Source: Minisyncoccia bacterium (GTDB lineage Bacteria > Patescibacteriota > Minisyncoccia > Phycocordibacterales > JAKFXT01). From it: a stretch of DNA of 64,000 nucleotides. Numbering within the stretch: position 1 is the first letter of the stretch; each line of letters starts with the position of its first letter. The notes below the pieces were generated by a model. That model was not told the origin of the DNA. It saw only the letters and a list, made by a program, of their open reading frames with translations, and did no database searches. Below, piece after piece: positions 1-64,000 of this stretch. The stretch spans positions 29,017 to 93,016 of the forward strand of contig JBGPJO010000001.1 of the NCBI GenBank assembly GCA_041485465.1, given 5' to 3'. Made by a program: the position numbers and the translations under genes.

Positions 1-197
1 ACAATGCCCTTGTAGCGAATACCACGGTATTTACCGCAGTAACACTCATAATCCTTTTCCGGGCCGAAAATCTTTTCATCGAAAAGCCCCGCGCGCTCCG
101 GCCGCTGGGTGCGATAGTTGATGGTCTCGGGCTTCGTTACCTCACCGAAAGACCACTCTTTAATGCGCTCGGGTGAGGCAAGCTTTATGGTGACCAT
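1..197 (-). CDS. rpoC: DNA-directed RNA polymerase subunit beta' (N-terminal fragment; continues beyond window start)
   Basis: Reverse-strand translation from the ATG at 197 gives [65 protein letters not shown]. This matches the conserved beta' N-terminus ([16 protein letters not shown] ... zinc CxC motif). It lies immediately downstream of rpoB. Confidence 0.85.
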
Positions 198-213
198 ATC
201 AAAGTCGGTCGTA

Positions 214-3200
214 TTATCTCTCTTTTGTGCTTGAAGCATATTGTTTCATTATTAGTCCCGATCTTTTTTCTTCGACCCCTGTTTTTTTAAGCTCAACGTC
301 GAGGGAAAGTCCTCTTAAATTATTCAGGAGCACCTTAAATGAAGCTGGAATATTTGGCTGGTGAATGCGCTCCCCCTTGACGATTGCATCGAATGCCGCC
401 GAACGTCCCACGATGTCGTCCGATTTGATAGTAAGAATCTCCCGAAGGGTGTAGGCAACGCCGTAGCCAAGAAGCGCCCAGACTTCCATTTCTCCGAAAC
501 GCTGTCCCCCGCCTTGAGCTTTACCGCCGAGTGGCTGCTGGGTAATGAGGGAGTACGGCCCGATTGAACGCATGTGAATCTTGTCTTCAACCATGTGGTG
601 AAGCTTCATAATGTACATGTACCCGACGGCAATATCCCGCTCGAATTTTTCTCCGGTTCGCCCATCGTAGAGCGAAATTTTTCCCGATTCGGGGAAACCG
701 GCCTTTTTGAGCTCCTCTTTGATTTCCAGAACTGTAGCGCCGGCAAAAGGCGGAACGATTGCTTGATAGCCGAGCGTGTGTGCCGCAAGACCGAGATGCA
801 TTTCAAGAATCTGTCCGAGGTTCATGCGCGACGGAACGCCAAGCGGCGTCAAAACGACATCAACCGGCGTGCCATCTTCCATGTAGGGCATGTCTTCAGC
901 CGGAAGGATTTTTGAGATAACTCCTTTGTTACCGTGGCGTCCCGCAAGTTTGTCCCCAACAGAGACGTTTCGGAGCTCCGCCACTTCTATATAAATCTTT
1001 TTCATTATTCCGCTTTCAAGCTGGTCCCCACGCTCGCGGGAAAACACTTTAACGCCAATGACGCGGCCATACTTGCCATTCTCCATCCGCAAGCTCGTGT
1101 CTTTAACGTCACGCGCCTTATCTCCGAAAATTGAGCGCAAAAGCCGCTCTTCGGGGGTAAGCTGCGTCTCCCCTTTCGGAGTAATTTTTCCGACAAGAAT
1201 GTCTCCGGGGCGAACCTCCGCGCCGATTCTGATGATCCCATCCTCGTCGAGATTTTTGAGCTTGACCTCAGAAACATTCGGAATGTCGTGCGTTGTCACT
1301 TCAGGTCCTAATTTCGTATCGCGAACGGAAACCTCAAATTCCTCTATGTGGATGCTTGAAAGTTTATTGTCGCGAACAAGGCGCTCCGAGAGCACGATCG
1401 CATCTTCGTAATTAGAACCAAACCATGGTAAAAATGCGACGAGAAGGTTTTGGCCAAGCGCCATCTGGCCACCAGCGGATGAGGAGGTATCCGCCAAGAC
1501 AGCACCGCGCTTTATTTTGTCTCCGACCGAAACTGCCGGACGCTGATGAAAAGCGGTAAAACCGTTCGTCCGTGAAAAATTGATAAGCGTATATTCAGTC
1601 GTTGATTTTCCTTTGACGATAATCTTTCTGGCGTCAGCGTTGGTGACTTCACCCTCTTCTTTTGCGATGACGAGGCGTCCGGTATCACGCGCGGCATCTC
1701 CCTCAATGCCGGTTGCAACAAGCGGCGCCTCGGGAAGAAGGCAGGGAGTCGCTTGTTTCTGCATGTTTGATCCCATGAGAGAGCGGTTGGCGTCATCATG
1801 CTCGAGAAAAGGGATCATCGAGGTCGCGATTGAAAACGCCTGATTAGTATCAATATCTATGTAGTGAACTTCCTCTTTCTTTACCAACGCCGGATCCCCT
1901 TTATAGCGAACCTCAACTTCAGAAACAGTTATGGAGCCGCTCTCATCGGTCGGTGTTGCGGCATGAGCGATGTGGTATTGCTCTTCTTCAAGTGCGTTCA
2001 GATAGACAATCTCTTTGGTGACCTTGCCGTTTTTTACTTTGGCGTATGGTGTCTCAATTATGCCGAATTCATTGAGCTTGGCGTGCATCGACAAACGGAG
2101 GATCAGTCCGATATTCGGACCTTCAGGTGTATGGATGGGACAAAGCCTTCCGTAATGGGAAGGGTGAACATCGCGCACTTCAAAACCGGCACGCTCGCGG
2201 GTAAGTCCGCCTGGCCCCAGGGCGGAGAGTGTCCGCAGGCTCTCGATTTCTTCGAGAATGTTTGTCTGGGGCATGAACTGGGACAGCTGGTTCGTGGTAA
2301 AAAATTCTTTTATCCCCGCTTGAAAGGGACGCGGATTCATAAACTGAATGGGGAGTGTCGCGTCGGTATCAATCGTCGACATGCGATCCTGGATATTACG
2401 CTTCATGCGGGCCATACCGACACGCATTTTCTGCTGAAGCATTTCGCCGACATAGCGAACACGGCGGCTGCCGAGGTGGTCTATGTCATCCGGCAGTGAT
2501 CCGGGAGTCGTGTTCAAGTAAACAATATTCTCAAGAATTGAGGCGAGGTCAGATAATGAAAGAGTCCTCACGGCAAGAGCTTTTTCGTCAAGCGGAAAAC
2601 CGAAGCGTTTATTAAAACGAAACCGTCCCACTCGGGAAAGATCGTAGCGATCGGGTTCAAAAATCGAATTGACAAAATTACGAGCGTTTTCAACGGTTGC
2701 AAGGTCCCCGTCACGCATCCGCTTGTAGATTTCGATATATGAATCATCCTTTGTCTTTGCCGTATCCTTTGCAAGAGAAAGCTCGAGTGCTTTTTTAAAA
2801 GCGTCATTCCCCTTCGCTATTTTTAAAATTTCGGTATCGGTTTCCGCTCCTCTCACTCGAAGAAGAGAAACTATGGGAAACTTCCTTTTCCGGTCAACCC
2901 GAACGTAGAGCGCTCCGTCCGGTTCGGAATCAATCTCAATCCAAGCACCCCTTTGGGGGATTATTCGCGCCCCGAAATATTCTTTACCCTTAGTTTCCTC
3001 GGTTGTAAAAAAGACCCCGAAGGAGCGCGCAAGCTGGGGTACAATAACGCGCTCGACACCGTTTATGATGAAGGTGCCGTGATCGGTCATAAGCGGAAAA
3101 TCAGTCATGAAAATTTCTTGCTCTTTGACCGAGTTCTGGGCCTTGTTTTTAAGCTTAACCATTGCGCGAAGCGGCGCCTCGTACGAGAGTTTATTTTCCT

Positions 3201-3435
3201 TAGCGTAGTGCTCGTCGTATTTCGGTACACCGAGCTCGAAAGAAACAAACTCAAGATCAAATTTCTTTTCGGAATAATCACGAATCGGGGAAAATTCCTT
3301 GAAGATCTCTTTGAGGCCATCTTTCATGAGTGCGGTGAAAGAGACCATCTGTGATTCGACGAGGTTTGGAAGCTCGGCAAGCGGCTTCTTGAATCGGCTG
3401 AAATATTTTTTAGGAAGCGTTTTAGTATGGGGCAT
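214..3435 (-). CDS. rpoB: DNA-directed RNA polymerase subunit beta
   Basis: 1073-aa ORF with typical RpoB blocks throughout. Canonical rpoB-rpoC order. Confidence 0.95.
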
Positions 3436-3640
3436 GAGGATGGTGCCTTAGCTAAGCTTATAAACGCAAAAAGACAAAAAGATAACAGTCCCTACTTCAG
3501 TTCGGGTGTTTCTCGGGTCTTTGAAAAACTAATCTGCTTGAGTAAGCAAATAGGTACCTACGTACACTTAATACTAAAAACCTCTACAGCAGTAACACAA
3601 TCAAAAGGTTATCCCCATGATAGCAGACCTGTTTTTTATG

Positions 3641-4291
3641 TCAAGATTTTTTTATCTCCTTCTTCCACTGCTCTATCTTTTTATGGTCACCAGAGAGAAG
3701 GACTTTCGGGACTGTATACGATTTCCCTTTGTACATGAGATTTTCCGGGCGTGTATACACTTCAGGGCTTGCGGTACGCTCTTCTTCCCGTGAATTAAAG
3801 TTCCCCAGGACCCCCTTACGCTGGCGGGATACAGCATCAATGACAATCGCGGCGGGAATTTCTCCGCCGGTTAAAATGTAGGGGCCAATCGAAACCTCCT
3901 CGGCTTTAATAATTTTTTTGACTCTTCCGTCTATTCCTTCGTAGCGTCCGGCAATGAGAATGATGTCGGCGTAACGCTTCGAGAGAGCTTTTGCGTATTC
4001 ATTCGTAAACTGCTTCCCTGTCGGCGAAAAAAGGATGACTTTCGCGTCGCGTCTTCCTTTGAGAGCTTTTTCCGCCGCTTTGACTATCGGAAGTGCTTGA
4101 AGCACCATGCCGGGACCGCCACCGTAGGGTTTGCCATCAATATAAGCGACTTTCTTTTTTGCGAATTTCCTCGGGTCGTAATACGAAACTTTAATTTTCT
4201 TTTGACCGCGGGCACGGCCGATAATGGACGTATTTATGTATGATTCGATCGCGTCTTTAAAAAGAGTAACAACGTGAAAATGCATAGACAT
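3641..4291 (-). CDS. trmD: tRNA (guanine37-N1)-methyltransferase
   Basis: TrmD core motifs present. Start trimmed to MSMHFHVV (ATG at 4291); the upstream in-frame extension in the ORF track is not TrmD-like. Confidence 0.85.
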   Translation of the reverse strand: MSMHFHVVTLFKDAIESYINTSIIGRARGQKKIKVSYYDPRKFAKKKVAYIDGKPYGGGPGMVLQALPIVKAAEKALKGRRDAKVILFSPTGKQFTNEYAKALSKRYADIILIAGRYEGIDGRVKKIIKAEEVSIGPYILTGGEIPAAIVIDAVSRQRKGVLGNFNSREEERTASPEVYTRPENLMYKGKSYTVPKVLLSGDHKKIEQWKKEIKKS

Positions 4292-4409
4292 GGTGTATCT
4301 ATAAAAATCAAAAATTGCTTTTGAGGAACCTCGGAAAGCCGGGTGGCGCAAGTGGAGAAATTTGCCGAGAGGCAAATATTCTTGTCCTTCAAAAGCAATT
4401 TCGAATCTA

Positions 4410-4724
4410 CTAGATCTTGAGATCCTCCATCGCTTCCTCAACCGATTTCATGGCGGGACTCGAGGTGGTTACCTCTTTGCCTTCCGGTTCACTGATCTTC
4501 AGATTGACCCTGGCGTTATTCTTCATGCCGACGACGCGAAGTAGGGTGCGGATTGCTTTTGCGGTATTACCGGCGCGCCCAATCACTTTGCCCATATCCG
4601 CCGGACTGACATCAAGAGTAAGGAGTACTCCCATCTCATCGACGGTTCTTTTAATTTTGACATCGTTCGGATTGTCGACCAATGCTTTTATGACATACTC
4701 AAGAAATACGGTATCGCCTTCCAT
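4410..4724 (-). CDS. KH-domain RNA-binding protein (KhpA/YlqC-like)
   Basis: GKVIGRAGNTAKAIR-type KH GXXG loop. Occupies the typical position between rpsP and trmD. Confidence 0.7.
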   Translation of the reverse strand: MEGDTVFLEYVIKALVDNPNDVKIKRTVDEMGVLLTLDVSPADMGKVIGRAGNTAKAIRTLLRVVGMKNNARVNLKISEPEGKEVTTSSPAMKSVEEAMEDLKI

Positions 4725-4829
4725 ACGTTTCAGGATAAATTATAAGACGGAAAAAGTGACTGACTTTTTCCAAAAAACATTATACAAAAAAGAAAAGAGG
4801 GGGTCAATGGTGGCGTTTCAAGCCTTACA

Positions 4830-5246
4830 TTACTTCTTCAGTTCTTCCGTTGCTTCCGCTTCCACTTCTTTTGTTATACCATCCTCAACTACCTCTTCCT
4901 CAGCTTTTATTTCTTCGGAAGTGCTTTGTATCACTCCGGTCTCCCCCGCTTTCTCTCCTTCTTCTTTCTTCGGAGGAGATTTTCTCGGTAACACGTTGAT
5001 TTTCTTGCCGGAAATTATTTTTTGACTAATAAGAAGATTGTGGACGGTGTCAGAAACTTTTGCCCCTTTCCCCATCCATGTTTTGATCTTATCGGCATTG
5101 AATTCTGATTTATTGCTTCTCGGATCGTACGAGCCAAGGATATCCAAAAATCGCCCACTCTTTGTCGAGTTAGTCGATTCGGTAAGCACGAGCCGGAATG
5201 TCGGTTCATGCGTTCTTCCAACGCGCTGTAGTCTGATCATAAGCAT
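4830..5246 (-). CDS. rpsP: 30S ribosomal protein S16 with K/E-rich C-terminal extension
   Basis: MLMIRLQRVGRTHEPTFRLVLTE...GSYDPRS matches the S16 N-terminus. Start trimmed from the longer ORF to MLMIRLQ. Confidence 0.8.
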   Translation of the reverse strand: MLMIRLQRVGRTHEPTFRLVLTESTNSTKSGRFLDILGSYDPRSNKSEFNADKIKTWMGKGAKVSDTVHNLLISQKIISGKKINVLPRKSPPKKEEGEKAGETGVIQSTSEEIKAEEEVVEDGITKEVEAEATEELKK

Positions 5247-5341
5247 GCGCAAGAGCGTAACAGAAGAGCCGTCTCCCGTCAATATTATTTTCATAAAGCT
5301 TTTTAGTTGGAAAGGTTTTCCATGCGTGGTAACGTAGGACG

Positions 5342-7303
5342 ATGCAAAAAAGAAGAGAGCGAAACGAAAGAAAAGAAGACGCCGTATACCATTCGGATTT
5401 AAAGACATATGAAGGCACCATCAGCATCACCTCGCGTGGTGTTGGGTACGTCTCAACGGAGAGCTTGAAGGAGGATATTGAGGTCCCTACAGGGCAAACG
5501 GGTTTTGCCCTCAATCGCGATACCGTCCTAATCTCCGTCTTCCCTGGAAGACGCGTGGGGCGACTTCAGGGCAAGATTCTTAAGGTAATCAAACGGGATC
5601 GGACCCGTTTTGTCGGTACTGCCTCTCTTGAAAACGGAAAAACATTCATTGTTCCGGACAATAAGAGAATACACGTTGATTTTTTGCCTCAAGAGAATGT
5701 TACTCCTGGGGAAAAGGTGCTTTTTGAAATCGCTTCATGGGAAAAACCAAAAGATGCGCCCCTAGCAAAGATTATTAAGGTGATCGGCAAAAAGGGAGTG
5801 AACGACGTTGAAATGGAAGCGATTGTGCTTGAGCGCGGTTTCAACGCAACCTTCGAGCCTGAACTAGTGAGTGAGGCGGAAGCAATTCGGGAAAAGGCGA
5901 AAAAAGAATTCGAGGAAGAAATACGGAAACGAAGGGACCTGCGGGACCTGAAGACCTGCACCATTGATCCTGAAGATGCCAAAGACTTCGACGACGCGTT
6001 GTCATTTCAGAAGCTTCCAAACGGAAATTTTGAAATAGGCATCCACATTGCCGATGTCTCCCACTACATCCGCCCGAAGACCATGCTTGATACGGAAGCC
6101 CAAAAACGTGGTGTTTCAATCTACCTTGTCGATCGAACTATCCCGATGCTTCCGGAGGCGCTTTCAAACGACTTATGTAGTTTAAATCCGAATGAAGACA
6201 AATTCGCTTTTTCCGCAATCTTTGAAATGGATACGAAAGGAGTGGTCTTGAAGAGATGGCTCGGTAAATCGGTCATACGCTCCGATAAACGTTTTTCTTA
6301 CGAGGAAGCTCAGAGCGTGCTTGAAAGCGGGGAAGGCGTGTTTAGAGAAGAGTTAGCAACACTTAACATGCTTGCAAAACAATTAATGGCAGAACGCTCC
6401 AGAGAAGGGGCGATATCCTTCGAACAGGACGAGGTCAAGTTTGAGCTTGATCACGAGGGCTTTCCGGTGCGGGTTTTCCGTAAAGTACGAAAGGATGCCC
6501 ACAAGCTCATTGAGGAATTTATGCTTCTCGCCAATCGAGAAGTGGCAACGTTCGTCACCAATCTCCATAAACAGAAAAAAATCAATCCTCTTTTTGTTTA
6601 TCGGATCCACGACTATCCTGACCCCGAAAAAATTACCGAGCTCGGCATATTCCTCAAAGCAGTCGGTTATGAACTTGAAACTAAGAAAGGTCAGGTGCGG
6701 GCGAAAGATTTAAATGCCTTATTTAAGCATATCGAAGGCGAGGCCGAAGAAGGAATCATCAAAACTGCCGCCATCCGCTCGATGGCAAAAGCCATTTATT
6801 CGACAAAAAATATCGGCCACTTTGGTTTGGGTTTCGAATACTATACCCATTTCACTTCACCGATCAGACGCTATGCGGACGTTTTGGTTCACCGCCTGCT
6901 TTACTCTTATCTCAACAAAGAAAGCGTTTCCGAAAAAGAATTCGCTTTTTACGAGAGGATGAGTAGAGAAGTGACCGAATGCGAAATAAGAGCGGCGGGA
7001 GCTGAGCGTGATTCGATCAAATTGAAACAAGTTGAATACATGGCAAAGAGGGTTGGAGAAGTATTCGACGGTATCATTTCGGGAGTGACCGACTGGGGGA
7101 TGTATGTTGAAGAAAAAGAAACGAAATGCGAAGGGATGATAAAAGTCCGTGATCTTAGCAGCGATTATTTCACCCTTGACCAAAAGAATTATTGCCTTGT
7201 TGGTGAGAAAACGAAGAAAAAATATTCTCTGGGAGATTCAATACGATTTAAGGTGATTGCGGCTGACCCCGAACGGAAGACGCTTGATTATGCCCTTGTT
7301 TAA
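5342..7303 (+). CDS. rnr: Ribonuclease R (RNB-family 3'-5' exoribonuclease)
   Basis: Cold-shock/S1-like N-terminus and RNB catalytic region, including the TIDPEDAKDFDDAL motif. Confidence 0.85.
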   Translation: MQKRRERNERKEDAVYHSDLKTYEGTISITSRGVGYVSTESLKEDIEVPTGQTGFALNRDTVLISVFPGRRVGRLQGKILKVIKRDRTRFVGTASLENGKTFIVPDNKRIHVDFLPQENVTPGEKVLFEIASWEKPKDAPLAKIIKVIGKKGVNDVEMEAIVLERGFNATFEPELVSEAEAIREKAKKEFEEEIRKRRDLRDLKTCTIDPEDAKDFDDALSFQKLPNGNFEIGIHIADVSHYIRPKTMLDTEAQKRGVSIYLVDRTIPMLPEALSNDLCSLNPNEDKFAFSAIFEMDTKGVVLKRWLGKSVIRSDKRFSYEEAQSVLESGEGVFREELATLNMLAKQLMAERSREGAISFEQDEVKFELDHEGFPVRVFRKVRKDAHKLIEEFMLLANREVATFVTNLHKQKKINPLFVYRIHDYPDPEKITELGIFLKAVGYELETKKGQVRAKDLNALFKHIEGEAEEGIIKTAAIRSMAKAIYSTKNIGHFGLGFEYYTHFTSPIRRYADVLVHRLLYSYLNKESVSEKEFAFYERMSREVTECEIRAAGAERDSIKLKQVEYMAKRVGEVFDGIISGVTDWGMYVEEKETKCEGMIKVRDLSSDYFTLDQKNYCLVGEKTKKKYSLGDSIRFKVIAADPERKTLDYALV

Positions 7304-7314
7304 AATACTCAAAT

Positions 7315-9570
7315 TTATTTCGCAACGGCAAGGGCTTCTTCAAATTTGACTGAGAGTAATTTAGAAATCCCGTTTGCCCCCATCGTCACGCCATAGAGAA
7401 TCCCCGCCCGACTCATTGTTTCGCGATTATGGGTAATCAAAATAAGCTGGGAGTATTTAGAAAGGTTCTCGATCATATCCCCATACTTCTTTGAATTAGC
7501 TTCGTCAAGCGCCGCATCAGTCTCGTCGAGAATGATAAATGGCGGCGGATTGACCTGAGAAATCGCAAAAAGAAGGGCGATAGAGGTAAGAGCGCGTTCT
7601 CCGCCGGAGAGCATCTGAAGCCCCTTGATTCGCTTATTCGGCAAGGAGACGGAAATATCTATTCCCTCTTCAATTTCCACCTCCTCCTCATCCTCCATCT
7701 CCTCGATCCCTTGAAGCTCCGTAAGTCGCCGTTTTCTCACTTCCCGCTCGGCAAGGGAAAGGGACGCTTGACCGCCGCCAAACATAAGCGTAAAGAATTT
7801 TTCAAATTCTGCATTGATCTTCTTGAGCCCTGTATTGAATTCGATATCAAGTTTTTCGGAGAGATTTTTTATAAGACCTTGAAGACTCTCGGCTGAAGTT
7901 TTGAGGTCCTCTATTTCTTTCGATAAAAAGAGATCACGTTTAACAACATCATCAAATTCCTTAAGAACCTCCTCTCCGCCCGCGCCACCCGCCTCCTCAA
8001 GCCGAATCTTAATTTTTTCGAGTTTTTTTCTGCGCCCCTCTTGTTCACTCCGCGGCTCTTCAAGAAAATCTTTTGGTAACGCGAGGTCGTTATAATGAAG
8101 AACCGGTTGACCAAGAAGAGTGACTGCTTCCTCGAGCTCCTCCTTAAACGCCCCCTCCTCACGATTTATCTGGTCGGCTCGAGAAGAGAGGTTGTTTAAG
8201 ATTCCAACAAGCTCCGTTCTTCGATTCATAAGCGTAAACATTTCGCGCTCCGCCTCTCTTCCTCTTTGCCTTCCTTCTTCAATTGAAAATTTTACCGATT
8301 CATAGCGTTTCTTGGTGACAGATTCATTTTCCTCGAACGCCCCTTCCTTTTTTTGAAGTGTTTCTTTTTGCTCTTGTAACTTTGCGATTTCAGCACTAAT
8401 TTCTTTTACGGCCTTAAGAGCCTCCTCGTTTGTTTTTTTTGACGTTACAAAATCTTTAAGAAGAGCGAGCAATTCTCCAATAAGACCGCGAAGAGTGGAA
8501 ACCTCCTCTTCTTTAAGCGCTTTCGCTAAAATTTTTTCTCCCTCTTCACGTAAATTCTCAATTTCAGAGAGATCGACAGCAACCGCTTTCGCTGTTTTTG
8601 CCTCATTCTCCGCTCTCAAAAGTGCTCTCTCCTCTCCAGAGATCATTCCGTCAAGACGACTTATTTCACGACGCGCCTCTTCGAGAGCTTCCCCAGCTTT
8701 CCGAAGCTCTCCCTCGACCTCAATCAGTTCTTTGCTTTTTTTATCAGCGCTCTCCGATTCGGCAAGAATTTTTTTGACTTCATCGAGGCGCCTTTCTATT
8801 TTTTCTTTTTCAGATGTCGGCGTCTTCCCCTCTTCGTCAAATTTTTTCTTTAGATCGGCAAGGTACAATTCTTCGCGCTTCAGATAATTGTGGTAGAGCT
8901 CACTGAGTTCTTCCCGCAAGCTCTCGGCTTTTTTGACTTTTTCGACTTGTTTTTCAAGAAATTTTATGTGCGGCGCGATTTCTTTCCGAAGACCGTTAAC
9001 CTCCCTGATATTTTCCATCGTCTTTTCAAGTTTGCGCTCGCTCTCCTCGCGTTTATAGTGATAGATTTTAAGTCCGAGCGCGTCCTCGATCATTTCTTTG
9101 CGTTCTTTAATTGAGGCGTTCAGTATCCGATCAGCTTCACCCTGGGAGATGATGTGGTGACCAGAAGCGCCAATGTTCGCAGCAGCTAGAAGTTCAAGTA
9201 CGTCTTTAAGCCTGACCTTGCTTCCATTTAAGAGATATTCATTGGCGCCATCACGATAGACCACACGCTCGATCGTAACTTCCGGAAAATCAATAGTAAA
9301 AATTTTTCTGCTGTTATCGAACGTAAGACGCACCCCCGCCCGGCTCAAATTACCGGAAGTCTTTGAGCCGCTAAAAATAAGATCCTCGCCACGTTTTCCC
9401 CGCATGCTCTTAATCGATTGTTCACCTAAAACAAAACTAAAGGCTTCGGCGACGTTTGATTTACCGGAGCCGTTCGGACCAACAATCGCAACAATGGGCG
9501 AGCTAAATTCAAGCTCGCTTTTTTCCGCAAAAGATTTGAAACCGTTTATCTCGAGAGATTTGAGATACAT
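7315..9570 (-). CDS. smc: SMC-family chromosome segregation ATPase, short form apparently without hinge domain
   Basis: N-terminal Walker A (MYLKSLEINGFKSF...GPNGSGKSN), C-terminal ABC signature/Walker B (LSGGERALTSIALLFA...ILDETDAALD) and long coiled coil. No glycine-rich hinge motif seen in the 751-aa protein. Confidence 0.7.
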   Translation of the reverse strand: MYLKSLEINGFKSFAEKSELEFSSPIVAIVGPNGSGKSNVAEAFSFVLGEQSIKSMRGKRGEDLIFSGSKTSGNLSRAGVRLTFDNSRKIFTIDFPEVTIERVVYRDGANEYLLNGSKVRLKDVLELLAAANIGASGHHIISQGEADRILNASIKERKEMIEDALGLKIYHYKREESERKLEKTMENIREVNGLRKEIAPHIKFLEKQVEKVKKAESLREELSELYHNYLKREELYLADLKKKFDEEGKTPTSEKEKIERRLDEVKKILAESESADKKSKELIEVEGELRKAGEALEEARREISRLDGMISGEERALLRAENEAKTAKAVAVDLSEIENLREEGEKILAKALKEEEVSTLRGLIGELLALLKDFVTSKKTNEEALKAVKEISAEIAKLQEQKETLQKKEGAFEENESVTKKRYESVKFSIEEGRQRGREAEREMFTLMNRRTELVGILNNLSSRADQINREEGAFKEELEEAVTLLGQPVLHYNDLALPKDFLEEPRSEQEGRRKKLEKIKIRLEEAGGAGGEEVLKEFDDVVKRDLFLSKEIEDLKTSAESLQGLIKNLSEKLDIEFNTGLKKINAEFEKFFTLMFGGGQASLSLAEREVRKRRLTELQGIEEMEDEEEVEIEEGIDISVSLPNKRIKGLQMLSGGERALTSIALLFAISQVNPPPFIILDETDAALDEANSKKYGDMIENLSKYSQLILITHNRETMSRAGILYGVTMGANGISKLLSVKFEEALAVAK

Positions 9571-9676
9571 GAAAGAATATAAAAAATTTTACCACGAGCG
9601 GTAAGAAATTGCTTTCGGAGTAAAATCATCACTGAGTGATTTTTGAGTATGTTTCCGAAATGCCAAGCTAAGCGCC

Positions 9677-10372
9677 CTACATCCACCCCTTTTTTTCAAG
9701 GGCGTTTCGTGCCGCAGATTGCTCCGCTTCCTGCTTTGAGCGGCCTTCGCCCTCCGCAACCAACTCGTCATTCAAGAAAACCGCGACAGTAAAGTATTTG
9801 TCATGATCCGGCCCGACTCCCGACATGGTGCGGTAAGAAGGAGTAACCCCAAGCTCATCCTGAACCCGTTCCTGAAAATGACTTTTAGCGTCAAGCCAAA
9901 GCTTTTCATTAACGATCGTATCGGTGAGCGGAAAAAGCGTCTCGGTTATGAAGTGACGCGCCACAGTATATCCTTGGTCAAGAAAAATCGCCCCAACGAG
10001 CGCTTCGAAGGTATTGGCGAGAATATATTGCCTCGCGCGACCCGTGTCCTTTGATTCGCCCTTTGAGAGAAGCAGAAATTTTTCCATACCGAGCTTACTT
10101 GAAATTTCAGCAAGCGTGTTCGCGTTCACTAATGCAGAGCGGTATGAAGTTAAATCGCCTTCCGACCTATCCGGATACTTTTCATAGAGATATTCGGTCG
10201 TAATCAATTCTAAAACAGCATCTCCTAAAAATTCGAGGCGCTCGTTATGCTCAAGCTTCATCCGCTTGTGTTCATTGATGTAGGAGCGGTGGGTAAAAGC
10301 CTGAACAAGCAATTTTTTGTTTCTAAAATGAAGGCCTATGATTCTTTCGAATTGGCCGAAATCTACTGGCAT
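9677..10372 (-). CDS. rnc: Ribonuclease III
   Basis: RNase III signature ERLEFLGDAVL plus a C-terminal dsRBD. Confidence 0.9.
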   Translation of the reverse strand: MPVDFGQFERIIGLHFRNKKLLVQAFTHRSYINEHKRMKLEHNERLEFLGDAVLELITTEYLYEKYPDRSEGDLTSYRSALVNANTLAEISSKLGMEKFLLLSKGESKDTGRARQYILANTFEALVGAIFLDQGYTVARHFITETLFPLTDTIVNEKLWLDAKSHFQERVQDELGVTPSYRTMSGVGPDHDKYFTVAVFLNDELVAEGEGRSKQEAEQSAARNALEKKGWM

Positions 10373-10490
10373 ATGGTCTATGCCTAGAAAACAAAGCCCA
10401 ACTCACCATGCGCGCTCTAAGCTTTGTATTCTAGTCGTATCAATTAGCTTATACTCCCGCTTTTTAGCATAGAAAAGAAGATAGGGCAAT

Positions 10491-11447
10491 CTACTTTCCC
10501 TTTTTCTTTTTTGCCGTTTTTGCTTTCTCTCTTATCTTTACCGGCTCGGGTTTCTTCTCGGAGAGAAGGGTGATGCCCTTTGTCACAATCGGCAGAATAT
10601 CCTCGTAAAAATTCAGGTTCAAAGTATCGGCAATTTTAAACCATTGCGCCGCATCGAGTCCGCCGGTTTTTTTGAGCTTTACTTCTTTAAACAGAGCACT
10701 TGCCAGAAAATAGTTAACCTGTTTTCTTATTTTCCCTTTTTCCGGATCAGAAGCGACATACTCGTTACTACCAAGCTTTTCTTCGGGAATGATAGCGATT
10801 CCTATCTCTTCGCGAATGACTCGCTTAACACCATCTTCAAGAGATTCTGTCTCGATTATATGTCCTTTTGAAAGAGTCCAATGGCCAAAAATATCATGGA
10901 CGAGTGCGAGGTAAATTTCCCCTTCGTGGTGGGCATAAATCACCGCGCCGGCGAGTTTTTCGACCGGCATTTTCTCGAAGGGAACATTCGCGATTTTCTT
11001 CCGCTTCGAAACCTCATCCTTCCCCGGCTCTCCGAGTTCTTTATAGACGGCGCCGAGAACGCCGTTCACGAATTTACCGCTATTTTCGCCGCCGTAGGCT
11101 TTGGCAAGTTCTATTGCCTCGTTAATGGCAACTTTTGCGGGAACCTCGGAACGATTGGCAAATAAAAGTTCGTACAAGCCGATCCTGAGAATATTCCGGT
11201 CAACGGTTGAAATTTTATCGATCGGCCAGTCCGGCGCCGCTTTTTCTATGACAAGGTCAAGATCTTTACGTTTGGCGAGAAGACCTCGGCTTAAAGAATC
11301 CATAAAAGGAAAATCGCTTGCACCAGAGCTGAATTCTTTGGCGTTTCGCTCAATAATCGCGGGTATCGCCGGTTCGGGTAGTTTCATAAAGTCCCACTCA
11401 AAAAGGGATTGGAGAACAATAGATCTTGAAATGTGCCGATTCGCCAT
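10491..11447 (-). CDS. nusB: NusB antitermination factor fused to a C-terminal Nudix hydrolase domain
   Basis: Residues ~1-140 have a NusB fold (RNILRIGLYELLF..., FVNGVLGAVYKEL). Residues ~150-300 carry a Nudix box: GHWTLSKGHIIETESLEDGVKRVIREEIGI. Confidence 0.75.
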   Translation of the reverse strand: MANRHISRSIVLQSLFEWDFMKLPEPAIPAIIERNAKEFSSGASDFPFMDSLSRGLLAKRKDLDLVIEKAAPDWPIDKISTVDRNILRIGLYELLFANRSEVPAKVAINEAIELAKAYGGENSGKFVNGVLGAVYKELGEPGKDEVSKRKKIANVPFEKMPVEKLAGAVIYAHHEGEIYLALVHDIFGHWTLSKGHIIETESLEDGVKRVIREEIGIAIIPEEKLGSNEYVASDPEKGKIRKQVNYFLASALFKEVKLKKTGGLDAAQWFKIADTLNLNFYEDILPIVTKGITLLSEKKPEPVKIREKAKTAKKKKGK

Positions 11448-11534
11448 ATTGCTTTGTAAGTGAACATGCCGTTTTCGGGAGGCACCCGGGCCGGAATTTC
11501 CGGCTAATCCGCATCAGATCTCCCCTTCAAGGAT

Positions 11535-11783
11535 TTAGGATTCCTTGGCGCGAGAGGTGGTTTCCGTAGCGGCTTTCTTTTTTATCTTAGCATTCTTTTT
11601 GGCAATTTTTGCCGCAACGTCCACAACCATTCTGCCGTTGTACTTGCCACAGGAAGGACAGGCATGATGCGGAAGCCGGAGTGCCCCGCAATCGGGACAC
11701 TTTGAAAAACGCCCTCCTGTGAGCGCGTGGTGACTTCGGCGATTCGCCGTGTGCGCCCGCGTATGTCGCATTCGTACAACCAT
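11535..11783 (-). CDS. rpmF: 50S ribosomal protein L32 with lysine-rich C-terminal tail
   Basis: RRSHHALT... and CPxC...CPxC zinc-ribbon pattern of L32. Confidence 0.8.
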   Translation of the reverse strand: MVVRMRHTRAHTANRRSHHALTGGRFSKCPDCGALRLPHHACPSCGKYNGRMVVDVAAKIAKKNAKIKKKAATETTSRAKES

Positions 11784-11859
11784 AGTGGCTAAACCTTAAC
11801 AGAAAGTCCTAATTCGGGCAAGAAAAAGCACTCCTACCTGGAGCGCTTTTGTTCCATGT

Positions 11860-12210
11860 TTATTCAGGCAAGGGATTATCGATCACGACGAGATTTTCAT
11901 AATCATCGAGAGAGATACAACAACAAACCTCTTTTCTCTTGACCATCCTGTCGAGAGTCTTTTCGGCTGCCGACTGAGGACCCGTAAAACCGATTTTTTC
12001 TATCCGGCGAGTCCTGCGGTTAGCAACCACAAAAGGCAAATTGAACGGGTAATCGAGTTTTTGTCGACCACCGCACCATTTTGTTTTTGCGATCAGTGAG
12101 TCAAGGTACGCTTGATCAAGATCGACGGTTCCTCCCAGAGAGAGGGCGTTTAAATTTAACTCGGCAGGTTTAGCGCCTGATGCTTCTGCCGTCGTCTCAT
12201 TTCCCTTCAT
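11860..12210 (-). CDS. Hypothetical protein upstream of rpmF (possibly a degenerate YceD/DUF177-like protein)
   Basis: Sits where DUF177/YceD usually precedes rpmF, and has a Cys cluster near the C-terminus. No firm motif match. Confidence 0.3.
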   Translation of the reverse strand: MKGNETTAEASGAKPAELNLNALSLGGTVDLDQAYLDSLIAKTKWCGGRQKLDYPFNLPFVVANRRTRRIEKIGFTGPQSAAEKTLDRMVKRKEVCCCISLDDYENLVVIDNPLPE

Positions 12211-12287
12211 TCTTACTTCCCCCTAACATCACTGTTTGAGTTCAAGAAAGATTTTTGTACAACCTTTCTTAACTTAGCACGAGATCT

Positions 12288-12902
12288 TTAAACATTCAAA
12301 TCCCCAAGAAAATTCCCAAGAAAACTTTTACGATGGATGTCGGAGAGACCGTGCTTTCTTATTTTCTGAATGTGTTTCTTTGTTCCGTATCCTTTATGTA
12401 TTTCGAAATCATAATTTGGAAATTCTTTGGCTTTACGCTTCATATGTCCGTCTCTTTTGACTTTGGCCACGATTGAAGCGAGGGCGATTATTTTTTCTTT
12501 TTCGTCCCCACGAATAATCGTTTTTTGGTTTTTAAACCTATCCGGCGCATACAAACTACCGTCAAGAAGAAGAAAGGAGCGTCTCGGCTCTATTTTTAAC
12601 TTTTGAAGAGAACGGGTGAGCGCGATTGTAATTGCTTTCACGATTCCTTTCTTGTCTATCGTTCGACTGCCGACAAGGGAGGCGGAATAAAGAATCGCTT
12701 CCGAAGGGTGATTTCTGATTTTTTTAATCCAGGCTTCGCGAACTTTCTCAGAAATCTTTTTTGAATCTTTGACATCTTTGAACTCACGAAGGATTGAACG
12801 ATAAAGGATTTTCGGAATGGCGATTGCCGCAACCGAAACGGGGCCCGCAAGCGGACCGCGGCCGGCCTCGTCAATTCCAATAATGAATTTTTGTCCTCTC
12901 AT
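12288..12902 (-). CDS. rnhB: Ribonuclease HII
   Basis: IGIDEAGRGPLAGPV active-site motif. Start trimmed to MRGQKFIIGIDEAG. Confidence 0.85.
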   Translation of the reverse strand: MRGQKFIIGIDEAGRGPLAGPVSVAAIAIPKILYRSILREFKDVKDSKKISEKVREAWIKKIRNHPSEAILYSASLVGSRTIDKKGIVKAITIALTRSLQKLKIEPRRSFLLLDGSLYAPDRFKNQKTIIRGDEKEKIIALASIVAKVKRDGHMKRKAKEFPNYDFEIHKGYGTKKHIQKIRKHGLSDIHRKSFLGNFLGDLNV

Positions 12903-12930
12903 TACAGCTCGTATTGTAACAGGATATACT

Positions 12931-15900
12931 ATGGGCATGAGACCGTTCATCCATCTCCACACCCACAGCCATTACAGCCTGCTTTCGGCTCTGCCGAAAA
13001 TTCCCGACCTGGTCAAAGCCGCGAAGGACGAGGGCATGGAAGCACTTGCTCTTACGGACGCAGGAAATCTCTACGGGGCAATTGAATTTTATAAAGAATG
13101 TAAGACACAAGGAATAAAACCCGTTATTGGCGTTGATTTTTATCTCGCCCTAAGGAGTAGACTTGATAAGCAGGCAAACGTAGATAACCGGCGTTACCGC
13201 CTCGTACTTCTTGCAAAAGATATTGTCGGCTATAAAAACCTCATTAAACTCGTTACCGCCTCGTATCTTGAAGGCTTCTATTACAAGCCGCGCATAGATA
13301 AAGAGCTCCTTGAAAAGCATTCTGAAGGACTTATCGCGATACTTCCCTCTTTTTCTGGTGATGTCGCTTTCGCTCTTCGCATGGGAGATGCCGAGAAAGC
13401 AAAGGGTTTTCTTGGTGAATATAAAAAACTTTTTAAAAATGATCTCTATATCGAGATTACACATCACCCTGAAATCGAAGGGCATGAAAATTTAATGCGC
13501 CAGCTTGAAAAACTCTCGAGTGAAAGCGGAGTGCCCTTGGTTGGGGGACACGATGTTTATTACCTTTCTCCCGAGGATAAGAAGGCGCGCGAAACGCTTC
13601 TCTCCATCCAAAACAATGCCGATTTTGAAAAGAGCGGTTTTGAGAGCGACCAAAGTGATTTTTCTTTTATCAGTGTTGAACAGGCGAATGCATATTTCAA
13701 AGAAAACAAAGAGGCGCTTGATAATACAAAAAAAATTGCCGACCGGTGTAATCTTGAGCTTACGTTAGGCGAGTGGGTATTTCCGGACCTTAAACTTGAG
13801 AAAAGCGCCGACCTCACCCTGCTTGATCTTGTGCGCGCCGGCCTGAAGTCCCGCAATGTAAAAGAAACCCCTGAAATCAAAGAACGTATAGACTATGAAC
13901 TCACCATCATAAAAAATAAGGGCTATGCACGATACTTTCTCGTCGTCTCCGATCTTCTCCTTCACGCCAGAGAAAAGGGCATTCTCACAACAACCCGCGG
14001 CTCGGCTGCCGGTTCTCTCGTTTCCTACTTGTGCTACATCACAACAGTTGATCCAATTGAATTCAAACTGCCCTTTGAGCGTTTCCTCAATCCGGAACGC
14101 CCTAAGGCACCGGACATCGACATGGACATCGCCGACAACCGTCGGGATGAAATGATCGAGTATACGAAGAAAAAGTACGGGGAGGATCGCGTCGCTCAAA
14201 TCGGAACGTTTGGCACGATGATGGCGCGCGGCGCCGTGCGCGATGTAGCGAGAGCCTTGGGTTTTCCCTACGATACCGGGGACAAAATCTCAAAACTGAT
14301 TCCTGTTGGCTCCCAGGGTTTCCCCATGTCGATTGATCGGGCGCTCCAGATTACTCCGGAACTCCAAGAGATGTATAAAAAAGAAAAGGACGTCAAGGAA
14401 ATCATTGATAGGGCGAAAAAGATCGAGGGGTGCGCACGCCACATCTCGGTCCATGCCGCAGGAGTGGTAATTGCCCCTTCCCCGCTATCAGATTGGACGC
14501 CGCTCCAACTTGATCCAAAGGGCGGCAAACTGATTACCCAGTACGACATGTATGCAATCACGGATGAATATGGCGGCGTCGGACTTCTCAAATTCGACTT
14601 TCTTGGCATACGGAATCTTGCAATTCTTGCCGACGCGGTTCGCCTTGTTAAGAAACTGCGTAACATTGCTATAGACATAGAAAACATTCCGCTTGATAAC
14701 AAAAAAACATTCGAGATGCTCGCCAAGGGCGAGACTGCGGGTCTTTTTCAACTGAATGGTTCCGGCATGACCCACCACCTCAAAGAGCTAAAGCCAACAA
14801 CGATCTACGATATAAATGCCATGGTGGCTCTCTACCGTCCCGGGCCGATGGAATCGATTCCGCACTATATCGAACGCAAGCATGATGCCTCAAAAATTGA
14901 ATTCATTGATCCGCGCCTTAAAGAGATCCTTGGTCAATCCTACGGCGTCGTTACTTACCAGGATGACGTCCTTCTTATCGCCGTTAAACTTGCGGGCTAC
15001 TCCTGGCTTGAGACGGACGCGCTACGGAAAGCGATGGGTAAAAAAATCCCCGTTGAAATGGAGGCTCAGAAAGAAAAACTAATTAAGGGTTTTATCAATT
15101 ACGGTAAGATTTCTCCGGCAAAGGCGGATGTTCTCTGGCGCCTGATCGAACCCTTTGCCTCATATGGTTTCAATAAGGCGCACGCCGCAAGTTACGGCAA
15201 AGTCGCCTACCAGACCGCGTACATGAAAGCGAATTTCCCCGGCGAATACATGACAGCGATTTTGACCGCGGAAGCCGGCGACCTCGACAAAGTCTCAGAA
15301 ATCATCGCTGAATGTAAACGGATGGGCATTGCTGTTTTGCCCCCTGATATTAATGAAAGCTTTAAAGATTTTACTCTGGTGCGGGAAAATCCTGATAATT
15401 ATGCCAGCGACACGATTCGTTTCGGCCTCGGTAGTATAAAAAATTTCGGCGAGGGCGTTGCGGAGTCAATTATCACGGAGCGTAAGGCAGCCGGAAAATT
15501 TTCTTCTCTTGGCAATTTTATTGAACGTATTAGAGACCGTAATCTTAATAAAAAATCTCTTGAAGCACTCATTTTTTCTGGTGCCCTTGATGCCTCGGGC
15601 GAGCGCGGAGAAATGGCGGCAAACATTGAGGACCTGCTTTCCTACAACAAAGAATCCCTCAAACTTTCCGACCAAACCTCGCTTTTTGGAGTGAGCTCAA
15701 AAACAAACGAACTTACTTTAAGACCCGCCGATCCAATGCCAAAAGAAGAGAGGTTGAAATGGGAAAAAGAGCTTCTCGGTCTTTATGTTTCCGGGCATCC
15801 GCTTGATAAATTCAAGAAAAAGCTCGAAGGTAAGACGATGACTATAAGCAAAATAAAAAACGAACTTCAGTCCGGTATGCTTGCCGTTGCTTCTGGATTG

Positions 15901-16119
15901 ATTGAAGAGATAAAACCGATTTTAACCAAAAAAGGCGACCGGATGCTCTTTGTCAGACTTGCGGATTTCACTGGCTCAATCGAGATTGTTGTTTTCCCGC
16001 GAGTATACGAGGGCGCGAAAAGTTTTCTTAATCAAGAGCAGTGCGTCGCGATCAAAGGTCAGATTACCAACCGCGATGGTACACTCGGAATGGTGGCGGA
16101 GGCGGTCAAAGCTTTGTAA
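12931..16119 (+). CDS. dnaE: DNA polymerase III alpha subunit
   Basis: PHP domain (HLHTHSHYSLL), the polymerase core and a C-terminal OB region. Start set at the ATG at 12931 (MGMRPFIHLHTH); the longer ORF-track start would overlap rnhB. Confidence 0.9.
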   Translation: MGMRPFIHLHTHSHYSLLSALPKIPDLVKAAKDEGMEALALTDAGNLYGAIEFYKECKTQGIKPVIGVDFYLALRSRLDKQANVDNRRYRLVLLAKDIVGYKNLIKLVTASYLEGFYYKPRIDKELLEKHSEGLIAILPSFSGDVAFALRMGDAEKAKGFLGEYKKLFKNDLYIEITHHPEIEGHENLMRQLEKLSSESGVPLVGGHDVYYLSPEDKKARETLLSIQNNADFEKSGFESDQSDFSFISVEQANAYFKENKEALDNTKKIADRCNLELTLGEWVFPDLKLEKSADLTLLDLVRAGLKSRNVKETPEIKERIDYELTIIKNKGYARYFLVVSDLLLHAREKGILTTTRGSAAGSLVSYLCYITTVDPIEFKLPFERFLNPERPKAPDIDMDIADNRRDEMIEYTKKKYGEDRVAQIGTFGTMMARGAVRDVARALGFPYDTGDKISKLIPVGSQGFPMSIDRALQITPELQEMYKKEKDVKEIIDRAKKIEGCARHISVHAAGVVIAPSPLSDWTPLQLDPKGGKLITQYDMYAITDEYGGVGLLKFDFLGIRNLAILADAVRLVKKLRNIAIDIENIPLDNKKTFEMLAKGETAGLFQLNGSGMTHHLKELKPTTIYDINAMVALYRPGPMESIPHYIERKHDASKIEFIDPRLKEILGQSYGVVTYQDDVLLIAVKLAGYSWLETDALRKAMGKKIPVEMEAQKEKLIKGFINYGKISPAKADVLWRLIEPFASYGFNKAHAASYGKVAYQTAYMKANFPGEYMTAILTAEAGDLDKVSEIIAECKRMGIAVLPPDINESFKDFTLVRENPDNYASDTIRFGLGSIKNFGEGVAESIITERKAAGKFSSLGNFIERIRDRNLNKKSLEALIFSGALDASGERGEMAANIEDLLSYNKESLKLSDQTSLFGVSSKTNELTLRPADPMPKEERLKWEKELLGLYVSGHPLDKFKKKLEGKTMTISKIKNELQSGMLAVASGLIEEIKPILTKKGDRMLFVRLADFTGSIEIVVFPRVYEGAKSFLNQEQCVAIKGQITNRDGTLGMVAEAVKAL

Positions 16120-16159
16120 ATTCTTTTTTTATAATTTTTTTTAAGTTATCATAAGCGTT

Positions 16160-17404
16160 ATGTCATCTGATGAGGCTTCAAAAGATAATGACCATAAAAA
16201 ACTAGGGCGGGAACTTGATTTGTTTGCCTTTTCGAGTGACGTCGGTAAAGGTCTCCCCCTATGGACTCCGAAAGGCTCTATTGTCAGGCGCGAGCTTGAG
16301 CGATTTATAGTCGACGAGGAATTAAAGCGTGGTTACAGTCATGTGTATACGCCCTCAATCGCCAAACTAGATCTCTACAAGAAATCCGGTCACTACCCTC
16401 ACTTTAAGGAGTCAATGTACGCGCCAATAGAAATTGACGGCGAAGAATTTATGCTTCGTCCCATGACCTGCCCACATCATTTTGAACTCTATCTTCGACA
16501 TCCGGTGAGCTATCGGGAGCTCCCGATGCGAATCGCCGAACTCGCCCAGCTTTATCGCTATGAGCAATCGGGAGAGCTCATGGGATTACAGCGCGTGCGG
16601 ACATTCTGCCTTGCGGATGCTCATATTATTTGCGCCGATGAAGAACAGGCTATGGATGAGATTAACTCCTGCCTTGACCTCATTGAATATATTACCGGCA
16701 TCTTTGGACTTACCTACGGAAAAGAATACCAGTACCGCCTCTCGCTTGGCGATCGAAAAAATGCCGAAAAATACTATAAAAATGACGAGGCATGGGAAAA
16801 AGGGGAGGCACTTCTTCGGGATCTCCTTAAAAAGCGGGGAAATAAATTTTATGAAGGTGAAGATGAAGCTGCTTTTTACGGCCCGAAAATCGATATACAA
16901 ATGAAAAACGTCAACGGCAAAGAAGATACCGCCTTCACCGTTCAGTATGATTTCTGTATGCCCGATCGCTTTGATTTAAGTTATATAGCAAAAGATGGCA
17001 GTAAAAAGAGAGCGTTCGTCGTCCATCGCTCCTCAATCGGTGCGATAGAGCGAAGTGTCGCTTTTTTGATTGAGCATTATGGCGGAGCTTTCCCCCTCTG
17101 GCTCTCACCCGTGCAAGTTAAAATTCTCGCGATCAGCGAAGCCCACCATAAATACGCCGGTGAAATTTATGAAAAATTAAAAGACAACGGCATTAGGGTA
17201 GGACTTGATATTGAAAACGAAAGTCTTGGTAAAAAGATTCGTTCGGCAAAACTCGAGAAGATCCCGTATCTTCTGGTGGTTGGAGACAAGGAAGTTGAAT
17301 CAAAAACAGCTTCGGTTGAGAGTCGGGATAAAGGTGCTCTTGGAGCAATGGCTCTTTCTGATTTTCTTGATCAGATAAAATCAGAAGTCAAAAATCACAG
17401 ATAA
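16160..17404 (+). CDS. thrS: Threonyl-tRNA synthetase, catalytic plus anticodon-binding domains only (no N-terminal TGS/editing domains)
   Basis: Class II motifs present. The sequence aligns from the start of the ThrRS catalytic core, and at 414 aa it is well short of the ~640 aa of canonical bacterial ThrRS. Confidence 0.8.
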   Translation: MSSDEASKDNDHKKLGRELDLFAFSSDVGKGLPLWTPKGSIVRRELERFIVDEELKRGYSHVYTPSIAKLDLYKKSGHYPHFKESMYAPIEIDGEEFMLRPMTCPHHFELYLRHPVSYRELPMRIAELAQLYRYEQSGELMGLQRVRTFCLADAHIICADEEQAMDEINSCLDLIEYITGIFGLTYGKEYQYRLSLGDRKNAEKYYKNDEAWEKGEALLRDLLKKRGNKFYEGEDEAAFYGPKIDIQMKNVNGKEDTAFTVQYDFCMPDRFDLSYIAKDGSKKRAFVVHRSSIGAIERSVAFLIEHYGGAFPLWLSPVQVKILAISEAHHKYAGEIYEKLKDNGIRVGLDIENESLGKKIRSAKLEKIPYLLVVGDKEVESKTASVESRDKGALGAMALSDFLDQIKSEVKNHR

Positions 17405-17429
17405 AAATTCCAGCAATAAGCCCGAATTT

Positions 17430-19904
17430 TTATACCATCTCGTTTATTTTCAAAGAATAAGAATCTCTCAGAGATTCTTTCTCTACAAGATCGAGTGTTT
17501 TTGAAAAAGCGAGTTTTGCCGCCATGTGACTTGAAGAATAGCTTTCATCAAATGCCCCAACTAAAATCCCTATCACCTTTTCAAGCATCTCGTTTCTCCA
17601 GCTAGAGACGGCAGTGACTGCGTAATCATCGGCTCCTGGTTCACGCTCGATGCGAAAGCGATAGACTCGGTCAAGCTCGAACGCAACCGCTTTCACAAAA
17701 TCAGAAACGGCATGTCCCTGATGATTGAGTATCCGGAGGAAATTGAATATTTTTTTATGATCATTGTCAGCAATCCAGCGGATAAAAAGCGGCACCAGAG
17801 AAACGTAGGTTGAGAAAAGAATGGCCCGCGCCTTTTTACCATCAAGCAGAAGATAATTCCCTTCCAAGGTTGGGTACCATTCTTTAGCAAGCGTAATTAT
17901 CTGATTAAGTATCTTGTTTACATTTTGAGGGTTCCCTTCGGAAGCGGCTAGAACGATTTCAATTGCATCTTCCACAATAAGAGCCCCCTCTGCCCGCGCC
18001 ATGTCCTCAAGATTTTCTTTCACCTCTTCAGTTGAAGCCGCGTCCTTTAAAATTGGTAATTTTACATCTTCTAAAATGGGTTCCGTGACTTCGTTTTCAG
18101 CCCTATCCGCAGCTTCAGAAAAAGAAACCTGCCCAAAAGAGGAGTGTGTTTCATTGGTTTTTATTTTAGGAATTCTTTTTGTTATGAGAGTAAAAGAAAA
18201 TAGACGCCGATAGATCTGAAGATACGCAAGTCCAACTGAAAAAACCATGAGCATCAAGAGAAAGAGAAGCGTCTTAAAAACATCCCCTACTCCTGTGTAT
18301 GGTACTTGACTCAAGTAAATGGCCGCAAAAGCCGCAAGGGGGCTCGTTGTCGCGCGTGTCAAAACAACGGTCGGAGCGAAAGGTCCCCCGCCGCCACCCC
18401 CGCCGCCGCCACAATTAATTACACAACCACCTCCGCCTCCGCCTCCGCCGCCACCCTCCGTAACACTAATGGCCAGGTTCTTTTGATCAAAGCCGCACTG
18501 ATTAGCCGCCTTAATGGTTATGGTAAAACTACCGGTCGTTGTCGGCGTGCCGGAGAGTAGATTCGTTGAAGTTGAAAATGTGAGCCACGAGGGCAGATTC
18601 GTCACATCAAGCGTGTCGAGAGTACCTGAGGTGGTAAGGGTATACGAGAACGGCTGATTAACCACAACAGAGGCGAAGAGGCCGCTTGTGATTTGAGGCA
18701 CCGGGGCTGCTGAACAGCCTCCGCCACCACCCCCTTCCGTAATCGTTATGACAAGAGTTTTTTGATCAAAGCCGCAACTGTTTGACGCATTGAGCGTGAT
18801 AGTGAATGTGCCGGTCGTTGTAGGTGTTCCGGAAATAATCAGAGTTGAAGTCGAAAATGTGAGCCACGGAGGAAGGTTGGTTGCCAAAAACGTACTGACC
18901 GTCCCCGTTGCCGTCATTGTGTAACTGAAAGGAACTCCAACGGTACCGGATGCTGAAAGAGGGCCTGTAATCGAAGGCGCGGGTATTTGACACTGTCCTG
19001 CGGTAATAATTATGACAAGAGGAGCTGCTCCCGAACCACATTGATTTTGGGCGCTAATCGTTACCGTCGATGTTCCTACCGAAGTTGGTATTCCGGAAAT
19101 CACTCCCGTTGAAGTGGCGAGATGTAAACCGGGTGGCAAATTAAGTACCCCAAAAGAAGCCGCTGTATTGCTTGAAGTAATGCTATAGCTAAACGGCTGA
19201 CCAACAACTCCTTCGGCAAGAGAAGCACTGGTGATAATCGGCGCTCCGGGAATACATATAGCTCCCTTTACCGCGATGACAATCGTCATGTGGCAATGGC
19301 CACAACCATTTTGAGAAGTTAAAGCAACAGTTGAAGTGCCCATTTCAATCGGAGTTCCGGAAATGACGAGACCTGATAGATTGAGTCCTTGAGGAAGGCC
19401 GCTTGCGTTAACCGTGACCGAGTTAGTGCTGGTCGCAAGTTCTATAGTATAGCTGAAGGGCACTCCGATCGTTGCTTCAAGAGAAACATTTGTAAATTTA
19501 AAAATCGGCAAAACGCATTGACTGCTACTTGAACTTGAGGAACTGCTGGAACTGCTACTTGAACTCGAACCTTCATTTGAGCTCAAAGAAGAGTCCGAAG
19601 AATTACTACCACTTAAAGAAGAGCTCGAGTCCGAAGTTGAACTTGAAGGACTTGATGTGCTGCTATCGCCGGGAGCTGAAGCCACAGCGGTATCTGAAAC
19701 GCTTTCCGCGGACCCACTAGTAGCTGTAGAGGAAGACGATGCTATAGAAGATGTGGAAGCATCAGCCGCTTCCGCAATGACATGATAGAGGTTTGCCTCA
19801 AGATAACTATTGCCGGTAAACAAAAAAATCCCAAACAAAAGAGCCGAAAGACCGATCGCCGGTTTTAAATATTTTTTAGATTTTTTATTTTTTTCTCTGT
19901 TCAT
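17430..19904 (-). CDS. Cell-surface type I membrane protein with four putative Ig-like repeats
   Basis: Signal peptide, then a Ser-rich low-complexity stretch (~19520-19757). Four repeats of LPxGLxLsxxtGxISGTP...C follow, with poly-Gly linkers (18385-18459). Then a single TM helix (~18200-18340) and a ~290-aa C-terminal domain of unknown function. Confidence 0.6.
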   Translation of the reverse strand: MNREKNKKSKKYLKPAIGLSALLFGIFLFTGNSYLEANLYHVIAEAADASTSSIASSSSTATSGSAESVSDTAVASAPGDSSTSSPSSSTSDSSSSLSGSNSSDSSLSSNEGSSSSSSSSSSSSSSSSQCVLPIFKFTNVSLEATIGVPFSYTIELATSTNSVTVNASGLPQGLNLSGLVISGTPIEMGTSTVALTSQNGCGHCHMTIVIAVKGAICIPGAPIITSASLAEGVVGQPFSYSITSSNTAASFGVLNLPPGLHLATSTGVISGIPTSVGTSTVTISAQNQCGSGAAPLVIIITAGQCQIPAPSITGPLSASGTVGVPFSYTMTATGTVSTFLATNLPPWLTFSTSTLIISGTPTTTGTFTITLNASNSCGFDQKTLVITITEGGGGGGCSAAPVPQITSGLFASVVVNQPFSYTLTTSGTLDTLDVTNLPSWLTFSTSTNLLSGTPTTTGSFTITIKAANQCGFDQKNLAISVTEGGGGGGGGGGCVINCGGGGGGGGGPFAPTVVLTRATTSPLAAFAAIYLSQVPYTGVGDVFKTLLFLLMLMVFSVGLAYLQIYRRLFSFTLITKRIPKIKTNETHSSFGQVSFSEAADRAENEVTEPILEDVKLPILKDAASTEEVKENLEDMARAEGALIVEDAIEIVLAASEGNPQNVNKILNQIITLAKEWYPTLEGNYLLLDGKKARAILFSTYVSLVPLFIRWIADNDHKKIFNFLRILNHQGHAVSDFVKAVAFELDRVYRFRIEREPGADDYAVTAVSSWRNEMLEKVIGILVGAFDESYSSSHMAAKLAFSKTLDLVEKESLRDSYSLKINEMV

Positions 19905-19935
19905 AGATCTTTCGCTTTCTGATTTTTAGAAATGA

Positions 19936-20625
19936 TCAATTAAGATCATAACTACCGGCAAAGTTTGCTTCAACCACATAGCGATCTTCTTTCGTTCCAA
20001 AGCTGTTGCAGGTCGAAAGAATAAGCTCGTGATCGTTTGAGAAAGTGACACGTACTTCATCCGCCCGAGCGAGTCTCACTGAAAGTACGGTATAGCGATA
20101 CCCTCTCGTCTTTGAGAGGAGGTCTATTTCGTCTCCAAGTCCGAGTTCTTTTAAACCGTTAAAGATTTTAAAGTTCTGGTTGTGAATGACGGGAAGCGCT
20201 GAACTATGCCCGAAAATGAGGACGTTCCGGTCGCTCTCGAGATTCCCCGAACCCGGATAACGAACTGCACCACCAAGGAGCGCGCTGTTTAGGGTTGAGA
20301 CATCTTCACTTAGCGGGTTAAGAACCGCCGCATCAAGTCCAACTTTCGGAATAACAATTCTCACAGGATCAGCCGATTCCGCTTTTAAAGTCTTACCGGA
20401 GGGAGCTTTATTGTCAATTAAAACGGAAACGTCGGGGGACGAAACCTTGGTAGACGTATCATGGATAAAAATTGAAAAAAAAGCGTTATTGAGCTCCTCA
20501 GCCCCGATAGGAGAAAATCCCAAGGAAACACTCGCAATAAAAAGAATCGCAAAAATAATAAGCGACCACTTCAGAAGTTTCCGCTGTTTTTCTTTCCTTT
20601 CTTCTTGATTTTCTATATATACCAT
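19936..20625 (-). CDS. Sortase family transpeptidase
   Basis: N-terminal TM anchor, conserved His (LIFGHSS), TLxTC-type active site (LILSTCNSFG) and a downstream Arg. Confidence 0.75.
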   Translation of the reverse strand: MVYIENQEERKEKQRKLLKWSLIIFAILFIASVSLGFSPIGAEELNNAFFSIFIHDTSTKVSSPDVSVLIDNKAPSGKTLKAESADPVRIVIPKVGLDAAVLNPLSEDVSTLNSALLGGAVRYPGSGNLESDRNVLIFGHSSALPVIHNQNFKIFNGLKELGLGDEIDLLSKTRGYRYTVLSVRLARADEVRVTFSNDHELILSTCNSFGTKEDRYVVEANFAGSYDLN

Positions 20626-20781
20626 GGCTTTTTTACAGATTCTTGGGCTTTAAAAAGCAAAAACTTGAAAACAGTTTGATGATATTAATCATAAAATTAT
20701 AGAAAAGTCAAGACTGGCAAAGGATTGTTTCGTATCTTAAAGTTTGTTTTTGGGGTGGTAGGTTGACAAAATTTTTAAAGT

Positions 20782-21876
20782 GTGATAAAAACCACTCGAC
20801 ACATGAATACTGATACCCCTACAAAAAAAACTTCCGACCGGAATTCGCAAAAACTTCAGAACTTCACAATAAAAGCCCTTGCTATCGTCGGTTTTTTGTC
20901 GATTCTTGCCATGGGAAGTTTTGCTACCATATCCGCCGCTTTATATACGGGGAGGGCTTTCTCTTATCTTGCCTCAGCCGCAGTTAGCCTTTCTTCCGTC
21001 TTCCTCCCCTCACATCAAAACACCAACACAATCCGTCTCACGGCCGATCTGACAGAGGTTCATACAGGCGACACTGTTACTCTCTCTTGGCAAAATCAAG
21101 GAACAAATAATTCAGGTTCCTATACTTTCAGCTATCCCTGTCTTCCCGGTTTTTATTTCAAGGTGACGACTGTCGCCCGGGGAACGGAAGTCGCGTATTG
21201 CAATACAGAATTTAATTTCATTAATACCGATAATACTCTTAAAATTATTCCCATCTCGACAAAAAGCCGTTACGTCGATATGCCGGCGACTATCACGTTT
21301 ACTGAAAGTGGCAGGACGAGCCCGAGCGGCTCCGGAAGCGTCATCCTTACCACTTCAAACTCCGCTCTCGACACATCAGAAAATACCGTTATCCCCTCCT
21401 CAAATGAGACCGGGGCAGTGCATATAGCGAAAACGGAAGGGCAGGAGCAGCGTCATAGCTATACTCCCCCGGGAAGTGGGGAGGGCGGAGTTGCTGATAA
21501 TCCAAACGGCACTGCTGATCTCAAAGTGAGCGTCATTGGAGTCGGTACTATCGATAAAGTAACTGGAGCCTTCAGCGCAACAAGCACCCTGAAGAGAAGC
21601 GACCGGATCGGAGTGCGTTTCGCGGTTGAAAATCTCGGCACCAAATCATCCGGGCAGTGGCGCTTTAACGCGATACTTCCTACCTATCCCCCCTTTACTT
21701 TCAACTCCGATGCCGAGCCATCGCTTTTGCCCGGAGATAGAATTGAGTTTACGATTGGTTTTGATCAATCAGTTGAAGGTAATCAACCGGTCAAGTTTGT
21801 TATTGATCCTCAAAATGAGGTCCGAGAAATGACGAAGGATAATAACACGACGGCGATTACCATTACCATCGGTTAA
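20782..21876 (+). CDS. Membrane-anchored secreted protein with C-terminal CARDB-like domain
   Basis: N-terminal TM. The C-terminus (DPQNEVREMTKDNNTTAITI) resembles the CARDB consensus (D.N.V.E.NE.NN). Confidence 0.5.
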   Translation: MIKTTRHMNTDTPTKKTSDRNSQKLQNFTIKALAIVGFLSILAMGSFATISAALYTGRAFSYLASAAVSLSSVFLPSHQNTNTIRLTADLTEVHTGDTVTLSWQNQGTNNSGSYTFSYPCLPGFYFKVTTVARGTEVAYCNTEFNFINTDNTLKIIPISTKSRYVDMPATITFTESGRTSPSGSGSVILTTSNSALDTSENTVIPSSNETGAVHIAKTEGQEQRHSYTPPGSGEGGVADNPNGTADLKVSVIGVGTIDKVTGAFSATSTLKRSDRIGVRFAVENLGTKSSGQWRFNAILPTYPPFTFNSDAEPSLLPGDRIEFTIGFDQSVEGNQPVKFVIDPQNEVREMTKDNNTTAITITIG

Positions 21877-21884
21877 GCTCTTGG

Positions 21885-21936
21885 AACTAAGTAACAGAGA
21901 ACGCCAGAACATACGTATGTTCCGGCGTTCTCTGTT
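21885..21936. terminator. Bidirectional rho-independent terminator between convergent genes
   Basis: ~17-bp stem CAGAGAACGCCAGAACA/TGTTCCGGCGTTCTCTG with one mismatch, flanked by A/T runs. Confidence 0.6.
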
Positions 21937-21944
21937 TTATAATT

Positions 21945-24011
21945 TTAAATATCGAGGTTAGCGTATTGCGCGTTTGATTGGATAAAGGCCTTTCTGCTCG
22001 GCACATCAGTACCCATCAAAATATCGAAAACCTTATCAGCCTCCTGAGCATCTTCAATCCTCACCTGTTTAAGAACCCTTTTTTCCGGATCCATCGTCGT
22101 CTCCCATAACTCCTCCGGGTTCATTTCTCCCAAACCTTTATAGCGTTGAATGGAGATTTTAACAGCTTTTTTCGGCTTTTCTTCCTCTTCTTGTTTTTCG
22201 GTGTTTTCTTCCCCTGCTTCCGCCTCCTCTATTTCAGAAGTGAAATCTTTATCTTTATCTTTCCCCAAAATTTGATTACGTTCTTTGTCGCTGTAAGCAT
22301 AGGTAATTTCTTTGCCGCGCTTTATTTTATAAAGCGGTGGTTGGGCAATATAGATAAATCCGCCTTCAATAAGCTGTCTAAAATGACGGTAAAAAAGGGT
22401 GAGTAAAAGCGTCCTGATGTGAGCGCCATCAACATCGGCATCGGTTGCAATAATGATTTTGTGGTAGCGTAAGCGTTCAATATCAAATGTGTCCCCAATT
22501 AAAGTACCAAGCGCCAAGACAAGTGCCTTAATTTCGGTCGAAGCAAGCATCTTATCAAGCCGTGCCCGTTCGACATTCAAGATTTTCCCCCGAAGCGGAA
22601 GGATAGCTTGAGTCCGCCTGTCGCGTCCTTGTTTTGATGAGCCGCCGGCAGAATCCCCTTCAACAATAAAAAGTTCGGACTCTGAAGCATCTTTACTCTG
22701 ACAATCGGCAAGTTTTCCGGGGAGGGTCAACCCTTCAAGCGCGCCCTTCCTCAAAACGCTATCCTTCGCCGCTTTCGCCGCTTTCCTGGCCCGAAGGGCC
22801 AGGAAAGCTTTACCGATAATTGCCCGAGCGTCATCCGGATTTTCTTCAAGAAACGTGTTGAATGCTTCGCCGAAGACAGATTCAACGGCGCTTCGCGCTT
22901 CAACGCTTCCCAGTTTCGCTTTTGTCTGTCCTTCAAACTGAATCTCACGGAGTTTTACCGAAATAACCGCCGTAAGACCTTCAAGCACGTCATCCCCGGT
23001 AAACGTGTCCTCGCTTTCCTTAACCAAATTGTTTTTCTTGGCGTATGAATTAAGGGTGCGAGTGAGTGCAGTTTTAAAACCGGTGACATGCGTTCCCCCC
23101 TCCGCTGTGTAGGTATTATTCGCATAGGGAACGACGCGAGCGGTTATATCGTCGACATACTGGAGCGCCACCTCGACGTTGACACCTTCGGCCTCTTTCT
23201 CGACATAGAAAACACTCTTGTGAACTGGTTTTTGAAATTCGTTATAAAAAAGAATGAGCGAGCGAAGTCCTCCCTCAAAATAAAACGTCATGGACGGCAC
23301 TTCGAGATGAAGCTCTCTCAGATAAAAGACCCCTTCGGGATCAAATCGTTCATCAGATTCGCGCAGATCAAGGAGGCTAATCCGTAATCCCTTCACCAAG
23401 TACGCCTGCCCGCGCAAATGGGAGATAATTTTATTCCAATCATATTTGATTTCTTCGAAAATTTCTTCGTCAGCTTCAAATGTGGCGATTGTGCCGTGAA
23501 GCTTTGACGAACCTGTTTTTTTAACACTAGCTTTCTTTTTGCCGCGACTGTATTCCTGTACGTAGATTCCACCGTCGCGGTGAACTTCAACTTTCATCCA
23601 TGAAGAAAGCGCATTAACAACGGATGCGCCGACGCCATGAAGACCGCCTGAAACTTTGTATCCCTGGCCGCCGAATTTGCCACCGGCGTGCAGTGTCGTC
23701 ATGATCGTCTCAAGTGCTGAAACTTTCGTCTGTTTATGAACATCAACCGGAATACCGCGGCCGTTGTCGGCGATCCGAATGCGAGTACCGGGAAGAAGCG
23801 CCACTTCGATATCATCAGCAAAGCCACCCATCGCTTCATCGCGCGAGTTATCGAAGACCTCCCAAATAAGATGGTGCAGTCCATCAAGACCAGTCGTTCC
23901 GATGTACATACCCGGGCGTTTTCTGACCGGTTCGAGGCCTTCAAGTACCGTGATGTCTGCGGCGCTATAGGAGTTCTTTTTTTCTTCTTTTTTGTCCTTA
24001 TTTGAAGCCAT
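21945..24011 (-). CDS. gyrB: DNA gyrase subunit B
   Basis: GHKL ATPase, TOPRIM and the C-terminal tail (...QSNAQYANLDI). Confidence 0.9.
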   Translation of the reverse strand: MASNKDKKEEKKNSYSAADITVLEGLEPVRKRPGMYIGTTGLDGLHHLIWEVFDNSRDEAMGGFADDIEVALLPGTRIRIADNGRGIPVDVHKQTKVSALETIMTTLHAGGKFGGQGYKVSGGLHGVGASVVNALSSWMKVEVHRDGGIYVQEYSRGKKKASVKKTGSSKLHGTIATFEADEEIFEEIKYDWNKIISHLRGQAYLVKGLRISLLDLRESDERFDPEGVFYLRELHLEVPSMTFYFEGGLRSLILFYNEFQKPVHKSVFYVEKEAEGVNVEVALQYVDDITARVVPYANNTYTAEGGTHVTGFKTALTRTLNSYAKKNNLVKESEDTFTGDDVLEGLTAVISVKLREIQFEGQTKAKLGSVEARSAVESVFGEAFNTFLEENPDDARAIIGKAFLALRARKAAKAAKDSVLRKGALEGLTLPGKLADCQSKDASESELFIVEGDSAGGSSKQGRDRRTQAILPLRGKILNVERARLDKMLASTEIKALVLALGTLIGDTFDIERLRYHKIIIATDADVDGAHIRTLLLTLFYRHFRQLIEGGFIYIAQPPLYKIKRGKEITYAYSDKERNQILGKDKDKDFTSEIEEAEAGEENTEKQEEEEKPKKAVKISIQRYKGLGEMNPEELWETTMDPEKRVLKQVRIEDAQEADKVFDILMGTDVPSRKAFIQSNAQYANLDI

Positions 24012-24104
24012 TTTTTAACACAAAAATAATAAGGATGGAAATCCTTATAACAACTTTATTTTACCAAAAAACGGCCTAAAATAAAAGCCCTTTGCTATAC
24101 ACAA

Positions 24105-26489
24105 CTAGCGTACTTGCCAGCCATTTTTATGGTTCAAATTTTCCGTAATGAGAGCCATAATTTCATTCACTTCAGCGTCAGAAAGTGTTTTATCGTGAGA
24201 TTGAAAAACGAGGCGAAATGCATAAGAAATTTTTCTTTCTTTTTTGAACTGATCGAAAAGCATGGTGTGAACAAGAAGTTTCCCTGCCTGTTTTTCAATC
24301 GCCGTAAGAACATCCCCCGAGGAAATAGTTTCCGGAACAAATACCGCTATGTCGCGTAATAGATATGGATATGGTGAAAGCGAAGTATATTTTTTTTGTA
24401 TAGAAGGTTTTAAAGAATCATATGCACTAACTTCCGGTAAATTCTTGATTATCTCTTCAAGGTCGCACTCGGCAACAGAGACATCAATATCTCCTGGTTT
24501 AATTTCTTTTTTGCTGCCGAGATAATCCAGTAGTTTTTGGAATTCTTCCGCGAGTCTCTCTTTTGTCTCGAGAGTGGCTTTTTCTTTTGATTTCACTCTA
24601 TTGATTCCAAAAGCAATTGAGATTAGGGGCTCTTCCGTATCCAAACTCTTAAAAATTTCTCCTATTTCAAAAATTTTAACCTCACCGGTATCATAGAGAT
24701 CAAGTAATGGTGCATACCATGTATTTTTCTGAAGACTCTCTTTGAGGCCGTCCGTGAGATTTTTTCTTAAATATTTTTTATCAGAAGCAAGCGGATTCTC
24801 AATCTCGAGAGTTCCACTGTTTCGCATTGCATACGTATAGACTTCGGAAAATCCTCTCTCCTGAAAAAAGTGCTTGATTTTATTTATATAAAAGAAGTTT
24901 TTATCAATCTTGAGTAAGGTCTCCTTTTTTTGAGAAGCTGAAGTAATTTTTTCGAGGCCGTATATTCTCCCAATTTCTTCTATAAGATCGGCGCTTCCTT
25001 CAAGATCAAGCCTCTCAAAAGGAGCCGTAACCACAAATCGCCGTTCATCATCCTGAAGAATCCGGCGATAGCTGACAACCTCCTTAAAATCAGGGCTCTC
25101 CGAAAGTGCCTCTTCTAAGACTTTTCCACGGCTTTCTTTCCCTGAGGCATGAATGACATTCCCTTGCCCCAGATAGATGCCGACGTGGCTCACCCCGGGC
25201 TCAAAATTTTTACCCTTCATAAAATAAAGTGTTTTGGTGTGCACCGTACCATTGCCGCGCGAGAACACCAGATCTCCTGCCTTAAGGTCAGCTTCCTGTA
25301 TTTCCTCTCCATAAAAAAGCTGGTCGATTGAAATCCGCGGAATTGAGATTCCGGCTTGGGCAAATAGGTACGCAGTAAAGCTTGAGCAATCGAAAGCTCT
25401 TGGCGCGTCGTAGGAAATGCTTGCGCCATAAGAATATGCGCTGCCCACTAATGATTTCCCGAGAGAAAGTACTTTTTCATAGGGCGCTATTACCTCGTAA
25501 GGCAGATGAAGCCTTTTTAAAATCTTCTCGACATCCTTCTTTGTAAGGCTCTCGCCAAGGAGCGAGTTGATTTCCTTAAGAGAAACCCCCGTTTTGTAAG
25601 GATTTCGTGGGCGCGGGTAATAATCAGTGTAGCCTTCAAGATTCCCTCCGGCAATTTCGAGTATAAGTTTTACAACGGCGGGAAGCACAAAACGGGGAAG
25701 CTCGGGAGCAATACCGTTTTCAAAACGAACCGACGCATCAGTACGCAATCGAAGAAATTTTGAGGTAAGACGAATACTTTTGGCGTCAAAATTGGCTGCC
25801 TCAAGAATAATGTTTTTGGTATTCTCGGTTATTTCCGCTTCTTTACCTCCTTTAATTCCACCCATACCAAGAATTTTTTGAACATCTTTATCCTCGGTAA
25901 CAAGAATGGTTTCTTTCGGTAAATCATAGATTTTGTCATCAAGTGTTTCAAGAGTTTCCCCCGCGCCACTTTCCCGAACAGAAATTTTTACTGTGCCCTC
26001 CTTAGTACTTAATTTATCAAAATCAAAAACATGAAGCGGTTGCCCCAAATCGAACATCGCGTAGTTCGTTATGTCCACAATGTTATTGATCGATTTTTGG
26101 CCAAGTGCTTCAAGGCGTGCTTGTAGCCATTGAGGAGATGGACCGATTTTGACGTTTTTTATAAGAGCAGTACTAAACCGCGTAACTTTTTTCGTCTTTA
26201 CGGAAACCAAAACGGATGTGGTTTTTGGCTTAAGCCCGTTTTCTTTTTCAAAGGGATCTTTAGAAAGCGGAATATCAAGAATCGCTGAAATTTCTTTTGC
26301 AATACCATAGTGTGACAGACAATCATGGGCTCTATTAGGAAGTACTTTAACATCGAGCACTTCGTCCTTTCCGGTTTTCTCAATCCCCTCAATTTCAAAG
26401 GCATGCATCGTGAGCGCTTCGGCAATTTTTTCGCCTGACGGCAGGGAGTCTTTAAAATATGTTTGGAGCCATTCCCGTGAAATTTTCAT
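24105..26489 (-). CDS. pheT: Phenylalanyl-tRNA synthetase beta subunit with an NlpC/P60 domain inserted in B5 and no B2 tRNA-binding domain
   Basis: B1 goes straight to B3/4 (SPQWLQARLEALGQKSINNIVDITNYAMFDLGQPLHVFD). The B5 domain is split by residues ~335-482, which read GSAYSYGAS...FDCSSFTAYLFAQAGISIPRISIDQ...GDLVFS...SHVGIYLGQGNVIHA (NlpC/P60 Cys/His signature). B6/7 and the FDX-ACB C-terminus are present. Confidence 0.85.
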   Translation of the reverse strand: MKISREWLQTYFKDSLPSGEKIAEALTMHAFEIEGIEKTGKDEVLDVKVLPNRAHDCLSHYGIAKEISAILDIPLSKDPFEKENGLKPKTTSVLVSVKTKKVTRFSTALIKNVKIGPSPQWLQARLEALGQKSINNIVDITNYAMFDLGQPLHVFDFDKLSTKEGTVKISVRESGAGETLETLDDKIYDLPKETILVTEDKDVQKILGMGGIKGGKEAEITENTKNIILEAANFDAKSIRLTSKFLRLRTDASVRFENGIAPELPRFVLPAVVKLILEIAGGNLEGYTDYYPRPRNPYKTGVSLKEINSLLGESLTKKDVEKILKRLHLPYEVIAPYEKVLSLGKSLVGSAYSYGASISYDAPRAFDCSSFTAYLFAQAGISIPRISIDQLFYGEEIQEADLKAGDLVFSRGNGTVHTKTLYFMKGKNFEPGVSHVGIYLGQGNVIHASGKESRGKVLEEALSESPDFKEVVSYRRILQDDERRFVVTAPFERLDLEGSADLIEEIGRIYGLEKITSASQKKETLLKIDKNFFYINKIKHFFQERGFSEVYTYAMRNSGTLEIENPLASDKKYLRKNLTDGLKESLQKNTWYAPLLDLYDTGEVKIFEIGEIFKSLDTEEPLISIAFGINRVKSKEKATLETKERLAEEFQKLLDYLGSKKEIKPGDIDVSVAECDLEEIIKNLPEVSAYDSLKPSIQKKYTSLSPYPYLLRDIAVFVPETISSGDVLTAIEKQAGKLLVHTMLFDQFKKERKISYAFRLVFQSHDKTLSDAEVNEIMALITENLNHKNGWQVR

Positions 26490-26490
26490 A

Positions 26491-27255
26491 TTAGAATTGG
26501 TTCACCAGGCGAAGATCCCCCGTATAAAGAAGGCGGACATCGTCAATTCCGTATTTCATCATGGCAAGACGATCAATCCCCGCCCCAAAAGCAAATCCCT
26601 GCCATTCCCTCGGGTGAATACCAACAGCTTCAAGCACTTTGTGATGCACCATGCCTGCCCCCATAAATTCAATAAAACCCGTTCCTTTGCAGGTAGCACA
26701 ACCCACACCATTGCAGCGAATGCAGGTCATATCAACCTCAACCGATGGTTCGGTAAAAGGAAAGTATGAGGGACGAAGCCGGGCTTTTAATTCTCTTCCA
26801 AAAAATTCCGAAAAGAATTTTTCAAGTATTCCCTTCATTGTGGCAAGTGAGATATCTTTGCCTATCATCAACCCTTCAAGCTGATAAAATTGCGCTTCAT
26901 GAGTAGCATCTGTCGCTTCGTGTCGATAGACTTTTCCGGGCGCGATGATCGCAAAGGGCGGTGTATGCTTTTCCATATAACGGATCTGGACCGGCGAAGT
27001 ATGGGTTCGGAGTAATTTCCTAGCATTTTGTGGTTTAAGCCAAAAGGTGTCCCACATATCGCGGGACGGATGCCACTGAGGGATGTTGAGCGCGTCGAAA
27101 TTATAGTATTCGGTTTCAATTTCCGGCCCCTCGACAAAAGAAAAACCCATCTTTGAAAAGATAAGGTTTATTTCTTCAATCATCTGGCTGATCGGATGCA
27201 GATGTCCTTTTAATTTCGGCGCCGATTCCTTCATGCCTTTCATGGTGCTCATCAA
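26491..27255 (-). CDS. pheS: Phenylalanyl-tRNA synthetase alpha subunit (catalytic core only; short N-terminus)
   Basis: Class II catalytic motifs (FPFTEPS, GAGMVHHKVLEAVGI). Adjacent to pheT. Confidence 0.9.
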   Translation of the reverse strand: MMSTMKGMKESAPKLKGHLHPISQMIEEINLIFSKMGFSFVEGPEIETEYYNFDALNIPQWHPSRDMWDTFWLKPQNARKLLRTHTSPVQIRYMEKHTPPFAIIAPGKVYRHEATDATHEAQFYQLEGLMIGKDISLATMKGILEKFFSEFFGRELKARLRPSYFPFTEPSVEVDMTCIRCNGVGCATCKGTGFIEFMGAGMVHHKVLEAVGIHPREWQGFAFGAGIDRLAMMKYGIDDVRLLYTGDLRLVNQF

Positions 27256-27306
27256 CTATAACAGCATATGTAGATGATGTAAAAATCACGGAGTTTTTTG
27301 CCTTGA

Positions 27307-28608
27307 TTGAAAAAAAGCCAAGGAATGCATATACTGTCTCTGTTTCGTTTACGATTTAATTCACAATCCGTAATGATTGAAGTGGGAACAATAGTCGCCC
27401 ATATACTTCTTTTTATCTCGCTGTACTTCGAGATTTTTTTGCTTCTGACTTTTCTTGAAGGAAAACATGAAATGAAAAAATCTCCGAGAGAATCTTCCTA
27501 TGCTCCAAGCGTGACAGTCATTGTCCCTTGTTTTAATGAAACAAAAACGCTCACAAAGACCGTCAACTCTCTTCTTTCATTAGACTATCCTAAAGATAAG
27601 CTTTCTATTTTTATAGTGGATGACGGATCAACTGACGACACCTGGTCGGTAATGCAGAAGTTCAAAGAAAACCAGTCAATCTCACTCTTCCAAAAAGAGA
27701 ACGGCGGTAAATTTACCGCCCTTAATCTTGGCATCTCTCAGGCAAAATCAGAGATAGTGGGATGTCTTGACGCTGACTCGTTTGTCGACCGAAAAGCTTT
27801 GCGACGAATAATCGAGAGATTTGAGAATCCTGAAATCTCCGCGGTCACTCCGGCTATTAAAGTAAGTTCTCCGAAAAATATCATTGAACGCATCCAATCC
27901 GCCGAATATGCTTTTAGTGCTTTTATTCGAAAAACCTTTTCGTATCTCGGCGCCATATACATTGCTCCCGGACCGTTTTCTTTTTTTAGAAGAGAGATTT
28001 TTGAAAAAATCGGACCGTACCGGCACGCCCACAATACTGAAGATCTTGAGATGGCACTTCGTCTCCAAACAAAACGTTTGAAAATAGATAACGCCCACGA
28101 TGCGTATGTCTATACGATCGCTCCGAAAACGCCCCGAGCTCTTTATAAACAGCGTGTCCGTTGGATCCACGGTTTTCTTGAAAATGCCCGCGATTACCGT
28201 TTCCTTTTTTTTCGACCGGGGTATGGCAATTTGAGTATGTTTGTCCTTCCCACGGCGACTCTTTCAATATTCACCGCTCTGTACTTTACCGCCTACAGTA
28301 TATGGAATGCGGCTGTATTTATAGGCAATAAAATTATTGAGTTTTCGGCTGTCGGTCTGAACCTTGCCATACAGCCCATCCAATTCGATTGGTTTTTCTT
28401 CAAGACCGAATCCATTTTCATTTTAAGTTCAATTCTAATTGTCCTGACAATAATTCTCATCGTAACGGGTAAATATATTCTCGACCGACGTGTTGGTTTT
28501 TCCCGGGACATACTCTATTTTGTTCTTTTTTACAGTTTTCTTGCGCCCTTTTGGCTTGCCCGATCAGTCTATAATACCGCTCTTTCGAAAAAAACTTCGT
28601 GGCGATAA
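27307..28608 (+). CDS. Processive family-2 glycosyltransferase (polysaccharide synthase-like) with C-terminal TM region
   Basis: GT2 motifs VIVPCFNE, DDGSTDD, LDADS and a QRVRW (QxxRW) processive motif, followed by multiple TM helices. True start uncertain: 27307, or ~27373 (MIEVG). Confidence 0.7.
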   Translation: MKKSQGMHILSLFRLRFNSQSVMIEVGTIVAHILLFISLYFEIFLLLTFLEGKHEMKKSPRESSYAPSVTVIVPCFNETKTLTKTVNSLLSLDYPKDKLSIFIVDDGSTDDTWSVMQKFKENQSISLFQKENGGKFTALNLGISQAKSEIVGCLDADSFVDRKALRRIIERFENPEISAVTPAIKVSSPKNIIERIQSAEYAFSAFIRKTFSYLGAIYIAPGPFSFFRREIFEKIGPYRHAHNTEDLEMALRLQTKRLKIDNAHDAYVYTIAPKTPRALYKQRVRWIHGFLENARDYRFLFFRPGYGNLSMFVLPTATLSIFTALYFTAYSIWNAAVFIGNKIIEFSAVGLNLAIQPIQFDWFFFKTESIFILSSILIVLTIILIVTGKYILDRRVGFSRDILYFVLFYSFLAPFWLARSVYNTALSKKTSWR

Positions 28609-28617
28609 TCAAGGCCT

Positions 28618-29313
28618 ATGGGGAAATTTGACTGGAAAAAATACCTTATTGTTTTTTTAATCACCGCCCTTATATTCAGTACCGCAATTTACCTGAGTAA
28701 CCTTGCAAGCGAAAAACGGCTTGATGAAATAAAATCGATTGAGGATAAAATTGCCATTGACATCCTCTCTTCGGAAACCCAGTTTAATCTTCTTGCGGAG
28801 AGTTCATGTGAAGATCTTAATAATCCGGGCTTATCCGCTGATCTCAATTCTCTCGCGGAAAAACTTTCCTTTGAAGAGGACAAGCTTGGAAGCGATAATC
28901 AGGAAGTGATCGGACTCAAGCGCTATTATTCGGTGCTTGAAATCAAAGACTATCTGTTGGTGAAAAAAATTAGCGAAAAATGCCACGTCAAACCGCTAAC
29001 GGTCCTCTATTTCTATTCAAACGCAGGGGACTGCAGTGAATGCGAACGGATGGGTTATATTCTCACCTACTTAAGAGATGAGTATCCTGAGCTTCGGGTC
29101 TATTCCTTTGATTACAATCTCGACCTCTCAACACTCAAAACCCTGCTTTCCGTTTTCAAACTTGAGCGCAAGCTTCCCGCTGTTGTCGTAAACAGCACCC
29201 CATACTATGGCTTCAAAAGCATTGAGGAATTCGAAAAAATTATGCCTGAATTAAAAACACTTAAGAATCAAGCGGCCAGTTCTTCAACGACCACATCAAC
29301 AAAAAGTAAATAG
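28618..29313 (+). CDS. Membrane-anchored protein with a possible thioredoxin-like CxxC (DCSEC) domain
   Basis: N-terminal TM; YFYSNAGDCSEC motif. Immediately downstream of the GT2 gene. Confidence 0.35.
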   Translation: MGKFDWKKYLIVFLITALIFSTAIYLSNLASEKRLDEIKSIEDKIAIDILSSETQFNLLAESSCEDLNNPGLSADLNSLAEKLSFEEDKLGSDNQEVIGLKRYYSVLEIKDYLLVKKISEKCHVKPLTVLYFYSNAGDCSECERMGYILTYLRDEYPELRVYSFDYNLDLSTLKTLLSVFKLERKLPAVVVNSTPYYGFKSIEEFEKIMPELKTLKNQAASSSTTTSTKSK

Positions 29314-29341
29314 AAATGGGGGCGATTCAGACACTTTTTGG

Positions 29342-29414
29342 AGCCAGCAGAGGGGATCGAACCCACGACCTACGGTTTACAAAACCGTTGCTCTACCAAC
29401 TGAGCTATGCTGGC
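29342..29414 (-). tRNA. tRNA-Thr (anticodon UGU)
   Basis: Reverse complement GCCAGCATAGCTCAGTTGGTAGAGCAACGGTTTTGTAAACCGTAGGTCGTGGGTTCGATCCCCTCTGCTGGCT folds as a cloverleaf with the T-loop GGTTCGATCC and anticodon loop TTTGTAA. The 3'-terminal CCA appears to be encoded: the adjacent plus-strand bases 29339-29341 (tgg) read CCA on the minus strand. Confidence 0.85.
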
Positions 29415-29452
29415 AATTTCCCTAAACTCCTAGAGTCTAGCAGAAGACCGAG

Positions 29453-29839
29453 TTAGTTTGAAGAATCTTTATTTTCTTCTTTAAAGGACGGGATACTTTT
29501 TAAAAATTCGGAATTGGTACCACCGCCATTACCGTTTCCGTCTGGAGTATCTTTTCCTTTAACCATTGAGCCGATTTTCGTCTGCCCTATCACTCGAGCG
29601 ATAAAAGAAAAACCCGCTTTAAGCTCCAAAAGAAAAAACTGCCCGAGAAGTCGGAGTGTCGGCCAGGTGACATAGCGGCGATACGACAGAAAAAGTTCTA
29701 TTTTTTTCTGAAATGCTGTATCTATCTTATACCGGGAAGCAGAAAATGCTTTTATGCCGTGGTTTAATTCGAATATCTTGAAACCAAGAAGAAGGACGAT
29801 CCCCCCAAGCGATGTGAAAAAAATAATTAGAACAGCCAT
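29453..29839 (-). CDS. Hypothetical membrane protein
   Basis: Two predicted TM helices and a Gly/Asn-rich tail. Start trimmed to MAVLIIFF to avoid overlap with tsf. Confidence 0.4.
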   Translation of the reverse strand: MAVLIIFFTSLGGIVLLLGFKIFELNHGIKAFSASRYKIDTAFQKKIELFLSYRRYVTWPTLRLLGQFFLLELKAGFSFIARVIGQTKIGSMVKGKDTPDGNGNGGGTNSEFLKSIPSFKEENKDSSN

Positions 29840-29843
29840 AGAA

Positions 29844-30425
29844 TCAAACTGAAAAACGAACGTATCGAGAAACTTCAATTCTCTCTCCAAACTTTTGAAT
29901 CGCCTCCGCAATAAGCTCCCCGACAGTAATTTCCGGATTTTTGATATAGGGCTGTTCGAGAAGAACCCTTTCTTTAAAATATGCCATAAGCTTAGCGTCG
30001 AGAATCTTCTCCTTAAGATCTTTCGGTTTTCCTTTAACCTCTGCTTTGAATACTTCTTTTGCCGTCTCTTTTGATTTTAGGTCGATGTCGCTCATGCTTA
30101 AATACTCCGGGTTAGTCGCCGCAACATGCATCGCAATCGCATAGGCAAGTTTCTTGAATTCCTCATTCTTCGAAACAAAATCAGTCTCTGAAGAAAGAAC
30201 AACAAGAGACCCGATAGTGCCGGTCGCATGAATGTACGCGGCTACCGCTCCCCCTTTGAGCGCTCTGTCACTTTTCTTTTCCGCCGTCTCCGAACTTTTC
30301 TTTCGCAAGATGAAAAGTGCTTTTTCCATATCACCACTTGCCTCCTCGAGTGCTTTTTTACACTGCATGACGGAGACGCCGGTCTCGTCGCGAAGCTTCT
30401 TCACTTGTTCTGTAGTAATCATCAA
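29844..30425 (-). CDS. tsf: Elongation factor Ts (short form)
   Basis: UBA-like N-terminus (ITTEQVKKLRDETGVSVMQCKKALEEASGDMEKAL) and an EF-Ts core. Confidence 0.85.
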   Translation of the reverse strand: MMITTEQVKKLRDETGVSVMQCKKALEEASGDMEKALFILRKKSSETAEKKSDRALKGGAVAAYIHATGTIGSLVVLSSETDFVSKNEEFKKLAYAIAMHVAATNPEYLSMSDIDLKSKETAKEVFKAEVKGKPKDLKEKILDAKLMAYFKERVLLEQPYIKNPEITVGELIAEAIQKFGERIEVSRYVRFSV

Positions 30426-30455
30426 AAAAGAACATCAAAAAACAGGGTGGATAAA

Positions 30456-31187
30456 TTATTCGGAAGCTTTTATATCCGGCTCTTTTTTATATGCAGAGAC
30501 AATTTTATGGACAAAAAATTCAATGCTCGCTCGCGATGAGTCATTCCCCGGAATAGCATAGTCGATTTCCGCGAGGTCACAGTCTGAGTTCACAAGAGCA
30601 ATAACGGGAATGCCCAATACTTTAGCTTCGGCAACAACAATGTGTTCCCGCTTTGAATCAATGACGAAAATTGCCGCGGGAAGAGCTTTCATCGAGACGA
30701 TACCGCCAAAATTCCGCTCAAGAGTCTCGATTTCTCGGTCGATGAGCAAACGCTCTTTTTTGGTATATTTGGAAAGTTCGCCGCGTTCACGCTCGCCGCT
30801 CAGTTTTTCAAGTTTTTCAATACGCTTCTTGATCTGTGGGAAATTAGTAAGCGTCCCGCCGATAAAACGGCCTGCAACATAGGGCATGTGAATAGCTTCC
30901 GCGCCTTTTTCAACCGCTTCTTTGGCTTCATTTTTTCCAGAAACAAAAAGAATCTGTTTCCCTTCCTGCGCCAATTTTTGGATAAAGGTTTCCGCCCGCT
31001 CGAGTGCTTGCCCCGTCTTCTCGAGATCAAAAATTTCTACCCGAGCTTTTGAACCAAAGATGAAAGGAGAGGCCGAGGGATGCCTGCGGGATTTACTATA
31101 AGCAAAATGAGCGCCGACCCTGAAAAGGCCTTCTATTGTGGAGTTTGGGGCTGTTTTTTCTTGGTGCATGAGGCTAGAGTCTAGCAA
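30456..31187 (-). CDS. rpsB: 30S ribosomal protein S2
   Basis: VGAHFAYSKSRRHPSASPFIFG and IFVIDSKREHIVVAEAKVLGIPVIALVNSDCD blocks. rpsB-tsf gene order. Confidence 0.9.
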   Translation of the reverse strand: MLDSSLMHQEKTAPNSTIEGLFRVGAHFAYSKSRRHPSASPFIFGSKARVEIFDLEKTGQALERAETFIQKLAQEGKQILFVSGKNEAKEAVEKGAEAIHMPYVAGRFIGGTLTNFPQIKKRIEKLEKLSGERERGELSKYTKKERLLIDREIETLERNFGGIVSMKALPAAIFVIDSKREHIVVAEAKVLGIPVIALVNSDCDLAEIDYAIPGNDSSRASIEFFVHKIVSAYKKEPDIKASE

Positions 31188-31222
31188 AAAAATAATACCC
31201 GCGCAAATTATGTATGTATGAC

Positions 31223-32200
31223 TTACCTTTCCCCCCGTTTATCCTTTTTCCCCCCTTCCGTTTCAACAAATGCATCAACAATTGGATCAAGACCGCCCGC
31301 CATGATTTTCTCTATATTATGCCACGATATCTTGAGTCGATGGTCGGTAATGCGATCCTGTGGAAAATTATAGGTGCGGATTTTTTCAGATCGATCCGCC
31401 GTGCCAATTTGCTCCTTACGGTCAAAAGCCGATTTCTTCGCCTCCTCCTCATCTTTCAGGGCCTGAAGTTTTGCTGAGAGAATAATGAAGGCTTTTTCGC
31501 GATTTTTTTGCTGACTGCGCTCTGAAGTCGAGCGAACATCAATTCCCGTCGGCTTATGGACAAGTCGAACCGCCGTTTCAACCTTATTGACGTTTTGTCC
31601 TCCGGCGCCGCCTGAGCGCGAAAATTCGATTTCTATGTCAACCGGATTTATTTCAATCTTCGCTTTTTTGGGAATGGGCAACATCGCGACCGATGCGGTT
31701 GAGGTGTGGATTCGTCCGGATTTTTCGGTTAAAGGAATTCGTTGGACCCGGTGCACTCCCGTCTCATATTTTAAAAGCTTATGGGCGTCTTTGCCCTTAA
31801 TTTCAATTGAAACTTCCTTATAGCCACGGACGGCACTTTTCGATTCCTCAAGAATTCGGGCACTCCAGCCCTTTTTTGCGGCATACTTCTGATACATCTC
31901 GGAAAGTTCAAGAGCAAAGAGCGATGCCTCATCCCCCCCTGCGCCCGAGCGGACCTCAAGAATAATTTCAGACGCGAATTCTTCTTCCTCTTCGCCACCC
32001 CTTACAATCTCTTCCATTTGCCGCTCGAGCGCGCCTTTCTCTCCTTTGATTCTTGAAAGTTCTTCGCCACCTAAGTCTTTCAGTCCCGGATCACGCTCAA
32101 GCATGTTTAAAACCTGCTTCTCCTCTTCAAGAAGTTTCTCATAGTTCTGAAAGAGGTACTGTGTGCGATGGTCTTTTTTGTATATCTCAAGATCCGTCAT
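31223..32200 (-). CDS. prfA: Peptide chain release factor (GGQ class I; RF1-like)
   Basis: GGQ motif ([18 protein letters not shown]). The codon-recognition loop reads [14 protein letters not shown], closer to PxT than SPF. Confidence 0.7.
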
Positions 32201-32252
32201 TTTTTCAAAAAGAAAAACCCTGCCCTCAAAGAGAAGCTGGTTTTCCGTGTAG

Positions 32253-32519
32253 TTAATTTTTGGCCGATTTCTTCGGAGATTTTGCCGTTTTCTTCGTCAC
32301 GGTAGTTTTTTTCGTCAAAGCACTCGTCCGGCGAGCATTAAAACGCTCGACACGACCGGCAGTATCAATAATTTTTTCCGTTCCCGTATAAAACGGGTGG
32401 CACTGGCTGCAGATTTCAACATGGAGTTTCTGAGCGGTCGATCCGACGACAAAAGACGCCCCGCAGGCGCAGGTCGCTTTAGCATCTGCAAAATATGCCG
32501 GATGGATATCGGTTTTCAC
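32253..32519 (-). CDS. rpmE: 50S ribosomal protein L31 (probable GTG start)
   Basis: [46 protein letters not shown] is the L31 zinc-ribbon signature. The L31-like region begins at a GTG at 32519, directly after the upstream gene's stop at 32516-32518. Confidence 0.75.
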
Positions 32520-33904
32520 AGATTGATTATAGCACGAATATTTGATTGTGCAACCGAGAGGGGCTCGACCGCGAGACCCTTTAAAATATCGATCTGCTGC
32601 TGGTATTTGTCCGCCAAATCCATAACTTCGTTGCCGTAAAAAGCGTAGGAAGATTTTGTGGCATTTTTCCAACCGGCAAGGTAACGCAAGGCGGCGAGGC
32701 GCTCGGCTGCCGCTGTTCCCCGAGCGCCGCCGTTATCCTTAAGAAGAACCGCTGCCGCAAAAAAGGCATCCCGCGGATTCCACGGATTCGGCGGATTACT
32801 TCCGGTAACCTCCGCTATCTTGTCTTTGTAAATAATCCAGGTCGAAGGAATAAACTGGGCCGGCCCCATCGCGCCGCCATACCCATACCATGCCTTTTTT
32901 GAAACGGGCATCTGATCGGGATCAAGACCGAGTTCTGAGGTAATTTGTCGAAATATTCCCCTATCCCGATCGGTCTTTGAAGGAGGCACCTGGCAACACA
33001 TGTCGATTTTCCAGTTTCCGGTTCCGACATTCTCTCCCAGGTTTGATTCTTCGGCAATTATTCCGAGTATAAATGCGGGACGAAGACCCGTTTTCATTCC
33101 CGCTTCATTTGCATATTGATATGCTTTTTCAAAGGGGATCGCTCCCGTACCGGTCAGGGAAAACAGCGCTGTCCGAATAGTCGTTGCATCTTTTTGTTTT
33201 TGGGAGAGAATCTGCTGATAAATTTTCTCCTCCCCTTTGGTAATTTTGAGAAGATTGTTTCTCTCCGCCTGTTGCTTTTCTATGGTCTTTTTCTGAAGAT
33301 CCTGAATACCCCTCAAATTAAGCTGCTCTTGACGTCTGTCCTCAAGATCCTGCTTTTGCTGCTCCGTCTCCATTCTCGTGTCGCCAATGTCGGAAAAAGA
33401 CTGATAGAGTTCTTTTTTAACCTGATCAAAAGAATCAAGATCACCGAAAAAAGTCGAGAGGTCGGAACTGCCGAGAACGAATTCTGCGAGTGAATATGAA
33501 TCGATTTCTTGAGTTTTACGGATAAGTTGAGCGAGGGATTCTTTTTCTTTTTCCAGTTTATCGTTTAATTGACCGATGGTGTCCTGTTTACCGCTGATAT
33601 CGCTCGAGAGCTGCTCTATCGTTATGTCGCGGGCCTTGATCGCAAGTTTTGCTTCATTGATCTTTCCATTCAAGACGTCGATATCGCGTTGTAAAGACGC
33701 GGACTCTTGCTCTTTCTGGTCAACCATTTTCTGCTGGGCATCTATCTGGGACTGCAGGTCATTCAACTGCTGTTCAAGCTCGACCCGGCGAGCGGGAGAA
33801 ATGAGTTCGGAGGAACTTTGCGAAAAGCTCTTCGGGATAGCAATTAAAAAGACGAGCACCCCGACACCTAAAATTACAAAAGGTTTTCTATAAAGATCAC
33901 TCAT
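32516..33904 (-). CDS. Secreted coiled-coil protein with C-terminal MltB/Slt35-like lytic transglycosylase domain
   Basis: Signal/TM, a ~250-aa coiled coil, then [10 protein letters not shown] (catalytic Glu-Ser) and [17 protein letters not shown] (the MltB AGAMGxxQFMPST motif). Confidence 0.6.
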
Positions 33905-33937
33905 AACAAAAGACGGAAGGTTTCCCTTCCGTCACGG

Positions 33938-34657
33938 TTACTTCTTTTCGGAAGATTTCTTTTCGGGAGTTGAAAATTTCTTCTCGGGAACTGCCGCGAC
34001 AGTTTCTGTTCCTTCTCCCCCCTCCCCTTCTTTCTTTCCTTTCTTTTCAACCTCGATTGAAGTGAGATCGATCGGTGCAACTTCCTCTTCTTTTTCTTCT
34101 CTTGGTTCAGCGATTGCGGCAACCACTTCTTCTTTCCCTTCAAGTGACGTTACTCCGCTCGGAAAAACAACATCTTTAATATGAATCTGGCTTTCGAAAT
34201 TTTCAAGGCTTTCAAGATTAACGGTGATTGAGTGCGGTAGATCCTTCGGCATTGCTTCAATTTCTATTTCGTAAAGAACTTTGACGAGAACGCCGCCGAG
34301 ATTTTTGATCGCGGGCGCGATACCCTCAAAATGAATCGGCACTTTAATCTTCACTTTCTTTCCTTTTTCAAGCACATAGAAATCGGCGTGCCGCGGTTCA
34401 CCCTTAATCGGATCGAAGTCTATGTCATGGATAAGTGTTTCAAGCTCCTTACCGTCCCCCTTGAGAACAACGGTCGCCGCTTCTCCCGCGTCGCGAAGGA
34501 TCTTTTTAAAGGCCGCCTTTGAAACACTAATCGCGGTCGAGGTCTCTTTATGCCCATAATAAACGGCCGGCATGACATCACTCGGAAGGATTTTGCTCGC
34601 CTTCCCGATGACTTTTCTTTTTTCTATATTGAGCGCTAACATCCCTTCAGTATACAA
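33938..34657 (-). CDS. rplY: 50S ribosomal protein L25/general stress protein Ctc with acidic/lysine-rich tail
   Basis: L25 beta-barrel region (LETLIHDIDFDPIKGEPRHADFYVL). Confidence 0.8.
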   Translation of the reverse strand: MYTEGMLALNIEKRKVIGKASKILPSDVMPAVYYGHKETSTAISVSKAAFKKILRDAGEAATVVLKGDGKELETLIHDIDFDPIKGEPRHADFYVLEKGKKVKIKVPIHFEGIAPAIKNLGGVLVKVLYEIEIEAMPKDLPHSITVNLESLENFESQIHIKDVVFPSGVTSLEGKEEVVAAIAEPREEKEEEVAPIDLTSIEVEKKGKKEGEGGEGTETVAAVPEKKFSTPEKKSSEKK

Positions 34658-34730
34658 ATTTAAGCCTGAAAATCAAATTTATAGCTTGATAAATAAGAAA
34701 AGTCTGGGGTTGTTATGCATCCCCAGACTT

Positions 34731-34973
34731 TCACAATAAATGCTCCCTGCGATACCGTTGATCGGCAAGTTCCTTTGCAAGTTCAGGATCTTCCGGTTCA
34801 AACCCAAAAGCACCATTAAACCCATAAGCAAGCCAACATTCGGAAATGCTCATTTCAAATCCGGGAACTTTTTTATCCTGGGGCTCGGTTGGTTCCAGTG
34901 GGATACGGTGTTCAGTTTCCTGGTGACCGCAGTGTTTGCATCTAATGCCGTCCGCCATGCAAGCCTCCATCAA
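34731..34973 (-). CDS. Small Cys/His-containing hypothetical protein
   Basis: 80-aa ORF with a CKHCGHQETEH motif. No recognisable family. Confidence 0.3.
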   Translation of the reverse strand: MMEACMADGIRCKHCGHQETEHRIPLEPTEPQDKKVPGFEMSISECWLAYGFNGAFGFEPEDPELAKELADQRYRREHLL

Positions 34974-35040
34974 TCAAGAAAACAATCAACAAAAATCTTT
35001 CTTTTGTAAGATTAATGAAGAAAGAAAGAATCGCAACTCT

Positions 35041-36024
35041 TTAATTTTCTTTCACCGCGTTCGGGGCTTTTCTTCCTTCAAGCACTTCAATAATATTCGC
35101 TGCCGCCAATTCCGCCATCTTGTCCCTCGTCTTTACGGTTGCGGAAGCAATGTGCGGCGTAATAATTACATTTTCAAGCTCAGCAAGACCAGGCGCTAAA
35201 TTCGGCTCATTCTCAAAAACGTCAATCGCCGCTCCAGCGATGACATTATTTTTAAGAGCATCGACAAGCGCCGCTTCGTCGATAACCGGGCCGCGTGAGG
35301 TATTAATGAGATACGCTGTTTTTTTCATCATCCTGAGACGATCAGCGTTCATAAGGTGGTGCGTCGACGGTAAGAGCGGCACGTGGATCGAAATGAAATC
35401 GGCGTCTTTCAAAACTTCCTCGGCCGTCGCCTTGAATGTTGCGCCGAGTTTTTTCTCCATAGTCTCATTCTGCCTGACATCGTAATAAATAATTTTCATG
35501 CCGAAACCAAAAGCCGCTTTGCTGGCAACGCTCTCCCCGATCCGGCCGGCGCCTAAAATACCGAGTGTCTTCCCTTGAAGATCCGTACCAAGAAACAGTA
35601 AGGGATCCCAGCCGATATATTTCCCCGCGCGAAGAAATCTATCTCCCTCGACTATTCGGCAGGCAAGCGAAATAAGAAGCGCAAATGTGTGTTCGGCAAC
35701 GGTATTGGTGAGCACGCCAGGAGTGCTTGAAACGATAACTCCGCGCGCTTTCGCTTCTTTGAGATCGACATTGTTCACCCCAACGGCAAGGTTGGCAAAA
35801 ATTTTTGCCGAGGATGCCGCGTCAAACGCATCTTTATCTATAGAATCGGTCAAAAGGGAGAGTACTGCGTCATACGGTTTTTCTTTAAGCGCCGTTACTA
35901 GTTCGCCTTTGGTAAGTGGCGCTCCTTTAGTGCTCACGTTAACTTCGTAACCTTTTTCTTTGAGCATAAGTATCCCGGCCTCTGGAATCTTCCTCGTAAC
36001 GTAAATTTTGTACACAGTGGTCAA
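35041..36024 (-). CDS. D-isomer-specific 2-hydroxyacid dehydrogenase (glyoxylate/hydroxypyruvate reductase-like)
   Basis: NAD-binding GILGAGRIGESVA and catalytic R/E/H arrangement (INTSRGPVIDEAAL...). Confidence 0.8.
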   Translation of the reverse strand: MTTVYKIYVTRKIPEAGILMLKEKGYEVNVSTKGAPLTKGELVTALKEKPYDAVLSLLTDSIDKDAFDAASSAKIFANLAVGVNNVDLKEAKARGVIVSSTPGVLTNTVAEHTFALLISLACRIVEGDRFLRAGKYIGWDPLLFLGTDLQGKTLGILGAGRIGESVASKAAFGFGMKIIYYDVRQNETMEKKLGATFKATAEEVLKDADFISIHVPLLPSTHHLMNADRLRMMKKTAYLINTSRGPVIDEAALVDALKNNVIAGAAIDVFENEPNLAPGLAELENVIITPHIASATVKTRDKMAELAAANIIEVLEGRKAPNAVKEN

Positions 36025-36885
36025 TTAATAGTTATTAAAAATCCTAAGTTTTTCGACGACGACTTTTTGAATAGCTTCAATTGCAGGCCGCATCAGTTTA
36101 TAGGGAGCGACCTCGTCCGGATGTTCCGAAAGTGACGCTTTAACGGCATCGCGAAAGGCGACCCTGATTTCGGTATTGATGTGAACGATTGACACTCCTG
36201 CCGCTATTGCCGCTTTGAAATCTTGAGGTGTTGTACCGGAGCCGCCATGAAGGACAAGAGGAACTCCTGAGGAGATGCGAATCGCTTTAATGAGCTCAAT
36301 ATCAAGCCTCGGCTCTGGAGCGTTTTTAAGCATACCGTGAATGTTTCCGACTGCAGGCGCAAAAAGGTCAACGCCAGTTTCGGCAACATAACGTTTTGCT
36401 TCTTCCGGTTTCGTCATGTTTTCCGGTCCGACACCTTCCGGCAGTTTATCGAGAAGCTTTGAGGAAGTGCCGATGTAACCAAGTTCCCCTTCAACAACGA
36501 TTTCAGGATCAACACTCCGTGCATACAAAACACATTTTTTTGTCTGTTCAATATTCTGCTCGATCGGAAGCTTCGCGCCATCGTAAATCGCCGCATTAAA
36601 GCGGGCGTCAATTGCTTCTTTAAATCGTTCAAATGAATAGCTGTGGTCGGCATTAAGGAAAATCGGGTAACCGAATTCATCCTGAAGACTCTGAACGACA
36701 GCCTTTGCCTGCCGAATGCCGAAAAAAGCTCTTTCCCCTTCGGACAATCCGATAATTACTGGAACATCAAGAAGTCGCGCTGCCCCCCAAATACCCCAAA
36801 GTGCCTCCATGTTTGAGATATTAAAATGACCGATCGCCACTTTTTTTTCTTCAGCTTCCTGAACACACTCGCGCAAGGTCTTCAT
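36025..36885 (-). CDS. fba: Class II fructose/tagatose-bisphosphate aldolase
   Basis: Class II FBA core. Start set at the ATG at 36885 (MKTLRECVQ). Confidence 0.8.
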   Translation of the reverse strand: MKTLRECVQEAEEKKVAIGHFNISNMEALWGIWGAARLLDVPVIIGLSEGERAFFGIRQAKAVVQSLQDEFGYPIFLNADHSYSFERFKEAIDARFNAAIYDGAKLPIEQNIEQTKKCVLYARSVDPEIVVEGELGYIGTSSKLLDKLPEGVGPENMTKPEEAKRYVAETGVDLFAPAVGNIHGMLKNAPEPRLDIELIKAIRISSGVPLVLHGGSGTTPQDFKAAIAAGVSIVHINTEIRVAFRDAVKASLSEHPDEVAPYKLMRPAIEAIQKVVVEKLRIFNNY

Positions 36886-36931
36886 GAAAAAAGTATACCA
36901 CGGGGGAAATTGATCATGGTATAATTTTTTC

Positions 36932-37924
36932 ATGACCGAGTTTGATTTCGTTGGGGTCGGCGACATTGTGACGGACGCCTTCATCCGCATTAAAGACGCA
37001 CACCTGACGTGTACCATTGATCGTGAAAAATGCGAACTCTGCCTGCGGTTTGGCGATAAGGTCCCCTACGAATCAGTTGAGGTTATCTCCGCTGTCGGCA
37101 ATTCTCCGAATGCTTCGGTTTCTGCAGTAAGACTCGGACTCAAAACTGCGCTCGTTAGCGACCTCGGAGACGATATTATCGCCCAGGATTCGGTTCGAAC
37201 ACTGAAAACAAACAATGTAGACACGACGTTCGTCAAAATCCACAAGGGCAAGCGAAGCAACTACCACTACGTACTGTGGTACGAAGTCGACCGCACCATT
37301 TTAGTCAAACACCAAGAATATCCTTACCAATTTCCGGATATCGGAACTCCTCAGTGGCTGTATCTAAGTTCTTTGTCCGAACACTCCGTTGATTACCATG
37401 AAGAAATCGCCCGCTACATCACGAAAAATCCGGGGGTTAAGCTCGCGTTTCAACCGGGTACGTTTCAAATAAAGCTCGGGGCACAAAAACTGAGAGACAT
37501 CTATCAAAGAACCGAAATATTTTTCTCTAACATTGAAGAGTCGCAGAAAATTTTAAACACGGACAAAAAAAATATCGGAGAGCTTTTGAAGGGTATTCAT
37601 TCCCTCGGTCCGAAAATTGTTTCTATTACCGACGGTCCCAAGGGAGCATACGCTTTTGATGGGCAAAATATGTGGTTCATGCCGCCTTTTGACCCACTGA
37701 AAGAGGCGTATGAGCGAACGGGTGCGGGGGATGCATTTGCTTCGGCGGTGACGGTCGCGCTTGCGCTTGGTAAATCTCTTGAAGAGGCGCTTCTGTGGGG
37801 ACCGATCAACTCAGGCTCTGTCGTCCAGTATGTTGGGGCGCAAAAAGGACTGCTCTCGCGCGAAAAACTTGAAGAATATTTGAAAAACGCCCCCAAAGAC
37901 TACCGGCCAAAGAAACTCTTTTAA
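36932..37924 (+). CDS. PfkB-family carbohydrate kinase
   Basis: Ribokinase-fold protein with the C-terminal ERTGAGDAF motif. Confidence 0.8.
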   Translation: MTEFDFVGVGDIVTDAFIRIKDAHLTCTIDREKCELCLRFGDKVPYESVEVISAVGNSPNASVSAVRLGLKTALVSDLGDDIIAQDSVRTLKTNNVDTTFVKIHKGKRSNYHYVLWYEVDRTILVKHQEYPYQFPDIGTPQWLYLSSLSEHSVDYHEEIARYITKNPGVKLAFQPGTFQIKLGAQKLRDIYQRTEIFFSNIEESQKILNTDKKNIGELLKGIHSLGPKIVSITDGPKGAYAFDGQNMWFMPPFDPLKEAYERTGAGDAFASAVTVALALGKSLEEALLWGPINSGSVVQYVGAQKGLLSREKLEEYLKNAPKDYRPKKLF

Positions 37925-38913
37925 TTTTTTCTCGCAATAACCTTTTTGACGGCCTCTATAATGTGCGAGATGCCCATGCCGTAGTGTTCAATCAACTCTT
38001 CCGGTTTTCCCGACTGTCCGAAGAGATCAGAAACTCCGACAAATTCAATCGGCACGGGAAAATTCTTTGAGAGACACTCGGCGATTGCCGAACCGAAACC
38101 CCCCGCCTGCTGATGTTCTTCGACAGTAACCGCGGCTTTACATTCACGTGCCGCGGCAGTGACCGCCTCGGAATCAAGCGGTTTAATGGTTGCGACATTT
38201 AAAATTTTGACCGAGACACCTTCTTCTTTGAGTTTCTTCGCCGCCTGAAGCGCATTATAGAGAAGTGCGCCGGTTGCAAAAATTGCCACCTGCGGATTCT
38301 CGCCCAGCCAAAAAATCTGAGCTTTTCCGATTTTAAAGGGCGTTGCCTCCGTCGTCATAATCGGCGTTTTGTCTCTGGCAAGACGGATATACACCGGCCC
38401 TTTTATTTTCGCCGCGGCAAGGGTCGCCTTCCTCGCTTCAATAGAGTCGCACGGAGAAAGAACGCTCATGCGTGGGAGAACTCTCATTAAAGCGATATCC
38501 TCAATCGCCTGATGCGTCCCGCCGTCGGGACCAACCGAAACGCCCGCGTGCGAGCCGGCGATAACTACCTTTCGATCGTTGTAGCAAATAGTTGTTCTGA
38601 TCTGTTCCCAATTTCTCCCCGGGGAAAACATTGCGTATGAGGTAACAAAAGGAATTTTGCCCATCGCCGCCATACCGGAGGCAACGGTTACTAAGTTTTG
38701 TTCGGCAACACCTATTTCAACGAATCGGTTCGGAAATTTATTTTTAAAAAGGTGCATTTGGGTTGATTCAGTCAAATCAGCGCAGAGCCCCACAACTCTC
38801 TCGTCCCCTTCTCCTGCGGCAAGTAATCCTTCACCGAATCCTTTTCGTATCGGAAGCTGTTCAACATCTTTCGAAAAAAGTTTTGGATTGAGTTGTAGCT
38901 TTTCGTTTATCAT
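37921..38913 (-). CDS. Transketolase, C-terminal (pyrimidine-binding) subunit
   Basis: Pyr and C-terminal domains of a split transketolase. Confidence 0.85.
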   Translation of the reverse strand: MINEKLQLNPKLFSKDVEQLPIRKGFGEGLLAAGEGDERVVGLCADLTESTQMHLFKNKFPNRFVEIGVAEQNLVTVASGMAAMGKIPFVTSYAMFSPGRNWEQIRTTICYNDRKVVIAGSHAGVSVGPDGGTHQAIEDIALMRVLPRMSVLSPCDSIEARKATLAAAKIKGPVYIRLARDKTPIMTTEATPFKIGKAQIFWLGENPQVAIFATGALLYNALQAAKKLKEEGVSVKILNVATIKPLDSEAVTAAARECKAAVTVEEHQQAGGFGSAIAECLSKNFPVPIEFVGVSDLFGQSGKPEELIEHYGMGISHIIEAVKKVIARKN

Positions 38914-38921
38914 ACAAATCG

Positions 38922-39281
38922 TTAGTGAAAAGTAGGGAGAAAAGCAAAACCGCTCACTATGTTAAACAGAACGTATAAGGAAAAAAGGTAAACAAATATT
39001 TTAAAAATCTGAAATGTACGGCTAGTTCTTGCGGCGGAAAAATTCTTAACTATGCGCATAATATAGATTGGTGAAAGTAGTGATGGCACAGTCGTTGGCC
39101 AGAGGAGAAGTCCCGTGAGCGCTATCCAGCCGAGGGCCACACCCTCATCAGATGAATTGCCTGGAAATAGATGCCCTAGAAGAATTCTAAGCAGAAGCGC
39201 CGCTACAATAATGACTGACGCGAGATTTAAGTAGAACACCAACTTCTCTACCTTACTTGAAAAATTCTTTGATTTATTCAT
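38922..39281 (-). CDS. Hypothetical membrane protein inserted between the two transketolase subunit genes
   Basis: 119 aa with three predicted TM helices. Confidence 0.4.
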   Translation of the reverse strand: MNKSKNFSSKVEKLVFYLNLASVIIVAALLLRILLGHLFPGNSSDEGVALGWIALTGLLLWPTTVPSLLSPIYIMRIVKNFSAARTSRTFQIFKIFVYLFSLYVLFNIVSGFAFLPTFH

Positions 39282-40146
39282 GCTCGCTTTTTATTTGTCC
39301 GCCAAGAGTGCGCAGTTCCGCAAGTGCCATCTCCCCTTCTTCTTTATTCGGCGGTTTTCCATGCCATTCGAACTTGCGTTCGAATTCTTTTACCCCCTTC
39401 CCTGGAATAGTATGCGCGATAATTATCGACGGCTTGTTAAAAATTGCCTTCGCCTCATCAAGTGCGTTCACTATTTCTTCGAAATCGTGTCCATTTATCT
39501 CCTGAACATGCCATCCCCACGCCTCCCATTTTTCTTTCAGTGGCTCAAGCGGCATGATGTCTTCGGTAAAACCGTCTATCTGAATATTGTTGCGGTCAAT
39601 AACAGCAACTAGGTTGTGAAGCTTTTCTTTGCCCGCAAGCATTCCTCCTTCCCAAGTATTGCCGGCGTCCATCTCGCCATCGGACAAAAGACAATAGAAA
39701 AATCTTCCGCTTGATTGCCCGCGGTCAATTCTGTCGGCAAGCGCCATGCCGACCGCCTGAGAAAGTCCGGAACCAAGAGGCCCTGAACTTGTCTCCATTC
39801 CCGGAAGCCATTCTCGATGCGGGTGTCCTTGAAGACGCGAGCCGAATTTCCGAAGTGTCCGAAGTTCTGAAATCGTAAAATACCCAGCGTGAGCCATCGA
39901 AGCATAAAGCACCGGACAAATATGGCCGTTTGAAAGCACCAGCCGATCACGCTCCTCCCACAAGGGGTCTTTGGGGTTGTGCTTTAAAACATGAAAATAA
40001 AGCGCGGTAAAAATATCAGCCATGCCTAGAGGTCCCGCCGTGTGACCGGAACCAGCAGTAATGAGCATGTCAATTATCGACGTGCGAATTTTATTCGCCG
40101 TCATTTCAAGATCCCAAATTTTTGTGTCATCAAGCTTCTCCATCAA
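39274..40146 (-). CDS. Transketolase, N-terminal (TPP-binding) subunit
   Basis: GSGHTAGPLGMAD and TPP-binding GDGEMDAGNTWE-type motif. Confidence 0.85.
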   Translation of the reverse strand: MMEKLDDTKIWDLEMTANKIRTSIIDMLITAGSGHTAGPLGMADIFTALYFHVLKHNPKDPLWEERDRLVLSNGHICPVLYASMAHAGYFTISELRTLRKFGSRLQGHPHREWLPGMETSSGPLGSGLSQAVGMALADRIDRGQSSGRFFYCLLSDGEMDAGNTWEGGMLAGKEKLHNLVAVIDRNNIQIDGFTEDIMPLEPLKEKWEAWGWHVQEINGHDFEEIVNALDEAKAIFNKPSIIIAHTIPGKGVKEFERKFEWHGKPPNKEEGEMALAELRTLGGQIKSEHE

Positions 40147-40862
40147 GAAAGATTCCTCAGTCCTTCAATTGCTGCTTTCATATTACCATTTTCAAAAATA
40201 TACGAACCGGAAACGAGACGATTTGCTCCCGCCCTGACAAGCTGTACCGCCCTCTCTTCATTCACCCCGCCGTCAACGCTTATCATAAGCTTCGGATAGT
40301 TGCGCCTCAATTCTCGTATCCTTCCGAGGGAGCGCTCGTCGAACGGCTCCCCCTGAAAACCGATCTTAGCAATACCCATCACCTGGACGAAATCAACAAG
40401 CGGGATGTGCTTCTCCCAGATTTCAAGAGGAGTGTCATTGTTTGCGGCAAGACCGATTTCCGGAGCGAGAGGGTCTTTATTCGGACGTCCATATTCCGCC
40501 CTTATTTCTTCTATAAGTTTCGGAAGCTCATTCGTGCTCTCGACGTGAAGAATTATTCTCTTTACTCCAATCTTAATCCAATCGAAGAGATCGGCATCCG
40601 AGGAGGAGGTCATGAGGTCGGCTTCGTAATCAATTTTTTCCCATTCGGGAAGTCCTTTATTTTCCGAAAGTAAGGCGGCAAAATCGGGATCATTATATGA
40701 AAAAAACGGCCAGGTCTTCTGTGGAACAAACTTGCCGTCCATAAGATCTATTTGAACGGAAGAAACGTAGGACGAAACGCCCGCCACTTTTTCTTCAAGA
40801 TCGCGGAAGTTTCGAGGCATAATCGCGGGAATTATCTCTATCATTGATAAAGTATACCCCAC
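40143..40862 (-). CDS. rpe: Ribulose-phosphate 3-epimerase family protein
   Basis: TIM-barrel epimerase motifs (VQIDLMDGKFVP, ISVDGGVN). Confidence 0.7.
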   Translation of the reverse strand: MGYTLSMIEIIPAIMPRNFRDLEEKVAGVSSYVSSVQIDLMDGKFVPQKTWPFFSYNDPDFAALLSENKGLPEWEKIDYEADLMTSSSDADLFDWIKIGVKRIILHVESTNELPKLIEEIRAEYGRPNKDPLAPEIGLAANNDTPLEIWEKHIPLVDFVQVMGIAKIGFQGEPFDERSLGRIRELRRNYPKLMISVDGGVNEERAVQLVRAGANRLVSGSYIFENGNMKAAIEGLRNLS

Positions 40863-41171
40863 GGGGGGAAGACGTGAGACTTACTGAGGCAAAATGCCCT
40901 GACTTCCACCTACAAGCAATTGATTTGATGCCGGTTCTTCACAAGGAGCTCCCGAAGAAGCTGCCCCCGAAAAAATATAAGACAGCGAGAGTGACAATAA
41001 CAATGGCGACAGAAGTTGCTACAGGGAGTGTTACGTAGCCTCGATAAAAATGGTGCTTCATGTTGTTCCCTAAAAGCATACCACCCCATCCCTAAGACTC
41101 AAATAGAAATGTGGATAAAACCTTTACAATTTTAAGGAAAAATCACGTATAATTCAAAGGTAAAGAGACTC

Positions 41172-43271
41172 ATGGCAATATTTCGAAAGAACTTTTTTCC
41201 TTTTGCCGCCCTTCTTCTTATAATTGGGTTTTTGGTGTATCTTGGAGCGTATTCCGATTTAAATCCTCATAAGTATGTCGAGGCTGGATTTTCGAATAAC
41301 CTCTCCGGCTATGCTTGGAGCGACAATATTGGCTGGATTAGTTTTAATTGCACTGATACAAACTCTTGTGGGACAGCGGATTATGGAGTAAATGTAGACC
41401 AGGCCACCGGTCTTCTTTCCGGTTACGCCTGGAGCGATAACGTCGGCTGGGTTACTTTCAATCAAAGTGATCTTGCGGGCTGTCCCGCCTCTCCCTGCAA
41501 AGCCCAACTTTCAAATGGAAATCTCTCTGGCTGGGCAAAAGTGATTGCCGCGGATGCAACGTCATCAATTCCTGTCCAAGCAACGACAACGGTTTTTTCT
41601 GTAGCCGGAACACAAACGTATGTCGTGCCCGTAGGTGTTTCTACTATCACGGTTAAATCGTGGGGTGCGGGAGGCGGTGGAGGAAAAAATTCCGGAGGCA
41701 GTAACGGGGGAAACGGTGGTGGAGGCGGATATACACAGGCTGACATTTCTGTCTCAGCCGGAGAATCTCTTACTGTTATTGTCGGAGGGGGTGGAGGAAT
41801 ACCGGGAAGTACGGCGGGTGGCGGGGGTGGTGGTTCGTCGGCGGTAAAGCGTGTTTCTAATTTTCTTATTCAAACGGGTGGCGGGGGTGGAGGAGGAGGG
41901 ACTTGCGGCTGTGAAAATGGAGGTGCGGGTGGAGCGGGCGGGGGAACAACCGGAGCGGGAGGAGTGAGTGCTTCAGGAAATGCCGGAGCGGGAGGAACAC
42001 AGTTTGCGGGAGGTGTGGGAGGTACTGGTCATTCCGGCCAAACAGACGGGGCGGCTGGGTTACTGAACGCAGGTGGGGGCGGTGGTAATGGATCAGGAAG
42101 CGGCACAGGAGGTGGAGGCGTGGCAGGAACACTAAACGGAGGGGCCGGAGGGAATGGAAGTTTTGATGCTGGCGGAGGTGGTGGAGGGGGAGGTTATTAC
42201 GGTGGAGGCGGAGGGGAAGACGGATTCTTGGGCGCAGGTGGAGGCGGAGGCGGATCAGGATTTGTCACAGGAGTGAACACTTCCCTTATCGTAGGTAGTG
42301 GAAAGACCCCAGCAAACAATGCCGATCCTGATTATGGCGGAACCGCCGGAGTAGGCGGCAACGGAGGTGGACCCGTGACAGCGGGAAACACGGGAAGAGT
42401 AGTAATAATCGTGAATGCTTCATCTCCGGGAAGCGGAGGCGCAGCCGGCGGATGGAATGGCTGGATAAGTTTGAAAGGTTCAAATGAAAGTTCAAGTTAT
42501 GGAGTTAGTCTTGCCGGCAACGCACTTCAGGGTTATGCCTGGGATGCATCCGATGTTACAGGGCAAGCCATCGGTATCGGCTGGATTAATTTCAACCCTA
42601 TTTCGTCCGGTGGCGGAGGCCTCCCACCCGCGGGAACCCCTGTTGGCGGTGTCTTCCTCTCTTCTTCAACTTCACCCTCTGTCACTTTAAGCGCCCAAGA
42701 CTCATTCGTTCCCCAAGGAGGATCAACGTTACTTTCTTGGACATCTCAAAACGTTACCTCCTGCTTGGCAAGTTTGGGAACAAGCGGATGGCCCGGAAGC
42801 AAAGCACTTTCAGGTTCTCAAGGCGTCGGCCCCATAAACGTCCAGACCCAGTACCAACTTGATTGTTCGGGGGTTTTCGGCTCAACAACAGCAAGCGTTA
42901 CTGTTGGTATAATTCCACCGGATTTTTCTCTTAATAAATCGAATGATCTTACGATTTCATTTACCGGTGGTAATCTGACTTCAAACCAGACAACAATCAC
43001 TGTCATTCCTCAAAATAGTTTTGCGGGAACAGTCGCCCTCTCGGCAGGCCCTGCAACCATAGGTGGAGTCCCGGTAAGCTATAATTTCTCAAATGGCTCC
43101 CTTACTTCTTCTCAATATGGAACCGGCGCAACCTTTCAAATCATCGCGAGCCAGGCGATTCCGAAAGGAACGTATGTCGTCACTGTCACCGGCACGAGTG
43201 GCGCTATATCCCACCAAATCAATATCAACTTAAATTCTTCAGGCGCAAATCCCATATTCCAGGAATTTTAA
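41172..43271 (+). CDS. Secreted glycine-rich protein with three GYAWSDNIGWISFN repeats
   Basis: N-terminal TM/signal, three copies of sGYAWSdNiGWisFN, then ~300 aa that are more than 50% Gly, and a C-terminal non-Gly domain. Confidence 0.6.
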   Translation: MAIFRKNFFPFAALLLIIGFLVYLGAYSDLNPHKYVEAGFSNNLSGYAWSDNIGWISFNCTDTNSCGTADYGVNVDQATGLLSGYAWSDNVGWVTFNQSDLAGCPASPCKAQLSNGNLSGWAKVIAADATSSIPVQATTTVFSVAGTQTYVVPVGVSTITVKSWGAGGGGGKNSGGSNGGNGGGGGYTQADISVSAGESLTVIVGGGGGIPGSTAGGGGGGSSAVKRVSNFLIQTGGGGGGGGTCGCENGGAGGAGGGTTGAGGVSASGNAGAGGTQFAGGVGGTGHSGQTDGAAGLLNAGGGGGNGSGSGTGGGGVAGTLNGGAGGNGSFDAGGGGGGGGYYGGGGGEDGFLGAGGGGGGSGFVTGVNTSLIVGSGKTPANNADPDYGGTAGVGGNGGGPVTAGNTGRVVIIVNASSPGSGGAAGGWNGWISLKGSNESSSYGVSLAGNALQGYAWDASDVTGQAIGIGWINFNPISSGGGGLPPAGTPVGGVFLSSSTSPSVTLSAQDSFVPQGGSTLLSWTSQNVTSCLASLGTSGWPGSKALSGSQGVGPINVQTQYQLDCSGVFGSTTASVTVGIIPPDFSLNKSNDLTISFTGGNLTSNQTTITVIPQNSFAGTVALSAGPATIGGVPVSYNFSNGSLTSSQYGTGATFQIIASQAIPKGTYVVTVTGTSGAISHQININLNSSGANPIFQEF

Positions 43272-43279
43272 TTACTTTC

Positions 43280-44164
43280 ATGACTTCTTCATCTTTATCG
43301 AGCGCATTTAAAAAAATAAAACCGATTCTTGTCGGCCTTGTTATCGTCATCGGCATTTCTTACGCTCAAGCCGCATGGGTGGGGCCTACGGCAACACCTC
43401 CCGGAGGAAATACTGCCGCGCCGATCAATGTCGGCAGCCTCTTTCAGCAGAAAACCGGTGACTTGTGGGCTAAGAGCATGGGAACAGATAACGGTTACTG
43501 CATCGGAACAAGTTGTATTACGGCGTGGCCTTCAGGAGGAGGGCTAGGGCTTAAGAGCGTTCAAATTTTTACCTCTAATGGGACATGGACCAAGCCTGCC
43601 GGGATTACTAAAATTCAAATGATTGTTGTGGGCGGTGGAGGTGGTGGTGGCACTGTCGGCGCCGCCTCTACCGCTGAAGGCGGTGGAGGCGGGGGTGGGG
43701 GTGGCACATGCATGAAATTGATAAATGTATCAGGAATTACCAGTGTGCCCGTCACAGTTGGCGGTGGAGGCGCTGCTGCTCCTGTTCCCGGAACTCAAGG
43801 AAATGGCACGGCTGGTGGAACAAGCAGTTTCGGAACATATTGTTCCGCAACGGGCGGTGGGGGTGGTATCGGTGGGGGTGGTAATTCTCCTGGCGGTCTT
43901 GGTGGCATCGCCTCCGGCGGCGATCTGAATATTGGCGGGAATGATAGCGACTATGGTATTTATGAAGGTGTTGCTGGACACGGCTACGGTGGTCATGGTG
44001 GCGCTTCGGTCTATGGTGGCGGTGGCTATGGCGGTATAGGTAACGGCACAAGTGTTGCTCAACCGGGTCGCCCTTATGGAGGTGGAGGAGGCGGAGGCAA
44101 TGGTTCCGCCGGTGGGGCAAGAGGTGCAGCTGGCGTTGTCTTTGTCTGGGAGTATGGTAACTAG
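43280..44164 (+). CDS. Secreted glycine-rich protein, paralog 1 (conserved N-terminal module)
   Basis: Signal peptide ending ...SYAQA. Conserved module AWVGPTATPPGGNTAAPINVGSLFQQKTGDLWAKSMGTDNGYCIGTSCITAWP, then TWTKPAGITKIQMIVVGGGGGGG and a Gly-rich body. Confidence 0.6.
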   Translation: MTSSSLSSAFKKIKPILVGLVIVIGISYAQAAWVGPTATPPGGNTAAPINVGSLFQQKTGDLWAKSMGTDNGYCIGTSCITAWPSGGGLGLKSVQIFTSNGTWTKPAGITKIQMIVVGGGGGGGTVGAASTAEGGGGGGGGGTCMKLINVSGITSVPVTVGGGGAAAPVPGTQGNGTAGGTSSFGTYCSATGGGGGIGGGGNSPGGLGGIASGGDLNIGGNDSDYGIYEGVAGHGYGGHGGASVYGGGGYGGIGNGTSVAQPGRPYGGGGGGGNGSAGGARGAAGVVFVWEYGN

Positions 44165-44214
44165 CTAACTTAAATAAAATTCGTTAGCTTAAAAAATTAT
44201 TTAACTTAATTATT

Positions 44215-44877
44215 ATGATGCAAAAACCTCTCAACACTATAAAAGTCCTCTTTCTCGGGCTTCTCCTCGCCCTTGGCATCTCATATGTTCAAGCCACATG
44301 GGTTGGTCCTACAGCAACGCCGCCGGGAAACAACACAACCGCACCAGTGAATATCGGCAGTCTCTTCCAGCAAAAGACGGGAGATTTCTGGGCAAAGAGT
44401 GTGGGCTCTGATAATGGATTTTGTATCGGTATTTCATGCATCACCGGCTGGCCGCAGAGCTGTCCTGCCGGGCAAGCAATTAGTGCGATTAGTACAACGG
44501 GAGCGGTCACCTGTGTGAGTGCGGGTGGAGGAGGTGGAGGAGGCCTTGCGACGAGCAGTCTTCCTATGGCAAAGGCGTGGGGGTATGTGAAAATAACCTC
44601 AGGGGTCCCGACACTCCAAAGTCCGTCATTTAATGTGGCAAGCATAGCGGATACTGCCGTCGGGAAGCTTACGGTAAATCTAATAACTCCCTTTTCTTCA
44701 GCAAATTATGTGGTAGTTGCTAATGCCTGGAGGGTAAACGGCGTATATATGAACCCCACGATCTTGAGTGCATCCTCATTTACGATTTATAGTTTTATAA
44801 CCGGGAGCAATAATGCAAGCGTAGGCAATACACTTGTTGATCCTGATTTTTATTTTTTCGTAGTTTTTGGGCAATAA
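44215..44877 (+). CDS. Secreted protein, paralog 2 of the same N-terminal module
   Basis: Same signal peptide and WVGPTATPPGNNTTAPVNIGSLFQQKTGDFWAKS...CIGISCITGWPQSCPAGQAI module. Different C-terminus. Confidence 0.6.
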   Translation: MMQKPLNTIKVLFLGLLLALGISYVQATWVGPTATPPGNNTTAPVNIGSLFQQKTGDFWAKSVGSDNGFCIGISCITGWPQSCPAGQAISAISTTGAVTCVSAGGGGGGGLATSSLPMAKAWGYVKITSGVPTLQSPSFNVASIADTAVGKLTVNLITPFSSANYVVVANAWRVNGVYMNPTILSASSFTIYSFITGSNNASVGNTLVDPDFYFFVVFGQ

Positions 44878-44883
44878 TCAAAG

Positions 44884-45666
44884 ATGAAGAATTATCTCAA
44901 TACACTAAAAATTCTCACTCTTGGACTTCTCCTCGCCCTTGGCATCTCATATGTTCAAGCCGCATGGGTTGGTCCTACAGCAACGCCGCCGGGAAACAAC
45001 ACAACCGCACCAGTGAATATCGGCAGTCTCTTCCAGCAGAAGAGTGGTGACTTGTGGGCACGGTCAATGGGAACCGACAACGGATTTTGTATTGGAAAAA
45101 GTTGTGTGACCGGCTGGCCCCAGAGCTGTCCTTCCGGGCAAGCGATTAACGAAATTAGCACCAATGGAGCGGTTACATGTGTTGCAGCAAGCGGAGGGAC
45201 GGGGGGATCGCTTGCCGGAAAATCCTGCCCTTCAGGTCAATACGTGAGTGGAGTGGACGCAGTCGGTAATCTTATCTGCGGAACTCCATTGGGCGGAGGA
45301 AGTACTAACGTTACATTGGTTAATGGCGCGCACACAGGAGTGGATTGTGTGGCAATCGGCGGCAGTGTCTCAACTATCGGCACTAATACATCTGTCTGTC
45401 GCGCTAGTGGGGCGTTATGTCCTTCAGGTTGGACAAAGTACCAAAACTGGTCCACCGGATCTTCGAACACGTGTAACGGGAATATTTGCACGACGAGCCC
45501 GGGCCCGCAGGGCACCTCTTGCACGGTATCTGGTTGGGCATGGGCAAACCAGACACCTTTAAGTTGTACCTATCATAGATATGCTGATAGCGGCTTAGGA
45601 GGTTGTGTCATTCTCAGTCAAAATCAAACATGCGTCGGACCTACCATAGAAGTCGGCTGTTACTAA
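44884..45666 (+). CDS. Secreted Cys-rich protein, paralog 3 of the same N-terminal module
   Basis: The DNA of its 5' ~290 nt is nearly identical to 44215-44500. The C-terminus is Cys/Thr/Ser/Gly-rich. Confidence 0.6.
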   Translation: MKNYLNTLKILTLGLLLALGISYVQAAWVGPTATPPGNNTTAPVNIGSLFQQKSGDLWARSMGTDNGFCIGKSCVTGWPQSCPSGQAINEISTNGAVTCVAASGGTGGSLAGKSCPSGQYVSGVDAVGNLICGTPLGGGSTNVTLVNGAHTGVDCVAIGGSVSTIGTNTSVCRASGALCPSGWTKYQNWSTGSSNTCNGNICTTSPGPQGTSCTVSGWAWANQTPLSCTYHRYADSGLGGCVILSQNQTCVGPTIEVGCY

Positions 45667-45687
45667 AATTGTTCTTGGAAATTCAAA

Positions 45688-45716
45688 AAACGCGCCCGAG
45701 GGGGCGCGTTTTTGTT
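45688..45716 (+). terminator. Rho-independent terminator closing the glycine-rich cluster
   Basis: AAAAAACGCGCCCGAGGGGGCGCGTTTTTGTT: a GC-rich hairpin with A-tract before and T-tract after (bidirectional). Confidence 0.75.
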
Positions 45717-45734
45717 ATAATCCCCTTCAATACT

Positions 45735-46439
45735 ATGAATCCTATTCCCTATCCCCTAAGGATAAATCGCTACTTAGCGCTCAAGGGCGTCGTCACCCGT
45801 CGCGATGCTGATATTCTTATCGCCCAAGGAAAAATAAAAATTAACGGTCATACTGCAAAGCTCGGCGATATAATTAAAGAGAATGACAGAGTCACGGTTG
45901 AACAAAAACCGAATAAAAAGTATTCCTACGTCGCTTATTACAAGCCCCGGAACGTAATCACCCATTCCCCACAACCAGGCGAGAGAGATATTCAGGGAAT
46001 GCTCAAGACGAAATCGCTTTTCCCTATTGGTAGGCTCGACAAAGATTCCGAAGGTCTCGTCATCTTGACTAACGACGGCAGAGTAACTGACAGGCTTCTC
46101 AACCCGAAATATGAACACGAGAAGGAATACGAGGTAGAAACAGACAGGCCACTTAAACCTAATTTTAAAGAACGCATGGAGGGCGGTGTCGTAATTGAAG
46201 GATACAAAACCAAACCGGCAATTGTGGGAACTCTTGGTCCAAAGAGGTTCAGAATCGTTCTTACCGAAGGTAAAAAACACCAGATCAGGAGAATGTCTGC
46301 GGCACTTGGCTATCAGGTGAAAAATCTAAAGAGACTGCGGATTATGAATATCAAGCTTCAAGAATTAAAACAAAACGAGTCACGGATTATTCAAAAAGAA
46401 GAACTTGAAGAGTTTCTTAGAAACCTCGGACTTTCTTAA
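45735..46439 (+). CDS. rRNA pseudouridine synthase (RsuA/RluB family, S4 domain)
   Basis: S4 domain (RINRYLALKGVVTRRDAD) and catalytic GRLDKDSEGLVILTNDG. Start set at ATG 45735. Confidence 0.8.
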   Translation: MNPIPYPLRINRYLALKGVVTRRDADILIAQGKIKINGHTAKLGDIIKENDRVTVEQKPNKKYSYVAYYKPRNVITHSPQPGERDIQGMLKTKSLFPIGRLDKDSEGLVILTNDGRVTDRLLNPKYEHEKEYEVETDRPLKPNFKERMEGGVVIEGYKTKPAIVGTLGPKRFRIVLTEGKKHQIRRMSAALGYQVKNLKRLRIMNIKLQELKQNESRIIQKEELEEFLRNLGLS

Positions 46440-47209
46440 TTTCTGAGTCCGGCCCCCCTCCTGAAAAGATACAGTAAGAGTAAGAGAAAGATGACAATAA
46501 GGCTAAGAAGAATAAAGAAACTCATTAAAACACTGACGTCGGAAATGCCCAAAAAACCGAAACGGAAACCGTTTACCATATACAGTATCGGATTGAATTT
46601 CGAAACATTCTGCCAAAGCGGCGGCAAAAGCAAGATTGAATAGAAAACCCCGCCAAGATAGGTAAGCGGGGTCAGCACAAATGTCGGGACAATTGCGATT
46701 TGATCGAAATTCTTCGCATACAAAGCGTTTAAAAGCCCCACCATGGAAAAAAGTACTGCTGTCAGAATTCCAAAGGCAAGGATAATCGGAATGCTGTGAA
46801 TTGAAAGGTGGGCAAAAAGAAGCGAAACAAAAAGAACCGCGGTACCGACAACAAGCCCCCGGATAAGGCCCGCCGTTACGTATCCGGCGATGACGACATA
46901 GTTCGGGGTCGGTGAAACAAGAATTTCCTCGATACTTTTGGTGAATTTCGCGAAATAAAAACCGGAAACAACCTGCTGAAAAGCGTTGGTAAGAACCGCC
47001 ATCATCACGAGTCCCGGAACGATAAATTGCATATATGAAAATCCGCCAATACCCCTCACTTGAGAACCGACGAAGGTTCCAAAAATAAGGAAGTAGAGAC
47101 TTGTTGTTATGGCCGAAGGTAAAATTGTCTGCGACCAAAGCCTGAAAAGCCGCGAGGTCTCTTTGCGAATGATGGTCATATATGAAATGAAAGCGCGTTT
47201 TGGTTCCAT
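46436..47209 (-). CDS. ABC-2 type transporter permease
   Basis: Six-TM ABC-2 permease. Overlaps the ATPase gene by a few nucleotides. Confidence 0.75.
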   Translation of the reverse strand: MEPKRAFISYMTIIRKETSRLFRLWSQTILPSAITTSLYFLIFGTFVGSQVRGIGGFSYMQFIVPGLVMMAVLTNAFQQVVSGFYFAKFTKSIEEILVSPTPNYVVIAGYVTAGLIRGLVVGTAVLFVSLLFAHLSIHSIPIILAFGILTAVLFSMVGLLNALYAKNFDQIAIVPTFVLTPLTYLGGVFYSILLLPPLWQNVSKFNPILYMVNGFRFGFLGISDVSVLMSFFILLSLIVIFLLLLLYLFRRGAGLRN

Positions 47210-47210
47210 G

Positions 47211-48131
47211 TTATTTTTTTGTTATGCCAAGGAATAACTCCTCAAGACGATTTGATTTATTCCGCATGCTTTTTACCTCAATCCCTCTCTGATTTAAAGC
47301 GATAATCGCCTGGCTGAGGTTCTGCTCCTTGCTTAGGCTGACCTCAAGCGTATTTTGCTCGGTTTTGACGGGGTTAAAGCTCTTGAGCGCGACAAGATCT
47401 CCTTCCGACAGATTACGCTCAAGATCAAGAACAAATGTCTCCATATGAAGCTTTAAGAGGAGCTCTTTGAGCGTGCCCTTTTCCGCAATTACTCCATTAT
47501 TGATAATCGCTATATTACGCGCGAGTTGTTCGGCTTCTTCAAGATAGTGGGTGGTAAGGACAATTGTTCGCCCCTCACTCGTAAGACCCCTCAAAAAATC
47601 CCACATGCCGCGGCGCAGTTCAATATCAACCCCCGCCGTCGGCTCATCAAGTATCAAAATCTTCGGTTCATGCACAAGTGCCCGGGCAATCATCAGACGG
47701 CGTTTCATGCCGCCGGAGAGTGTCCGTGATTGATCTTTTCTTTTATCATATAGACCGAGCGTTCGAAGATACTTTTCAACCGAAGAGGCAACCACCGTGC
47801 GCGAAAGTCCATAATAGCCCGCTTGATCAAAAACAATATCCTCAACCTTCTCAAAAATTCCAAAATTGAATTCCTGGGGAACAACACCTATATAGGATTT
47901 TGCTTTCTCGGGGTCACGATCTATATTTTTACCGAAAACCTCGACTTTTCCGTCCGTCTTATTTGTGAGCCCCGAGACAATACTTATAAGCGTCGTCTTT
48001 CCAGCGCCATTAGGCCCAAGAAGGGCAAAAAAATCTCCCCGAGGGATTTCAAGATCAACCCCCGAAAGAGCAACGGTGCCGTTACTGTAAACCTTTTTTA
48101 GATCCGTTATGGAGATTGCTCGTTCATTCAT
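47211..48131 (-). CDS. ABC transporter ATP-binding protein
   Basis: Walker A GPNGAGKTT, signature LSGGMKRR, Walker B ILILDEPT. Start trimmed to MNERAISITDL. Confidence 0.85.
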   Translation of the reverse strand: MNERAISITDLKKVYSNGTVALSGVDLEIPRGDFFALLGPNGAGKTTLISIVSGLTNKTDGKVEVFGKNIDRDPEKAKSYIGVVPQEFNFGIFEKVEDIVFDQAGYYGLSRTVVASSVEKYLRTLGLYDKRKDQSRTLSGGMKRRLMIARALVHEPKILILDEPTAGVDIELRRGMWDFLRGLTSEGRTIVLTTHYLEEAEQLARNIAIINNGVIAEKGTLKELLLKLHMETFVLDLERNLSEGDLVALKSFNPVKTEQNTLEVSLSKEQNLSQAIIALNQRGIEVKSMRNKSNRLEELFLGITKK

Positions 48132-48657
48132 TGCTACTTTTTTCGTCTTTAAGAGAAAGCTCCCCGAGATAATCCCCTTTTTCAAGGGCAATACCATTAT
48201 GCCTAAGAATTGCATAGGCGGTTGTCACGTGGAAAAAGAAATTTGGCAACGCCACTTCGGAAATATACTCAAGGCCAATGAGGTATTTCCCGGGTGCAAA
48301 ATAAATTGGGATCTCTTTATCCTCGGTCCCTTCGATCTGTTCCGGCTTTATAGTTTTGAGGAATTCGATCGTCTTTTGAATCCGATCTCTCAGTTCCCCC
48401 GCGGTTTTTTCAATATCCTCCATCTTCGGAACTTCAACTCCCGCAAGTCTGCCCACCGTACCTTTCGCATTATCGCAAGCAACCTGCACCTGCTTTGTGA
48501 AATTAAACTGATTGGGATAGAGCCGATCATTTAAGAGATGTTCGATATCGAACTTCTTCTCCATCGCTTCTTTTTCGGCTTTTTCAAGAATATTCTTAAT
48601 ACTTGAAAGAGACCTGCTAAAGATCGGGATGGTCATGTTATACATTGATATTTTCAT
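48124..48657 (-). CDS. DUF1993 family protein
   Basis: MYNMTIPIFSRSL...RLYPNQFNFTKQVQVACD matches the DUF1993 N-terminal pattern. Confidence 0.55.
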   Translation of the reverse strand: MKISMYNMTIPIFSRSLSSIKNILEKAEKEAMEKKFDIEHLLNDRLYPNQFNFTKQVQVACDNAKGTVGRLAGVEVPKMEDIEKTAGELRDRIQKTIEFLKTIKPEQIEGTEDKEIPIYFAPGKYLIGLEYISEVALPNFFFHVTTAYAILRHNGIALEKGDYLGELSLKDEKSSNE

Positions 48658-48950
48658 ACTAAAGCACTATACGGATTTTTTGAAAAAATCCAAGAGTTCA
48701 CCAAAGACATACTGTGATGGTGGGGACTTTAAGACTAGGGATTTCTATTCGGAAGAATCGGAGGTTTTTGGTTTTGGTTCACGTCGCGGAGGTCTTGTCT
48801 TGGGACGACTTCGGGGAATCTTTTTTACCGGTTTTATACCTAAATTACGCACCTTCCCCTCAAGACGAGTTCCCTGAAAAAGATAATTTCCTTTCAGCAA
48901 TTTATCTTTCGAAATGGGGATCCTTCTCTTTTTCATATTTTTAATTTATT

Positions 48951-49544
48951 TTATAAAAACCAGAAACGTTTGAGAAAAACCCCAAAAAGGACGCTGAGAA
49001 ACACGGCACCGAAGGTGCAAAGAAACGCGAGTCCAACCATAAAAGTCAAATTACCTTCACGGATTTCAACTTCTCGAAGTGATCGTCCAACAAGCACGAA
49101 CCCTTCCTTATTTTGATTTTTATAGTGAGTCACCACCGTCGCAATTCGCACTGACGCTTCAGGCTGCCATGTTAGTTGATTCTCTCCATACTCTCGCGTG
49201 ACTTCAAAAACGCCCGACGGAGGGATGGGGTATGATCCATGAAGTTTTCCGCTTCCCTGAATAGGCCCGCCTGCTCCATCATAGAAAACAACGAACGGCG
49301 CGAGACTCTCGCTGACATCGACAGTTTTTCCTAAAGTAAATGATTCGAGACTCTCTCCTGAAGAGAGAGCAATGGCATAATTTTCGGCGAGCTCAATCTG
49401 TGGATCGTTTGCTCCCGTTCTGAAATTCTGTTGAACCGTCACATATATAGTGAGGAAGACAGCGGTAATGACTATAGCAAACGGTAAAAAATCGATGAAA
49501 AGGACAGCGGCGAATTTTAATTTCATATGCCCTTTAAACATCAC
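48951..49544 (-). CDS. Hypothetical membrane protein
   Basis: N- and C-terminal TM helices with a predicted extracytoplasmic middle domain. Confidence 0.4.
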   Translation of the reverse strand: MMFKGHMKLKFAAVLFIDFLPFAIVITAVFLTIYVTVQQNFRTGANDPQIELAENYAIALSSGESLESFTLGKTVDVSESLAPFVVFYDGAGGPIQGSGKLHGSYPIPPSGVFEVTREYGENQLTWQPEASVRIATVVTHYKNQNKEGFVLVGRSLREVEIREGNLTFMVGLAFLCTFGAVFLSVLFGVFLKRFWFL

Positions 49545-49571
49545 CCTGCCGCGGTAAGGTTACCGACTAAC

Positions 49572-49838
49572 TTATTGTTGGTGTACCTTGTTCCAGATCG
49601 TGGCAACTACAAATCCGACGACATATCCTATTGCGCCCGTAATGACGATCAGCATGAGAGCCGTTACTGTGTCAAAAGACCCGACCGTGTATGCGGGCAT
49701 GATGAAATGAAGCGAGAATGCGAAATTAATAAGCGGTTGCGCCCATCCGAAGGCGACAAAAATCGACCATAGAAGGTGCCATGCACCTAAAAAAACTCCG
49801 AGGACCATCCCGACCTTATTAGGATTTACCTGTGCCAT
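49572..49838 (-). CDS. Small hypothetical membrane protein
   Basis: 88 aa with three hydrophobic segments. Confidence 0.35.
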   Translation of the reverse strand: MAQVNPNKVGMVLGVFLGAWHLLWSIFVAFGWAQPLINFAFSLHFIMPAYTVGSFDTVTALMLIVITGAIGYVVGFVVATIWNKVHQQ

Positions 49839-49926
49839 ATAAAAATGACTAAATTAGTAATGACTACAGTATACCGCAAAGGGATGATGAAGCGCGAATC
49901 GTTTATTTTTTACTGGCACGTTAATA

Positions 49927-50322
49927 CTATCTGCTTTCCCCGAAGGCTTCATCAGGAGTGTCGGCATCGGCATCGGTTTTTGTCTTATGAATCGTCCCCT
50001 CAATATGATTCGGCGGAGCGTATACGGTATAAATCTTAAGGGGAACAGCTCCGGTATTTATAAAATTATGTTTGGTGCCGGGAGTGACAACAACGACATC
50101 TCCCTCGGACACTCTGCTCTCTTCGCCGTTCAAAACCGCTTTCCCCGTCCCCCGAAGAAAAAATAGTGTTTGCTCAACATGCTCGTGGGTTTCCTCCCCG
50201 ACTTCTCCTCCTTTTTCAATTTCCATCACTACAAGCTGGCTCTTTTCCCCCGTGAAAAGCACCCTTCTAAAATAGCTGTTATTTTCTGTCTCTCTGACAA
50301 TGTTAGTTTTGTATGACATCAC
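49927..50322 (-). CDS. Cupin domain protein
   Basis: Cupin motifs G(X)5HxH...E and G...H (EETHEHVEQTLFFLRGTG...VVVTPGTKHNF). Confidence 0.65.
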   Translation of the reverse strand: MMSYKTNIVRETENNSYFRRVLFTGEKSQLVVMEIEKGGEVGEETHEHVEQTLFFLRGTGKAVLNGEESRVSEGDVVVVTPGTKHNFINTGAVPLKIYTVYAPPNHIEGTIHKTKTDADADTPDEAFGESR

Positions 50323-50323
50323 C

Positions 50324-50797
50324 TTATGCTATCAGGTTTTTAAGGTCGGCAATAACTTCTTCCGCATGAATTTCGGGTTTTACTTTTTCATAGATCTTCA
50401 CGATAGTACCCCTAGGATCAATCAAAAATGAAGTGCGGAGAGTCCCCATGTATTCGCGCCCCATGAATTTTTTCATTCCGAAAACCCCGTACTGCGTAAC
50501 TACTTTCTTCTCCGGATCGGCAAGTAGCGTGAACGGCAGATTATATTTCTCGGCAAATTTCTTATGGCTTTTTTCCGAATCAATGCTCACCCCGAGAACT
50601 TCCGCCTTCATTTTTCCGAAAGCGGGAAGATTGTCACGAATCATGCATGCTTCTTTGGTACATCCGGTCGTATCGTCTTTCGGATAAAAGTAAAGCAATA
50701 CCCATTTATTTTTATAATTGGAAAGAGAATGCTGTTTTCCCTCTTGATCAGAGAGAGTAAAATCGGGCGCTTTTGATCCGACGGTTAGCGTTTTCAT
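50324..50797 (-). CDS. bcp: Peroxiredoxin (Bcp-type thiol peroxidase)
   Basis: FYPKDDTTGCTKEAC peroxidatic-Cys motif of the AhpC/TSA family. Confidence 0.85.
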   Translation of the reverse strand: MKTLTVGSKAPDFTLSDQEGKQHSLSNYKNKWVLLYFYPKDDTTGCTKEACMIRDNLPAFGKMKAEVLGVSIDSEKSHKKFAEKYNLPFTLLADPEKKVVTQYGVFGMKKFMGREYMGTLRTSFLIDPRGTIVKIYEKVKPEIHAEEVIADLKNLIA

Positions 50798-50828
50798 AGC
50801 AAGTATTATAGCGATATCAGTGTCAACT

Positions 50829-51269
50829 TCAATGAAATGAAAGAGGTTTGACGGGTGTCATGACCGACTCCGGATCATCTCTCCAACGATCCGAAACATC
50901 CGCGTAGAGCTCAAGCTCGTTTTTATCGGGATCGAGAATATAGATGCTGTGAGTGACGCCATGATCCCCTGTTCCGACAATCGGAACGCCTTTTTCCTTG
51001 AGTTCCCGAAAAACCTCCCTGGCATCTTCTTTAGAATCGCCAATTTTGAAACCGATATGATAAAGACAGGGCTTTGGAAAACTTTTCTCGTCGGGAATGC
51101 CGCCAACCTCAATCAAGAGAAGCTCGTGATGAGTCCGCCCCGAAGAAAAAGCGGCAAGTCCTTCCCGCCGCACGATCTCACGAAATCCGAGAGTATCGCG
51201 ATAAAAATCCGCAGAACGCTTCAGGTCAGATACATAGAGCACCACATGACCAAGTTCCTTAATTTGCAT
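50829..51269 (-). CDS. VOC (glyoxalase/bleomycin-resistance) family protein
   Basis: LGHVVLYVSDLKRSADFYRDTLGF and paired beta-alpha-beta-beta-beta modules. Confidence 0.7.
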   Translation of the reverse strand: MQIKELGHVVLYVSDLKRSADFYRDTLGFREIVRREGLAAFSSGRTHHELLLIEVGGIPDEKSFPKPCLYHIGFKIGDSKEDAREVFRELKEKGVPIVGTGDHGVTHSIYILDPDKNELELYADVSDRWRDDPESVMTPVKPLSFH

Positions 51270-51344
51270 AGCAGAAGTTTATCGGGCAAAAGTAATTCGG
51301 GCAACTTCCTGCCCACAATCCGAATCTAAATTTTAATAATAAAA

Positions 51345-51372
51345 AACCGCATAGAACTGTGGTTTTTTATTA
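51345..51372. terminator. Probable bidirectional terminator
   Basis: AAAAAACCGCATAGAACTGTGGTTTTTT: a short hairpin with a G-U wobble, flanked by A- and T-tracts. Confidence 0.45.
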
Positions 51373-51388
51373 CCCCGTATGATCGTCT

Positions 51389-52216
51389 TTATTGAGTGAC
51401 CGTCGTTGATGAGGTTGAAGTCTCAAGATGAAAAGCTTTTAATCCCATGATGATCGTCTTTGCATCCTGTCGTGCCACCCTTAAATCCTGAGCGCCAGCC
51501 TTAAGCTTCATTCGGGCATTTTGGAGGGCTTGGTTATTTGCGGCAAGTTTCGCCGGATCGCCATTGTCCGGAGTAAGCGATGCGCTGTCGGAGACTGCGC
51601 CTTCCGCCTGTACCTTTGCGTCAGCGATTTTTGCGTTAAAGTCGGTAAGCGCTGCCTGAAGAGAACTGACGTCTTTCCCGGCATTTTGGGCCGCCGTAAT
51701 GCGAGTTTGGAGTTTCGTGCCAAGAGCTGTCATAGAATCGGAAAGCGTGAGTATTCCATCTGCCATCGCGGCAATCCTTCCTTGTGGAAGAATGAGAAGG
51801 AAAATTCGGTATGAACCGGCTATCGATTTTATGTCAGTCTTAAGAGTATCAATGTCGGTGTCTGCATCAATTTTCGCTTTAAGCGACGTCAGGGTGCTTA
51901 TCTGGGCATCAAGGGTCAAAGAGAGGCTTGTCTTTTGATCGGCAGAAAGTCTCTTTGCTGAATTGATTCTTGCCTTCAAATTTGTCAAGGATTCAATCCG
52001 GCGATTAATTTCCTGATCCGCCCGGCTTTTCCCCTTTTCTATTCTCGTTGCAATAGTTGCTTGAGCTTTAGCGCCAATCCCCGTGCCCCCGAGGGTAGTG
52101 CTTCCTGAGCCTTCAATGCCAAGATATTCGGCAGAAACGGGCGTTATTCCCAAAATAAAAACAATAGAGCTTACAATAACGGAGGCTATGGTTCTATGTA
52201 GTGTAGATTTTTTCAT
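51389..52216 (-). CDS. Secreted alpha-helical/coiled-coil hypothetical protein
   Basis: Signal peptide. Ala/Lys/Asp/Thr-rich helical repeats. Confidence 0.45.
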   Translation of the reverse strand: MKKSTLHRTIASVIVSSIVFILGITPVSAEYLGIEGSGSTTLGGTGIGAKAQATIATRIEKGKSRADQEINRRIESLTNLKARINSAKRLSADQKTSLSLTLDAQISTLTSLKAKIDADTDIDTLKTDIKSIAGSYRIFLLILPQGRIAAMADGILTLSDSMTALGTKLQTRITAAQNAGKDVSSLQAALTDFNAKIADAKVQAEGAVSDSASLTPDNGDPAKLAANNQALQNARMKLKAGAQDLRVARQDAKTIIMGLKAFHLETSTSSTTVTQ

Positions 52217-52225
52217 ATTTGAGAA

Positions 52226-52522
52226 TTACTCGGTTTGGGGAACCGGTGTATCCTTAAAACTTTGATCGACCTGTGAAGAACTATTGTCGACAGCTTGGAG
52301 CTGTGCATCAACTGATGTCATATCTTTATCAAGAGATGCGTTTGAATTGTCCCGAGAGGAAATCGCGCTTGATTCCTGGTTTGATCCGGGGTTTTGAGTG
52401 TTAGTCACGGTTGTTGAGGGAGAGGGTGAAGTATTTTTGATTTCATGCCCTTTAAAAAACCACAGGCTAAAGAGCCCCGCAACGATCACCACGGGTATGC
52501 CAAATTTTGCAAGTAGAGACAT
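52226..52522 (-). CDS. Small membrane-anchored Ser/Thr/Asn-rich protein
   Basis: N-terminal TM and a low-complexity tail. Confidence 0.35.
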   Translation of the reverse strand: MSLLAKFGIPVVIVAGLFSLWFFKGHEIKNTSPSPSTTVTNTQNPGSNQESSAISSRDNSNASLDKDMTSVDAQLQAVDNSSSQVDQSFKDTPVPQTE

Positions 52523-52772
52523 TGTGATGGATTACTATATTAATGAATAACAAGACGACCTTGATTATGTCGAGGATTATAGCATGAGAGTGCTATATGT
52601 CTATCCTCATTCATAAATAATGACGTAGGAACCTTAAAAAAATTACATGCAATAAGACAGTCTTATTTTGCTGCATTGTATACTCATAATAAGATCCCGC
52701 TGGTAACGACCTCCAGTTCCTTATACTATGTAGCATTACGCTTTTTCGACCAGAAAAGGCTTCGTAATCGAT

Positions 52773-53246
52773 ATGGAATCTAAACTTCAAGAAAAAGAAA
52801 TAGTGCGTTTTTTTAAAGTGGCTCTTGTTCTCAAAGCTATCCACGGTGTCATTGAACTTATCGGCGGAATACTTATTTCCCTTATAAGCGGAGAAGCCGT
52901 GACGCTCCTCGTAACACGGCTTACCGAAGGAGAGCTTGCGGAAGACCCGAATGATTTTTTCACCACCTTTTTTGTCCGGAGCATCGAACACCTCGCGACA
53001 AGTGGGAAAGTATTTGCTGTCGCCTATCTCATTATTCACGGCCTGATAAATCTTACCCTCGCCCTAGGACTTTTGCGTGGAAAAAGGTGGGCATATCCTT
53101 CTGCCTTTGGATTGCTTATTCCCTTCGTCGTCTATCAAATATACCGGATTTCCCTCACCTATTCTCTCTGGCTTTTAGTCCTTACACTTTTTGATCTTGT
53201 GGTAATCGCCCTGATTTATCACGAATATAAAAAGTCAATTTCCTGA
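52773..53246 (+). CDS. DUF2127-like membrane protein
   Basis: Four-TM topology and HGVIELIGG motif. Confidence 0.45.
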   Translation: MESKLQEKEIVRFFKVALVLKAIHGVIELIGGILISLISGEAVTLLVTRLTEGELAEDPNDFFTTFFVRSIEHLATSGKVFAVAYLIIHGLINLTLALGLLRGKRWAYPSAFGLLIPFVVYQIYRISLTYSLWLLVLTLFDLVVIALIYHEYKKSIS

Positions 53247-53258
53247 AAAGGCAGCGTT

Positions 53259-54422
53259 CTATCTAGCAAATAATCGCTCAGTCATAAAAATACCGAGACC
53301 GACAAAAACAATTACCATTGCGACAATAAGAGTGAGGGTATCGCCATAGTGCTGCCACATATATCCGCCTCCGGCGCCCGCAATGAGCGCGCCAAAACCG
53401 GAAGCGGCATTCAAATAGCCATAGCCGAGACCTTTATACTTTTCTCTAATTAATTCCGAGAGATGAAAACGCTGTACCCCGTCGGTGAAAGCGGAAAAAA
53501 CACCCGCGCATAAGAACGCGACAATAAGAATGAGCGGCGTAGAAGATATATTTAAAACAAGGTAGGACAAGATAAGGAACGCGTAGCCAACCACGATGAC
53601 ACTACCGCTCCCCACACTATCAGCCACTCTTCCGGCGGGCCAGGAAAAAAGCGCGTACGAGACATTATAGATCATGTAAAAGAGGGGTATTGAAGCGATG
53701 GCGATACCGATATCTTGGGTTTTAAAAAGCAGGAGAGAAACGGGAAGTGTTCCGATTGAAAGAACAAAAATTGCCGCAATGTATGCCTTGAATCGAAGCG
53801 GTAACACTTCCGTCCCCGCGCCATTCCTTTTAGCGTCGATAATTCCCCGAATGTCTTTAACAAGAGAGAGGCTCAGTATCGCCGCGAGTCCCACGATAAA
53901 CGCCACAACAAAAATAATATTGAATCCCTGCTGAAATCGGCTGAGGAGGAGATACGCGACAAGAGGACCGAGGATCGCTCCGATTGTATCCATCGCCCGA
54001 TGATATCCGAACGACCTCCCCATCTCTTCTTTTGGAGCTGAGAGCGATATAAGAGCGTCCCGCGGAGAATCTCTTAGCCCCTTCCCCACCCGATCTAAAA
54101 CTCTAAGGCCTATTACTCCACCGACACTTTGAACGAGAATGTAGAATGGGCGGGAAAAAACCGAGATAGTATAGCCTAAAATCGCAAAAATTTTGCGCCG
54201 TTGTATCTTGTCAGACCACCAGCCTGAATATATTTTAATGAGGTTCGAAATCGCTTCCGCGATACCTTCTACAATACCGAGTGACCCGGCTCCGGATTTT
54301 AAAACCGAAATAAAGAAGGCCGGAAACACTGACAAAACCATCTCCGAGGAAAAATCATTAAAAAGGCTTGTCAGCCCGAGGAAAAATACGTTTTTTTGTA
54401 GGCCGAATATTCTGTCTTTCAT
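53259..54422 (-). CDS. MFS transporter
   Basis: Twelve-TM MFS architecture with the conserved loop GLRVLDRVGKGLRDSPRDALIS. Confidence 0.8.
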   Translation of the reverse strand: MKDRIFGLQKNVFFLGLTSLFNDFSSEMVLSVFPAFFISVLKSGAGSLGIVEGIAEAISNLIKIYSGWWSDKIQRRKIFAILGYTISVFSRPFYILVQSVGGVIGLRVLDRVGKGLRDSPRDALISLSAPKEEMGRSFGYHRAMDTIGAILGPLVAYLLLSRFQQGFNIIFVVAFIVGLAAILSLSLVKDIRGIIDAKRNGAGTEVLPLRFKAYIAAIFVLSIGTLPVSLLLFKTQDIGIAIASIPLFYMIYNVSYALFSWPAGRVADSVGSGSVIVVGYAFLILSYLVLNISSTPLILIVAFLCAGVFSAFTDGVQRFHLSELIREKYKGLGYGYLNAASGFGALIAGAGGGYMWQHYGDTLTLIVAMVIVFVGLGIFMTERLFAR

Positions 54423-54477
54423 ACCATGGGTATTATATAAGTGCTCCTAGTGTCGAGTTAAACTTAAACATTAACAG

Positions 54478-54977
54478 CTACAAAAATAATTCCTGCGTTA
54501 TATCGATCAGGTAATCGGGGTTGAGAGCACTCAGCGCCTTTTTTGAATTCGCCCCCTGGTCAAGCGATATTATTTTGATTCCCCCTTTTCTCGCCGCCTT
54601 AATATCCCTTACCTCATCACATAGTATGGTCTTGATACCCATAGTAATTTCGCGAACCCTTAAGTCTCCTAAGCTATACATCGCGGAAAATACTATTTGG
54701 AGCGCGAAAAATATGCCGAGTGGTGTTATGAAGGATTAGCGTTTAACGGAAGCCAGTCCATGAGTTTTTTTCGATGTTGATCAAGTGACCACAGGTCACC
54801 GTTCTTAAAAAGCGTCGTGTGCGAATCCTGGAATTTTTTTAAGAGCGAGACGGAAGCGCGCGGAAAATTTATGGGCATATTTCGATTATAGGATTCCAAA
54901 AAATCAGAAAGGGATATCTGCATTTGGCTTATCTTTAACTCTTCTCCGTGTTTTTTCATTGAAATTAAGAATACCAC
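54478..54977 (-). pseudogene. Possible frameshifted HAD-superfamily hydrolase remnant
   Basis: ORF 54478-54681 encodes a HAD C-terminal motif-III-like segment (ILCDEVRDIKAARKGGIKIISLDQG...DYLIDITQEL) but has no N-terminal DxD motif. The adjacent out-of-frame ORF 54726-54977 could be the upstream portion. Confidence 0.3.
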
Positions 54978-55050
54978 AAATCAACAAAAAATCAATGTTT
55001 TTAAAAAATTTAAAAACTCAAGAATAATTTATTGGTCAGGGGACATCTTT

Positions 55051-56259
55051 TTATTTCTTTTTCGGCAATATTCCCCACATCGCCCCGTCCTCTCCGCCAT
55101 CAAGTTTGAAGATTGCAATGCCGCGGATTCCGAGTTTTTTGGCAAGAGTGATCTTGTCGGCAATCGCTCCTGCGTCGCTCCAGGTCATCATCCGGAACAC
55201 TTGCGAAACGTTTGTCGTACTTGCGAACATAAGTGCCGCCCCTGCGACATCCTGGTTATTAGGAATAAATTGAGCGGCAGTGGTAATAGGCGTTGTTGTC
55301 GGCACATAAGAGAAAAACAATTCCCCCGCCCCATTGCGCATTGGCGTAATACCGAATGAGTTGGCAGTCGAGGTTGCATAGCCGGGATTGAAAGTCCACA
55401 GAGAGTCATAGCTAAAGCCATCGGCATAGGCGGTAACGTTATATTCGTAGCCATACGTTGGCACGCCGATTATTATCTTCTTCTTACTTATGTCTTTGGC
55501 GGCAAGCGTCACCACTTTCGTGACCCATGCTGGATCGGCCACCGGTGCGTAAAGCTTACTTGTCGATGATGCGTATGATATGAGCTTCAGGTCTATACCC
55601 TGCTGGTCGTAGGCCATAATGCGGACCCGATCGCAGTATTTATTGATCGCCTTGAAATCATTTGCGTAAAGTGACGCATCCGAGGGTGGCGTCGTGCCGA
55701 AGTAGCGATCTGCAGTAGGTGTGCGCGCTTCTATTGAACATATTACCCACTTATTCCCCATTCTCTGATATAGGCCTTTGAGGAAAGTGGAGAAATAATT
55801 TCTGTCGTCCGCACTTTTGCCTTCAAAATCGATATCAATGCCGTCAAAATCATTTTGTTTTACGAGCGCAGTGATGTTGTCTTCAAGAGCGATGCGCGAT
55901 TTAGTATTGCTTAATAAAGAGTGTAGGAGATTAGTGTTACTCGTCATGATGGTCGGGATAACACGAACCTTTTGTTGCTTCGCTGCAGCAATGAAGCTCC
56001 GCCACGGCTCTTCGTTAAGCCCGCCATTATCGAGAAATGTGCCATTGCTCTTCAGCGTATAGACGAATGGGTTTACTTCTGTGAGAGTGTTCAAATGCGG
56101 CAAGACATCAGCAGTGCCAGTTGCCGTCCTCCAGTATGGAATCCAGCCGGAGACTTCAAAAGATGCCGAGATAGAAGCGGCGGAAGCAAGCTGCGGAGCA
56201 AGCATAAATATGCTGAAAACAAAAATTGAGAAGCCAAGTTTTCTCGTAAATCTTTCCAT
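55051..56259 (-). CDS. Secreted glycoside hydrolase family 18 (chitinase-like) protein
   Basis: Signal peptide and the GH18 catalytic motif DFDGIDIDFEG (DxxDxDxE). Confidence 0.8.
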   Translation of the reverse strand: MERFTRKLGFSIFVFSIFMLAPQLASAASISASFEVSGWIPYWRTATGTADVLPHLNTLTEVNPFVYTLKSNGTFLDNGGLNEEPWRSFIAAAKQQKVRVIPTIMTSNTNLLHSLLSNTKSRIALEDNITALVKQNDFDGIDIDFEGKSADDRNYFSTFLKGLYQRMGNKWVICSIEARTPTADRYFGTTPPSDASLYANDFKAINKYCDRVRIMAYDQQGIDLKLISYASSTSKLYAPVADPAWVTKVVTLAAKDISKKKIIIGVPTYGYEYNVTAYADGFSYDSLWTFNPGYATSTANSFGITPMRNGAGELFFSYVPTTTPITTAAQFIPNNQDVAGAALMFASTTNVSQVFRMMTWSDAGAIADKITLAKKLGIRGIAIFKLDGGEDGAMWGILPKKK

Positions 56260-56333
56260 ATCTATTTAGTGTACTAGACGAACAGCAAATGTAAGAATTA
56301 CGAACAAAGTGAATGCCGGAACTATTTTAATGG

Positions 56334-58322
56334 CTAAAGTCTGGCACCCCTTAGGAATGAAGCGTTGATCGCCACAATTACTGTTGAAAGAGACATAAAA
56401 ACCGCCGCGACAGCAGGTTGCAGTATTATGCCGTACACGGCAAGCGCCCCGGCCGCGATGGGAAGAGCGATCACATTGTAGCCAGTTGCCCAAAACAAGT
56501 TTTGAATCATTTTCGTGTACGTGAGTCTCGAAAGTTTGATTATTTTCGGAATATCGCGCGGATCGTTCTTTACGAGAATAATTCCCGCCGATTCGATAGC
56601 GACGTTCGTCCCCGCACCGATCGCAATACCGAGATCGGCTTGAGTTAAGGCAGGCGCATCATTCACCCCATCGCCAACCATAGCTACCCGCTCCCCCCGA
56701 CTCTGAAGTTTCTTGACCGCATCCGCCTTTTGATCGGGAAGGACATGCGCAAAATACTCATCAATAGAAAGTTCTTTCGATACCCAGGCGGCCACATCTT
56801 CGGCATCGCCCGTTATCATGGCGATTTTAATATCCATTTGCTTGAGGGTGTGCACCGCTTCGCGTGATTCCTCACGTATGACATCCGCAAGAGCGATACT
56901 GCCAATTAACTCTTTCCCTCGTATAACATGCACCACTGTTTTTCCTTCGCGTTCATGTAATTGAATCACCCTTTCGTGGCTTTGTGGAATCTTCACCCCC
57001 TGCTCGCTAAACAGCGTCGAGGAACCTACATAGACGCGCTCCCCTTGAATTTCGACTCGCACGCCTTTTCCGCGCAAGTTTGAGAAAGACGAAGCGGTCG
57101 GGACGTTTATTTGTTTCTCTCTCGCGTACGAAACGATTGCGCGCCCTAAAGGATGCTCCGAGTCCGCATTTGCGGCGGCGGCAAGAGAGAGTGTTTCTAC
57201 TTCTGGCCCAATAACAGCCATGACTCCAAAAGAGCCCTTGGTGAGCGTGCCTGTCTTATCAAACAAAACAGTTGTGATGTTCCGGGCGGCTTCAAGCGCA
57301 AGCCGACGCTTCACAAAGAAGCCATTTCGAGAAGCCAGCGTAGTTGAAATTGATGCGACAAGCGGAATCGCAAGGCCAAGCGCATGCGGGCAGGCGATCA
57401 CCAAAACTGCCACAAGCCGCTCGACTGAAAATCCGAAACTCTCCCCAACGGAGAGCCAGGCAGCGAAGGTAATTCCGCCTGCCGCTACCGCGAGAATTGT
57501 GAGATAAAGGGCGGCGCGATCAGAGAGAAGCTGTAAGCGAGATTTTGAACTTTCCGCTTCCGCTACCAAACGCATAATTCCAGCGAGGAATGTCTGCTCA
57601 CCGAGCTTCTCGAGGAGAACTTTGAGGCTACCATCCCCGTTTATCGATCCGGCAATTACCTCTTTGCCTTTTTCTTTAAAAATAGGCCTTGATTCGCCGG
57701 TAATCAGAGATTCGTCAACCTCAGATTCCCCTTCTACCACAAGCCCGTCGGCCGGTACCTTGCCGCCTGGGCGAATTAGCACAACATCGCCCTGCCGCAG
57801 ATCTGAAATAGAAACTTTAATTGTTTCGCCGTACCGAATGACTTCTGCACTGTCGGGGATAAGCTTGGCAAGTTCGCGAAGTGCCCCTTTTGCTCCCTTC
57901 ACCGCCTTCATTTCGATCCAGTGACCAATAAGCATGACGGCGATTAATGTCGAAAGTTCCCAAAACAAAGTTTTACCATTTCCGAAGAGGACCGAACCGG
58001 CACTGTAGAGATACGCGGCAGAAATTGCGAGAGCAATGAGCGTCATCATTCCCGGAAGACGGTCTTTTAATTCGCCCCAGGCACCTTTCAGAAACACGAA
58101 TCCTCCATAGAAAAAGACGATACTCCCGAGCACAAAGGTAAGATATTCAGAACCAGGAAAAGTAGGCGCAGTTAAACCAAAAAATACTTTCGGCAAATCA
58201 GAATAGAAAATTATTGGAATCGTGAGAACAAGTGTCACCCAAAACTTTTTTAAAAAGTCCTCTGTGTGGTGCCCCGCGTGCCTGTCATGCTCTCCCCTCT
58301 CTTGTCCGTGAGAATGTTCCAT
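56334..58322 (-). CDS. copB: Heavy-metal P1B-type ATPase, CopB-like (CPH motif, His-rich N-terminus)
   Basis: His-rich N-terminus (MEHSHGQERGEHDRHAGHH). TM CPH motif (VIACPHALGLAIP), DKTGTLT and GDGVNDAP motifs. No HMA/CxxC domain. Confidence 0.8.
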   Translation of the reverse strand: MEHSHGQERGEHDRHAGHHTEDFLKKFWVTLVLTIPIIFYSDLPKVFFGLTAPTFPGSEYLTFVLGSIVFFYGGFVFLKGAWGELKDRLPGMMTLIALAISAAYLYSAGSVLFGNGKTLFWELSTLIAVMLIGHWIEMKAVKGAKGALRELAKLIPDSAEVIRYGETIKVSISDLRQGDVVLIRPGGKVPADGLVVEGESEVDESLITGESRPIFKEKGKEVIAGSINGDGSLKVLLEKLGEQTFLAGIMRLVAEAESSKSRLQLLSDRAALYLTILAVAAGGITFAAWLSVGESFGFSVERLVAVLVIACPHALGLAIPLVASISTTLASRNGFFVKRRLALEAARNITTVLFDKTGTLTKGSFGVMAVIGPEVETLSLAAAANADSEHPLGRAIVSYAREKQINVPTASSFSNLRGKGVRVEIQGERVYVGSSTLFSEQGVKIPQSHERVIQLHEREGKTVVHVIRGKELIGSIALADVIREESREAVHTLKQMDIKIAMITGDAEDVAAWVSKELSIDEYFAHVLPDQKADAVKKLQSRGERVAMVGDGVNDAPALTQADLGIAIGAGTNVAIESAGIILVKNDPRDIPKIIKLSRLTYTKMIQNLFWATGYNVIALPIAAGALAVYGIILQPAVAAVFMSLSTVIVAINASFLRGARL

Positions 58323-58365
58323 AACTCAAGTGTAGCAAATTCACATGTCAGAGATTTATAAAAAA

Positions 58366-58424
58366 GCGGATGCTGGGAATATTGTAGCAAAAGAAAAAGC
58401 CGTCCTTATGGAGGGGACGGCTTG
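58366..58424 (-). repeat. Repeat copy 9 (degenerate core + AAAAG + hairpin)
   Basis: GCTGGGAATATTGTAGCAAAAGAAAAAGCCGTCCTTATGGAGGGGACGGCTT. On the minus strand this reads hairpin + TTTTTCTTTTGCTACAAT. ~55 nt upstream of the copB start. Confidence 0.7.
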
Positions 58425-58867
58425 AACCCAAGGCGCTTTATCGTCTCGGACATTACCTGCTTAGTCTTTTCCAAACGGTCAAGGAATTCAGACATCACGA
58501 AGTTCGGCTGCAAATCACTTGATTCCCTATACAATCTTACCCAAGGAGAAGCGCGGTCTGCAGCCACAATAAATGGCACTGCGCCGGCTATGGGGTACAC
58601 ATCGATTATGCTAGACCTGCTTAATGGGATAAGCCAGCTGTGCTGATGGCTGGTAGCGAAGTATCCATCATAGACAGAGACTTCAAAATAAGCTGCCAGT
58701 GCGTGACAAATGAGGTGGCACGAGACCTGATTTTTACAGGCGCCCCATCCGTGTTCGTTAGAATCGAACACGATATTCGGCATCTCGCGTATCACGGCAA
58801 CAACTCGAGTGAATGTTTCCATGTCAACAGGCAGGATTTTGCCTTTTGACGGTGCATAGAATTCCAT
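58406..58867 (-). CDS. Hypothetical protein (cassette-like gene 1)
   Basis: 153-aa ORF with no recognised motif. Its stop codon lies in the loop of the repeat hairpin at 58401-58424. Confidence 0.4.
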   Translation of the reverse strand: MEFYAPSKGKILPVDMETFTRVVAVIREMPNIVFDSNEHGWGACKNQVSCHLICHALAAYFEVSVYDGYFATSHQHSWLIPLSRSSIIDVYPIAGAVPFIVAADRASPWVRLYRESSDLQPNFVMSEFLDRLEKTKQVMSETIKRLGFKPSPP

Positions 58868-58980
58868 GACTGCTCCCGTTTTTCTGTGAAATTTGACTAG
58901 TCTGACAGAAACTTACGATATAAAAATTACCTAGTCAATTACTGGCCGCCGCGTGGTTCGACCCGTATTGAATTAATGCC

Positions 58981-59319
58981 CTACATCCCCGGCATCTCCA
59001 TTATCTCCATCACCTCAATCGAGCCGTTAAACCTCGTGAGGTGCGGGCTATCCGCGAAGATTTTGGTGGCCGCGTCGTGTGACTCCGCTTGTACGATAGA
59101 GTATCCGCCGATGTCATTCTTAATATCGGTGACACCGTCCTTCCTGACCTGCTTGGTCTTCCCTACTGGCGCTCCTCCATCGACGAGATCTGCCTTGTGA
59201 TCAGTCATCCACTTCATCCACTCTGCCATACTCTCTTTCCGCTCCTCTGGTGTCCAGCTTGTCATCGCCTTCTGAAATTCCTCAATCGGTGCCTTATACA
59301 ACACAAAAAACTTTTTCAT
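58981..59319 (-). CDS. Hypothetical protein, possibly YciI-like alpha+beta barrel
   Basis: 112 aa. MKKFFVLYKAP...DIGGYSIVQAESHDAATKIFADSP resembles the YciI-family layout. Weak. Confidence 0.35.
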   Translation of the reverse strand: MKKFFVLYKAPIEEFQKAMTSWTPEERKESMAEWMKWMTDHKADLVDGGAPVGKTKQVRKDGVTDIKNDIGGYSIVQAESHDAATKIFADSPHLTRFNGSIEVMEIMEMPGM

Positions 59320-59382
59320 ACGTTTTTTTTAATTAATTACTAAATAGTCCGAAGAGTATACACCAAAATCATAAAGAAAACC

Positions 59383-59453
59383 CCGCCATTGGTGGGGATG
59401 TTGGAACCTTTTTAGGTAGAAACAAGCCCCTCTCGCATAACGATAAGGGGCTT
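59383..59453 (-). repeat. Repeat copy 11
   Basis: GGGGATGTTGGAACCTTTTTAGG followed by the hairpin AAGCCCCTCTCGCATAACGATAAGGGGCTT. Confidence 0.6.
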
Positions 59454-59485
59454 ACTCTTCTTTGATGATCATTTTCATCTCCTTT

Positions 59486-59719
59486 TTATTGTGGCCAGTT
59501 TACTTTCACGCCATGAGCAGCAAGATGCTTCAAAATCTCAGTCCACTTTTGCTTTGAGTGTTTCTTACACTCACTGCAGTTAATATTCCCGTATCTAACC
59601 GCCCCACATACGGGACAGACAGGATGGCTATGAGGCAGGGTTTCAAAACACGTGAGAAAGGGACAAGGCCCGTCAAAGTCCATTTTTTTAGCTTTACCCA
59701 TAATCACCTCCAACAACAA
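59486..59719 (-). CDS. Small Cys-rich zinc-finger-like protein
   Basis: CPFLTC...HSHPVCPVCG...CSEC motifs in 77 aa. Confidence 0.4.
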   Translation of the reverse strand: MLLEVIMGKAKKMDFDGPCPFLTCFETLPHSHPVCPVCGAVRYGNINCSECKKHSKQKWTEILKHLAAHGVKVNWPQ

Positions 59720-59757
59720 TATATATTAAATAATGCAATCTGTCAACTTCTGCTGAC

Positions 59758-59820
59758 CGCGTGAGACGACGCTGGAACCATTGTAGCAAAAGAAAAAGCC
59801 GCCCAGTAATCGGGGCGGCA
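59758..59820 (-). repeat. Repeat copy 10
   Basis: GACGACGCTGGAACCATTGTAGCAAAAGAAAAAGCCGCCCAGTAATCGGGGCGGC. Confidence 0.75.
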
Positions 59821-59826
59821 TTCCCG

Positions 59827-60171
59827 CTAGGCGGGACAAAATTTGACAGGAAGTAACAGTGTCTGCACGAACACTGCTTTTGCTGTCTCTGAAAGAGAAG
59901 AGGCTGTCACTATCGCCTTCTCTGGAGTACCCACTTCGCCGTGTACTTGAACAGAAGCAAGCACGTCTCCTTTTGTCTCAAACAGTTCTGCACACTTGGA
60001 CTCAGGATTGAATCTGGTGTGCACGATCGCCCCATCAACGGAAAGGGCGGCGGCAATGTCATCGAGATGCCGCCTGAACTCAGCGACATAGAAGCCGTTG
60101 CAACCATGCCAGGGGTCAATCACGGCAATTACTCGTTCCCTAAAGAAGTGAGCCACCAATCTTCTGAACAT
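59827..60171 (-). CDS. Hypothetical protein
   Basis: 114-aa ORF, GGGAG RBS upstream, no recognised family. Confidence 0.4.
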   Translation of the reverse strand: MFRRLVAHFFRERVIAVIDPWHGCNGFYVAEFRRHLDDIAAALSVDGAIVHTRFNPESKCAELFETKGDVLASVQVHGEVGTPEKAIVTASSLSETAKAVFVQTLLLPVKFCPA

Positions 60172-60221
60172 CTCTTTACTCCCTGGTTTTTTATTCCAAA
60201 ACTACAATATCCTATTTTCTT

Positions 60222-60262
60222 AAAATGTCGAACTAGTGCTCTGGGACAATGTTAGAAGCCCA
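60222..60262 (-). repeat. Repeat copy 1 (variant core GTTAGAAG)
   Basis: AAATGTCGAACTAGTGCTCTGGGACAATGTTAGAAGCC. Confidence 0.55.
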
Positions 60263-60277
60263 CGACACTTACTAGAA

Positions 60278-60433
60278 TTAACTTTTTGTTGAATCAGCCC
60301 AGAGAAAAACAAGGCCTATCGCTATCCAGAATAGGACCTTCAACCAGTTTTGAGTTTGTACCGCTTCTATAACAGCAACGCCAAAGAAAAGTACGAATAT
60401 AGCGAAATTAGTACCTAACTTTAAATTTTTCAT
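60278..60433 (-). CDS. Possible 51-aa two-TM small membrane protein
   Basis: Manual translation gives MKNLKLGTNFAIFVLFFGVAVIEAVQTQNWLKVLFWIAIGLVFLWADSTKS. It is preceded by a repeat copy. Below the ORF-track size cut-off. No clear RBS. Confidence 0.3.
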   Translation of the reverse strand: MKNLKLGTNFAIFVLFFGVAVIEAVQTQNWLKVLFWIAIGLVFLWADSTKS

Positions 60434-60457
60434 GCTTTATATTTTATCAAACTTATG

Positions 60458-60492
60458 AGCTGGCTGTCTGGGATAAAGTTGGAACCTATTTT
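60458..60492 (-). repeat. Repeat copy 2
   Basis: GCTGGCTGTCTGGGATAAAGTTGGAACCTATTTT. Confidence 0.7.
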
Positions 60493-60749
60493 TTCTTATA
60501 AGTAAGGAATTGGGTAACGACGAGCCAAGACATTATCATTCCTAAAGACATAGGAACGATAAGGACAACATCAGTCTGTAAAAATCCATAAATACTCCAA
60601 AAAGAGTATGAGACTGCGAGAATAAAAAAATAAAAGAAAGATAATCCGTCGACACTCTTTCTTATATAATTCTTTCGCACTTGCGCGGTAAGTCCGATAC
60701 AAGTCACCAGGGGCGACAAGACTACCGTAATGATTTTAATAGCTAACAT
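60486..60749 (-). CDS. SemiSWEET-like (PQ-loop) small sugar-transporter-family membrane protein
   Basis: 87 aa, three TM. TAQVRKNYIRKSVDGLSFFYFFILAVSYSFWSIYGFL resembles the PQ-loop/MtN3 motif. Confidence 0.45.
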   Translation of the reverse strand: MLAIKIITVVLSPLVTCIGLTAQVRKNYIRKSVDGLSFFYFFILAVSYSFWSIYGFLQTDVVLIVPMSLGMIMSWLVVTQFLTYKKK

Positions 60750-60785
60750 TTACCAATAATAACAATGTTCATCTTAAAAAGTCGC

Positions 60786-60812
60786 TCGTTTGATATATGT
60801 TGGAACTCTTTT
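60786..60812 (-). repeat. Repeat copy 3 (truncated)
   Basis: TGATATATGTTGGAACTCTTTTG. Confidence 0.45.
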
Positions 60813-60960
60813 GACCGCATGATAATGTTTTCGCACTTGGTAGGAGGCTCCGCAGCTACGGACTGCCTATAGGCAGAAACGGCGCGGGTAAGCATGCATC
60901 TATCCGTTGACCCTATGTAACAGCGCAAGCGAGGGTGGCAGTTCGGAAAGACGACACATT

Positions 60961-61041
60961 TGAGCCCGCTTCCCTTCTTCCATAAGGACGGGCTCTTTTT
61001 AATGTCGAACTGGGGGCCTGGGACGACGTTGGAACTTTATT
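60961..61041 (-). repeat. Repeat copy 4 with preceding hairpin
   Basis: Hairpin GAGCCCGCTTCCCTTCTTCCATAAGGACGGGCTC, then TTTTTAATGTCGAACTGGGGGCCTGGGACGACGTTGGAACTTTATTG. Confidence 0.75.
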
Positions 61042-61555
61042 GCACCACCGTAAGGTTGTTTCCCTCAATTTTGAGATATTTTGATACGCCTACGGAGGGC
61101 TGTGCGGTCATGGGCTCTCCTGCCTTGCGGTCAGCATAATTAACTATCGACTGTCCGTTCCTGATTTCGGTCGTCTGCGGAGCAATCCTGTCCCCGAGCA
61201 GTATCGCATTCGTGCCTTGGTATCCGTTCGCCGTTTTGAGCGCAACAACCGCATAGTAGAACGTTCCGCTGCCACCGCCGTTTTGGGTGAGGATAAATGC
61301 AACGTCAGGCATGCCATCGCCGTTGAGATCCCCGGTCGCATCATTGCCGAAATATGTTGTCGTAATTTTTGATGTCGAACCGGGTACCGTCGCAACCTCC
61401 GAAACGCCGTTCACGAGAGTGACGAGTTTGCCGTCGATTATATACGTGGCATTTTTGTAATCTGTGTTTTGCGGTACCGCATTAGTGTTGCTCATCAAAA
61501 ACCACACCCCAGCGGCGGCAACGACGATCACAGCGAGCGATAGACAGGTTTTCAT
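61037..61555 (-). CDS. Secreted hypothetical protein with FG-GAP-like DLNGDGMPDVAF motif
   Basis: Signal peptide, 172 aa. Confidence 0.45.
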   Translation of the reverse strand: MKTCLSLAVIVVAAAGVWFLMSNTNAVPQNTDYKNATYIIDGKLVTLVNGVSEVATVPGSTSKITTTYFGNDATGDLNGDGMPDVAFILTQNGGGSGTFYYAVVALKTANGYQGTNAILLGDRIAPQTTEIRNGQSIVNYADRKAGEPMTAQPSVGVSKYLKIEGNNLTVVQ

Positions 61556-61573
61556 TGCATATAGTATATCGCG

Positions 61574-61608
61574 TGCTGGGGGTCTGGTACGATGTTGGAA
61601 CTATTTTA
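61574..61608 (-). repeat. Repeat copy 5
   Basis: GCTGGGGGTCTGGTACGATGTTGGAACTATTTTAC. Abuts the stop of the upstream gene (61610); 18 nt from the next start (61555). Confidence 0.75.
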
Positions 61609-61609
61609 C

Positions 61610-62185
61610 TTAATGATTTACATCAAAGTGAGTATAAAACTTGCTCTGAGTATAGTCTTTAAACGCAGCGGCTTTCTTGGCTCGTATTTCTAAATGATGG
61701 GGAGCTTTTTCTAGTCCATCGGGACTGTTTGTTAAATCTTGTATTTCTTCAAAACCAGCATCTGCAAGAATGTCTCTCAAAAGCTCAAAGTAATATCCAA
61801 ATTTATGCACGTCGTATTCATCTTGTTGCCATCCAAACAAACTCCCAAATCCCCAGTAGCGATCATTCAGTCCTCTTTCTTTTACATAAAAACTTTCGTG
61901 TGTTCCCTGAAGGATTTGTTCAAGATGCCAAAGTAGGTTGGGACAAATAATATAAATTGCTCCCCCGACTTTTAAAACGCGATTCCATTCCGAAAGAGTT
62001 TCAATAAATTCCTTAAGCGTGAAATGCTCAATTACATGTCGGCTATAAATTTCATCAACGGTTTCATTTTCGAAAGGCAATTCGTCCGCTCTACAGATGT
62101 GATCAACCCCAGGTATATTACGGATATCACAAGTCTCATAGCCTTCGCGTTTCTTTTTTCCACTCCCAATCTCTATTTTTTTCAT
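61610..62185 (-). CDS. Class I SAM-dependent methyltransferase (type 11-like)
   Basis: Motif I IEIGSGKK. Post-I acidic residue. RHVIEHF...VLKVGGAIYIICPN. Confidence 0.6.
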   Translation of the reverse strand: MKKIEIGSGKKKREGYETCDIRNIPGVDHICRADELPFENETVDEIYSRHVIEHFTLKEFIETLSEWNRVLKVGGAIYIICPNLLWHLEQILQGTHESFYVKERGLNDRYWGFGSLFGWQQDEYDVHKFGYYFELLRDILADAGFEEIQDLTNSPDGLEKAPHHLEIRAKKAAAFKDYTQSKFYTHFDVNH

Positions 62186-62347
62186 AATTTGCTGGCCTCA
62201 CCGGAATCGGATAATTCTCCACCAAACCTCGCAAGAGTTTTCAGGAAAATCTTACTATATCAAAATGACGTGCCTTGGACGCTCAAAAATTGGCGACTCT
62301 ATCACTAAAAAGACATGCGAACACTGCAACTGATCCCATTATGCGAG

Positions 62348-62743
62348 CTAGCGTAGCCAGTCCCGCCAACTTCGCGGCCAGCCGCGTATGAGAAGAAAAG
62401 CGAGGGAGGCAGTGATATTGATCCATCGCTCGACGAACTCCCATATATCCTGATTAATGAATGGGAGGACGCGCATGACTGCGGTCCACGTTGTCCAGAT
62501 AATCGCCCACAAAAGAACGATACGGATCGGCTTGAAGAGAAGAAAGAGCGAGACCATGATATCAAGGATACCGATCAAGAAAAGAAATTGCGTTGCGAGC
62601 GGCGCATCCCAGCCCCCGAAGGCCATGATCCACTTGACCCACTCGGGATTCCCCTCAAGCGCAGGAACGCCATGTCCAATAAATAAGCCGAAGAGGCCAA
62701 TCCTGAAGAGCCATTCAACCCACCTTAAATTCGCCATCGGCAT
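62348..62743 (-). CDS. Hypothetical four-TM membrane protein (DoxX-like?)
   Basis: Trp-rich TM protein. Weak resemblance to the DoxX family. Confidence 0.35.
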   Translation of the reverse strand: MPMANLRWVEWLFRIGLFGLFIGHGVPALEGNPEWVKWIMAFGGWDAPLATQFLFLIGILDIMVSLFLLFKPIRIVLLWAIIWTTWTAVMRVLPFINQDIWEFVERWINITASLAFLLIRGWPRSWRDWLR

Positions 62744-62904
62744 GTGTAATTAATCTGACCTACGTTTTAAGTATACAGCCGCTTGCGACATGCAGATACT
62801 TTTGTGTAAATAGTATGTGGATAACATAATCGGGGCGAATTACCCGTTGATGAGCTTATCACAAAGAATTTCAATACTCTTCGGAGTCCGAACCTGGCTT
62901 AAAA

Positions 62905-63030
62905 AAACCTTCGTCGAAAGTGTGCTCATTTCGACGCGATTTTTACGCTTAAAAATCGGCTGGGGGTCTGGGACGACGTTGGAACCATTGTAACAAAAGA
63001 AAAATGCCAGTACTTATTAGGTGACTGGCA
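62905..63030 (-). repeat. Repeat copy 6 (most complete: hairpin + core + AAAAG + hairpin)
   Basis: Hairpin CGTCGAAAGTGTGCTCATTTCGACG, then GCTGGGGGTCTGGGACGACGTTGGAACCATTGTAACAAAAGAAAAA, then hairpin TGCCAGTACTTATTAGGTGACTGGCA. Confidence 0.8.
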
Positions 63031-63060
63031 AACCCCATGGGTATCTTTACGACTCAGGCG

Positions 63061-63417
63061 TCACTTGTAGAGGTAGGACGTCCTGGCCCATCCCCACCCA
63101 CCTTCGACTGGACCTTCGAAAAAATAGAGGTCTTGACCAGGATCAAGTTTGTGTTCTTTCCCGTTGTACGGAATGATGGTCAAGTTTGACGCCTCATCCC
63201 CCTTGATTTCAATACACCGGACTATTTGAGTTTGGTCTTCCTCCGTCGGCTGTAGGTTGAACATTGATGGATGCTTCCAGGCATCCGTCTTGCGTTGTCG
63301 GATATCGCTATAGCCACTTTCAACCAAAATGGCTACGACTTCATCGGGGGTCTTGCCCCTCAGATCAAGCTTGAGCGGTTTTACCGCACTCCTGACTTCA
63401 GCGGTCGCTGTAATCAT
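63061..63417 (-). CDS. Hypothetical protein (weak HicA-like N-terminal resemblance)
   Basis: 118 aa; VVAILVESGYSDIRQRKTDAWKHP resembles the HicA core. GGAGG RBS upstream. Confidence 0.35.
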   Translation of the reverse strand: MITATAEVRSAVKPLKLDLRGKTPDEVVAILVESGYSDIRQRKTDAWKHPSMFNLQPTEEDQTQIVRCIEIKGDEASNLTIIPYNGKEHKLDPGQDLYFFEGPVEGGWGWARTSYLYK

Positions 63418-63478
63418 GCTGGTATACCTCCGTTACGTCTGCGCAGTAGCTTACAATAAATTTATTTAAAAGTCATTA

Positions 63479-63510
63479 GCTGTCGGTCTGGTTCAACGTT
63501 GGAACCTTTC
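63479..63510 (-). repeat. Repeat copy 7
   Basis: GCTGTCGGTCTGGTTCAACGTTGGAACCTTTC. Abuts the stop of the gene 63510-63818. Confidence 0.7.
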
Positions 63511-63818
63511 TAACGGTGGACTATGAGATACAGGCCAACCGAGACAAACACCGCAGTACTTACTGCAAAAATAATGAGCGTCTGGATGAATAAACTAACC
63601 GACTCTTTCTTTTGTCCTTCGAGAAAAAGCTTAAGCGGCTGATACAAAAAGATATAGCCCATACTCGCAGCGGAGAAAACAAAAAGCGATAGCATCACAA
63701 TGGGTATAAGAACGCTATTTTCTATATGGATATATGGTGGAACATAGAACAATAATGAAGCAACCAACGCTATATATAACAAACCTGCAAGTGCGTTTAC
63801 GATAGGGTTTTTGGTCAT
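63510..63818 (-). CDS. Small three-TM membrane protein
   Basis: 102 aa, hydrophobic. Confidence 0.4.
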   Translation of the reverse strand: MTKNPIVNALAGLLYIALVASLLFYVPPYIHIENSVLIPIVMLSLFVFSAASMGYIFLYQPLKLFLEGQKKESVSLFIQTLIIFAVSTAVFVSVGLYLIVHR

Positions 63819-63859
63819 GCTCTTGTAACTTTACTGGTTGGTTAAAAGTTCTGTTACGA

Positions 63860-63930
63860 GCTGGCAGTCTGGTTCGATGTTGGAACTATTTTAGAAAAGG
63901 AAAAGGCCGGACACCTGTGAAGGGCCGGCC
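63860..63930 (-). repeat. Repeat copy 8 (core + AAAAGG + hairpin)
   Basis: GCTGGCAGTCTGGTTCGATGTTGGAACTATTTTAGAAAAGGAAAAGGCCGGACACCTGTGAAGGGCCGGCC. Confidence 0.75.
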
Positions 63931-63937
63931 ATTGATG

Positions 63938-64000
63938 TTAGTGCCTGGACAGACTACGCAGCTGCTGGCGTCCATTCGATAGCCGCTGGGGTTGGATCGG
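63938..64000 (-). CDS. 3' end of an upstream cassette-like gene (partial; continues beyond window)
   Basis: Open frame ending ...LRSLSRH*, with its stop inside the hairpin loop of the repeat copy at 63860-63930. Confidence 0.3.
   Translation of the reverse strand, partial: PIQPQRLSNGRQQLRSLSRH

Follow-up and report, generated by a model that had tools for sequence, protein, structure and literature searches.

A conserved NusB–Nudix gene fusion in Parcubacteria-group bacteria, with a probable Ap4A-hydrolase-type domain whose Nudix box is degenerate in some lineages

In its canonical form NusB consists of one domain of about 140 aa (~130–160 aa), and to our knowledge it is a universal single-domain transcription factor of bacteria. 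In the window, by which we mean the whole 64,000-nucleotide stretch of DNA analyzed here, one uninterrupted ORF nevertheless encodes both NusB and a Nudix domain, as an earlier note on this DNA had described. This raises the question of whether such a gene is real, and of what a Nudix domain would do on NusB. Literature searches for a NusB–Nudix fusion turned up nothing relevant. The coordinates of the fusion, its parts and its neighbors are given in Table 1.

Table 1. Positions in the window of the nusB::nudix gene, its domains and motifs, and the adjacent genes
Feature	Position	Strand	Basis
nusB::nudix ORF, whole	10491..11447	(-)	318 aa + stop; ORF list; both domains above curated cutoffs
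NusB domain, residues 1-138	11034..11447	(-)	Pfam, TIGR01951, phmmer, Foldseek
Linker, residues 139-160 (GEPGKDEVSKRKKIANVPFEKM)	10968..11033	(-)	Low AF2 pLDDT
Nudix-fold domain, residues 161-296, probably NUDT2/Ap4A-hydrolase type	10560..10967	(-)	Pfam NUDIX, PDB profile search, Foldseek
Degenerate Nudix box, residues 195-217 (GHIIETESLEDGVKRVIREEIGI)	10797..10865	(-)	Read from ORF and DNA letters
Val210 codon GTC, second Nudix-box Glu position	10818..10820	(-)	DNA letters and alignment
Lys-rich C-terminal tail, residues 297-318	10494..10559	(-)	pLDDT < 50; absent in most homologues
rpmF (ribosomal protein L32), directly upstream	11535..11783	(-)	Pfam Ribosomal_L32p 3.1e-15
rnc (RNase III), next gene downstream	9677..10372	(-)	Pfam Ribonucleas_3_3 1.1e-40 and dsrm
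smc, encoding a short SMC of 751 aa, follows rnc	7315..9570	(-)	Pfam SMC_N 8.2e-64

The expectation that the first ~140 residues form a normal NusB was borne out. Pfam NusB (PF01029) aligned to residues 6–136 (E 9.3e-33, 113.9 bits against a gathering threshold of 23.1), TIGR01951 (nusB) reached 121 bits (cutoff 88.35), and the phmmer match to T. maritima NusB (2.7e-20) reached the C-terminus of that protein. In the AF2 model this half had seven helices (pLDDT ~80–95), which make up the all-helical NusB fold along the whole domain, and Foldseek superimposed it on NusB structures with TMt 0.80–0.85 and rmsd 1.7–3.6 Å (1.7–1.9 Å for 1tzv, 3imq and 3d3c). Residues 1–138 are thus a complete NusB by sequence and predicted fold when set beside the proteins of E. 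coli, T. maritima and Aquifex aeolicus, whereas the window protein runs on to 318 aa through a linker, a Nudix domain of 136 residues and a tail rich in Lys. The NusB half would be expected to keep its normal role in rRNA antitermination, where NusB and S10 together bind boxA RNA as part of the complex. A search of the 64-kb window and of ~0.94 Mb of DNA from related loci revealed no second copy of NusB or Nudix; no rRNA operon, rpsJ or boxA context was found within the window, over which Rfam recognized one tRNA only.

The HMM check suggested for both domains also identified the second one, with Pfam NUDIX (PF00293) aligned to residues 177–280 (E 1.8e-8, 34.9 bits; gathering threshold 21.1). 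A two-domain architecture, in which a full-length NusB is followed by a flexible linker of 15–45 residues and then by a Nudix-fold domain, is therefore virtually certain. M1 was taken as the start of the fusion because all homologues begin MANRH..., and most of them end near residue 300, lacking the Lys-rich tail of the window protein. Among the best 120 homologues, PF01029 and PF00293 were both present in 120/120, and the same was true of all 120 sequences in a second set seeded from a distant member (P0259). Surveying related genomes located the fusion in hundreds of Parcubacteria-group (CPR) genomes: relatives are encoded in no fewer than 558 GTDB species genomes, and the architecture also occurs in hundreds of metagenome proteins, with sequences coming from NCBI, JGI, ENA and Logan assemblies. 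The earlier note had named a frameshift or assembly error at the domain junction as the finding that would refute the fusion, and this cross-genome evidence excludes it. That two genes were merged by a frameshift, a misassembly or a missed stop is hardly conceivable, as the unbroken frame recurs in all these species genomes and assembly sources and the linker itself is conserved in frame. On comparative sequence evidence, nusB::nudix is a real, old, single-gene fusion conserved across the Parcubacteria group.

No natural fission into separate nusB and nudix genes was found among the hundreds of genomes. The candidates for a split gene, sought as Rosetta-stone evidence, were rejected: P0128 is a fragment at a contig edge, in P0141 (locus L083) the invariant Tyr135 codon reads TAA, in frame, and P0149 and P0244 are Nudix genes that stand alone and are unrelated, one lying in a mobile-element-like and the other in a metabolic setting. 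A neighbor-joining tree of the Nudix domains neither favored nor disfavored one shared fusion event for the two fused clades described below.

What kind of Nudix domain was joined to NusB can be stated with good confidence: it is very probably of the NUDT2/Ap4A-hydrolase type, because the best profile and structure matches are ApnA hydrolases. A profile search against the PDB returned 3i7u (Aquifex Ap4A hydrolase, 3.1e-19), 4ilq (Chlamydia CT771, 2.3e-16), 1vc8 (Thermus Ndx1, 3.9e-14), 3u53 (human NUDT2, 3.3e-13) and 1kt9 (1.9e-11), with the Nudix domains of Dcp2 next best (4e-9). Foldseek also placed 3i7u first (TMt 0.87), and Nudix structures in general, with their alpha/beta/alpha fold, aligned at TMt 0.82–0.87. 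In addition to being the best sequence-profile and structural matches, these hydrolases (Aquifex aq_158 in 3I7U, CT771, Ndx1, NUDT2 and the C. elegans enzyme) align with the window domain at the HW-T-x-x-K-G motif, at the lysines that bind phosphate and at the aromatics that stack on adenine (PMC4734340). The window protein differs from them in having Val for the second box Glu and in being fused to NusB, and its identity to the solved enzymes is only 22–25%.

Other families that the fusion brings to mind fit less well. RppH shares the Nudix fold, and a role at RNA 5' ends is invited by the fusion to NusB, but the RppH model NF001936 gave 18.9 bits where its cutoff is 118 and the residue equivalent to the catalytic E53 is Val in the window protein (PMC6061791); the domain is not RppH-like by model. 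RsmB/Sun offers a precedent for a NusB-type RNA-binding N-terminal module on an rRNA-directed enzyme, although its partner domain is a SAM-dependent 16S rRNA m5C methyltransferase and not Nudix; RsmB models aligned to residues ~30–150 only (19–54 bits against cutoffs of 269–540), and with no methyltransferase domain present this identity was rejected as well. NrtR and AraR, in which a non-catalytic Nudix-like domain serves as a ligand sensor fused to a nucleic-acid-binding module, were among the structural and sequence matches, more weakly than the ApnA hydrolases. In these regulators the module is a winged-helix DNA-binding domain, and ADP-ribose and arabinose are the ligands.

The box itself did not agree with the description first given of it. 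The peptide quoted as carrying a canonical Nudix box (GHWTLSKGHIIETESLEDGVKRVIREEIGI) corresponds to residues 188–217, within which G195–I217 (GHIIETESLEDGVKRVIREEIGI) fits GX5EX7REUXEEXGU at 8/9 specified positions, the second Glu being replaced by Val210. HMMER alignments pair Val210 with the RE glutamate in CT771 and Ndx1, and a six-frame scan of the window gave this box as the sole Nudix-box-like match. At the same box position, the E53A variant of E. coli RppH is inactive (PMC6061791). Position 210 among 121 close homologues is A56/V37/E16/K8, so that Ala or Val is found in 93/121 (77%) and the canonical Glu in 16/121. It is therefore doubtful that the window protein hydrolyzes efficiently by the canonical mechanism, because the glutamate whose loss inactivates RppH is missing here and in most close relatives. 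Residual or altered activity appears possible in the window clade, since a complete loss of metal binding and catalysis would not be expected to leave E201, R209, E213 (E or D) and E214 each at least 97% conserved. E229 might act as a replacement base.

Across fused lineages the state of the box differs. All three REUXEE glutamates are present in 9/50 diverse fused representatives, compared with 19/22 stand-alone relatives, and several fused lineages have lost two or three box glutamates; E214 is kept in 88–100% of sequences in the three sets compared. For P0187, NUDIX is gone from the precomputed Pfam list. Erosion is nonetheless ruled out as the rule of the whole fused family, as the box is fully canonical in 118/120 members of a sister fused clade (Komeili-/Uhrbacteria-labeled, the set seeded from P0259). 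Because that clade keeps the full box, the fused ancestor was probably an active enzyme, presumably an ApnA-type pyrophosphohydrolase.

The ligand pocket has fared differently from the box. In human NUDT2, Lys42, Tyr82 and Lys89 are ligands of the P1-phosphate, and Tyr82 and Phe128 stack the adenine (PMC4734340). In a sequence alignment, as distinct from a ligand-bound model, K194, Y230, K242 and Y281 of the window protein correspond to K42, Y82, K89 and F128 of hNUDT2. Both clade sets (121 window-clade and 120 sister-clade sequences) have K194, K242 and Y281 without exception, and Y230 is likewise invariant in the window clade only; across the 50 diverse fused representatives the residues are kept at 98% (K194), 96% (Y281), 82% (Y230) and 76% (K242). 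As judged by alignment, the phosphate-binding and adenine-stacking residues of Ap4A hydrolases are conserved in the fused domain. This bears on whether the Nudix fold could be a protein–protein module of the antitermination complex with no nucleotide ligand. The eroded boxes of many fused lineages and the Pfam list of P0187 would suit such a scaffold, and SuhB provides a precedent as an enzyme fold that serves as a subunit of the E. coli rrnTAC, where NusB acts (PMC6614801, PMC6614797), although its fold is that of an inositol monophosphatase and it is a separate, unfused polypeptide. The near-invariance of K194, K242 and Y281, which are phosphate and adenine contacts in Ap4A hydrolases, together with the retention of E214, makes a purely structural role very unlikely.

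The two halves may still work independently, a housekeeping ApnA- or nucleotide-sanitizing hydrolase having joined NusB during CPR genome compaction with no mechanistic meaning. In the AF2 model, linker residues 141–152 had pLDDT < 50 and the domains had no fixed orientation (whole-model pTM 0.49), so that the model lends no structural support to domain–domain communication; in the deeper family, linker length and sequence vary. Such a flexible, variable linker without confident inter-domain packing would suit two independent activities, as would the canonical box of the sister clade and the stand-alone relatives, which are ordinary Nudix proteins of ~140 aa in unrelated contexts. However, in the close clade G139–K143 and P156 are invariant and the mean pairwise identity of the linker (70%) is as high as that of the domains (NusB 75%, Nudix 70.5%), values that indicate selection on both halves. 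The absence of natural fission also speaks against independence, and the loss of glutamates in many lineages, with the domain and its ligand contacts still selected, is not what a pure housekeeping hydrolase would tolerate. On balance we regard independent halves as rather unlikely.

The gene neighborhood brings in a more active alternative. As the earlier note had it, the fusion lies immediately upstream of rnc and smc, both of which follow it on the same strand, and rpmF precedes it. The order rnhB-rpmF-nusB::nudix-rnc-smc was found in 80/80 related loci, within the reach of each contig, and is also kept in two distant loci. Within the related loci rnc follows the fusion in 79/80 (median estimated gap 53 bp), rpmF is present in 79/80 and smc is syntenic in 70/80, with nusB::nudix being the most conserved gene of the cluster. 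A promoter and terminator scan of 9.4–13 kb gave counts within ~1.5 SD of the shuffled-sequence expectation and no clear terminator between the cluster genes. The conserved RNase III gene directly downstream is compatible with an active RNA 5'-end enzyme: NusB would dock on boxA of nascent pre-rRNA and the tethered Nudix domain would free the 5' end of the leader, still being transcribed, of pyrophosphate or of an Np4A/NAD-type cap, priming 5'-monophosphate-dependent RNases alongside RNase III. Enzymes of the NUDT2 family convert PPP-RNA to P-RNA (PMC8616924), the Dcp2 domains rank next after the ApnA hydrolases, the box is intact in the sister fused clade, E201, E213 and E214 are conserved in the window clade, and tethering would be expected to favor a polymer-bound substrate. 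Against this stand Val210 at the position where E53A inactivates RppH, the low RppH model score, the lineages that lack two or three box glutamates, and the composition of the domain, as the Nudix halves are acidic (pI ~5 and net charge -8 here) and a basic RNA-binding surface signature is absent from them. We consider an active 5'-end enzyme unlikely.

The idea first floated for this gene, that the fusion couples antitermination to alarmone hydrolysis or to RNA 5'-end processing, thus stands in part. Both roles are reasonable for the family, because the NUDT2-like branch comprises alarmone hydrolases and its human member trims 5'-PPP RNA (PMC8616924), but the domain is not RppH-like and carries Val210. 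The reading that we favor, tentatively and at a little short of an even chance, is that the Nudix half serves NusB as a tethered module for binding (di)nucleoside polyphosphates and that it hydrolyzes them poorly in the window lineage; that impaired hydrolysis and functional coupling to NusB hold together is plausible but somewhat doubtful. According to this model, the Nudix half would place a Mg-(di)nucleoside-polyphosphate pocket on the antitermination complex. The ancestral domain would probably have hydrolyzed ApnA, and the window clade would have lost the second box Glu while the phosphate lysines and adenine-stacking aromatics stayed near-invariant. Because Val210 replaces that Glu and the ligand-contact residues persist, the window domain would most likely bind its ligand and hydrolyze it slowly or not at all, which would make it a ligand-sensing or ligand-holding accessory of NusB and not a housekeeping enzyme. 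Candidate ligands are a free ApnA/NTP-type nucleotide and the ppp- or Np4-capped 5' end of the nascent leader.

Binding without hydrolysis has its closest functional analogy in CF Im25 (NUDT21), a Nudix protein of an RNA-processing complex that lacks two box glutamates and binds Ap4A without hydrolyzing it (PMC2425470). [quoted passage not shown]

Dinucleoside-polyphosphate alarmones are products of aminoacyl-tRNA synthetases. In the broadest form of the binding-module model, which is speculative and in our view improbable, the rRNA antitermination complex of Parcubacteria-group bacteria would have its own ApnA-type nucleotide site on NusB, through which an alarmone would tune rRNA transcription and processing or the ppp/Np4A-capped 5' end of the pre-rRNA leader would be captured or decapped, with lineages switching between hydrolyzing (canonical box) and binding-only (Val/Ala) forms. 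If true, rRNA synthesis would be controlled through a new input, or a new 5'-end activity would operate during transcription, in a very large bacterial radiation that is poorly understood and whose regulatory repertoires are minimal. Active-box and degenerate-box variants occur naturally and could be compared as recombinant proteins. The annotation in every source reads "NusB" only, and a second domain is hidden in thousands of database entries that carry this label alone.

The nusB::nudix gene is one uninterrupted frame in which a NusB domain is followed by a Nudix domain, and it lies upstream of rnc and smc, all as the earlier note had read from the sequence. The HMM search that it proposed matched both domains, NUDIX above its gathering score and the NCBIfam equivalog TIGR01951 (nusB) at 121 bits (cutoff 88.35). 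The RNase HII gene (rnhB) is on the same strand as the fusion gene, farther upstream than rpmF, and no second NusB or Nudix-like sequence was found in any frame of the window.

Coordinates of the fusion gene, its domains and other features of the window
Feature	Position	Strand	Remark
nusB::nudix ORF	10491..11447	minus	uninterrupted, 318 aa
NusB domain	residues 6-136 of fusion protein		Pfam, E 9.3e-33
NUDIX domain	residues 177-280 of fusion protein		Pfam, E 1.8e-8, 34.9 bits vs gathering score 21.1
rpmF	11535..11783	minus	precedes fusion gene
rnc	9677..10372	minus	follows fusion gene
smc, short	7315..9570	minus	751 aa, also after fusion gene
116-aa ORF	11860-12210	minus	between rpmF and rnhB
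rnhB, longest ORF	12288-12962	minus	
dnaE, longest ORF	12817-16119	plus	
Phenylalanyl-tRNA synthetase beta chain	24105-26489	minus	794 aa; B3_4, B5, FDX-ACB domains

The two-domain architecture is firmly supported and widely distributed. Both Pfam domains are present in every one of the best 120 homologues in the databases, which come from NCBI, JGI, ENA and Logan assemblies, are about 300 aa long and are 60-79% identical. At least 558 GTDB species genomes (one genome scanned per species) encode a relative, and the order dnaE(-), rnhB, rpmF, nusB::nudix, rnc, smc is kept in all 80 of 80 retrieved loci as far as the contigs extend, with an estimated median gap of 53 bp between the fusion and rnc. 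A frameshift or assembly error, which the earlier note named as the possible source of the fusion, was therefore not borne out, and an artefact joining separate genes is hardly credible. The arrangement is also old. Two very distant members, with Nudix halves 29-34% identical, lie in the same rpmF-fusion-rnc-smc cluster with junctions overlapping or 1-2 bp apart, and a search seeded with one distant member returned 120 further proteins, all with both domains. Named records are Kaiser-, Taylor-, Nomura-, Adler-, Komeili- and Uhrbacteria; Kaiser- and Komeilibacteria (names looked up) belong to the NCBI Parcubacteria group of Patescibacteria. Since the source annotations all read only 'transcription antitermination factor NusB' and a full-text literature search turned up no account of a NusB-Nudix fusion, we regard the combination as new, its component kinds (NusB and an Ap4A-hydrolase-type Nudix domain) being known.

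No natural split of nusB and nudix was found among the high-identity stand-alone candidates examined; one was a contig-edge fragment, and the other had an in-frame TAA at the invariant Tyr135 codon. In this second locus (L083 939-943; NCBI GCA_013565675.1, JACCDV010735530.1) the single TAA (GAV*KELGEP) leads gene callers to list separate 'NusB' and 'NUDIX' genes; candidate explanations are sequencing error, nonsense mutation and read-through. Another locus, L056 (JBLHGD010000002.1), deposited under the gammaproteobacterial family 'Candidatus Azotimanducaceae', carries a fusion gene of the usual Patescibacteria type, whose product shares 65% identity with the window protein, and is probably a mis-binned contig; many TPA assemblies with a Parcubacteria-type fusion gene are labelled 'uncultured Candidatus Saccharibacteria'. 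Two relatives differ in architecture: in P0202 (577 aa) a partial NusB and a Nudix domain follow an N-terminal extension of about 330 residues, and P0229 (291 aa) is an apparent tandem Nudix-Nudix protein without NusB. A separately encoded relative of the fused Nudix domain, P0149 (150 aa, 40% identical; L081 4001-4453), lies in what looks like a mobile-element context; its neighbours are a phage-type integrase (weak Pfam match), a DNA methylase and a protein resembling Phage_rep_O (faint Pfam match).

In the AlphaFold2 model (52-sequence alignment), a linker of low confidence (pLDDT <50 at residues 141-152) connects two domains that are predicted confidently (mean pLDDT 82.8), and pTM is only 0.49, leaving the inter-domain orientation undefined. 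The NusB half aligns with the full length of T. maritima NusB (2.7e-20) and Aquifex NusB (2.2e-17), and superposing its predicted structure on those of NusB gives an rmsd of 1.7-1.9 A, so that the fusion begins exactly at the normal NusB C-terminus. The protein agrees with NusB in every testable respect except domain count, and model scores separate it from RsmB. For the Nudix half, the best superposition was Aquifex Ap4A hydrolase (TMt 0.87), followed by Ndx1, CT771, MutT1/Rv2985 diadenosine polyphosphatase and C. elegans Ap4A hydrolase; the Nudix domains of NrtR and AraR, which are non-catalytic, were further matches. A profile built from 35 diverse fused Nudix domains matched Aquifex Ap4A hydrolase (3e-19), CT771 (2e-16), Ndx1 (4e-14), human NUDT2 (3e-13), C. 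elegans Ap4A hydrolase (2e-11) and, after these ApnA hydrolases, Dcp2 (4e-9). RppH models gave 18.9 bits against a cutoff of 118, which places the protein outside RppH, although the earlier note had raised an RppH-like role for it. By profile and predicted structure, the Nudix half is thus of the NUDT2/ApnA-hydrolase type; it has the fold of this branch and lacks the complete box.

The Nudix box, which the earlier note had called canonical on the basis of a peptide spanning residues 188-217, is properly G195-I217, GHIIETESLEDGVKRVIREEIGI, and agrees with GX5EX7REUXEEXGU at 8 of 9 specified positions. The exception is the second ('RE') glutamate, which is Val210 (codon GTC, 10818-10820) and faces the RE glutamate of CT771 and of Thermus Ndx1 in HMMER alignments. 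As the E. coli RppH Nudix motif spans residues 38-60, this position corresponds to E53, and RppH E53A is catalytically inactive (PMC6061791); the box is therefore non-canonical at a position that matters.

In the window's clade (121 sequences), mean pairwise identity is 75.2% for the NusB half, 70.5% for the Nudix half and 70% for the linker. At position 210, 56 sequences have Ala, 37 Val, 16 Glu and 8 Lys; the first box Gly is retained in 72 and replaced by Ser in 49, and conservation is 93-100% at E201, R209, E213 (E or D), E214 and G216. A search with the Nudix half alone against 1.84 billion proteins gave 719 clusters at E<=1e-3; among the 50%-identity representatives, all three REUXEE glutamates are kept in 9 of 50 NusB-fused domains vs 19 of 22 distant stand-alone relatives (~140 aa), counts that are not phylogenetically independent. 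K194, Y246, W269 and Y281 are retained in 96-98% of the fused representatives (n=50). In human NUDT2, Lys42, Tyr82 and Lys89 are P1-phosphate ligands, and Tyr82 and Phe128 stack the adenine (PMC4734340); aligned to it, K194 is K42, Y230 is Y82, K242 is K89 and Y281 is F128. Judged by this alignment, conservation in fused Nudix domains is highest at the ligand-contact residues, and loss of the catalytic carboxylates is variable. Of the 120 members of the second fused clade (Komeili-/Uhrbacteria-labelled), 118 retain the fully canonical box, WTFPKGH...RE.xEEtGL, so the fused domain very probably began as an active hydrolase; the erosion is clade-specific, the window's clade having the derived state with one box glutamate gone, and some other fused lineages lack two or three. 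A rough NJ tree leaves one and two fusion events for the two fused clades unseparated.

NusB joined to an independent housekeeping ApnA hydrolase, the fusion being mechanistically meaningless, agrees with the floppy linker. It is hard to reconcile with fission being absent and with catalytic residues lost while the Nudix domain is under purifying selection, and is somewhat unlikely. The reading we favour, tentatively and at a little below an even chance, is a nucleotide-binding, poorly hydrolysing Nudix module on NusB. The NusB half would carry out the standard NusB/S10/boxA function, and the Nudix half would give that complex a putative Mg-nucleoside-polyphosphate pocket which, in the window's lineage, may bind its ligand and hydrolyse it poorly, by analogy with RppH E53A and with CF Im25, a Nudix protein of an RNA-processing complex that lacks two box glutamates and binds Ap4A without hydrolysing it (PMC2425470). 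Against binding only, E201, E213 and E214 are strongly conserved in the window's clade, which suggests that the metal site persists, possibly with some remaining or changed catalytic activity. The candidate ligand is either a free nucleotide of the ApnA/NTP type or the nascent leader's 5' end, in ppp or Np4 form; NUDT2 itself trims PPP-RNA (PMC8616924). The Nudix domain is acidic (pI ~5, net charge -8), which argues against extensive RNA-backbone binding and is still compatible with binding of a 5'-terminal nucleotide. That the domain works catalytically on the 5' end of nascent pre-rRNA, as a pyrophosphohydrolase or decapping enzyme, is unlikely. [quoted passage not shown] Precedents are RsmB, an rRNA enzyme targeted through a NusB-like domain, NrtR and AraR, with a Nudix-like sensor domain fused to a nucleic-acid-binding module, and SuhB, an enzyme fold used as a TAC subunit; a purely structural, SuhB-like scaffold is quite unlikely here. 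The implied biology is plausible and testable, and at present entirely inferential.

The SMC downstream of rnc is also short in distant relatives (735-852 aa; loci L087 6054-8612 and L088 5348-7555), and the Pfam SMC_N model covers it from end to end. Canonical SMC proteins have about 1,180 aa, and it therefore looks like a reduced coiled-coil/hinge form. The longest-ORF calls of rnhB and dnaE share 146 bp in a head-to-head overlap; each has an N-terminal extension ahead of its conserved region, so the true starts are probably internal, near MRGQKF and MGMRPF, respectively. The 116-aa ORF had no Pfam match and no tblastn match across 80 syntenic loci, and 11784-12287 is either an orphan gene or a ~500-bp non-coding spacer specific to the window genome. 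The phenylalanyl-tRNA synthetase beta chain contains an NlpC/P60 peptidase-family domain (residues 349-453, Pfam E 4.3e-18), an insertion unusual for an aaRS subunit.

What the first reader, a model, noticed from the sequence alone, without database searches (positions are those of the whole stretch)
43280..45666. Three tandem paralogous secreted proteins share a conserved ~95-aa N-terminal module but have unrelated Gly- or Cys-rich C-termini
All three proteins start with a Sec signal peptide cleaved after a YAQA/YVQA-type site. The same module follows: (A/T)WVGPTATPPGxNTxAPxNxGSLFQQKxGDxWAxSxGxDNGxCIGxSCxTxWP(QSCPxGQAI...GAVTCV).

Paralog 1 continues into TWTKPAGITKIQMIVVGGGGGGG and a very Gly-rich body that ends GVVFVWEY. 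Paralog 2 has a beta-rich C-terminus with no Gly runs. Paralog 3 is Cys/Thr/Asn-rich with more than 20 Cys.

Constant-head/variable-tail gene families in tandem are typical of pilin-like subunits, S-layer or fibre components, or polymorphic surface/toxin proteins. I do not recognise this module as a described family.
Basis: seen in the sequence. Interest (0 to 1): 0.7.

Follow-up and report, generated by a model that had tools for sequence, protein, structure and literature searches.

The report
Secreted tail-fibre-like proteins with shared head
Three neighbouring genes encode secreted proteins that share one N-terminal "head" but carry different tips resembling phage tail-fibre tips; they belong to a very large, undescribed family seen almost only in the tiny Patescibacteria, which may use them to recognise the cells they live on.

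Summary
Three same-strand genes (43280-44164, 44215-44877, 44884-45666) share a signal peptide plus a 53-residue head (81-87% identity, E 1e-33 to 1e-36). Their tails are unrelated to one another.

Two details need correcting. The "~95 aa" module is common only to paralogs 2 and 3. Paralog 3 has 16 Cys, not more than 20.

The head has no Pfam, NCBIfam, PHROG or PADLOC model. It is not rare, though. A profile search found 7,356 protein clusters, nearly always with the motif directly behind a signal peptide. Of 54 taxonomically labelled genome loci, 51 are Patescibacteria. Tandem arrays of up to 7 genes are common.

The tails are recurrent cassettes, mostly phage tail-fibre modules:
- Paralog 1: a Gly_rich_2 (glycine-rich) domain; a profile built from it matches the receptor-binding region of the Pam3 gp24 tail fibre only weakly.
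- Paralog 2: a tail-fibre tip.
- Paralog 3: a recurrent Cys-rich domain ending EVGCY.

The upstream 699-aa gene is a conserved partner. Its Trp-rich "YAWS" repeats are predicted to form an eight-stranded beta-barrel. Genes of this family lie next to head genes in 35 of 64 loci.

Best reading: chromosomal, Sec-exported surface fibres with exchangeable binding tips. Function is inferred, not shown.

The parts
41172..43271 (+). Partner gene, 699 aa, 8 nt upstream of P1. N-terminal hydrophobic helix, Trp-rich 'YAWS' hairpin repeats, a Gly-rich domain inserted in the barrel, C-terminal Ig-like region, and the C-terminal tag NPIFQEF.
   Evidence: ORF. The family is adjacent to and on the same strand as head genes in 35/64 genome loci and in 3 of 4 loci seeded from YAWS proteins. 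No Pfam or NCBIfam hit.
41307..41459 (+). YAWS repeats 1 and 2 (GYAWSDNIGWISF, GYAWSDNVGWVTF): first half of the predicted 8-stranded beta-barrel.
41541..42470 (+). Gly-rich domain inserted between barrel halves. It aligns with P1's Gly_rich_2 tail at shared non-Gly landmarks (FT/S..GT.T.P.G...I.V..WG.GGGG, V.VGGGG).
   Evidence: Alignment A8, 38% identity to the P1 tail. The same insertion site occurs in P0230 (precomputed PF21722) and P0242.
42455..42595 (+). Second half of the YAWS barrel (GWNGWISLKG ... GYAWDASDVTGQAIGIGWINF).
   Evidence: DNA repeat family D5 copies 3 and 4; family consensus GWDGWISL ... GYAWGSDVVGWIxF.
43251..43268 (+). C-terminal tag PIFQEF of the partner protein.
   Evidence: About 20 of 28 family members end in P-x-[FWY]-x-E-[FILM]. 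Role unknown.
43280..43372 (+). P1 signal peptide (residues 1-31, predicted cleavage AQA|AW).
   Evidence: Sequence. Family statistics: position -1 is Ala in 120/127, position -3 is Val or Ala in 101/127.
43373..43531 (+). P1 head (residues 32-84): AWVGPTATPPGGNTAAPINVGSLFQQKTGDLW ... CIGTSCITAWP.
   Evidence: Profile family of 7,356 clusters.
43532..44164 (+). P1 tail: glycine-rich domain (Pfam Gly_rich_2).
   Evidence: PF21722 at 9e-11, 42.6 bits against a cut-off of 24.3. phrog_863 at 5e-44 plus four tail-fibre PHROGs. The profile matches the Pam3 gp24 tail fibre (7yfw/7ypx) over residues 79-266 of 280, but weakly, E 0.044. gp24 domain roles are from PMC9608196.
44215..44295 (+). P2 signal peptide (residues 1-27, VQA|TW).
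44296..44517 (+). P2 head (residues 28-80) plus Cys-bracketed hairpin extension SCPAGQAISAISTTGAVTC (residues 81-101).
   Evidence: In the AF2 model the hairpin 87-102 is the only confident part of the mature protein, pLDDT about 80.
44518..44877 (+). P2 poly-Gly linker and beta-rich tail (tail-fibre tip type).
   Evidence: phrog_11355 tail fibre 4.5e-9 and phrog_3484 7e-6. Weak tblastn hit to the tail fibre of Octadecabacter virus, E 4e-3.
44884..44961 (+). P3 signal peptide (residues 1-26, VQA|AW).
44962..45183 (+). P3 head (residues 27-79) plus hairpin extension SCPSGQAINEISTNGAVTC (residues 80-100).
45184..45666 (+). P3 tail: a second CPSGQ hairpin, then a Cys-rich domain of about 115 aa ending EVGCY.
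   Evidence: No Pfam or PHROG match. It recurs in at least 8 other head-family proteins at 31-43% identity, E down to 1e-13, with conserved Cys, CPxGW and a terminal GC(Y).
44257..44295 (+). 39-nt stretch identical to 44926-44964 in P3. This is the crossover site of the P2-head/P3-tail variant.
   Evidence: Contig L001 equals the window minus 669 bp and is otherwise 100% identical. P2 and P3 heads share about 115 nt with only 2 mismatches.

Best explanation
The three genes and the 699-aa gene before them form one chromosomal cluster. It encodes a surface-fibre system that is widespread in Patescibacteria (CPR bacteria).

**Each paralog.** It is made as a Sec precursor. Signal peptidase I is predicted to cut after A/V-x-A, leaving (A)W-x-G-P-T at or next to the new N-terminus.

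**The head.** It consists of a Pro-rich stretch, the invariant N...P.N...Q.K.G motif, and a small C-x4-C...W loop. It acts as a constant proximal stem. My inference is that it starts the fibre shaft and holds the protein on the cell, most likely by docking onto the co-encoded YAWS beta-barrel protein. That protein keeps an N-terminal membrane helix.

**The tails.** They are exchangeable distal modules, most of them of kinds found in phage tail fibres:
- P1: a glycine-rich domain (Pfam Gly_rich_2), the kind of domain that forms the receptor-binding tip of Pam3 gp24.
- P2: a small beta-rich tail-fibre tip.
- P3: a disulfide-rich knob that recurs in the family.

The tails bind different ligands, presumably surface structures of the host or partner cells on which Patescibacteria live.

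**Variation.** The constant head doubles as a recombination substrate, so cassettes can be duplicated, deleted or swapped.

**What is shown:** paralogy, family size and taxonomy, tail homologies, the partner linkage, and the barrel fold (as a prediction).

**What is inferred:** cleavage, oligomeric state, docking to the partner, and the adhesive role.
For: **The head is a real, large, lineage-specific family**
- 7,356 clusters at E <= 1e-3 and 1,423 at <= 1e-10. The match lies at about residues 20-85 in almost all of the top 150.
- P31, N39, P43, Q51 and K53 are invariant, and W28 is present in 126/127. Position -1 is Ala in 120/127.
- 51 of 54 taxonomically labelled genome loci are Patescibacteria lineages.

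**Tails are fibre modules**
- Among 127 members: Peptidase_S74 15, Gly_rich_2 8, Gp34_trimer 3, Collagen 2, Gp10_C 2, Collar 2, T7 tail 1.
- The top PHROGs are tail fibre, long-tail-fibre distal subunit and baseplate wedge, down to E 4e-39.
- P1 and P2 have their own hits. [quoted passage not shown]

**Cellular, not viral**
- The window carries rpoB, dnaE, gyrB, pheST, rpsB, prfA, transketolase and rpe around the cluster, and no phage genes.
- The head was not found in IMG/VR or in 50,697 phage genomes.

**Partner**
- The YAWS family is adjacent in 35/64 loci and on the same strand in 39/40 cases. The median gap is 74 nt (28 loci found by the strict motif).
- The reciprocal test was positive in 3 of 4 loci seeded from YAWS proteins.
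- No other neighbour recurs beyond housekeeping genes.

**Arrays and recombination**
- Arrays of up to 7 genes occur in other genomes.
- P2 and P3 heads share about 115 nt of near-identical DNA.
- Contig L001 is a clean P2-head/P3-tail junction.
Against: - There is no experimental or structural evidence for surface location, trimerisation, docking or binding.
- The AF2 monomer model of P2 is poor (pLDDT 59) and leaves the head as low-confidence coil. The head's fold and oligomeric state are therefore unknown.
- The second half of the head recurs internally in longer fibres (2-3 matched stretches in about 20 of the top 150 proteins; P0046, P0053, P0064). In a few proteins the motif lies 50-100 residues from the signal peptide. 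This fits a shaft element better than a dedicated N-terminal anchor.
- 29 of 64 loci show no YAWS gene within the fetched flank.
- The L001 junction could be an assembly collapse at the repeat. Other assemblies break at exactly this place.
- The window's organism was not identified directly.
- The Pam3 sequence match is weak (E 0.044).
Confidence: 0.55

Rival explanations
1. The proteins are structural components of a cell-envelope layer or appendage (S-layer-like coat, sheath or non-pilin filament) assembled together with the YAWS barrel protein. The variable tails would serve surface variation or envelope architecture rather than recognition of a partner cell.
For: - Export signal, very large family, several copies per genome and a conserved membrane-anchored partner.
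- Head elements recur inside long fibres like structural repeats.
- PilM/PilO/PilB genes lie within 3-5 kb in L070/L071, PilM lies near in L068, and a PilB-like gene is present in 6/64 loci.
Against: - The tails are of kinds that act as receptor-binding tips in phages.
- The proteins are small (220-294 aa) and differ from one another within a single locus. That is unusual for a lattice or filament subunit.
- There are no T4P genes in this window.
Confidence: 0.2
2. The genes are remnants or cargo of a prophage, tailocin or contractile injection system, i.e. true tail fibres whose head docks on a baseplate.
For: Strong PHROG tail-fibre matches for P1 (5e-44) and for many relatives. A constant N-terminus with variable C-termini is typical of tail-fibre loci.
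Against: - All three carry Sec-type signal peptides.
- There is no capsid, tail, baseplate, sheath, integrase or lysis gene anywhere in the 64 kb. The flanks are core metabolism and translation genes.
- The head is absent from IMG/VR and from 50,697 phage records and matches no PHROG.
- The only conserved neighbour is a non-viral barrel protein with no viral structural analogue.
Confidence: 0.05
3. They are polymorphic secreted effectors or bacteriocin-like proteins. The constant head would be a secretion or delivery domain and the variable tails would be toxic or enzymatic.
For: The constant-N/variable-C tandem layout resembles polymorphic toxin loci. Patescibacteria are parasitic on other cells.
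Against: - No toxin, nuclease, peptidase or lipase domain is found in any tail.
- The gaps between genes are 8, 50 and 6 nt, leaving no room for immunity genes.
- The tails match structural fibre modules instead.
Confidence: 0.05
4. They are minor pilins or pilus-tip adhesins of type IV pili, analogous to PilV shufflon proteins.
For: - An N-terminal hydrophobic helix is present.
- One family member matches Shufflon_N (3.5e-17), and the head gene in L070/L071 carries PF04917 and lies 3 kb from PilM/PilO/PilB.
Against: - There is no prepilin-peptidase site (G|F/M...E5). A consensus A-x-A|W signal-peptidase-I site is present instead.
- All cassettes lie on one strand, with no significant inverted repeats and no recombinase.
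- The T4P linkage is seen in only a minority of loci and not in this window.
Confidence: 0.05

Closest known systems
Phage tail fibres / receptor-binding proteins, e.g. myocyanophage Pam3 gp24 (PDB 7yfw, 7ypx) and Salmonella phage S16 gp38
   Same: - Modular layout: a constant proximal part and an exchangeable distal binding domain.
- P1's tail is a glycine-rich domain of the same general kind (PF21722; phrog_863; weak profile match to gp24 residues 79-266).
- P2's tail matches tail-fibre PHROGs.
- Relatives carry Peptidase_S74, Gp34_trimer, Gp10_C, Collar and T7-tail modules.
   Different: - The N-terminus is a Sec signal peptide plus a head that is absent from phage databases, rather than a baseplate-docking helix or domain.
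- The genes are chromosomal, sit among housekeeping genes, have no fibre chaperone or virion genes nearby, and are paired with a non-viral beta-barrel protein.
PilV shufflon adhesins of IncI plasmid thin pili (Pfam Shufflon_N)
   Same: A constant N-terminal region joined to alternative C-terminal segments that are thought to set binding specificity. One family member and the L070 head gene match Shufflon_N.
   Different: - No prepilin signal.
- Variation comes from separate tandem genes and homologous recombination, not from site-specific inversion by Rci.
- No pilus genes in this window.
Polymorphic toxin / contact-dependent inhibition loci
   Same: Tandem or modular genes with a conserved N-terminal part and divergent C-termini. 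Recombination at the constant part swaps tips.
   Different: No toxin domains and no immunity genes. The tips are structural binding modules.
Eight-stranded soluble beta-barrels of surface proteins (hemophilin HphA, TbpB/HpuA/fHbp barrel lobes, avidins). This comparison applies to the YAWS partner only.
   Different: - No sequence similarity (4-17% identity).
- The barrel is built from four Trp-rich hairpin repeats.
- It occurs in a presumed monoderm lineage without Slam or lipoprotein export.
- A ligand pocket has not been shown.

Membership tests
Patescibacterial 'AWTGPT...QxKxG' head family (defined here; no public model found) | Signal peptide ending A/V-x-A, followed directly by W-x-G-P-T-x-x-P-P-x-x-N-x-x-A-P-x-N-x-G-x-x-x-Q-x-K-x-G | tested here: met
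   All three paralogs score 175-211 bits against the local profile. They sit at the top of the 7,356-cluster family (P0017 and P0019). Every invariant position is present.
Patescibacterial head family | Adjacent same-strand YAWS-repeat partner gene | tested here: met
   The 699-aa gene ends 8 nt before P1. The general linkage is 35/64 loci.
Pfam Gly_rich_2 (PF21722) | Score above the gathering threshold | tested here: met
   P1 residues 101-289: 42.6 bits against a cut-off of 24.3, E 9e-11. P2 and P3 have no hit.
Phage tail fibre (as a virion component) | Distal domain homologous to known tail-fibre or receptor-binding domains | tested here: met
   P1: phrog_863 at 5e-44 and others. P2: phrog_11355 at 4.5e-9. 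P3: not met, with no PHROG or Pfam hit.
Phage tail fibre (as a virion component) | Encoded in a phage, tailocin or eCIS morphogenesis module, with an N-terminus that docks on a baseplate | tested here: not met
   No phage genes in the 64 kb. The head is absent from IMG/VR, the phage genomes and PHROGs. A signal peptide is present.
Phage tail fibre (as a virion component) | Homotrimeric fibre | not testable with these tools
   Only monomer AF2 was available, and the P2 model is poor. Fifteen of 127 relatives carry the Peptidase_S74 domain ('chaperone of endosialidase'), which from prior knowledge drives trimer folding. None of the three window proteins carries it.
Type IV pilins / PilV shufflon | Class III signal (short leader, G|F/M, Glu5) and invertible segments with a recombinase | tested here: not met
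   Sequences show A-x-A|W after the hydrophobic stretch. All genes lie on one strand, there is only one weak 23-nt inverted repeat, and no recombinase is present.
Polymorphic toxin systems | C-terminal toxin domain followed by an immunity gene | tested here: not met
   No toxin families in Pfam or NCBIfam. The intergenic gaps are 50 and 6 nt.
Sortase-anchored surface proteins | C-terminal LPXTG, hydrophobic segment and basic tail | tested here: not met
   The C-termini are ...VVFVWEYGN...FFVVFGQ and ...TIEVGCY.
Diversity-generating retroelement targets | Nearby reverse transcriptase and a template/variable repeat pair | tested here: not met
   Only the head repeats and Gly-codon repeats were found in 40800-46500. 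No RT appeared among the annotated window ORFs, though not every ORF was scanned.
ChW repeats (PF07538), tested for the YAWS partner | Significant match to the ChW model | tested here: not met
   Precomputed faint hits exist on 2 of 115 homologs. None of 70 members matched at E <= 0.01, and the 699-aa protein has no hit at E <= 1.
Known anti-phage defence systems (PADLOC) | Match to any PADLOC model | tested here: not met
   No hit for the four proteins at E <= 0.01.

The most novel reading that the evidence does not exclude
Patescibacteria recognise the cells they parasitise with a phage-like host-range apparatus of their own. Receptor-binding tips of the kinds found in phage tail fibres are mounted on a lineage-specific, Sec-exported head that plugs into a membrane-anchored Trp-rich beta-barrel (the YAWS protein). 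Tandem cassettes, and recombination at the constant head, let a lineage change or broaden its host range. If so, the hosts of uncultivated CPR bacteria might be predicted from the phages whose fibre tips resemble theirs.
Probability: 0.3. Interest if true: 0.85.

Novelty: new variant of a known kind. Interest (0 to 1): 0.62.

Why it matters
How ultrasmall Patescibacteria find and hold their host cells is largely unknown beyond type IV pili and a few adhesins in cultivated Saccharibacteria. This locus is an ordinary member of a family that is:
- very large (thousands of clusters);
- nearly confined to this lineage;
- exported;
- often present as tandem arrays of several genes;
- built largely from modules that phages use to recognise bacterial surfaces;
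- paired with a second undescribed conserved protein.

None of the four domain libraries searched (Pfam, NCBIfam, PHROGs, PADLOC) covers the head or the partner, so these proteins would get no family or domain assignment from them. Defining the two families would give a concrete, testable candidate for the host-recognition machinery of CPR bacteria. It would also give a handle for linking uncultivated epibionts to hosts.

Tried and rejected
1. **Known-family search for the head.** Pfam, NCBIfam, PHROGs at E <= 10, PADLOC and PDB sequence search gave nothing.
2. **Word-indexed homolog search.** It found only 16 relatives of the head and "none" for the P3 tail. Both results were misleading. The exhaustive profile search found 7,356 clusters, and local BLAST found P3-type tails in at least 8 relatives.
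3. **Prophage idea.** Rejected: no viral contigs or phage genomes carry the head, and the window is core chromosome. The tblastn of P1 against phages found nothing, probably because of the low-complexity filter.
4. **AF2 of P2.** Using a 29-row head alignment, confidence was too low (pLDDT 59) to interpret or to send to fold search. The conserved-disulfide question therefore stays open. Only the Cys spacing (C-x4-C; C-x16-C hairpin) and the even Cys counts speak for disulfides.
6. **ChW-repeat relationship of YAWS.** Not supported.
7. **DGR or shufflon-type variation.** No supporting repeats or enzymes.
8. **Promoter and terminator scans.** Not above the shuffled background.
9. **Organism identity.** Patescibacterial origin is inferred from the family distribution only.
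10. **Literature.** Six full-text searches and two papers read found no description of the head or the partner. Subscription-only literature was not covered.
Full report
**1. What is in the sequence**

Between divergently oriented housekeeping genes lies a four-gene + strand cluster. Upstream, on the - strand, are ribulose-phosphate epimerase and a split transketolase. Downstream are a pseudouridine synthase and an ABC transporter.

The cluster consists of a 699-aa ORF (41172-43271) followed by P1 (43280-44164, 294 aa), P2 (44215-44877, 220 aa) and P3 (44884-45666, 260 aa). The gaps between them are 8, 50 and 6 nt.

P1-P3 each begin with a basic n-region, a hydrophobic stretch of about 18 residues and an A/V-x-A site. 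Then comes the same head, (A/T)WVGPTATPPGxNTxAPxNxGSLFQQKxGDxWAxSxGxDNGxCIGxSCxTxWP.
- The mature heads are 81-87% identical (E 2e-33 to 2e-36). The tails are not significantly similar to each other (E > 0.05).
- The repeat is also seen at DNA level.
- There is no fourth copy in the window.

- The stretch QSCPxGQAI...GAVTCV that brings the module to "~95 aa" is shared only by P2 and P3.
- P3 has 16 Cys, not more than 20.

**2. The head is a huge family, not a local oddity**

The head has no match in Pfam, NCBIfam, PHROGs (even at E <= 10), PADLOC or PDB sequences.

A word-indexed search found only 16 relatives. An exhaustive profile search of 1.84 billion representatives found 7,356 clusters at E <= 1e-3 and 1,423 at E <= 1e-10. 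Protein lengths among the 150 best-scoring hits range from 81 to 705 aa. In almost all of these top 150 the match lies at about residues 20-85, directly behind the signal peptide.

In 127 aligned members:
- P31, N39, P43, Q51 and K53 (P3 numbering) are invariant, and W28 is present in 126/127;
- position -1 is Ala in 120/127 and position -3 is Val or Ala in 101/127. This is a classical signal-peptidase-I site that would leave W, or A-W, at the mature N-terminus;
- about half of the members also have the C-x4-C...W loop.

A scan of one genome per species gave 64 loci. Of the 54 with a taxonomic label, 51 are Patescibacteria: Saccharibacteria, Kaiser-, Yonath-, Taylor-, Nomura-, Lipton- and Moranbacteria, Paceibacterota and Minisyncoccia. 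The three exceptions are MAGs labelled Hyphomicrobium, Alphaproteobacteria and Bdellovibrionales.

Same-strand tandem arrays are common: 7 genes in L005, 5 in L024, and 4 each in L002 and L017.

**3. The tails are recurrent cassettes, mostly phage tail-fibre modules**

*P1.* Residues 101-289 match Pfam Gly_rich_2 (9e-11, above threshold). Residues 81-292 match phrog_863 (5e-44) and four tail-fibre PHROGs. A profile of this tail type aligns with the Pam3 tail fibre gp24 over residues 79-266 of 280, but only weakly, E 0.044. In gp24 the N-terminal helices dock on the baseplate, and the TNF-like plus glycine-rich domains are described as recognising the host receptor, as in S16 gp38 (PMC9608196). 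The same architecture as P1, head plus Gly-rich domain, recurs in P0023 and P0033.

*P2.* Its tail matches tail-fibre PHROGs (4.5e-9 and 7e-6). It also weakly matches a tail-fibre gene of an Octadecabacter virus.

*P3.* Its tail has no library match and looked like an orphan in the indexed search. Local BLAST and alignment show otherwise. It is a conserved Cys-rich domain of about 115 aa (CPxGW...NWS...C...ESC...EVGCY-COOH) carried by at least 8 other head-family proteins from other genomes.

*Across the family.* Among 127 members the tails include Peptidase_S74 (15), Gly_rich_2 (8), Gp34_trimer (3), Collagen, Gp10_C, Collar, Shufflon_N and T7-tail domains. The commonest PHROGs are tail fibre, long-tail-fibre distal subunit and baseplate wedge.

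**4. Not a prophage**

The window carries rpoB, RNase R, SMC, dnaE, a class II aminoacyl-tRNA synthetase, gyrB, pheS/pheT, rpsB, a peptide-chain release factor, aldolase and transketolase. It has no virion, integrase or lysis genes. The head was not found in IMG/VR contigs or in 50,697 phage genomes.

**5. A conserved partner**

The 699-aa protein has an N-terminal hydrophobic helix and Trp-rich repeats: GYAWSDNIGWISF twice, then GWNGWISL, then GYAW...IGWINF.

Clustering of all ORFs in the 64 loci shows that this "YAWS" family is the only recurrent neighbour of head genes beyond housekeeping genes.
- It is present in 35 of 64 loci, and 39 of 40 genes are on the same strand.
- In the 28 loci found by a strict motif, the median distance is 74 nt and 24 lie within 500 nt. 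The two genes occur in either order.

In the reverse direction, loci fetched from four YAWS proteins gave the following:
- a head gene directly upstream in L069 and in L070/L071;
- a divergent head variant upstream in L072;
- an unclear neighbour in L068.

In the window's protein a Gly-rich domain related to P1's tail is inserted between the barrel halves. The same insertion is seen in P0230 and P0242.

About 20 of 28 YAWS proteins end in P-x-[FWY]-x-E-[FILM]-COOH. The window's protein ends NPIFQEF. This is unexplained.

**6. Recombination at the head**

P2 and P3 heads share about 115 nt with only two mismatches, synonymous sites included. P1 is more diverged.

A JGI contig, L001, is 100% identical to the window except that 669 bp are missing (P2 tail plus P3 head). 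The crossover lies in a 39-nt identical stretch (44257-44295 = 44926-44964) and yields a P2-signal/P3-body protein, P0017.

Two other assemblies are identical to the window but stop in or just after the P2 head. So this is either a genuine deletion variant or an assembly collapse. Read mapping would decide.

**7. Mechanism proposed**

*Shown:* exported-type N-termini, a constant head, exchangeable tails mostly of fibre kinds, chromosomal location, a conserved membrane-helix plus barrel partner, and arrays.

*Inferred:* cleavage after A-x-A. I infer that the head forms the proximal stem of a probably oligomeric fibre and retains it on the cell by docking on the YAWS protein. A Pro-rich, PPII-prone segment against a Trp-rich surface is a plausible interface, but it is untested. 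I infer that the tails bind surface structures of partner or host cells, and that several cassettes give several specificities.

*Cautions:*
- The second half of the head, with the C..C..WP loop before it, also recurs inside long fibres (P0046, P0053, P0064; 2-3 matched stretches in about 20 of the top 150). A few proteins carry the motif far from the signal peptide. The head may therefore be a shaft-initiating element rather than an anchor.
- The monomer AF2 model of P2 is uninformative, pLDDT 59.

**8. Comparison and novelty**

The system works like a phage tail-fibre or receptor-binding-protein locus, with a constant proximal part and swappable distal tips. It is not a member of that class as a virion component. 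It has a signal peptide, no phage context, and a head unknown in phages.

It is not a pilin or shufflon, a polymorphic toxin, a sortase substrate, a DGR target or a known defence system; each was tested and failed.

Six full-text searches and two papers read gave no description of the head or the partner.

I rate it a new variant of a known kind. The instance in this window is an ordinary member. The family and its partner are undescribed and could bear on how CPR bacteria choose hosts. Interest 0.62.

Noticed in passing
window 43251-43268; loci L002-L063 (YAWS genes): YAWS partner proteins end in a conserved C-terminal tag P-x-[FWY]-x-E-[FILM]-COOH in about 20 of 28 loci. The window's protein ends NPIFQEF. 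It could be a sorting or docking signal. No known signal of this form was recognised.
   Followed up: partly
window 24105-26489 (-): The phenylalanyl-tRNA synthetase beta chain (794 aa) carries an NlpC/P60 peptidase domain (PF00877, residues 349-453, E 4e-18) inserted between its B3_4 and B5 domains. This is an unusual fusion.
   Followed up: no
L001 (JGI 3300053058) against window 44257-44964: A contig identical to the window lacks exactly 669 bp, which joins the P2 signal peptide and head to the P3 body. It is either a real deletion variant by recombination between heads or an assembly collapse. Other assemblies (L066, L067) end in or near the repeated head.
   Followed up: partly
L070 9269-12564, L071 4652-7947, L068 719-1840; 6 of 64 genome loci: Type IV pilus genes (PilM, PilO, PilB/MshEN-T2SSE) lie within 3-5 kb of the YAWS plus head gene pair in some genomes. 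The head gene in L070/L071 also matches Shufflon_N (PilV constant region). This possible link to pili is not seen in the window.
   Followed up: partly
window 41541-42470: The 699-aa partner protein has a Gly-rich domain, related to P1's Gly_rich_2 tail, inserted into a loop of its beta-barrel. Homologs P0230 and P0242 have the same insertion site. The same binding-type module is thus used by both partner families.
   Followed up: partly
window 17430-19904 (-): An 824-aa protein with three He_PIG Ig-like repeats (E 8e-32) and a weak internalin-K-like domain. It is another probable surface protein in the same window.
   Followed up: no
window 38922-39281 (-): A 119-aa hydrophobic ORF sits between the two halves of the split transketolase and is called as a gene in an independent assembly (L066 751-1110). 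Function unknown.
   Followed up: no
L072 5204-5881: A head-family variant in which the motif (KAWKAPTANPPGDN) is separated from the signal peptide by a Pro-rich spacer of about 45 residues, followed by a Cys-rich tail. This shows the motif need not be at the mature N-terminus.
   Followed up: no
L016, L019, L050: Three head-family loci come from MAGs labelled Hyphomicrobium, Alphaproteobacteria (a 964-kb contig) and Bdellovibrionales. They may reflect mislabelled or contaminated bins, or genuine occurrence outside Patescibacteria.
   Followed up: no

Follow-up and report, generated by a model that had tools for sequence, protein, structure and literature searches.

How do two adjacent genes whose products end in unrelated domains come to share a nearly identical piece of DNA near their 5' ends? 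The genes belong to a four-gene operon on the plus strand, in the core chromosome of a CPR/Patescibacteria-like bacterium, of which a 64-kb stretch (the window) was analyzed. The first gene of the operon (41172-43271) encodes a 699-aa protein with a hydrophobic N-terminal segment, two 'GYAWSDNIGWI(S/T)FN' repeats and a long Gly-rich region, for which there was no match in Pfam or NCBIfam. It is followed by three tandem paralogs, all on the plus strand: paralog 1 (43280-44164, 294 aa), paralog 2 (44215-44877, 220 aa) and paralog 3 (44884-45666, 260 aa). The spacers between the paralogs are 50 nt and 6 nt long and contain no small ORFs, and the operon ends in an intrinsic terminator (45686-45718, plus strand) with a 12-bp GC-rich stem and a U run (-23.5 kcal/mol, z = -3.39). 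The neighbors of the operon are housekeeping genes, namely those for transketolase, aldolase, ribulose-phosphate epimerase, a pseudouridine synthase and an ABC transporter. A sortase gene is located at 19936-20625 of the window.

The three paralogs share a signal peptide and a conserved N-terminal module of about 55 aa, with the pattern W-x-G-P-T-x-x-P-P-x-x-N-x-x-A-P-x-N-x-G-x-x-x-Q-x-K-x-G-D-x-W...C-I-G-x-x-C, and then continue into different C-terminal domains. The signal peptide is predicted to be of the Sec type, with cleavage at A-x-A just before the invariant Trp, and the module has no model in Pfam or NCBIfam. Distal tail-fiber homology was found in the C-terminal domains of two of the three. 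Paralog 1 is the only one with a Gly_rich_2 domain above threshold (PF21722, residues 101-289, 42.6 bits against a gathering cut-off of 24.3), and it matches phrog_863 best (5.4e-44) along with four further tail-fiber PHROGs. Paralog 2 has one CPxGQ hairpin after the module and an all-beta C-terminal domain, of which residues 117-219 match phrog_11355, 'tail fiber protein' (4.5e-9); a weak tblastn match to a phage tail fiber was also found. Paralog 3 has two CPxGQ hairpins and a Cys-rich C-terminal domain that belongs to no family, the protein having no match in Pfam, NCBIfam or PHROG. An AlphaFold2 model of a paralog-3-type protein, built with 145 sequences and of low confidence (mean pLDDT 64, pTM 0.29), placed hairpins at residues 86-101 and 120-133 and showed the module as mostly coil with small hairpins, and the model of paralog 2 alone reached a pLDDT of 43. 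Sequence searches of the PDB gave no meaningful match to a solved structure.

A repeat search located the shared segment at 44217-44516 in paralog 2 and at 44883-45182 in paralog 3, both on the plus strand, which is where a first-pass annotation of this DNA had placed it. The two copies are 300 nt long, align without gaps at 82% identity and start 666 nt apart. Together with a weaker copy in paralog 1 (43334-43530, plus strand), which is 70-74% identical to the other two and served as an internal control, they were the only repeats of at least 45 nt in the window. The annotation had described near-identity over almost all of about 290 bp and had proposed a pairwise alignment as a check. That alignment gave 81.3% identity for nucleotides (230/283) and 80.9% for protein (76/94), so that nucleotide identity was not the lower of the two, but near-identity was confined to a core of 113 nt within an overall 81-82%. 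This core, the conversion tract in the reading developed below, runs from 44260 to 44372 in paralog 2 and from 44926 to 45038 in paralog 3 (plus strand), and 112 of its 113 positions are identical; the single mismatch, A at 44296 and G at 44962, changes Thr to Ala. In paralog 2 it covers codons 16-53, from the h-region of the signal peptide through '...SLFQQ'. In other words, the first third of the signal peptide and the second half of the module lie outside it, although the repeat had been thought to cover both elements in full. Within it are exact direct repeats of 36 nt and 76 nt, and a 68-nt probe from it was found exactly twice in the window, with no third copy.

Outside the core, identity between paralogs 2 and 3 dropped abruptly. 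The flanks were 63-80% identical overall, and in finer detail about 53-67% at 44218-44259, about 63-67% at 44373-44449 and a small bump of 90% around 44450-44479, and past about 44520 identity fell to background. Beyond the module and the CPxGQ hairpin no nucleotide or protein similarity was detectable, which confirms the earlier description of the downstream gene bodies as unrelated.

Codon comparisons suggest how this mosaic arose. All 37 third-codon positions in the tract were identical between paralogs 2 and 3 (36 codons identical, one synonymous change and one non-synonymous), while downstream of it third-position identity was 43% (12 codons identical, 11 synonymous, 7 non-synonymous). 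The dS was 0.034 within 44260-44373, compared with 1.38 on the 5' side of the tract and 1.72 on the 3' side. Over the same register the peptide of paralog 1 is almost unchanged, yet its codons differed from those of either of the other two by 15-16 synonymous changes (73-74% nucleotide identity, 49% at third positions). When the 55 mismatches over 299 sites were shuffled 200,000 times, no shuffle produced 113 consecutive nt with at most one mismatch, an exact run of 76 nt or a run of 37 matching third positions (p < 5e-6), which excludes a chance origin. There is thus a sharply bounded segment of near-zero dS inside homologous sequence of high dS, and a further paralog shows that the nucleotides of that segment are free to vary. 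The best reading of this pattern, judged from the sequences, is gene conversion between paralogs 2 and 3; the mosaic of dS together with the codons of paralog 1 favors it over recent duplication and over constraint on the nucleotides. The gene conversion or concerted evolution that had been suspected is therefore upheld, with a converted stretch of 113 bp in place of about 290 bp. As a process it is ordinary, textbook concerted evolution between tandem paralogs. The metagenome-DNA and genome-contig scans brought up no sister-species locus orthologous to the three genes.

The module is not peculiar to this genome. A profile search recovered at least 3,032 protein clusters (50% identity) headed by the module at E ≤ 1e-3. 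In the cluster representatives the module lies at a median position of residue 27, and the proteins are 91 to 3,523 aa long. A homologue search with the 103-aa N-module found no match, and one with full-length paralog 2 found eight, all through the module. The C-termini differ greatly across the clusters and are often phage-tail-fiber-like: 145 representatives included Peptidase_S74 (16), Gly_rich_2 (9), T4 gp34/36/38, Ig and collagen domains, and one family member matched Pfam Shufflon_N. Several representatives had N-modules that were 86-99% identical and C-termini that were unrelated. A scan of genome contigs identified four module loci, from Paceibacterota, Saccharibacteria and an unclassified MAG and none of them in the window's own genome, and a scan of metagenome DNA with a degenerate WVGPTATPPG pattern identified five, none of them from the population studied here. 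Literature searches found no paper on the module, the accessions or tail-fiber-like proteins in CPR bacteria.

Homogenization at the 5' end was also found elsewhere. In an unrelated CPR genome (locus L019), tandem paralogs share a perfect 270-nt tract at their 5' ends, past which come mismatches at third positions only and then loss of similarity; at another locus (L017), which lies between the genes for EF-G and EF-Tu, the paralogs are 88% identical over 206 nt. Because it recurs in unrelated CPR genomes, homogenization of the 5' module is characteristic of the family rather than a chance event at one locus. These were the only two of 11 other independent loci with more than one module gene within the fetched flanks, so tandem arrays are not universal. 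In the window, as at eight other loci from diverse CPR sources (L007, L008, L010-L014 and L017), the module gene is immediately preceded by an ORF with the GYAWS motif; a 'GYAWSxxIGWI'-repeat gene almost always precedes the module genes.

Contigs from the same population, which were reached through proteins P0001 and P0152 and the 699-aa neighbor (exact look-up of the paralog 2 and 3 proteins found no encoding contig), were compared with the window. Three of them, which come from as many other, independent assemblies, reproduce it: L004 (GCA_041490985.1) matches 41001-44719 at 100%, L002 matches 44700-46009 with one SNP, and L003 matches 35575-44322 with one SNP. Their agreement indicates that both copies of the tract are real, including the A/G difference at 44296/44962. 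The fourth, L001, a JGI short-read contig of 2,567 nt from one sample (3300053058) of a sibling metagenome, differs in structure. It consists of window positions 43498-44295 joined directly to 44962-46730, with no other differences, and so lacks 666 bp (44296-44961, plus strand), comprising the body of paralog 2, the 6-nt spacer and the 5' end of paralog 3. Its bases are of the paralog 2 type through 44259 and of the paralog 3 type from 44962 on, which places the crossover in a 36-nt identical stretch (44260-44295, plus strand) with diagnostic bases on either side; the exact register of the deletion within that stretch is arbitrary. The predicted product, P0001, is an in-frame hybrid with the signal peptide and N-terminus of paralog 2 on the body of paralog 3.

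From its sequence, L001 may be a true recombinant or the product of collapse during assembly, and the strongest rival explanation builds on the second option: that conversion alone is real, that L001 is an artefact and that the tract is a passive by-product of tandem paralogy with no role in changing the tip repertoire. The probability of this alternative is judged to fall only a little short of even. L001 is short, comes from a single sample and has no SNP that marks a distinct strain, and short-read assembly is well known to collapse loops of this kind, here 666 bp closed by a repeat, when a low-coverage de Bruijn graph is traversed from one repeat copy to the other without the loop between them. 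Sibling assemblies break at such repeats: L003 ends inside the tract at 44322, the contigs L020 and L021 have their starts 19-35 nt ahead of a module gene, and the contig L018 is 852 nt long. On the other side, the switch in L001 is confined to the 36-nt exact stretch between the diagnostic bases at 44259 and 44296; given the way de Bruijn assemblers work, once k exceeds about 38 such a path would require chimeric k-mers in the reads; its product is a clean in-frame gene; and the perfect tracts in other genomes show recombination acting on such genes. L001 is a candidate recombinant from a natural population, with its breakpoint mapped to 36 nt, that can be checked in public reads. It bears on the suggestion that the repeat is a substrate for swapping C-terminal domains: the hybrid, which may be a real haplotype or a collapse, is the only direct evidence of a recombination substrate, and in this population no allele was seen in which one tip replaces another, only the loss of a tip.

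The other explanations fare much worse. The first-pass annotation had also allowed that the repeat reflects recent duplication, and under this alternative paralogs 2 and 3 would derive from a recent tandem duplication, after which their C-terminal and flanking parts were replaced or diverged quickly. The two genes are adjacent, and they share the extra CPxGQ hairpin and the 90% patch at 44450-44479, both of which paralog 1 lacks. However, outside the tract they are as diverged from each other (69% identity) as either is from paralog 1 (61-68%), and synonymous sites are saturated on both sides of it (dS 1.4-1.7), the first 14 codons included. A dS near zero in the middle of the segment and above 1 on both sides is impossible after recent duplication unless recombination took part, and this origin is considered very improbable.

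Equally improbable is the explanation that these are prophage or phage tail-fiber genes, and that the repeat is the usual mosaicism of tail-fiber cassettes. It draws on the matches of paralogs 1 and 2 to PHROG tail-fiber families and on the Peptidase_S74 and T4 gp34/36/38 domains of other family members. Against it are the housekeeping neighbors in the window and the position of L017 between the elongation factor genes, the signal peptide at the start of every member, the absence of any tblastn match to the N-module in 50,697 phage genomes and the absence of phage structural genes among the ORFs scanned in the 64-kb window.

Least probable of all is selection on the nucleotides themselves, whether for mRNA structure or a leader, a protein- or sRNA-binding site or a recombinase site. 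The tract does start within the codons of the signal peptide, a part of the mRNA whose features can be important, and that of L019 begins 19 nt upstream of the ATG and takes in the ribosome-binding region. However, paralog 1, in this very operon, specifies almost the same residues while agreeing at 49% of third positions. The tract folds less well than shuffled versions of itself (z = +1.78) and matches no Rfam family, inverted repeats are absent, scans of the ORFs at 36-49.5, 0.2-20.6 and 49.9-61.6 kb found no recombinase, and the limits of the tract vary by genome (113 nt here, 270 nt in L019).

Several known classes of variable or surface protein were rejected. A diversity-generating retroelement, whose TR/VR pair would differ at many adenines and whose VR would lie at the 3' end of the target gene, does not agree with a single mismatch, a repeat at the 5' ends and two coding copies, and no reverse transcriptase was found among the 34 ORFs scanned with Pfam at 0.2-20.6, 36-49.5 and 49.9-61.6 kb. 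Type IV pilins have a class III signal peptide, cleaved between G and F/M-x-x-x-E, and an N-terminal hydrophobic helix; the N-termini here are K-rich, then L-rich, then V-Q-A and, past the predicted cleavage site, A-W-V-G-P, with no G-F-x-x-x-E. A relative at one other locus (L014) adjoins true pilins ('MKGFSLLEIII...'). The paralogs are not sortase substrates by sequence, their C-termini having no LPXTG.

Among the closest parallels to the conversion seen here are the Helicobacter pylori outer-surface adhesin paralogs babA/babB and sabA/sabB, which have near-identical 5' segments that encode the signal peptide and divergent receptor-binding parts. Chimeras of these genes arise through RecA-dependent gene conversion and crossover, with one specificity lost. 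The present locus resembles them in its near-identical 5' part, divergent remainder, conversion and candidate chimera. However, the bab genes lie at dispersed loci in a cultivated pathogen, have their 3' ends in common as well and have C-termini that are diverged alleles, whereas here the genes are in tandem in one operon, only the 5' module is shared and the C-termini are non-homologous. At the distal tail-fiber locus gp37/gp38 of T-even phages, recombination at short conserved motifs swaps adhesin specificity. Conserved proximal and variable distal receptor-binding parts, with short conserved DNA motifs as crossover points, are common to both, as are domain types found in the module family (gp34/36/38, Peptidase_S74, Gly-rich). 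Unlike the phage fiber genes, those described here are cellular, with signal peptides, housekeeping neighbors and an N-module absent from the phage collection.

In the R64 shufflon (PilV) and the Gin/Cin invertible tail-fiber segments of Mu and P1, a site-specific recombinase works on the short inverted repeats that surround the one expressed gene. The combination of a constant N-terminal part with alternative C-terminal tips, by which binding specificity changes, is similar, but the present locus has direct repeats of 113 nt, no recombinase was found within about 8 kb of it and all the paralogs appear to be expressed as separate genes. A shufflon or invertase was rejected on these grounds, the window having no inverted repeats of at least 45 nt and the short ones near the locus being at chance level. 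In polymorphic toxin, CDI and Rhs systems a conserved N-terminal trafficking part is followed by variable C-termini, and recombination at a conserved junction diversifies the latter (PMC3482391). The paralogs share with them the conserved N-terminal part and highly variable C-termini. Unlike those systems, the locus has no toxin domains, immunity genes or 5'-truncated orphan cassettes, each paralog being complete from its own start codon and signal peptide onward, and membership was rejected because there are no toxin families or small downstream ORFs and the C-termini are tail-fiber-like, Gly-rich or Cys-rich. Gene conversion is a known process, acting here in a widespread and so far unannotated protein family.

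These observations can be brought together in one explanation, to which a probability of roughly 0.7 is assigned, that combines ancient divergence of the modules, recent conversion of 113 bp, deletion by crossover and a surface-fiber function. The sequences show that the DNAs of the three modules diverged long ago, to the point of saturation at synonymous sites, and that the 113-bp piece of paralogs 2 and 3 was homogenized by recent non-reciprocal homologous exchange. The 36-nt and 76-nt exact direct repeats, whose copies are 666 bp apart, are probably long enough for RecA-type recombination, and a crossover between them would delete the tip of paralog 2 and leave an in-frame hybrid gene, the structure that L001 has. 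The proteins are predicted to be secreted or surface-anchored fibers, in which the conserved N-module may dock on a conserved partner, for which the GYAWS-repeat protein of the operon is the most plausible candidate, and the variable C-termini may bind different targets. The module is conserved, and therefore it would also supply the homology by which tips are homogenized, lost and possibly exchanged.

CPR bacteria live attached to other cells, and the molecules by which they recognize their hosts are largely unknown. A broader and more doubtful possibility, unlikely on present evidence, is that the family constitutes a widespread, undescribed surface-fiber system of CPR/Patescibacteria, with a cell-side partner in the GYAWS protein, docking fibers, host-recognizing tips derived from tail fibers and a module that provides a homology handle. 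RecA-type recombination through this handle would homogenize and delete tip cassettes and possibly import them. Since such repeats break or collapse short-read assemblies, both copy number and tip repertoire are likely to be under-reported in MAGs. The family looks like a major, unstudied class of secreted tail-fiber-like proteins, tightly linked to a second unannotated gene, and if the broader possibility is correct, episymbionts would gain population-level variation in attachment specificity without a dedicated recombinase.

Four closely spaced ORFs on the + strand made up the locus: a 699-aa ORF with GYAWS repeats (41172-43271), paralog 1 (43280-44164, 294 aa), paralog 2 (44215-44877, 220 aa), and paralog 3 (44884-45666, 260 aa). 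Downstream of them came a strong stem-loop and U run (~45686-45718, -23.5 kcal/mol, z = -3.4) and then a pseudouridine synthase gene. All three paralogs began with a K-rich and then L-rich N-terminus ending in V/A-Q-A, and carried the conserved N-module, A/T-W-V-G-P-T-A-T-P-P-G-x-N-T-x-A-P-x-N-x-G-S-L-F-Q-Q-K-x-G-D-x-W...G-x-C-I-G-x-S-C-x-T-x-W-P. The repeat search aligned 44217-44516 with 44883-45182 without gaps (300 nt at 82% identity, offset 666), and paralog 1 held a third copy that was weaker (43334-43530, 70-74% identity); there were no other repeats of at least 45 nt in the whole 64-kb window.

The first-pass annotation had described the 5' ends of paralogs 2 and 3 as near-identical over almost all of ~290 bp, the result of recent duplication or gene conversion. 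Over that span, identity was actually 81.3% in nucleotides (230/283) and 80.9% in protein (76/94). Pairwise nucleotide alignment did reveal strong identity, 112/113, but this was confined to a tract at 44260-44372 (44926-45038 in paralog 3), and the flanks (14 codons 5' and ~50 codons 3') were 53-80% identical. The sole mismatch, 44296 A versus 44962 G (Thr/Ala), split the tract into exact matches of 36 and 76 nt. No alignment extended past ~44520, so the description of the downstream gene bodies as unrelated was accurate.

Within the tract, 36 codons were identical between paralogs 2 and 3, one was synonymous (the boundary codon), and one was non-synonymous; the corresponding numbers 3' of the tract were 12, 11, and 7. 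From 1.38 in the 5' flank, dS (Nei-Gojobori) fell to 0.034 in the tract and rose again to 1.72 in the 3' flank, indicating that the flanks are saturated, which rules out a recent duplication of whole genes. Third positions were identical at 37/37 sites in the tract, 43% of sites just 3' of it, and, in the tract register, 49% of sites between paralog 1 and either of the others. Beyond the tract, paralogs 2 and 3 were as far apart (69% identity) as paralogs 1 and 3 (68%), and the clustering of mismatches was reproduced by none of 200,000 shuffles. These synonymous, third-position, outside-tract, and shuffle comparisons indicate that the module sequences are old and that only the 113-nt piece is young. 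A tract of gene conversion is indeed present, but it is narrower than claimed, at 113 bp rather than ~290 bp. Codon preference or a DNA or RNA element as the cause of the identity was rejected because paralog 1 encodes nearly the same peptide with other codons; the tract also folded less well than shuffled versions of itself (z = +1.78) and had no match in Rfam. The window held no third copy of the tract. Conversion between paralogs is a well-known kind of phenomenon.

The window itself is part of an NCBI contig of 174,666 nt, and three further assemblies from the same population spanned the region. Contig JBGPUD010000271.1 of GCA_041490985.1 (L004) was 100% identical to 41001-44719, a contig from JGI 3300053057 (L003) matched 35575-44322 with one SNP and ended inside the tract, and one from JGI 3300052992 (L002) matched 44700-46009 with one SNP. 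Jointly they confirmed the paralog order 1-2-3, the two copies of the tract, and the A/G difference between them. In several studies, short-read contigs stopped within or just ahead of N-module DNA, including the end of L003 (44322), the starts of L020 and L021, and L018 (852 nt). The N-module repeats fragment assemblies, so module genes are probably undercounted in MAGs.

The exhaustive profile search also returned P0001, a 260-aa protein whose first 14 residues were those of paralog 2 and the remainder those of paralog 3. It was encoded on a 2,567-nt contig, L001 (JGI 3300053058, Ga0534156_0043366), which base by base equaled 43498-44295 joined to 44962-46730, with zero other differences. 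Diagnostic sites were all of the paralog-2 type through 44259 and all of the paralog-3 type from 44962, which together with the junction indicates that L001 differs from the window by the loss of exactly 666 bp and that its crossover falls among the 36 identical nt at 44260-44295. Homologous recombination between the tract copies would yield L001 from the window, and in reverse, integration of a 666-bp circle would turn L001 into the window. We estimate a probability of roughly 50% that L001 is a real recombinant. Assembly collapse, in which the assembler passes over a loop closed by a repeat, also fits: the contig is short, a single instance, and without a SNP of its own, and sibling assemblies are visibly broken at these repeats. 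However, de Bruijn assembly would imply that a k-mer longer than ~38 across the junction was present in the reads. The proposal that the repeat serves as a recombination substrate has thus gained one exact, though only candidate, recombinant.

In ENA ANAN16 scaffold_213 (L019, 152 kb), two module genes lying in tandem and encoding 362 and 324 aa had in common a perfect 270-nt direct repeat (8871-9140 and 9982-10251), which began 19 nt 5' of the ATG and took in the ribosome-binding region together with the initial 84 codons; 3' of it, mismatches fell at every third base only, and then similarity ended. This conversion tract is stronger than that of the window. Two module genes 4.8 kb apart in GCA_035708165.1 (L017) were 88% identical across 206 nt, and several top representatives had N-modules 86-99% identical and C-termini undetectably related (P0069/P0107/P0076/P0039, P0105/P0131, and P0088/P0138). 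The L019 repeat, the L017 pair, and these representatives indicate that homogenisation of the 5' module above unrelated tips is a family trait.

The N-module had no model in Pfam or NCBIfam. A profile built from the three modules, searched against 1.84 billion cluster representatives, matched 3,032 proteins at E ≤ 1e-3, of which 224 reached E ≤ 1e-10. Module proteins ranged from 91 to 3,523 aa, with the W-x-G-P-T motif typically at residue 27 (median), immediately past the hydrophobic N-terminus, and with W28, P31, P36, N39, P43, N45, Q51, K53, G55, and G71 near-invariant. The closest genomic relatives were Candidatus Paceibacterota and Saccharibacteria MAGs, which suggests a CPR/Patescibacteria bacterium as the source of the window. 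The predicted structure comprised an N-terminal helix (3-27), and a largely extended module bearing small disulfide-type hairpins, with low confidence elsewhere, and there was no relative in the PDB. A hairpin motif after the module, C-P-x-G-Q-x8-G-x3-C, occurred once in paralog 2 (44458-44514), twice in paralog 3 (45124-45180, residues ~81-99, and 45220-45276, residues ~113-131), and in up to 13 matches in P0009, the 3,523-aa relative.

C-termini were heterogeneous among 145 representatives, including the Peptidase_S74 intramolecular chaperone (16), Gly_rich_2 (9), Ig-like, T4 gp34, gp36, and gp38 domains, collagen, Hint, and others. The C-terminus of paralog 1 matched Gly_rich_2 (42.6 bits) and tail-fibre PHROGs (best 5.4e-44), that of paralog 2 matched one tail-fibre PHROG (4.5e-9), and the Cys-rich one of paralog 3 had no match, PHROGs included; neither of the latter two was found in the other top-150 relatives. 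A search of 50,697 phage genomes with the N-module found nothing, and the neighbours were housekeeping genes (a split transketolase, aldolase, ribulose-phosphate epimerase, PfkB kinase, and an ABC transporter, with rpoB, dnaE, and SMC farther off). On these grounds a prophage origin was rejected, and the paralogs are predicted to be cellular, secreted, tail-fibre-like proteins. They had no LPXTG-type C-terminus. An unrelated second surface-protein locus (17430-20625, - strand) paired a sortase gene with one for a protein of 824 aa carrying He_PIG Ig-like repeats. The transketolase was split into an N-terminal half and a pyrimidine-binding/C-terminal half (37921-40146, - strand), adjoining the epimerase and class II aldolase genes, which is consistent with a reduced CPR-type genome.

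Mechanistically, the locus resembles the babA/babB-type adhesin paralogs of H. pylori and the motif-mediated recombination of T-even tail-fibre loci, and more loosely the C-terminal cassette exchange of polymorphic toxins (PMC3482391). It belongs to none of the DGR, shufflon/invertase, polymorphic-toxin, prophage, and type IV pilin classes, a defining feature of each having been looked for and found absent.

Several other genes lay near module genes. A small single-pass membrane protein (82-146 aa) with repeated xEKxxLLxxL motifs preceded GYAWS or module genes in relatives (L014 1093-1434, L015 869-1117, L017 6442-6882, and L019 8578-8868); the window showed no such ORF 5' of 41172. Two unrelated lineages had type IV pilus genes (for a PilB-type ATPase, PilC, and small proteins, which in L014 begin like pilins) 0.3-2.2 kb from module genes (L014 3415-7628, L019 13185-18958, and L020 3204-8977), and the window had none within ~8 kb; any connection with pili is weak, though possible. 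In L017 (4158-16090), a whole cluster of small membrane protein, GYAWS protein, two module fibres, and Gly-rich and Cys-rich proteins sat between the EF-G and EF-Tu genes, in the ribosomal str/S10 region.

At nine loci of diverse CPR sources, a gene with G-Y/W-x-W-S-x-x-I-G-W-I repeats was directly 5' of a module gene on the same strand: the 699-aa ORF of the window and those at L007 3-1313, L008 3842-5116, L010 6777-7934, L011 6479-7915, L012 6488-7915, L013 4796-6229, L014 1435-2499, and L017 6861-7829. In L016, it was just downstream. The GYAWS protein had no Pfam or NCBIfam model, and the two genes look like a conserved, undescribed pair. This linkage suggests that the N-module may dock onto a conserved partner, which would account for the module's strong protein-level conservation, and that the C-termini may be variable binding tips. 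Neither the module family nor its GYAWS gene partner has been annotated, and both are widespread; any larger interest sits there.
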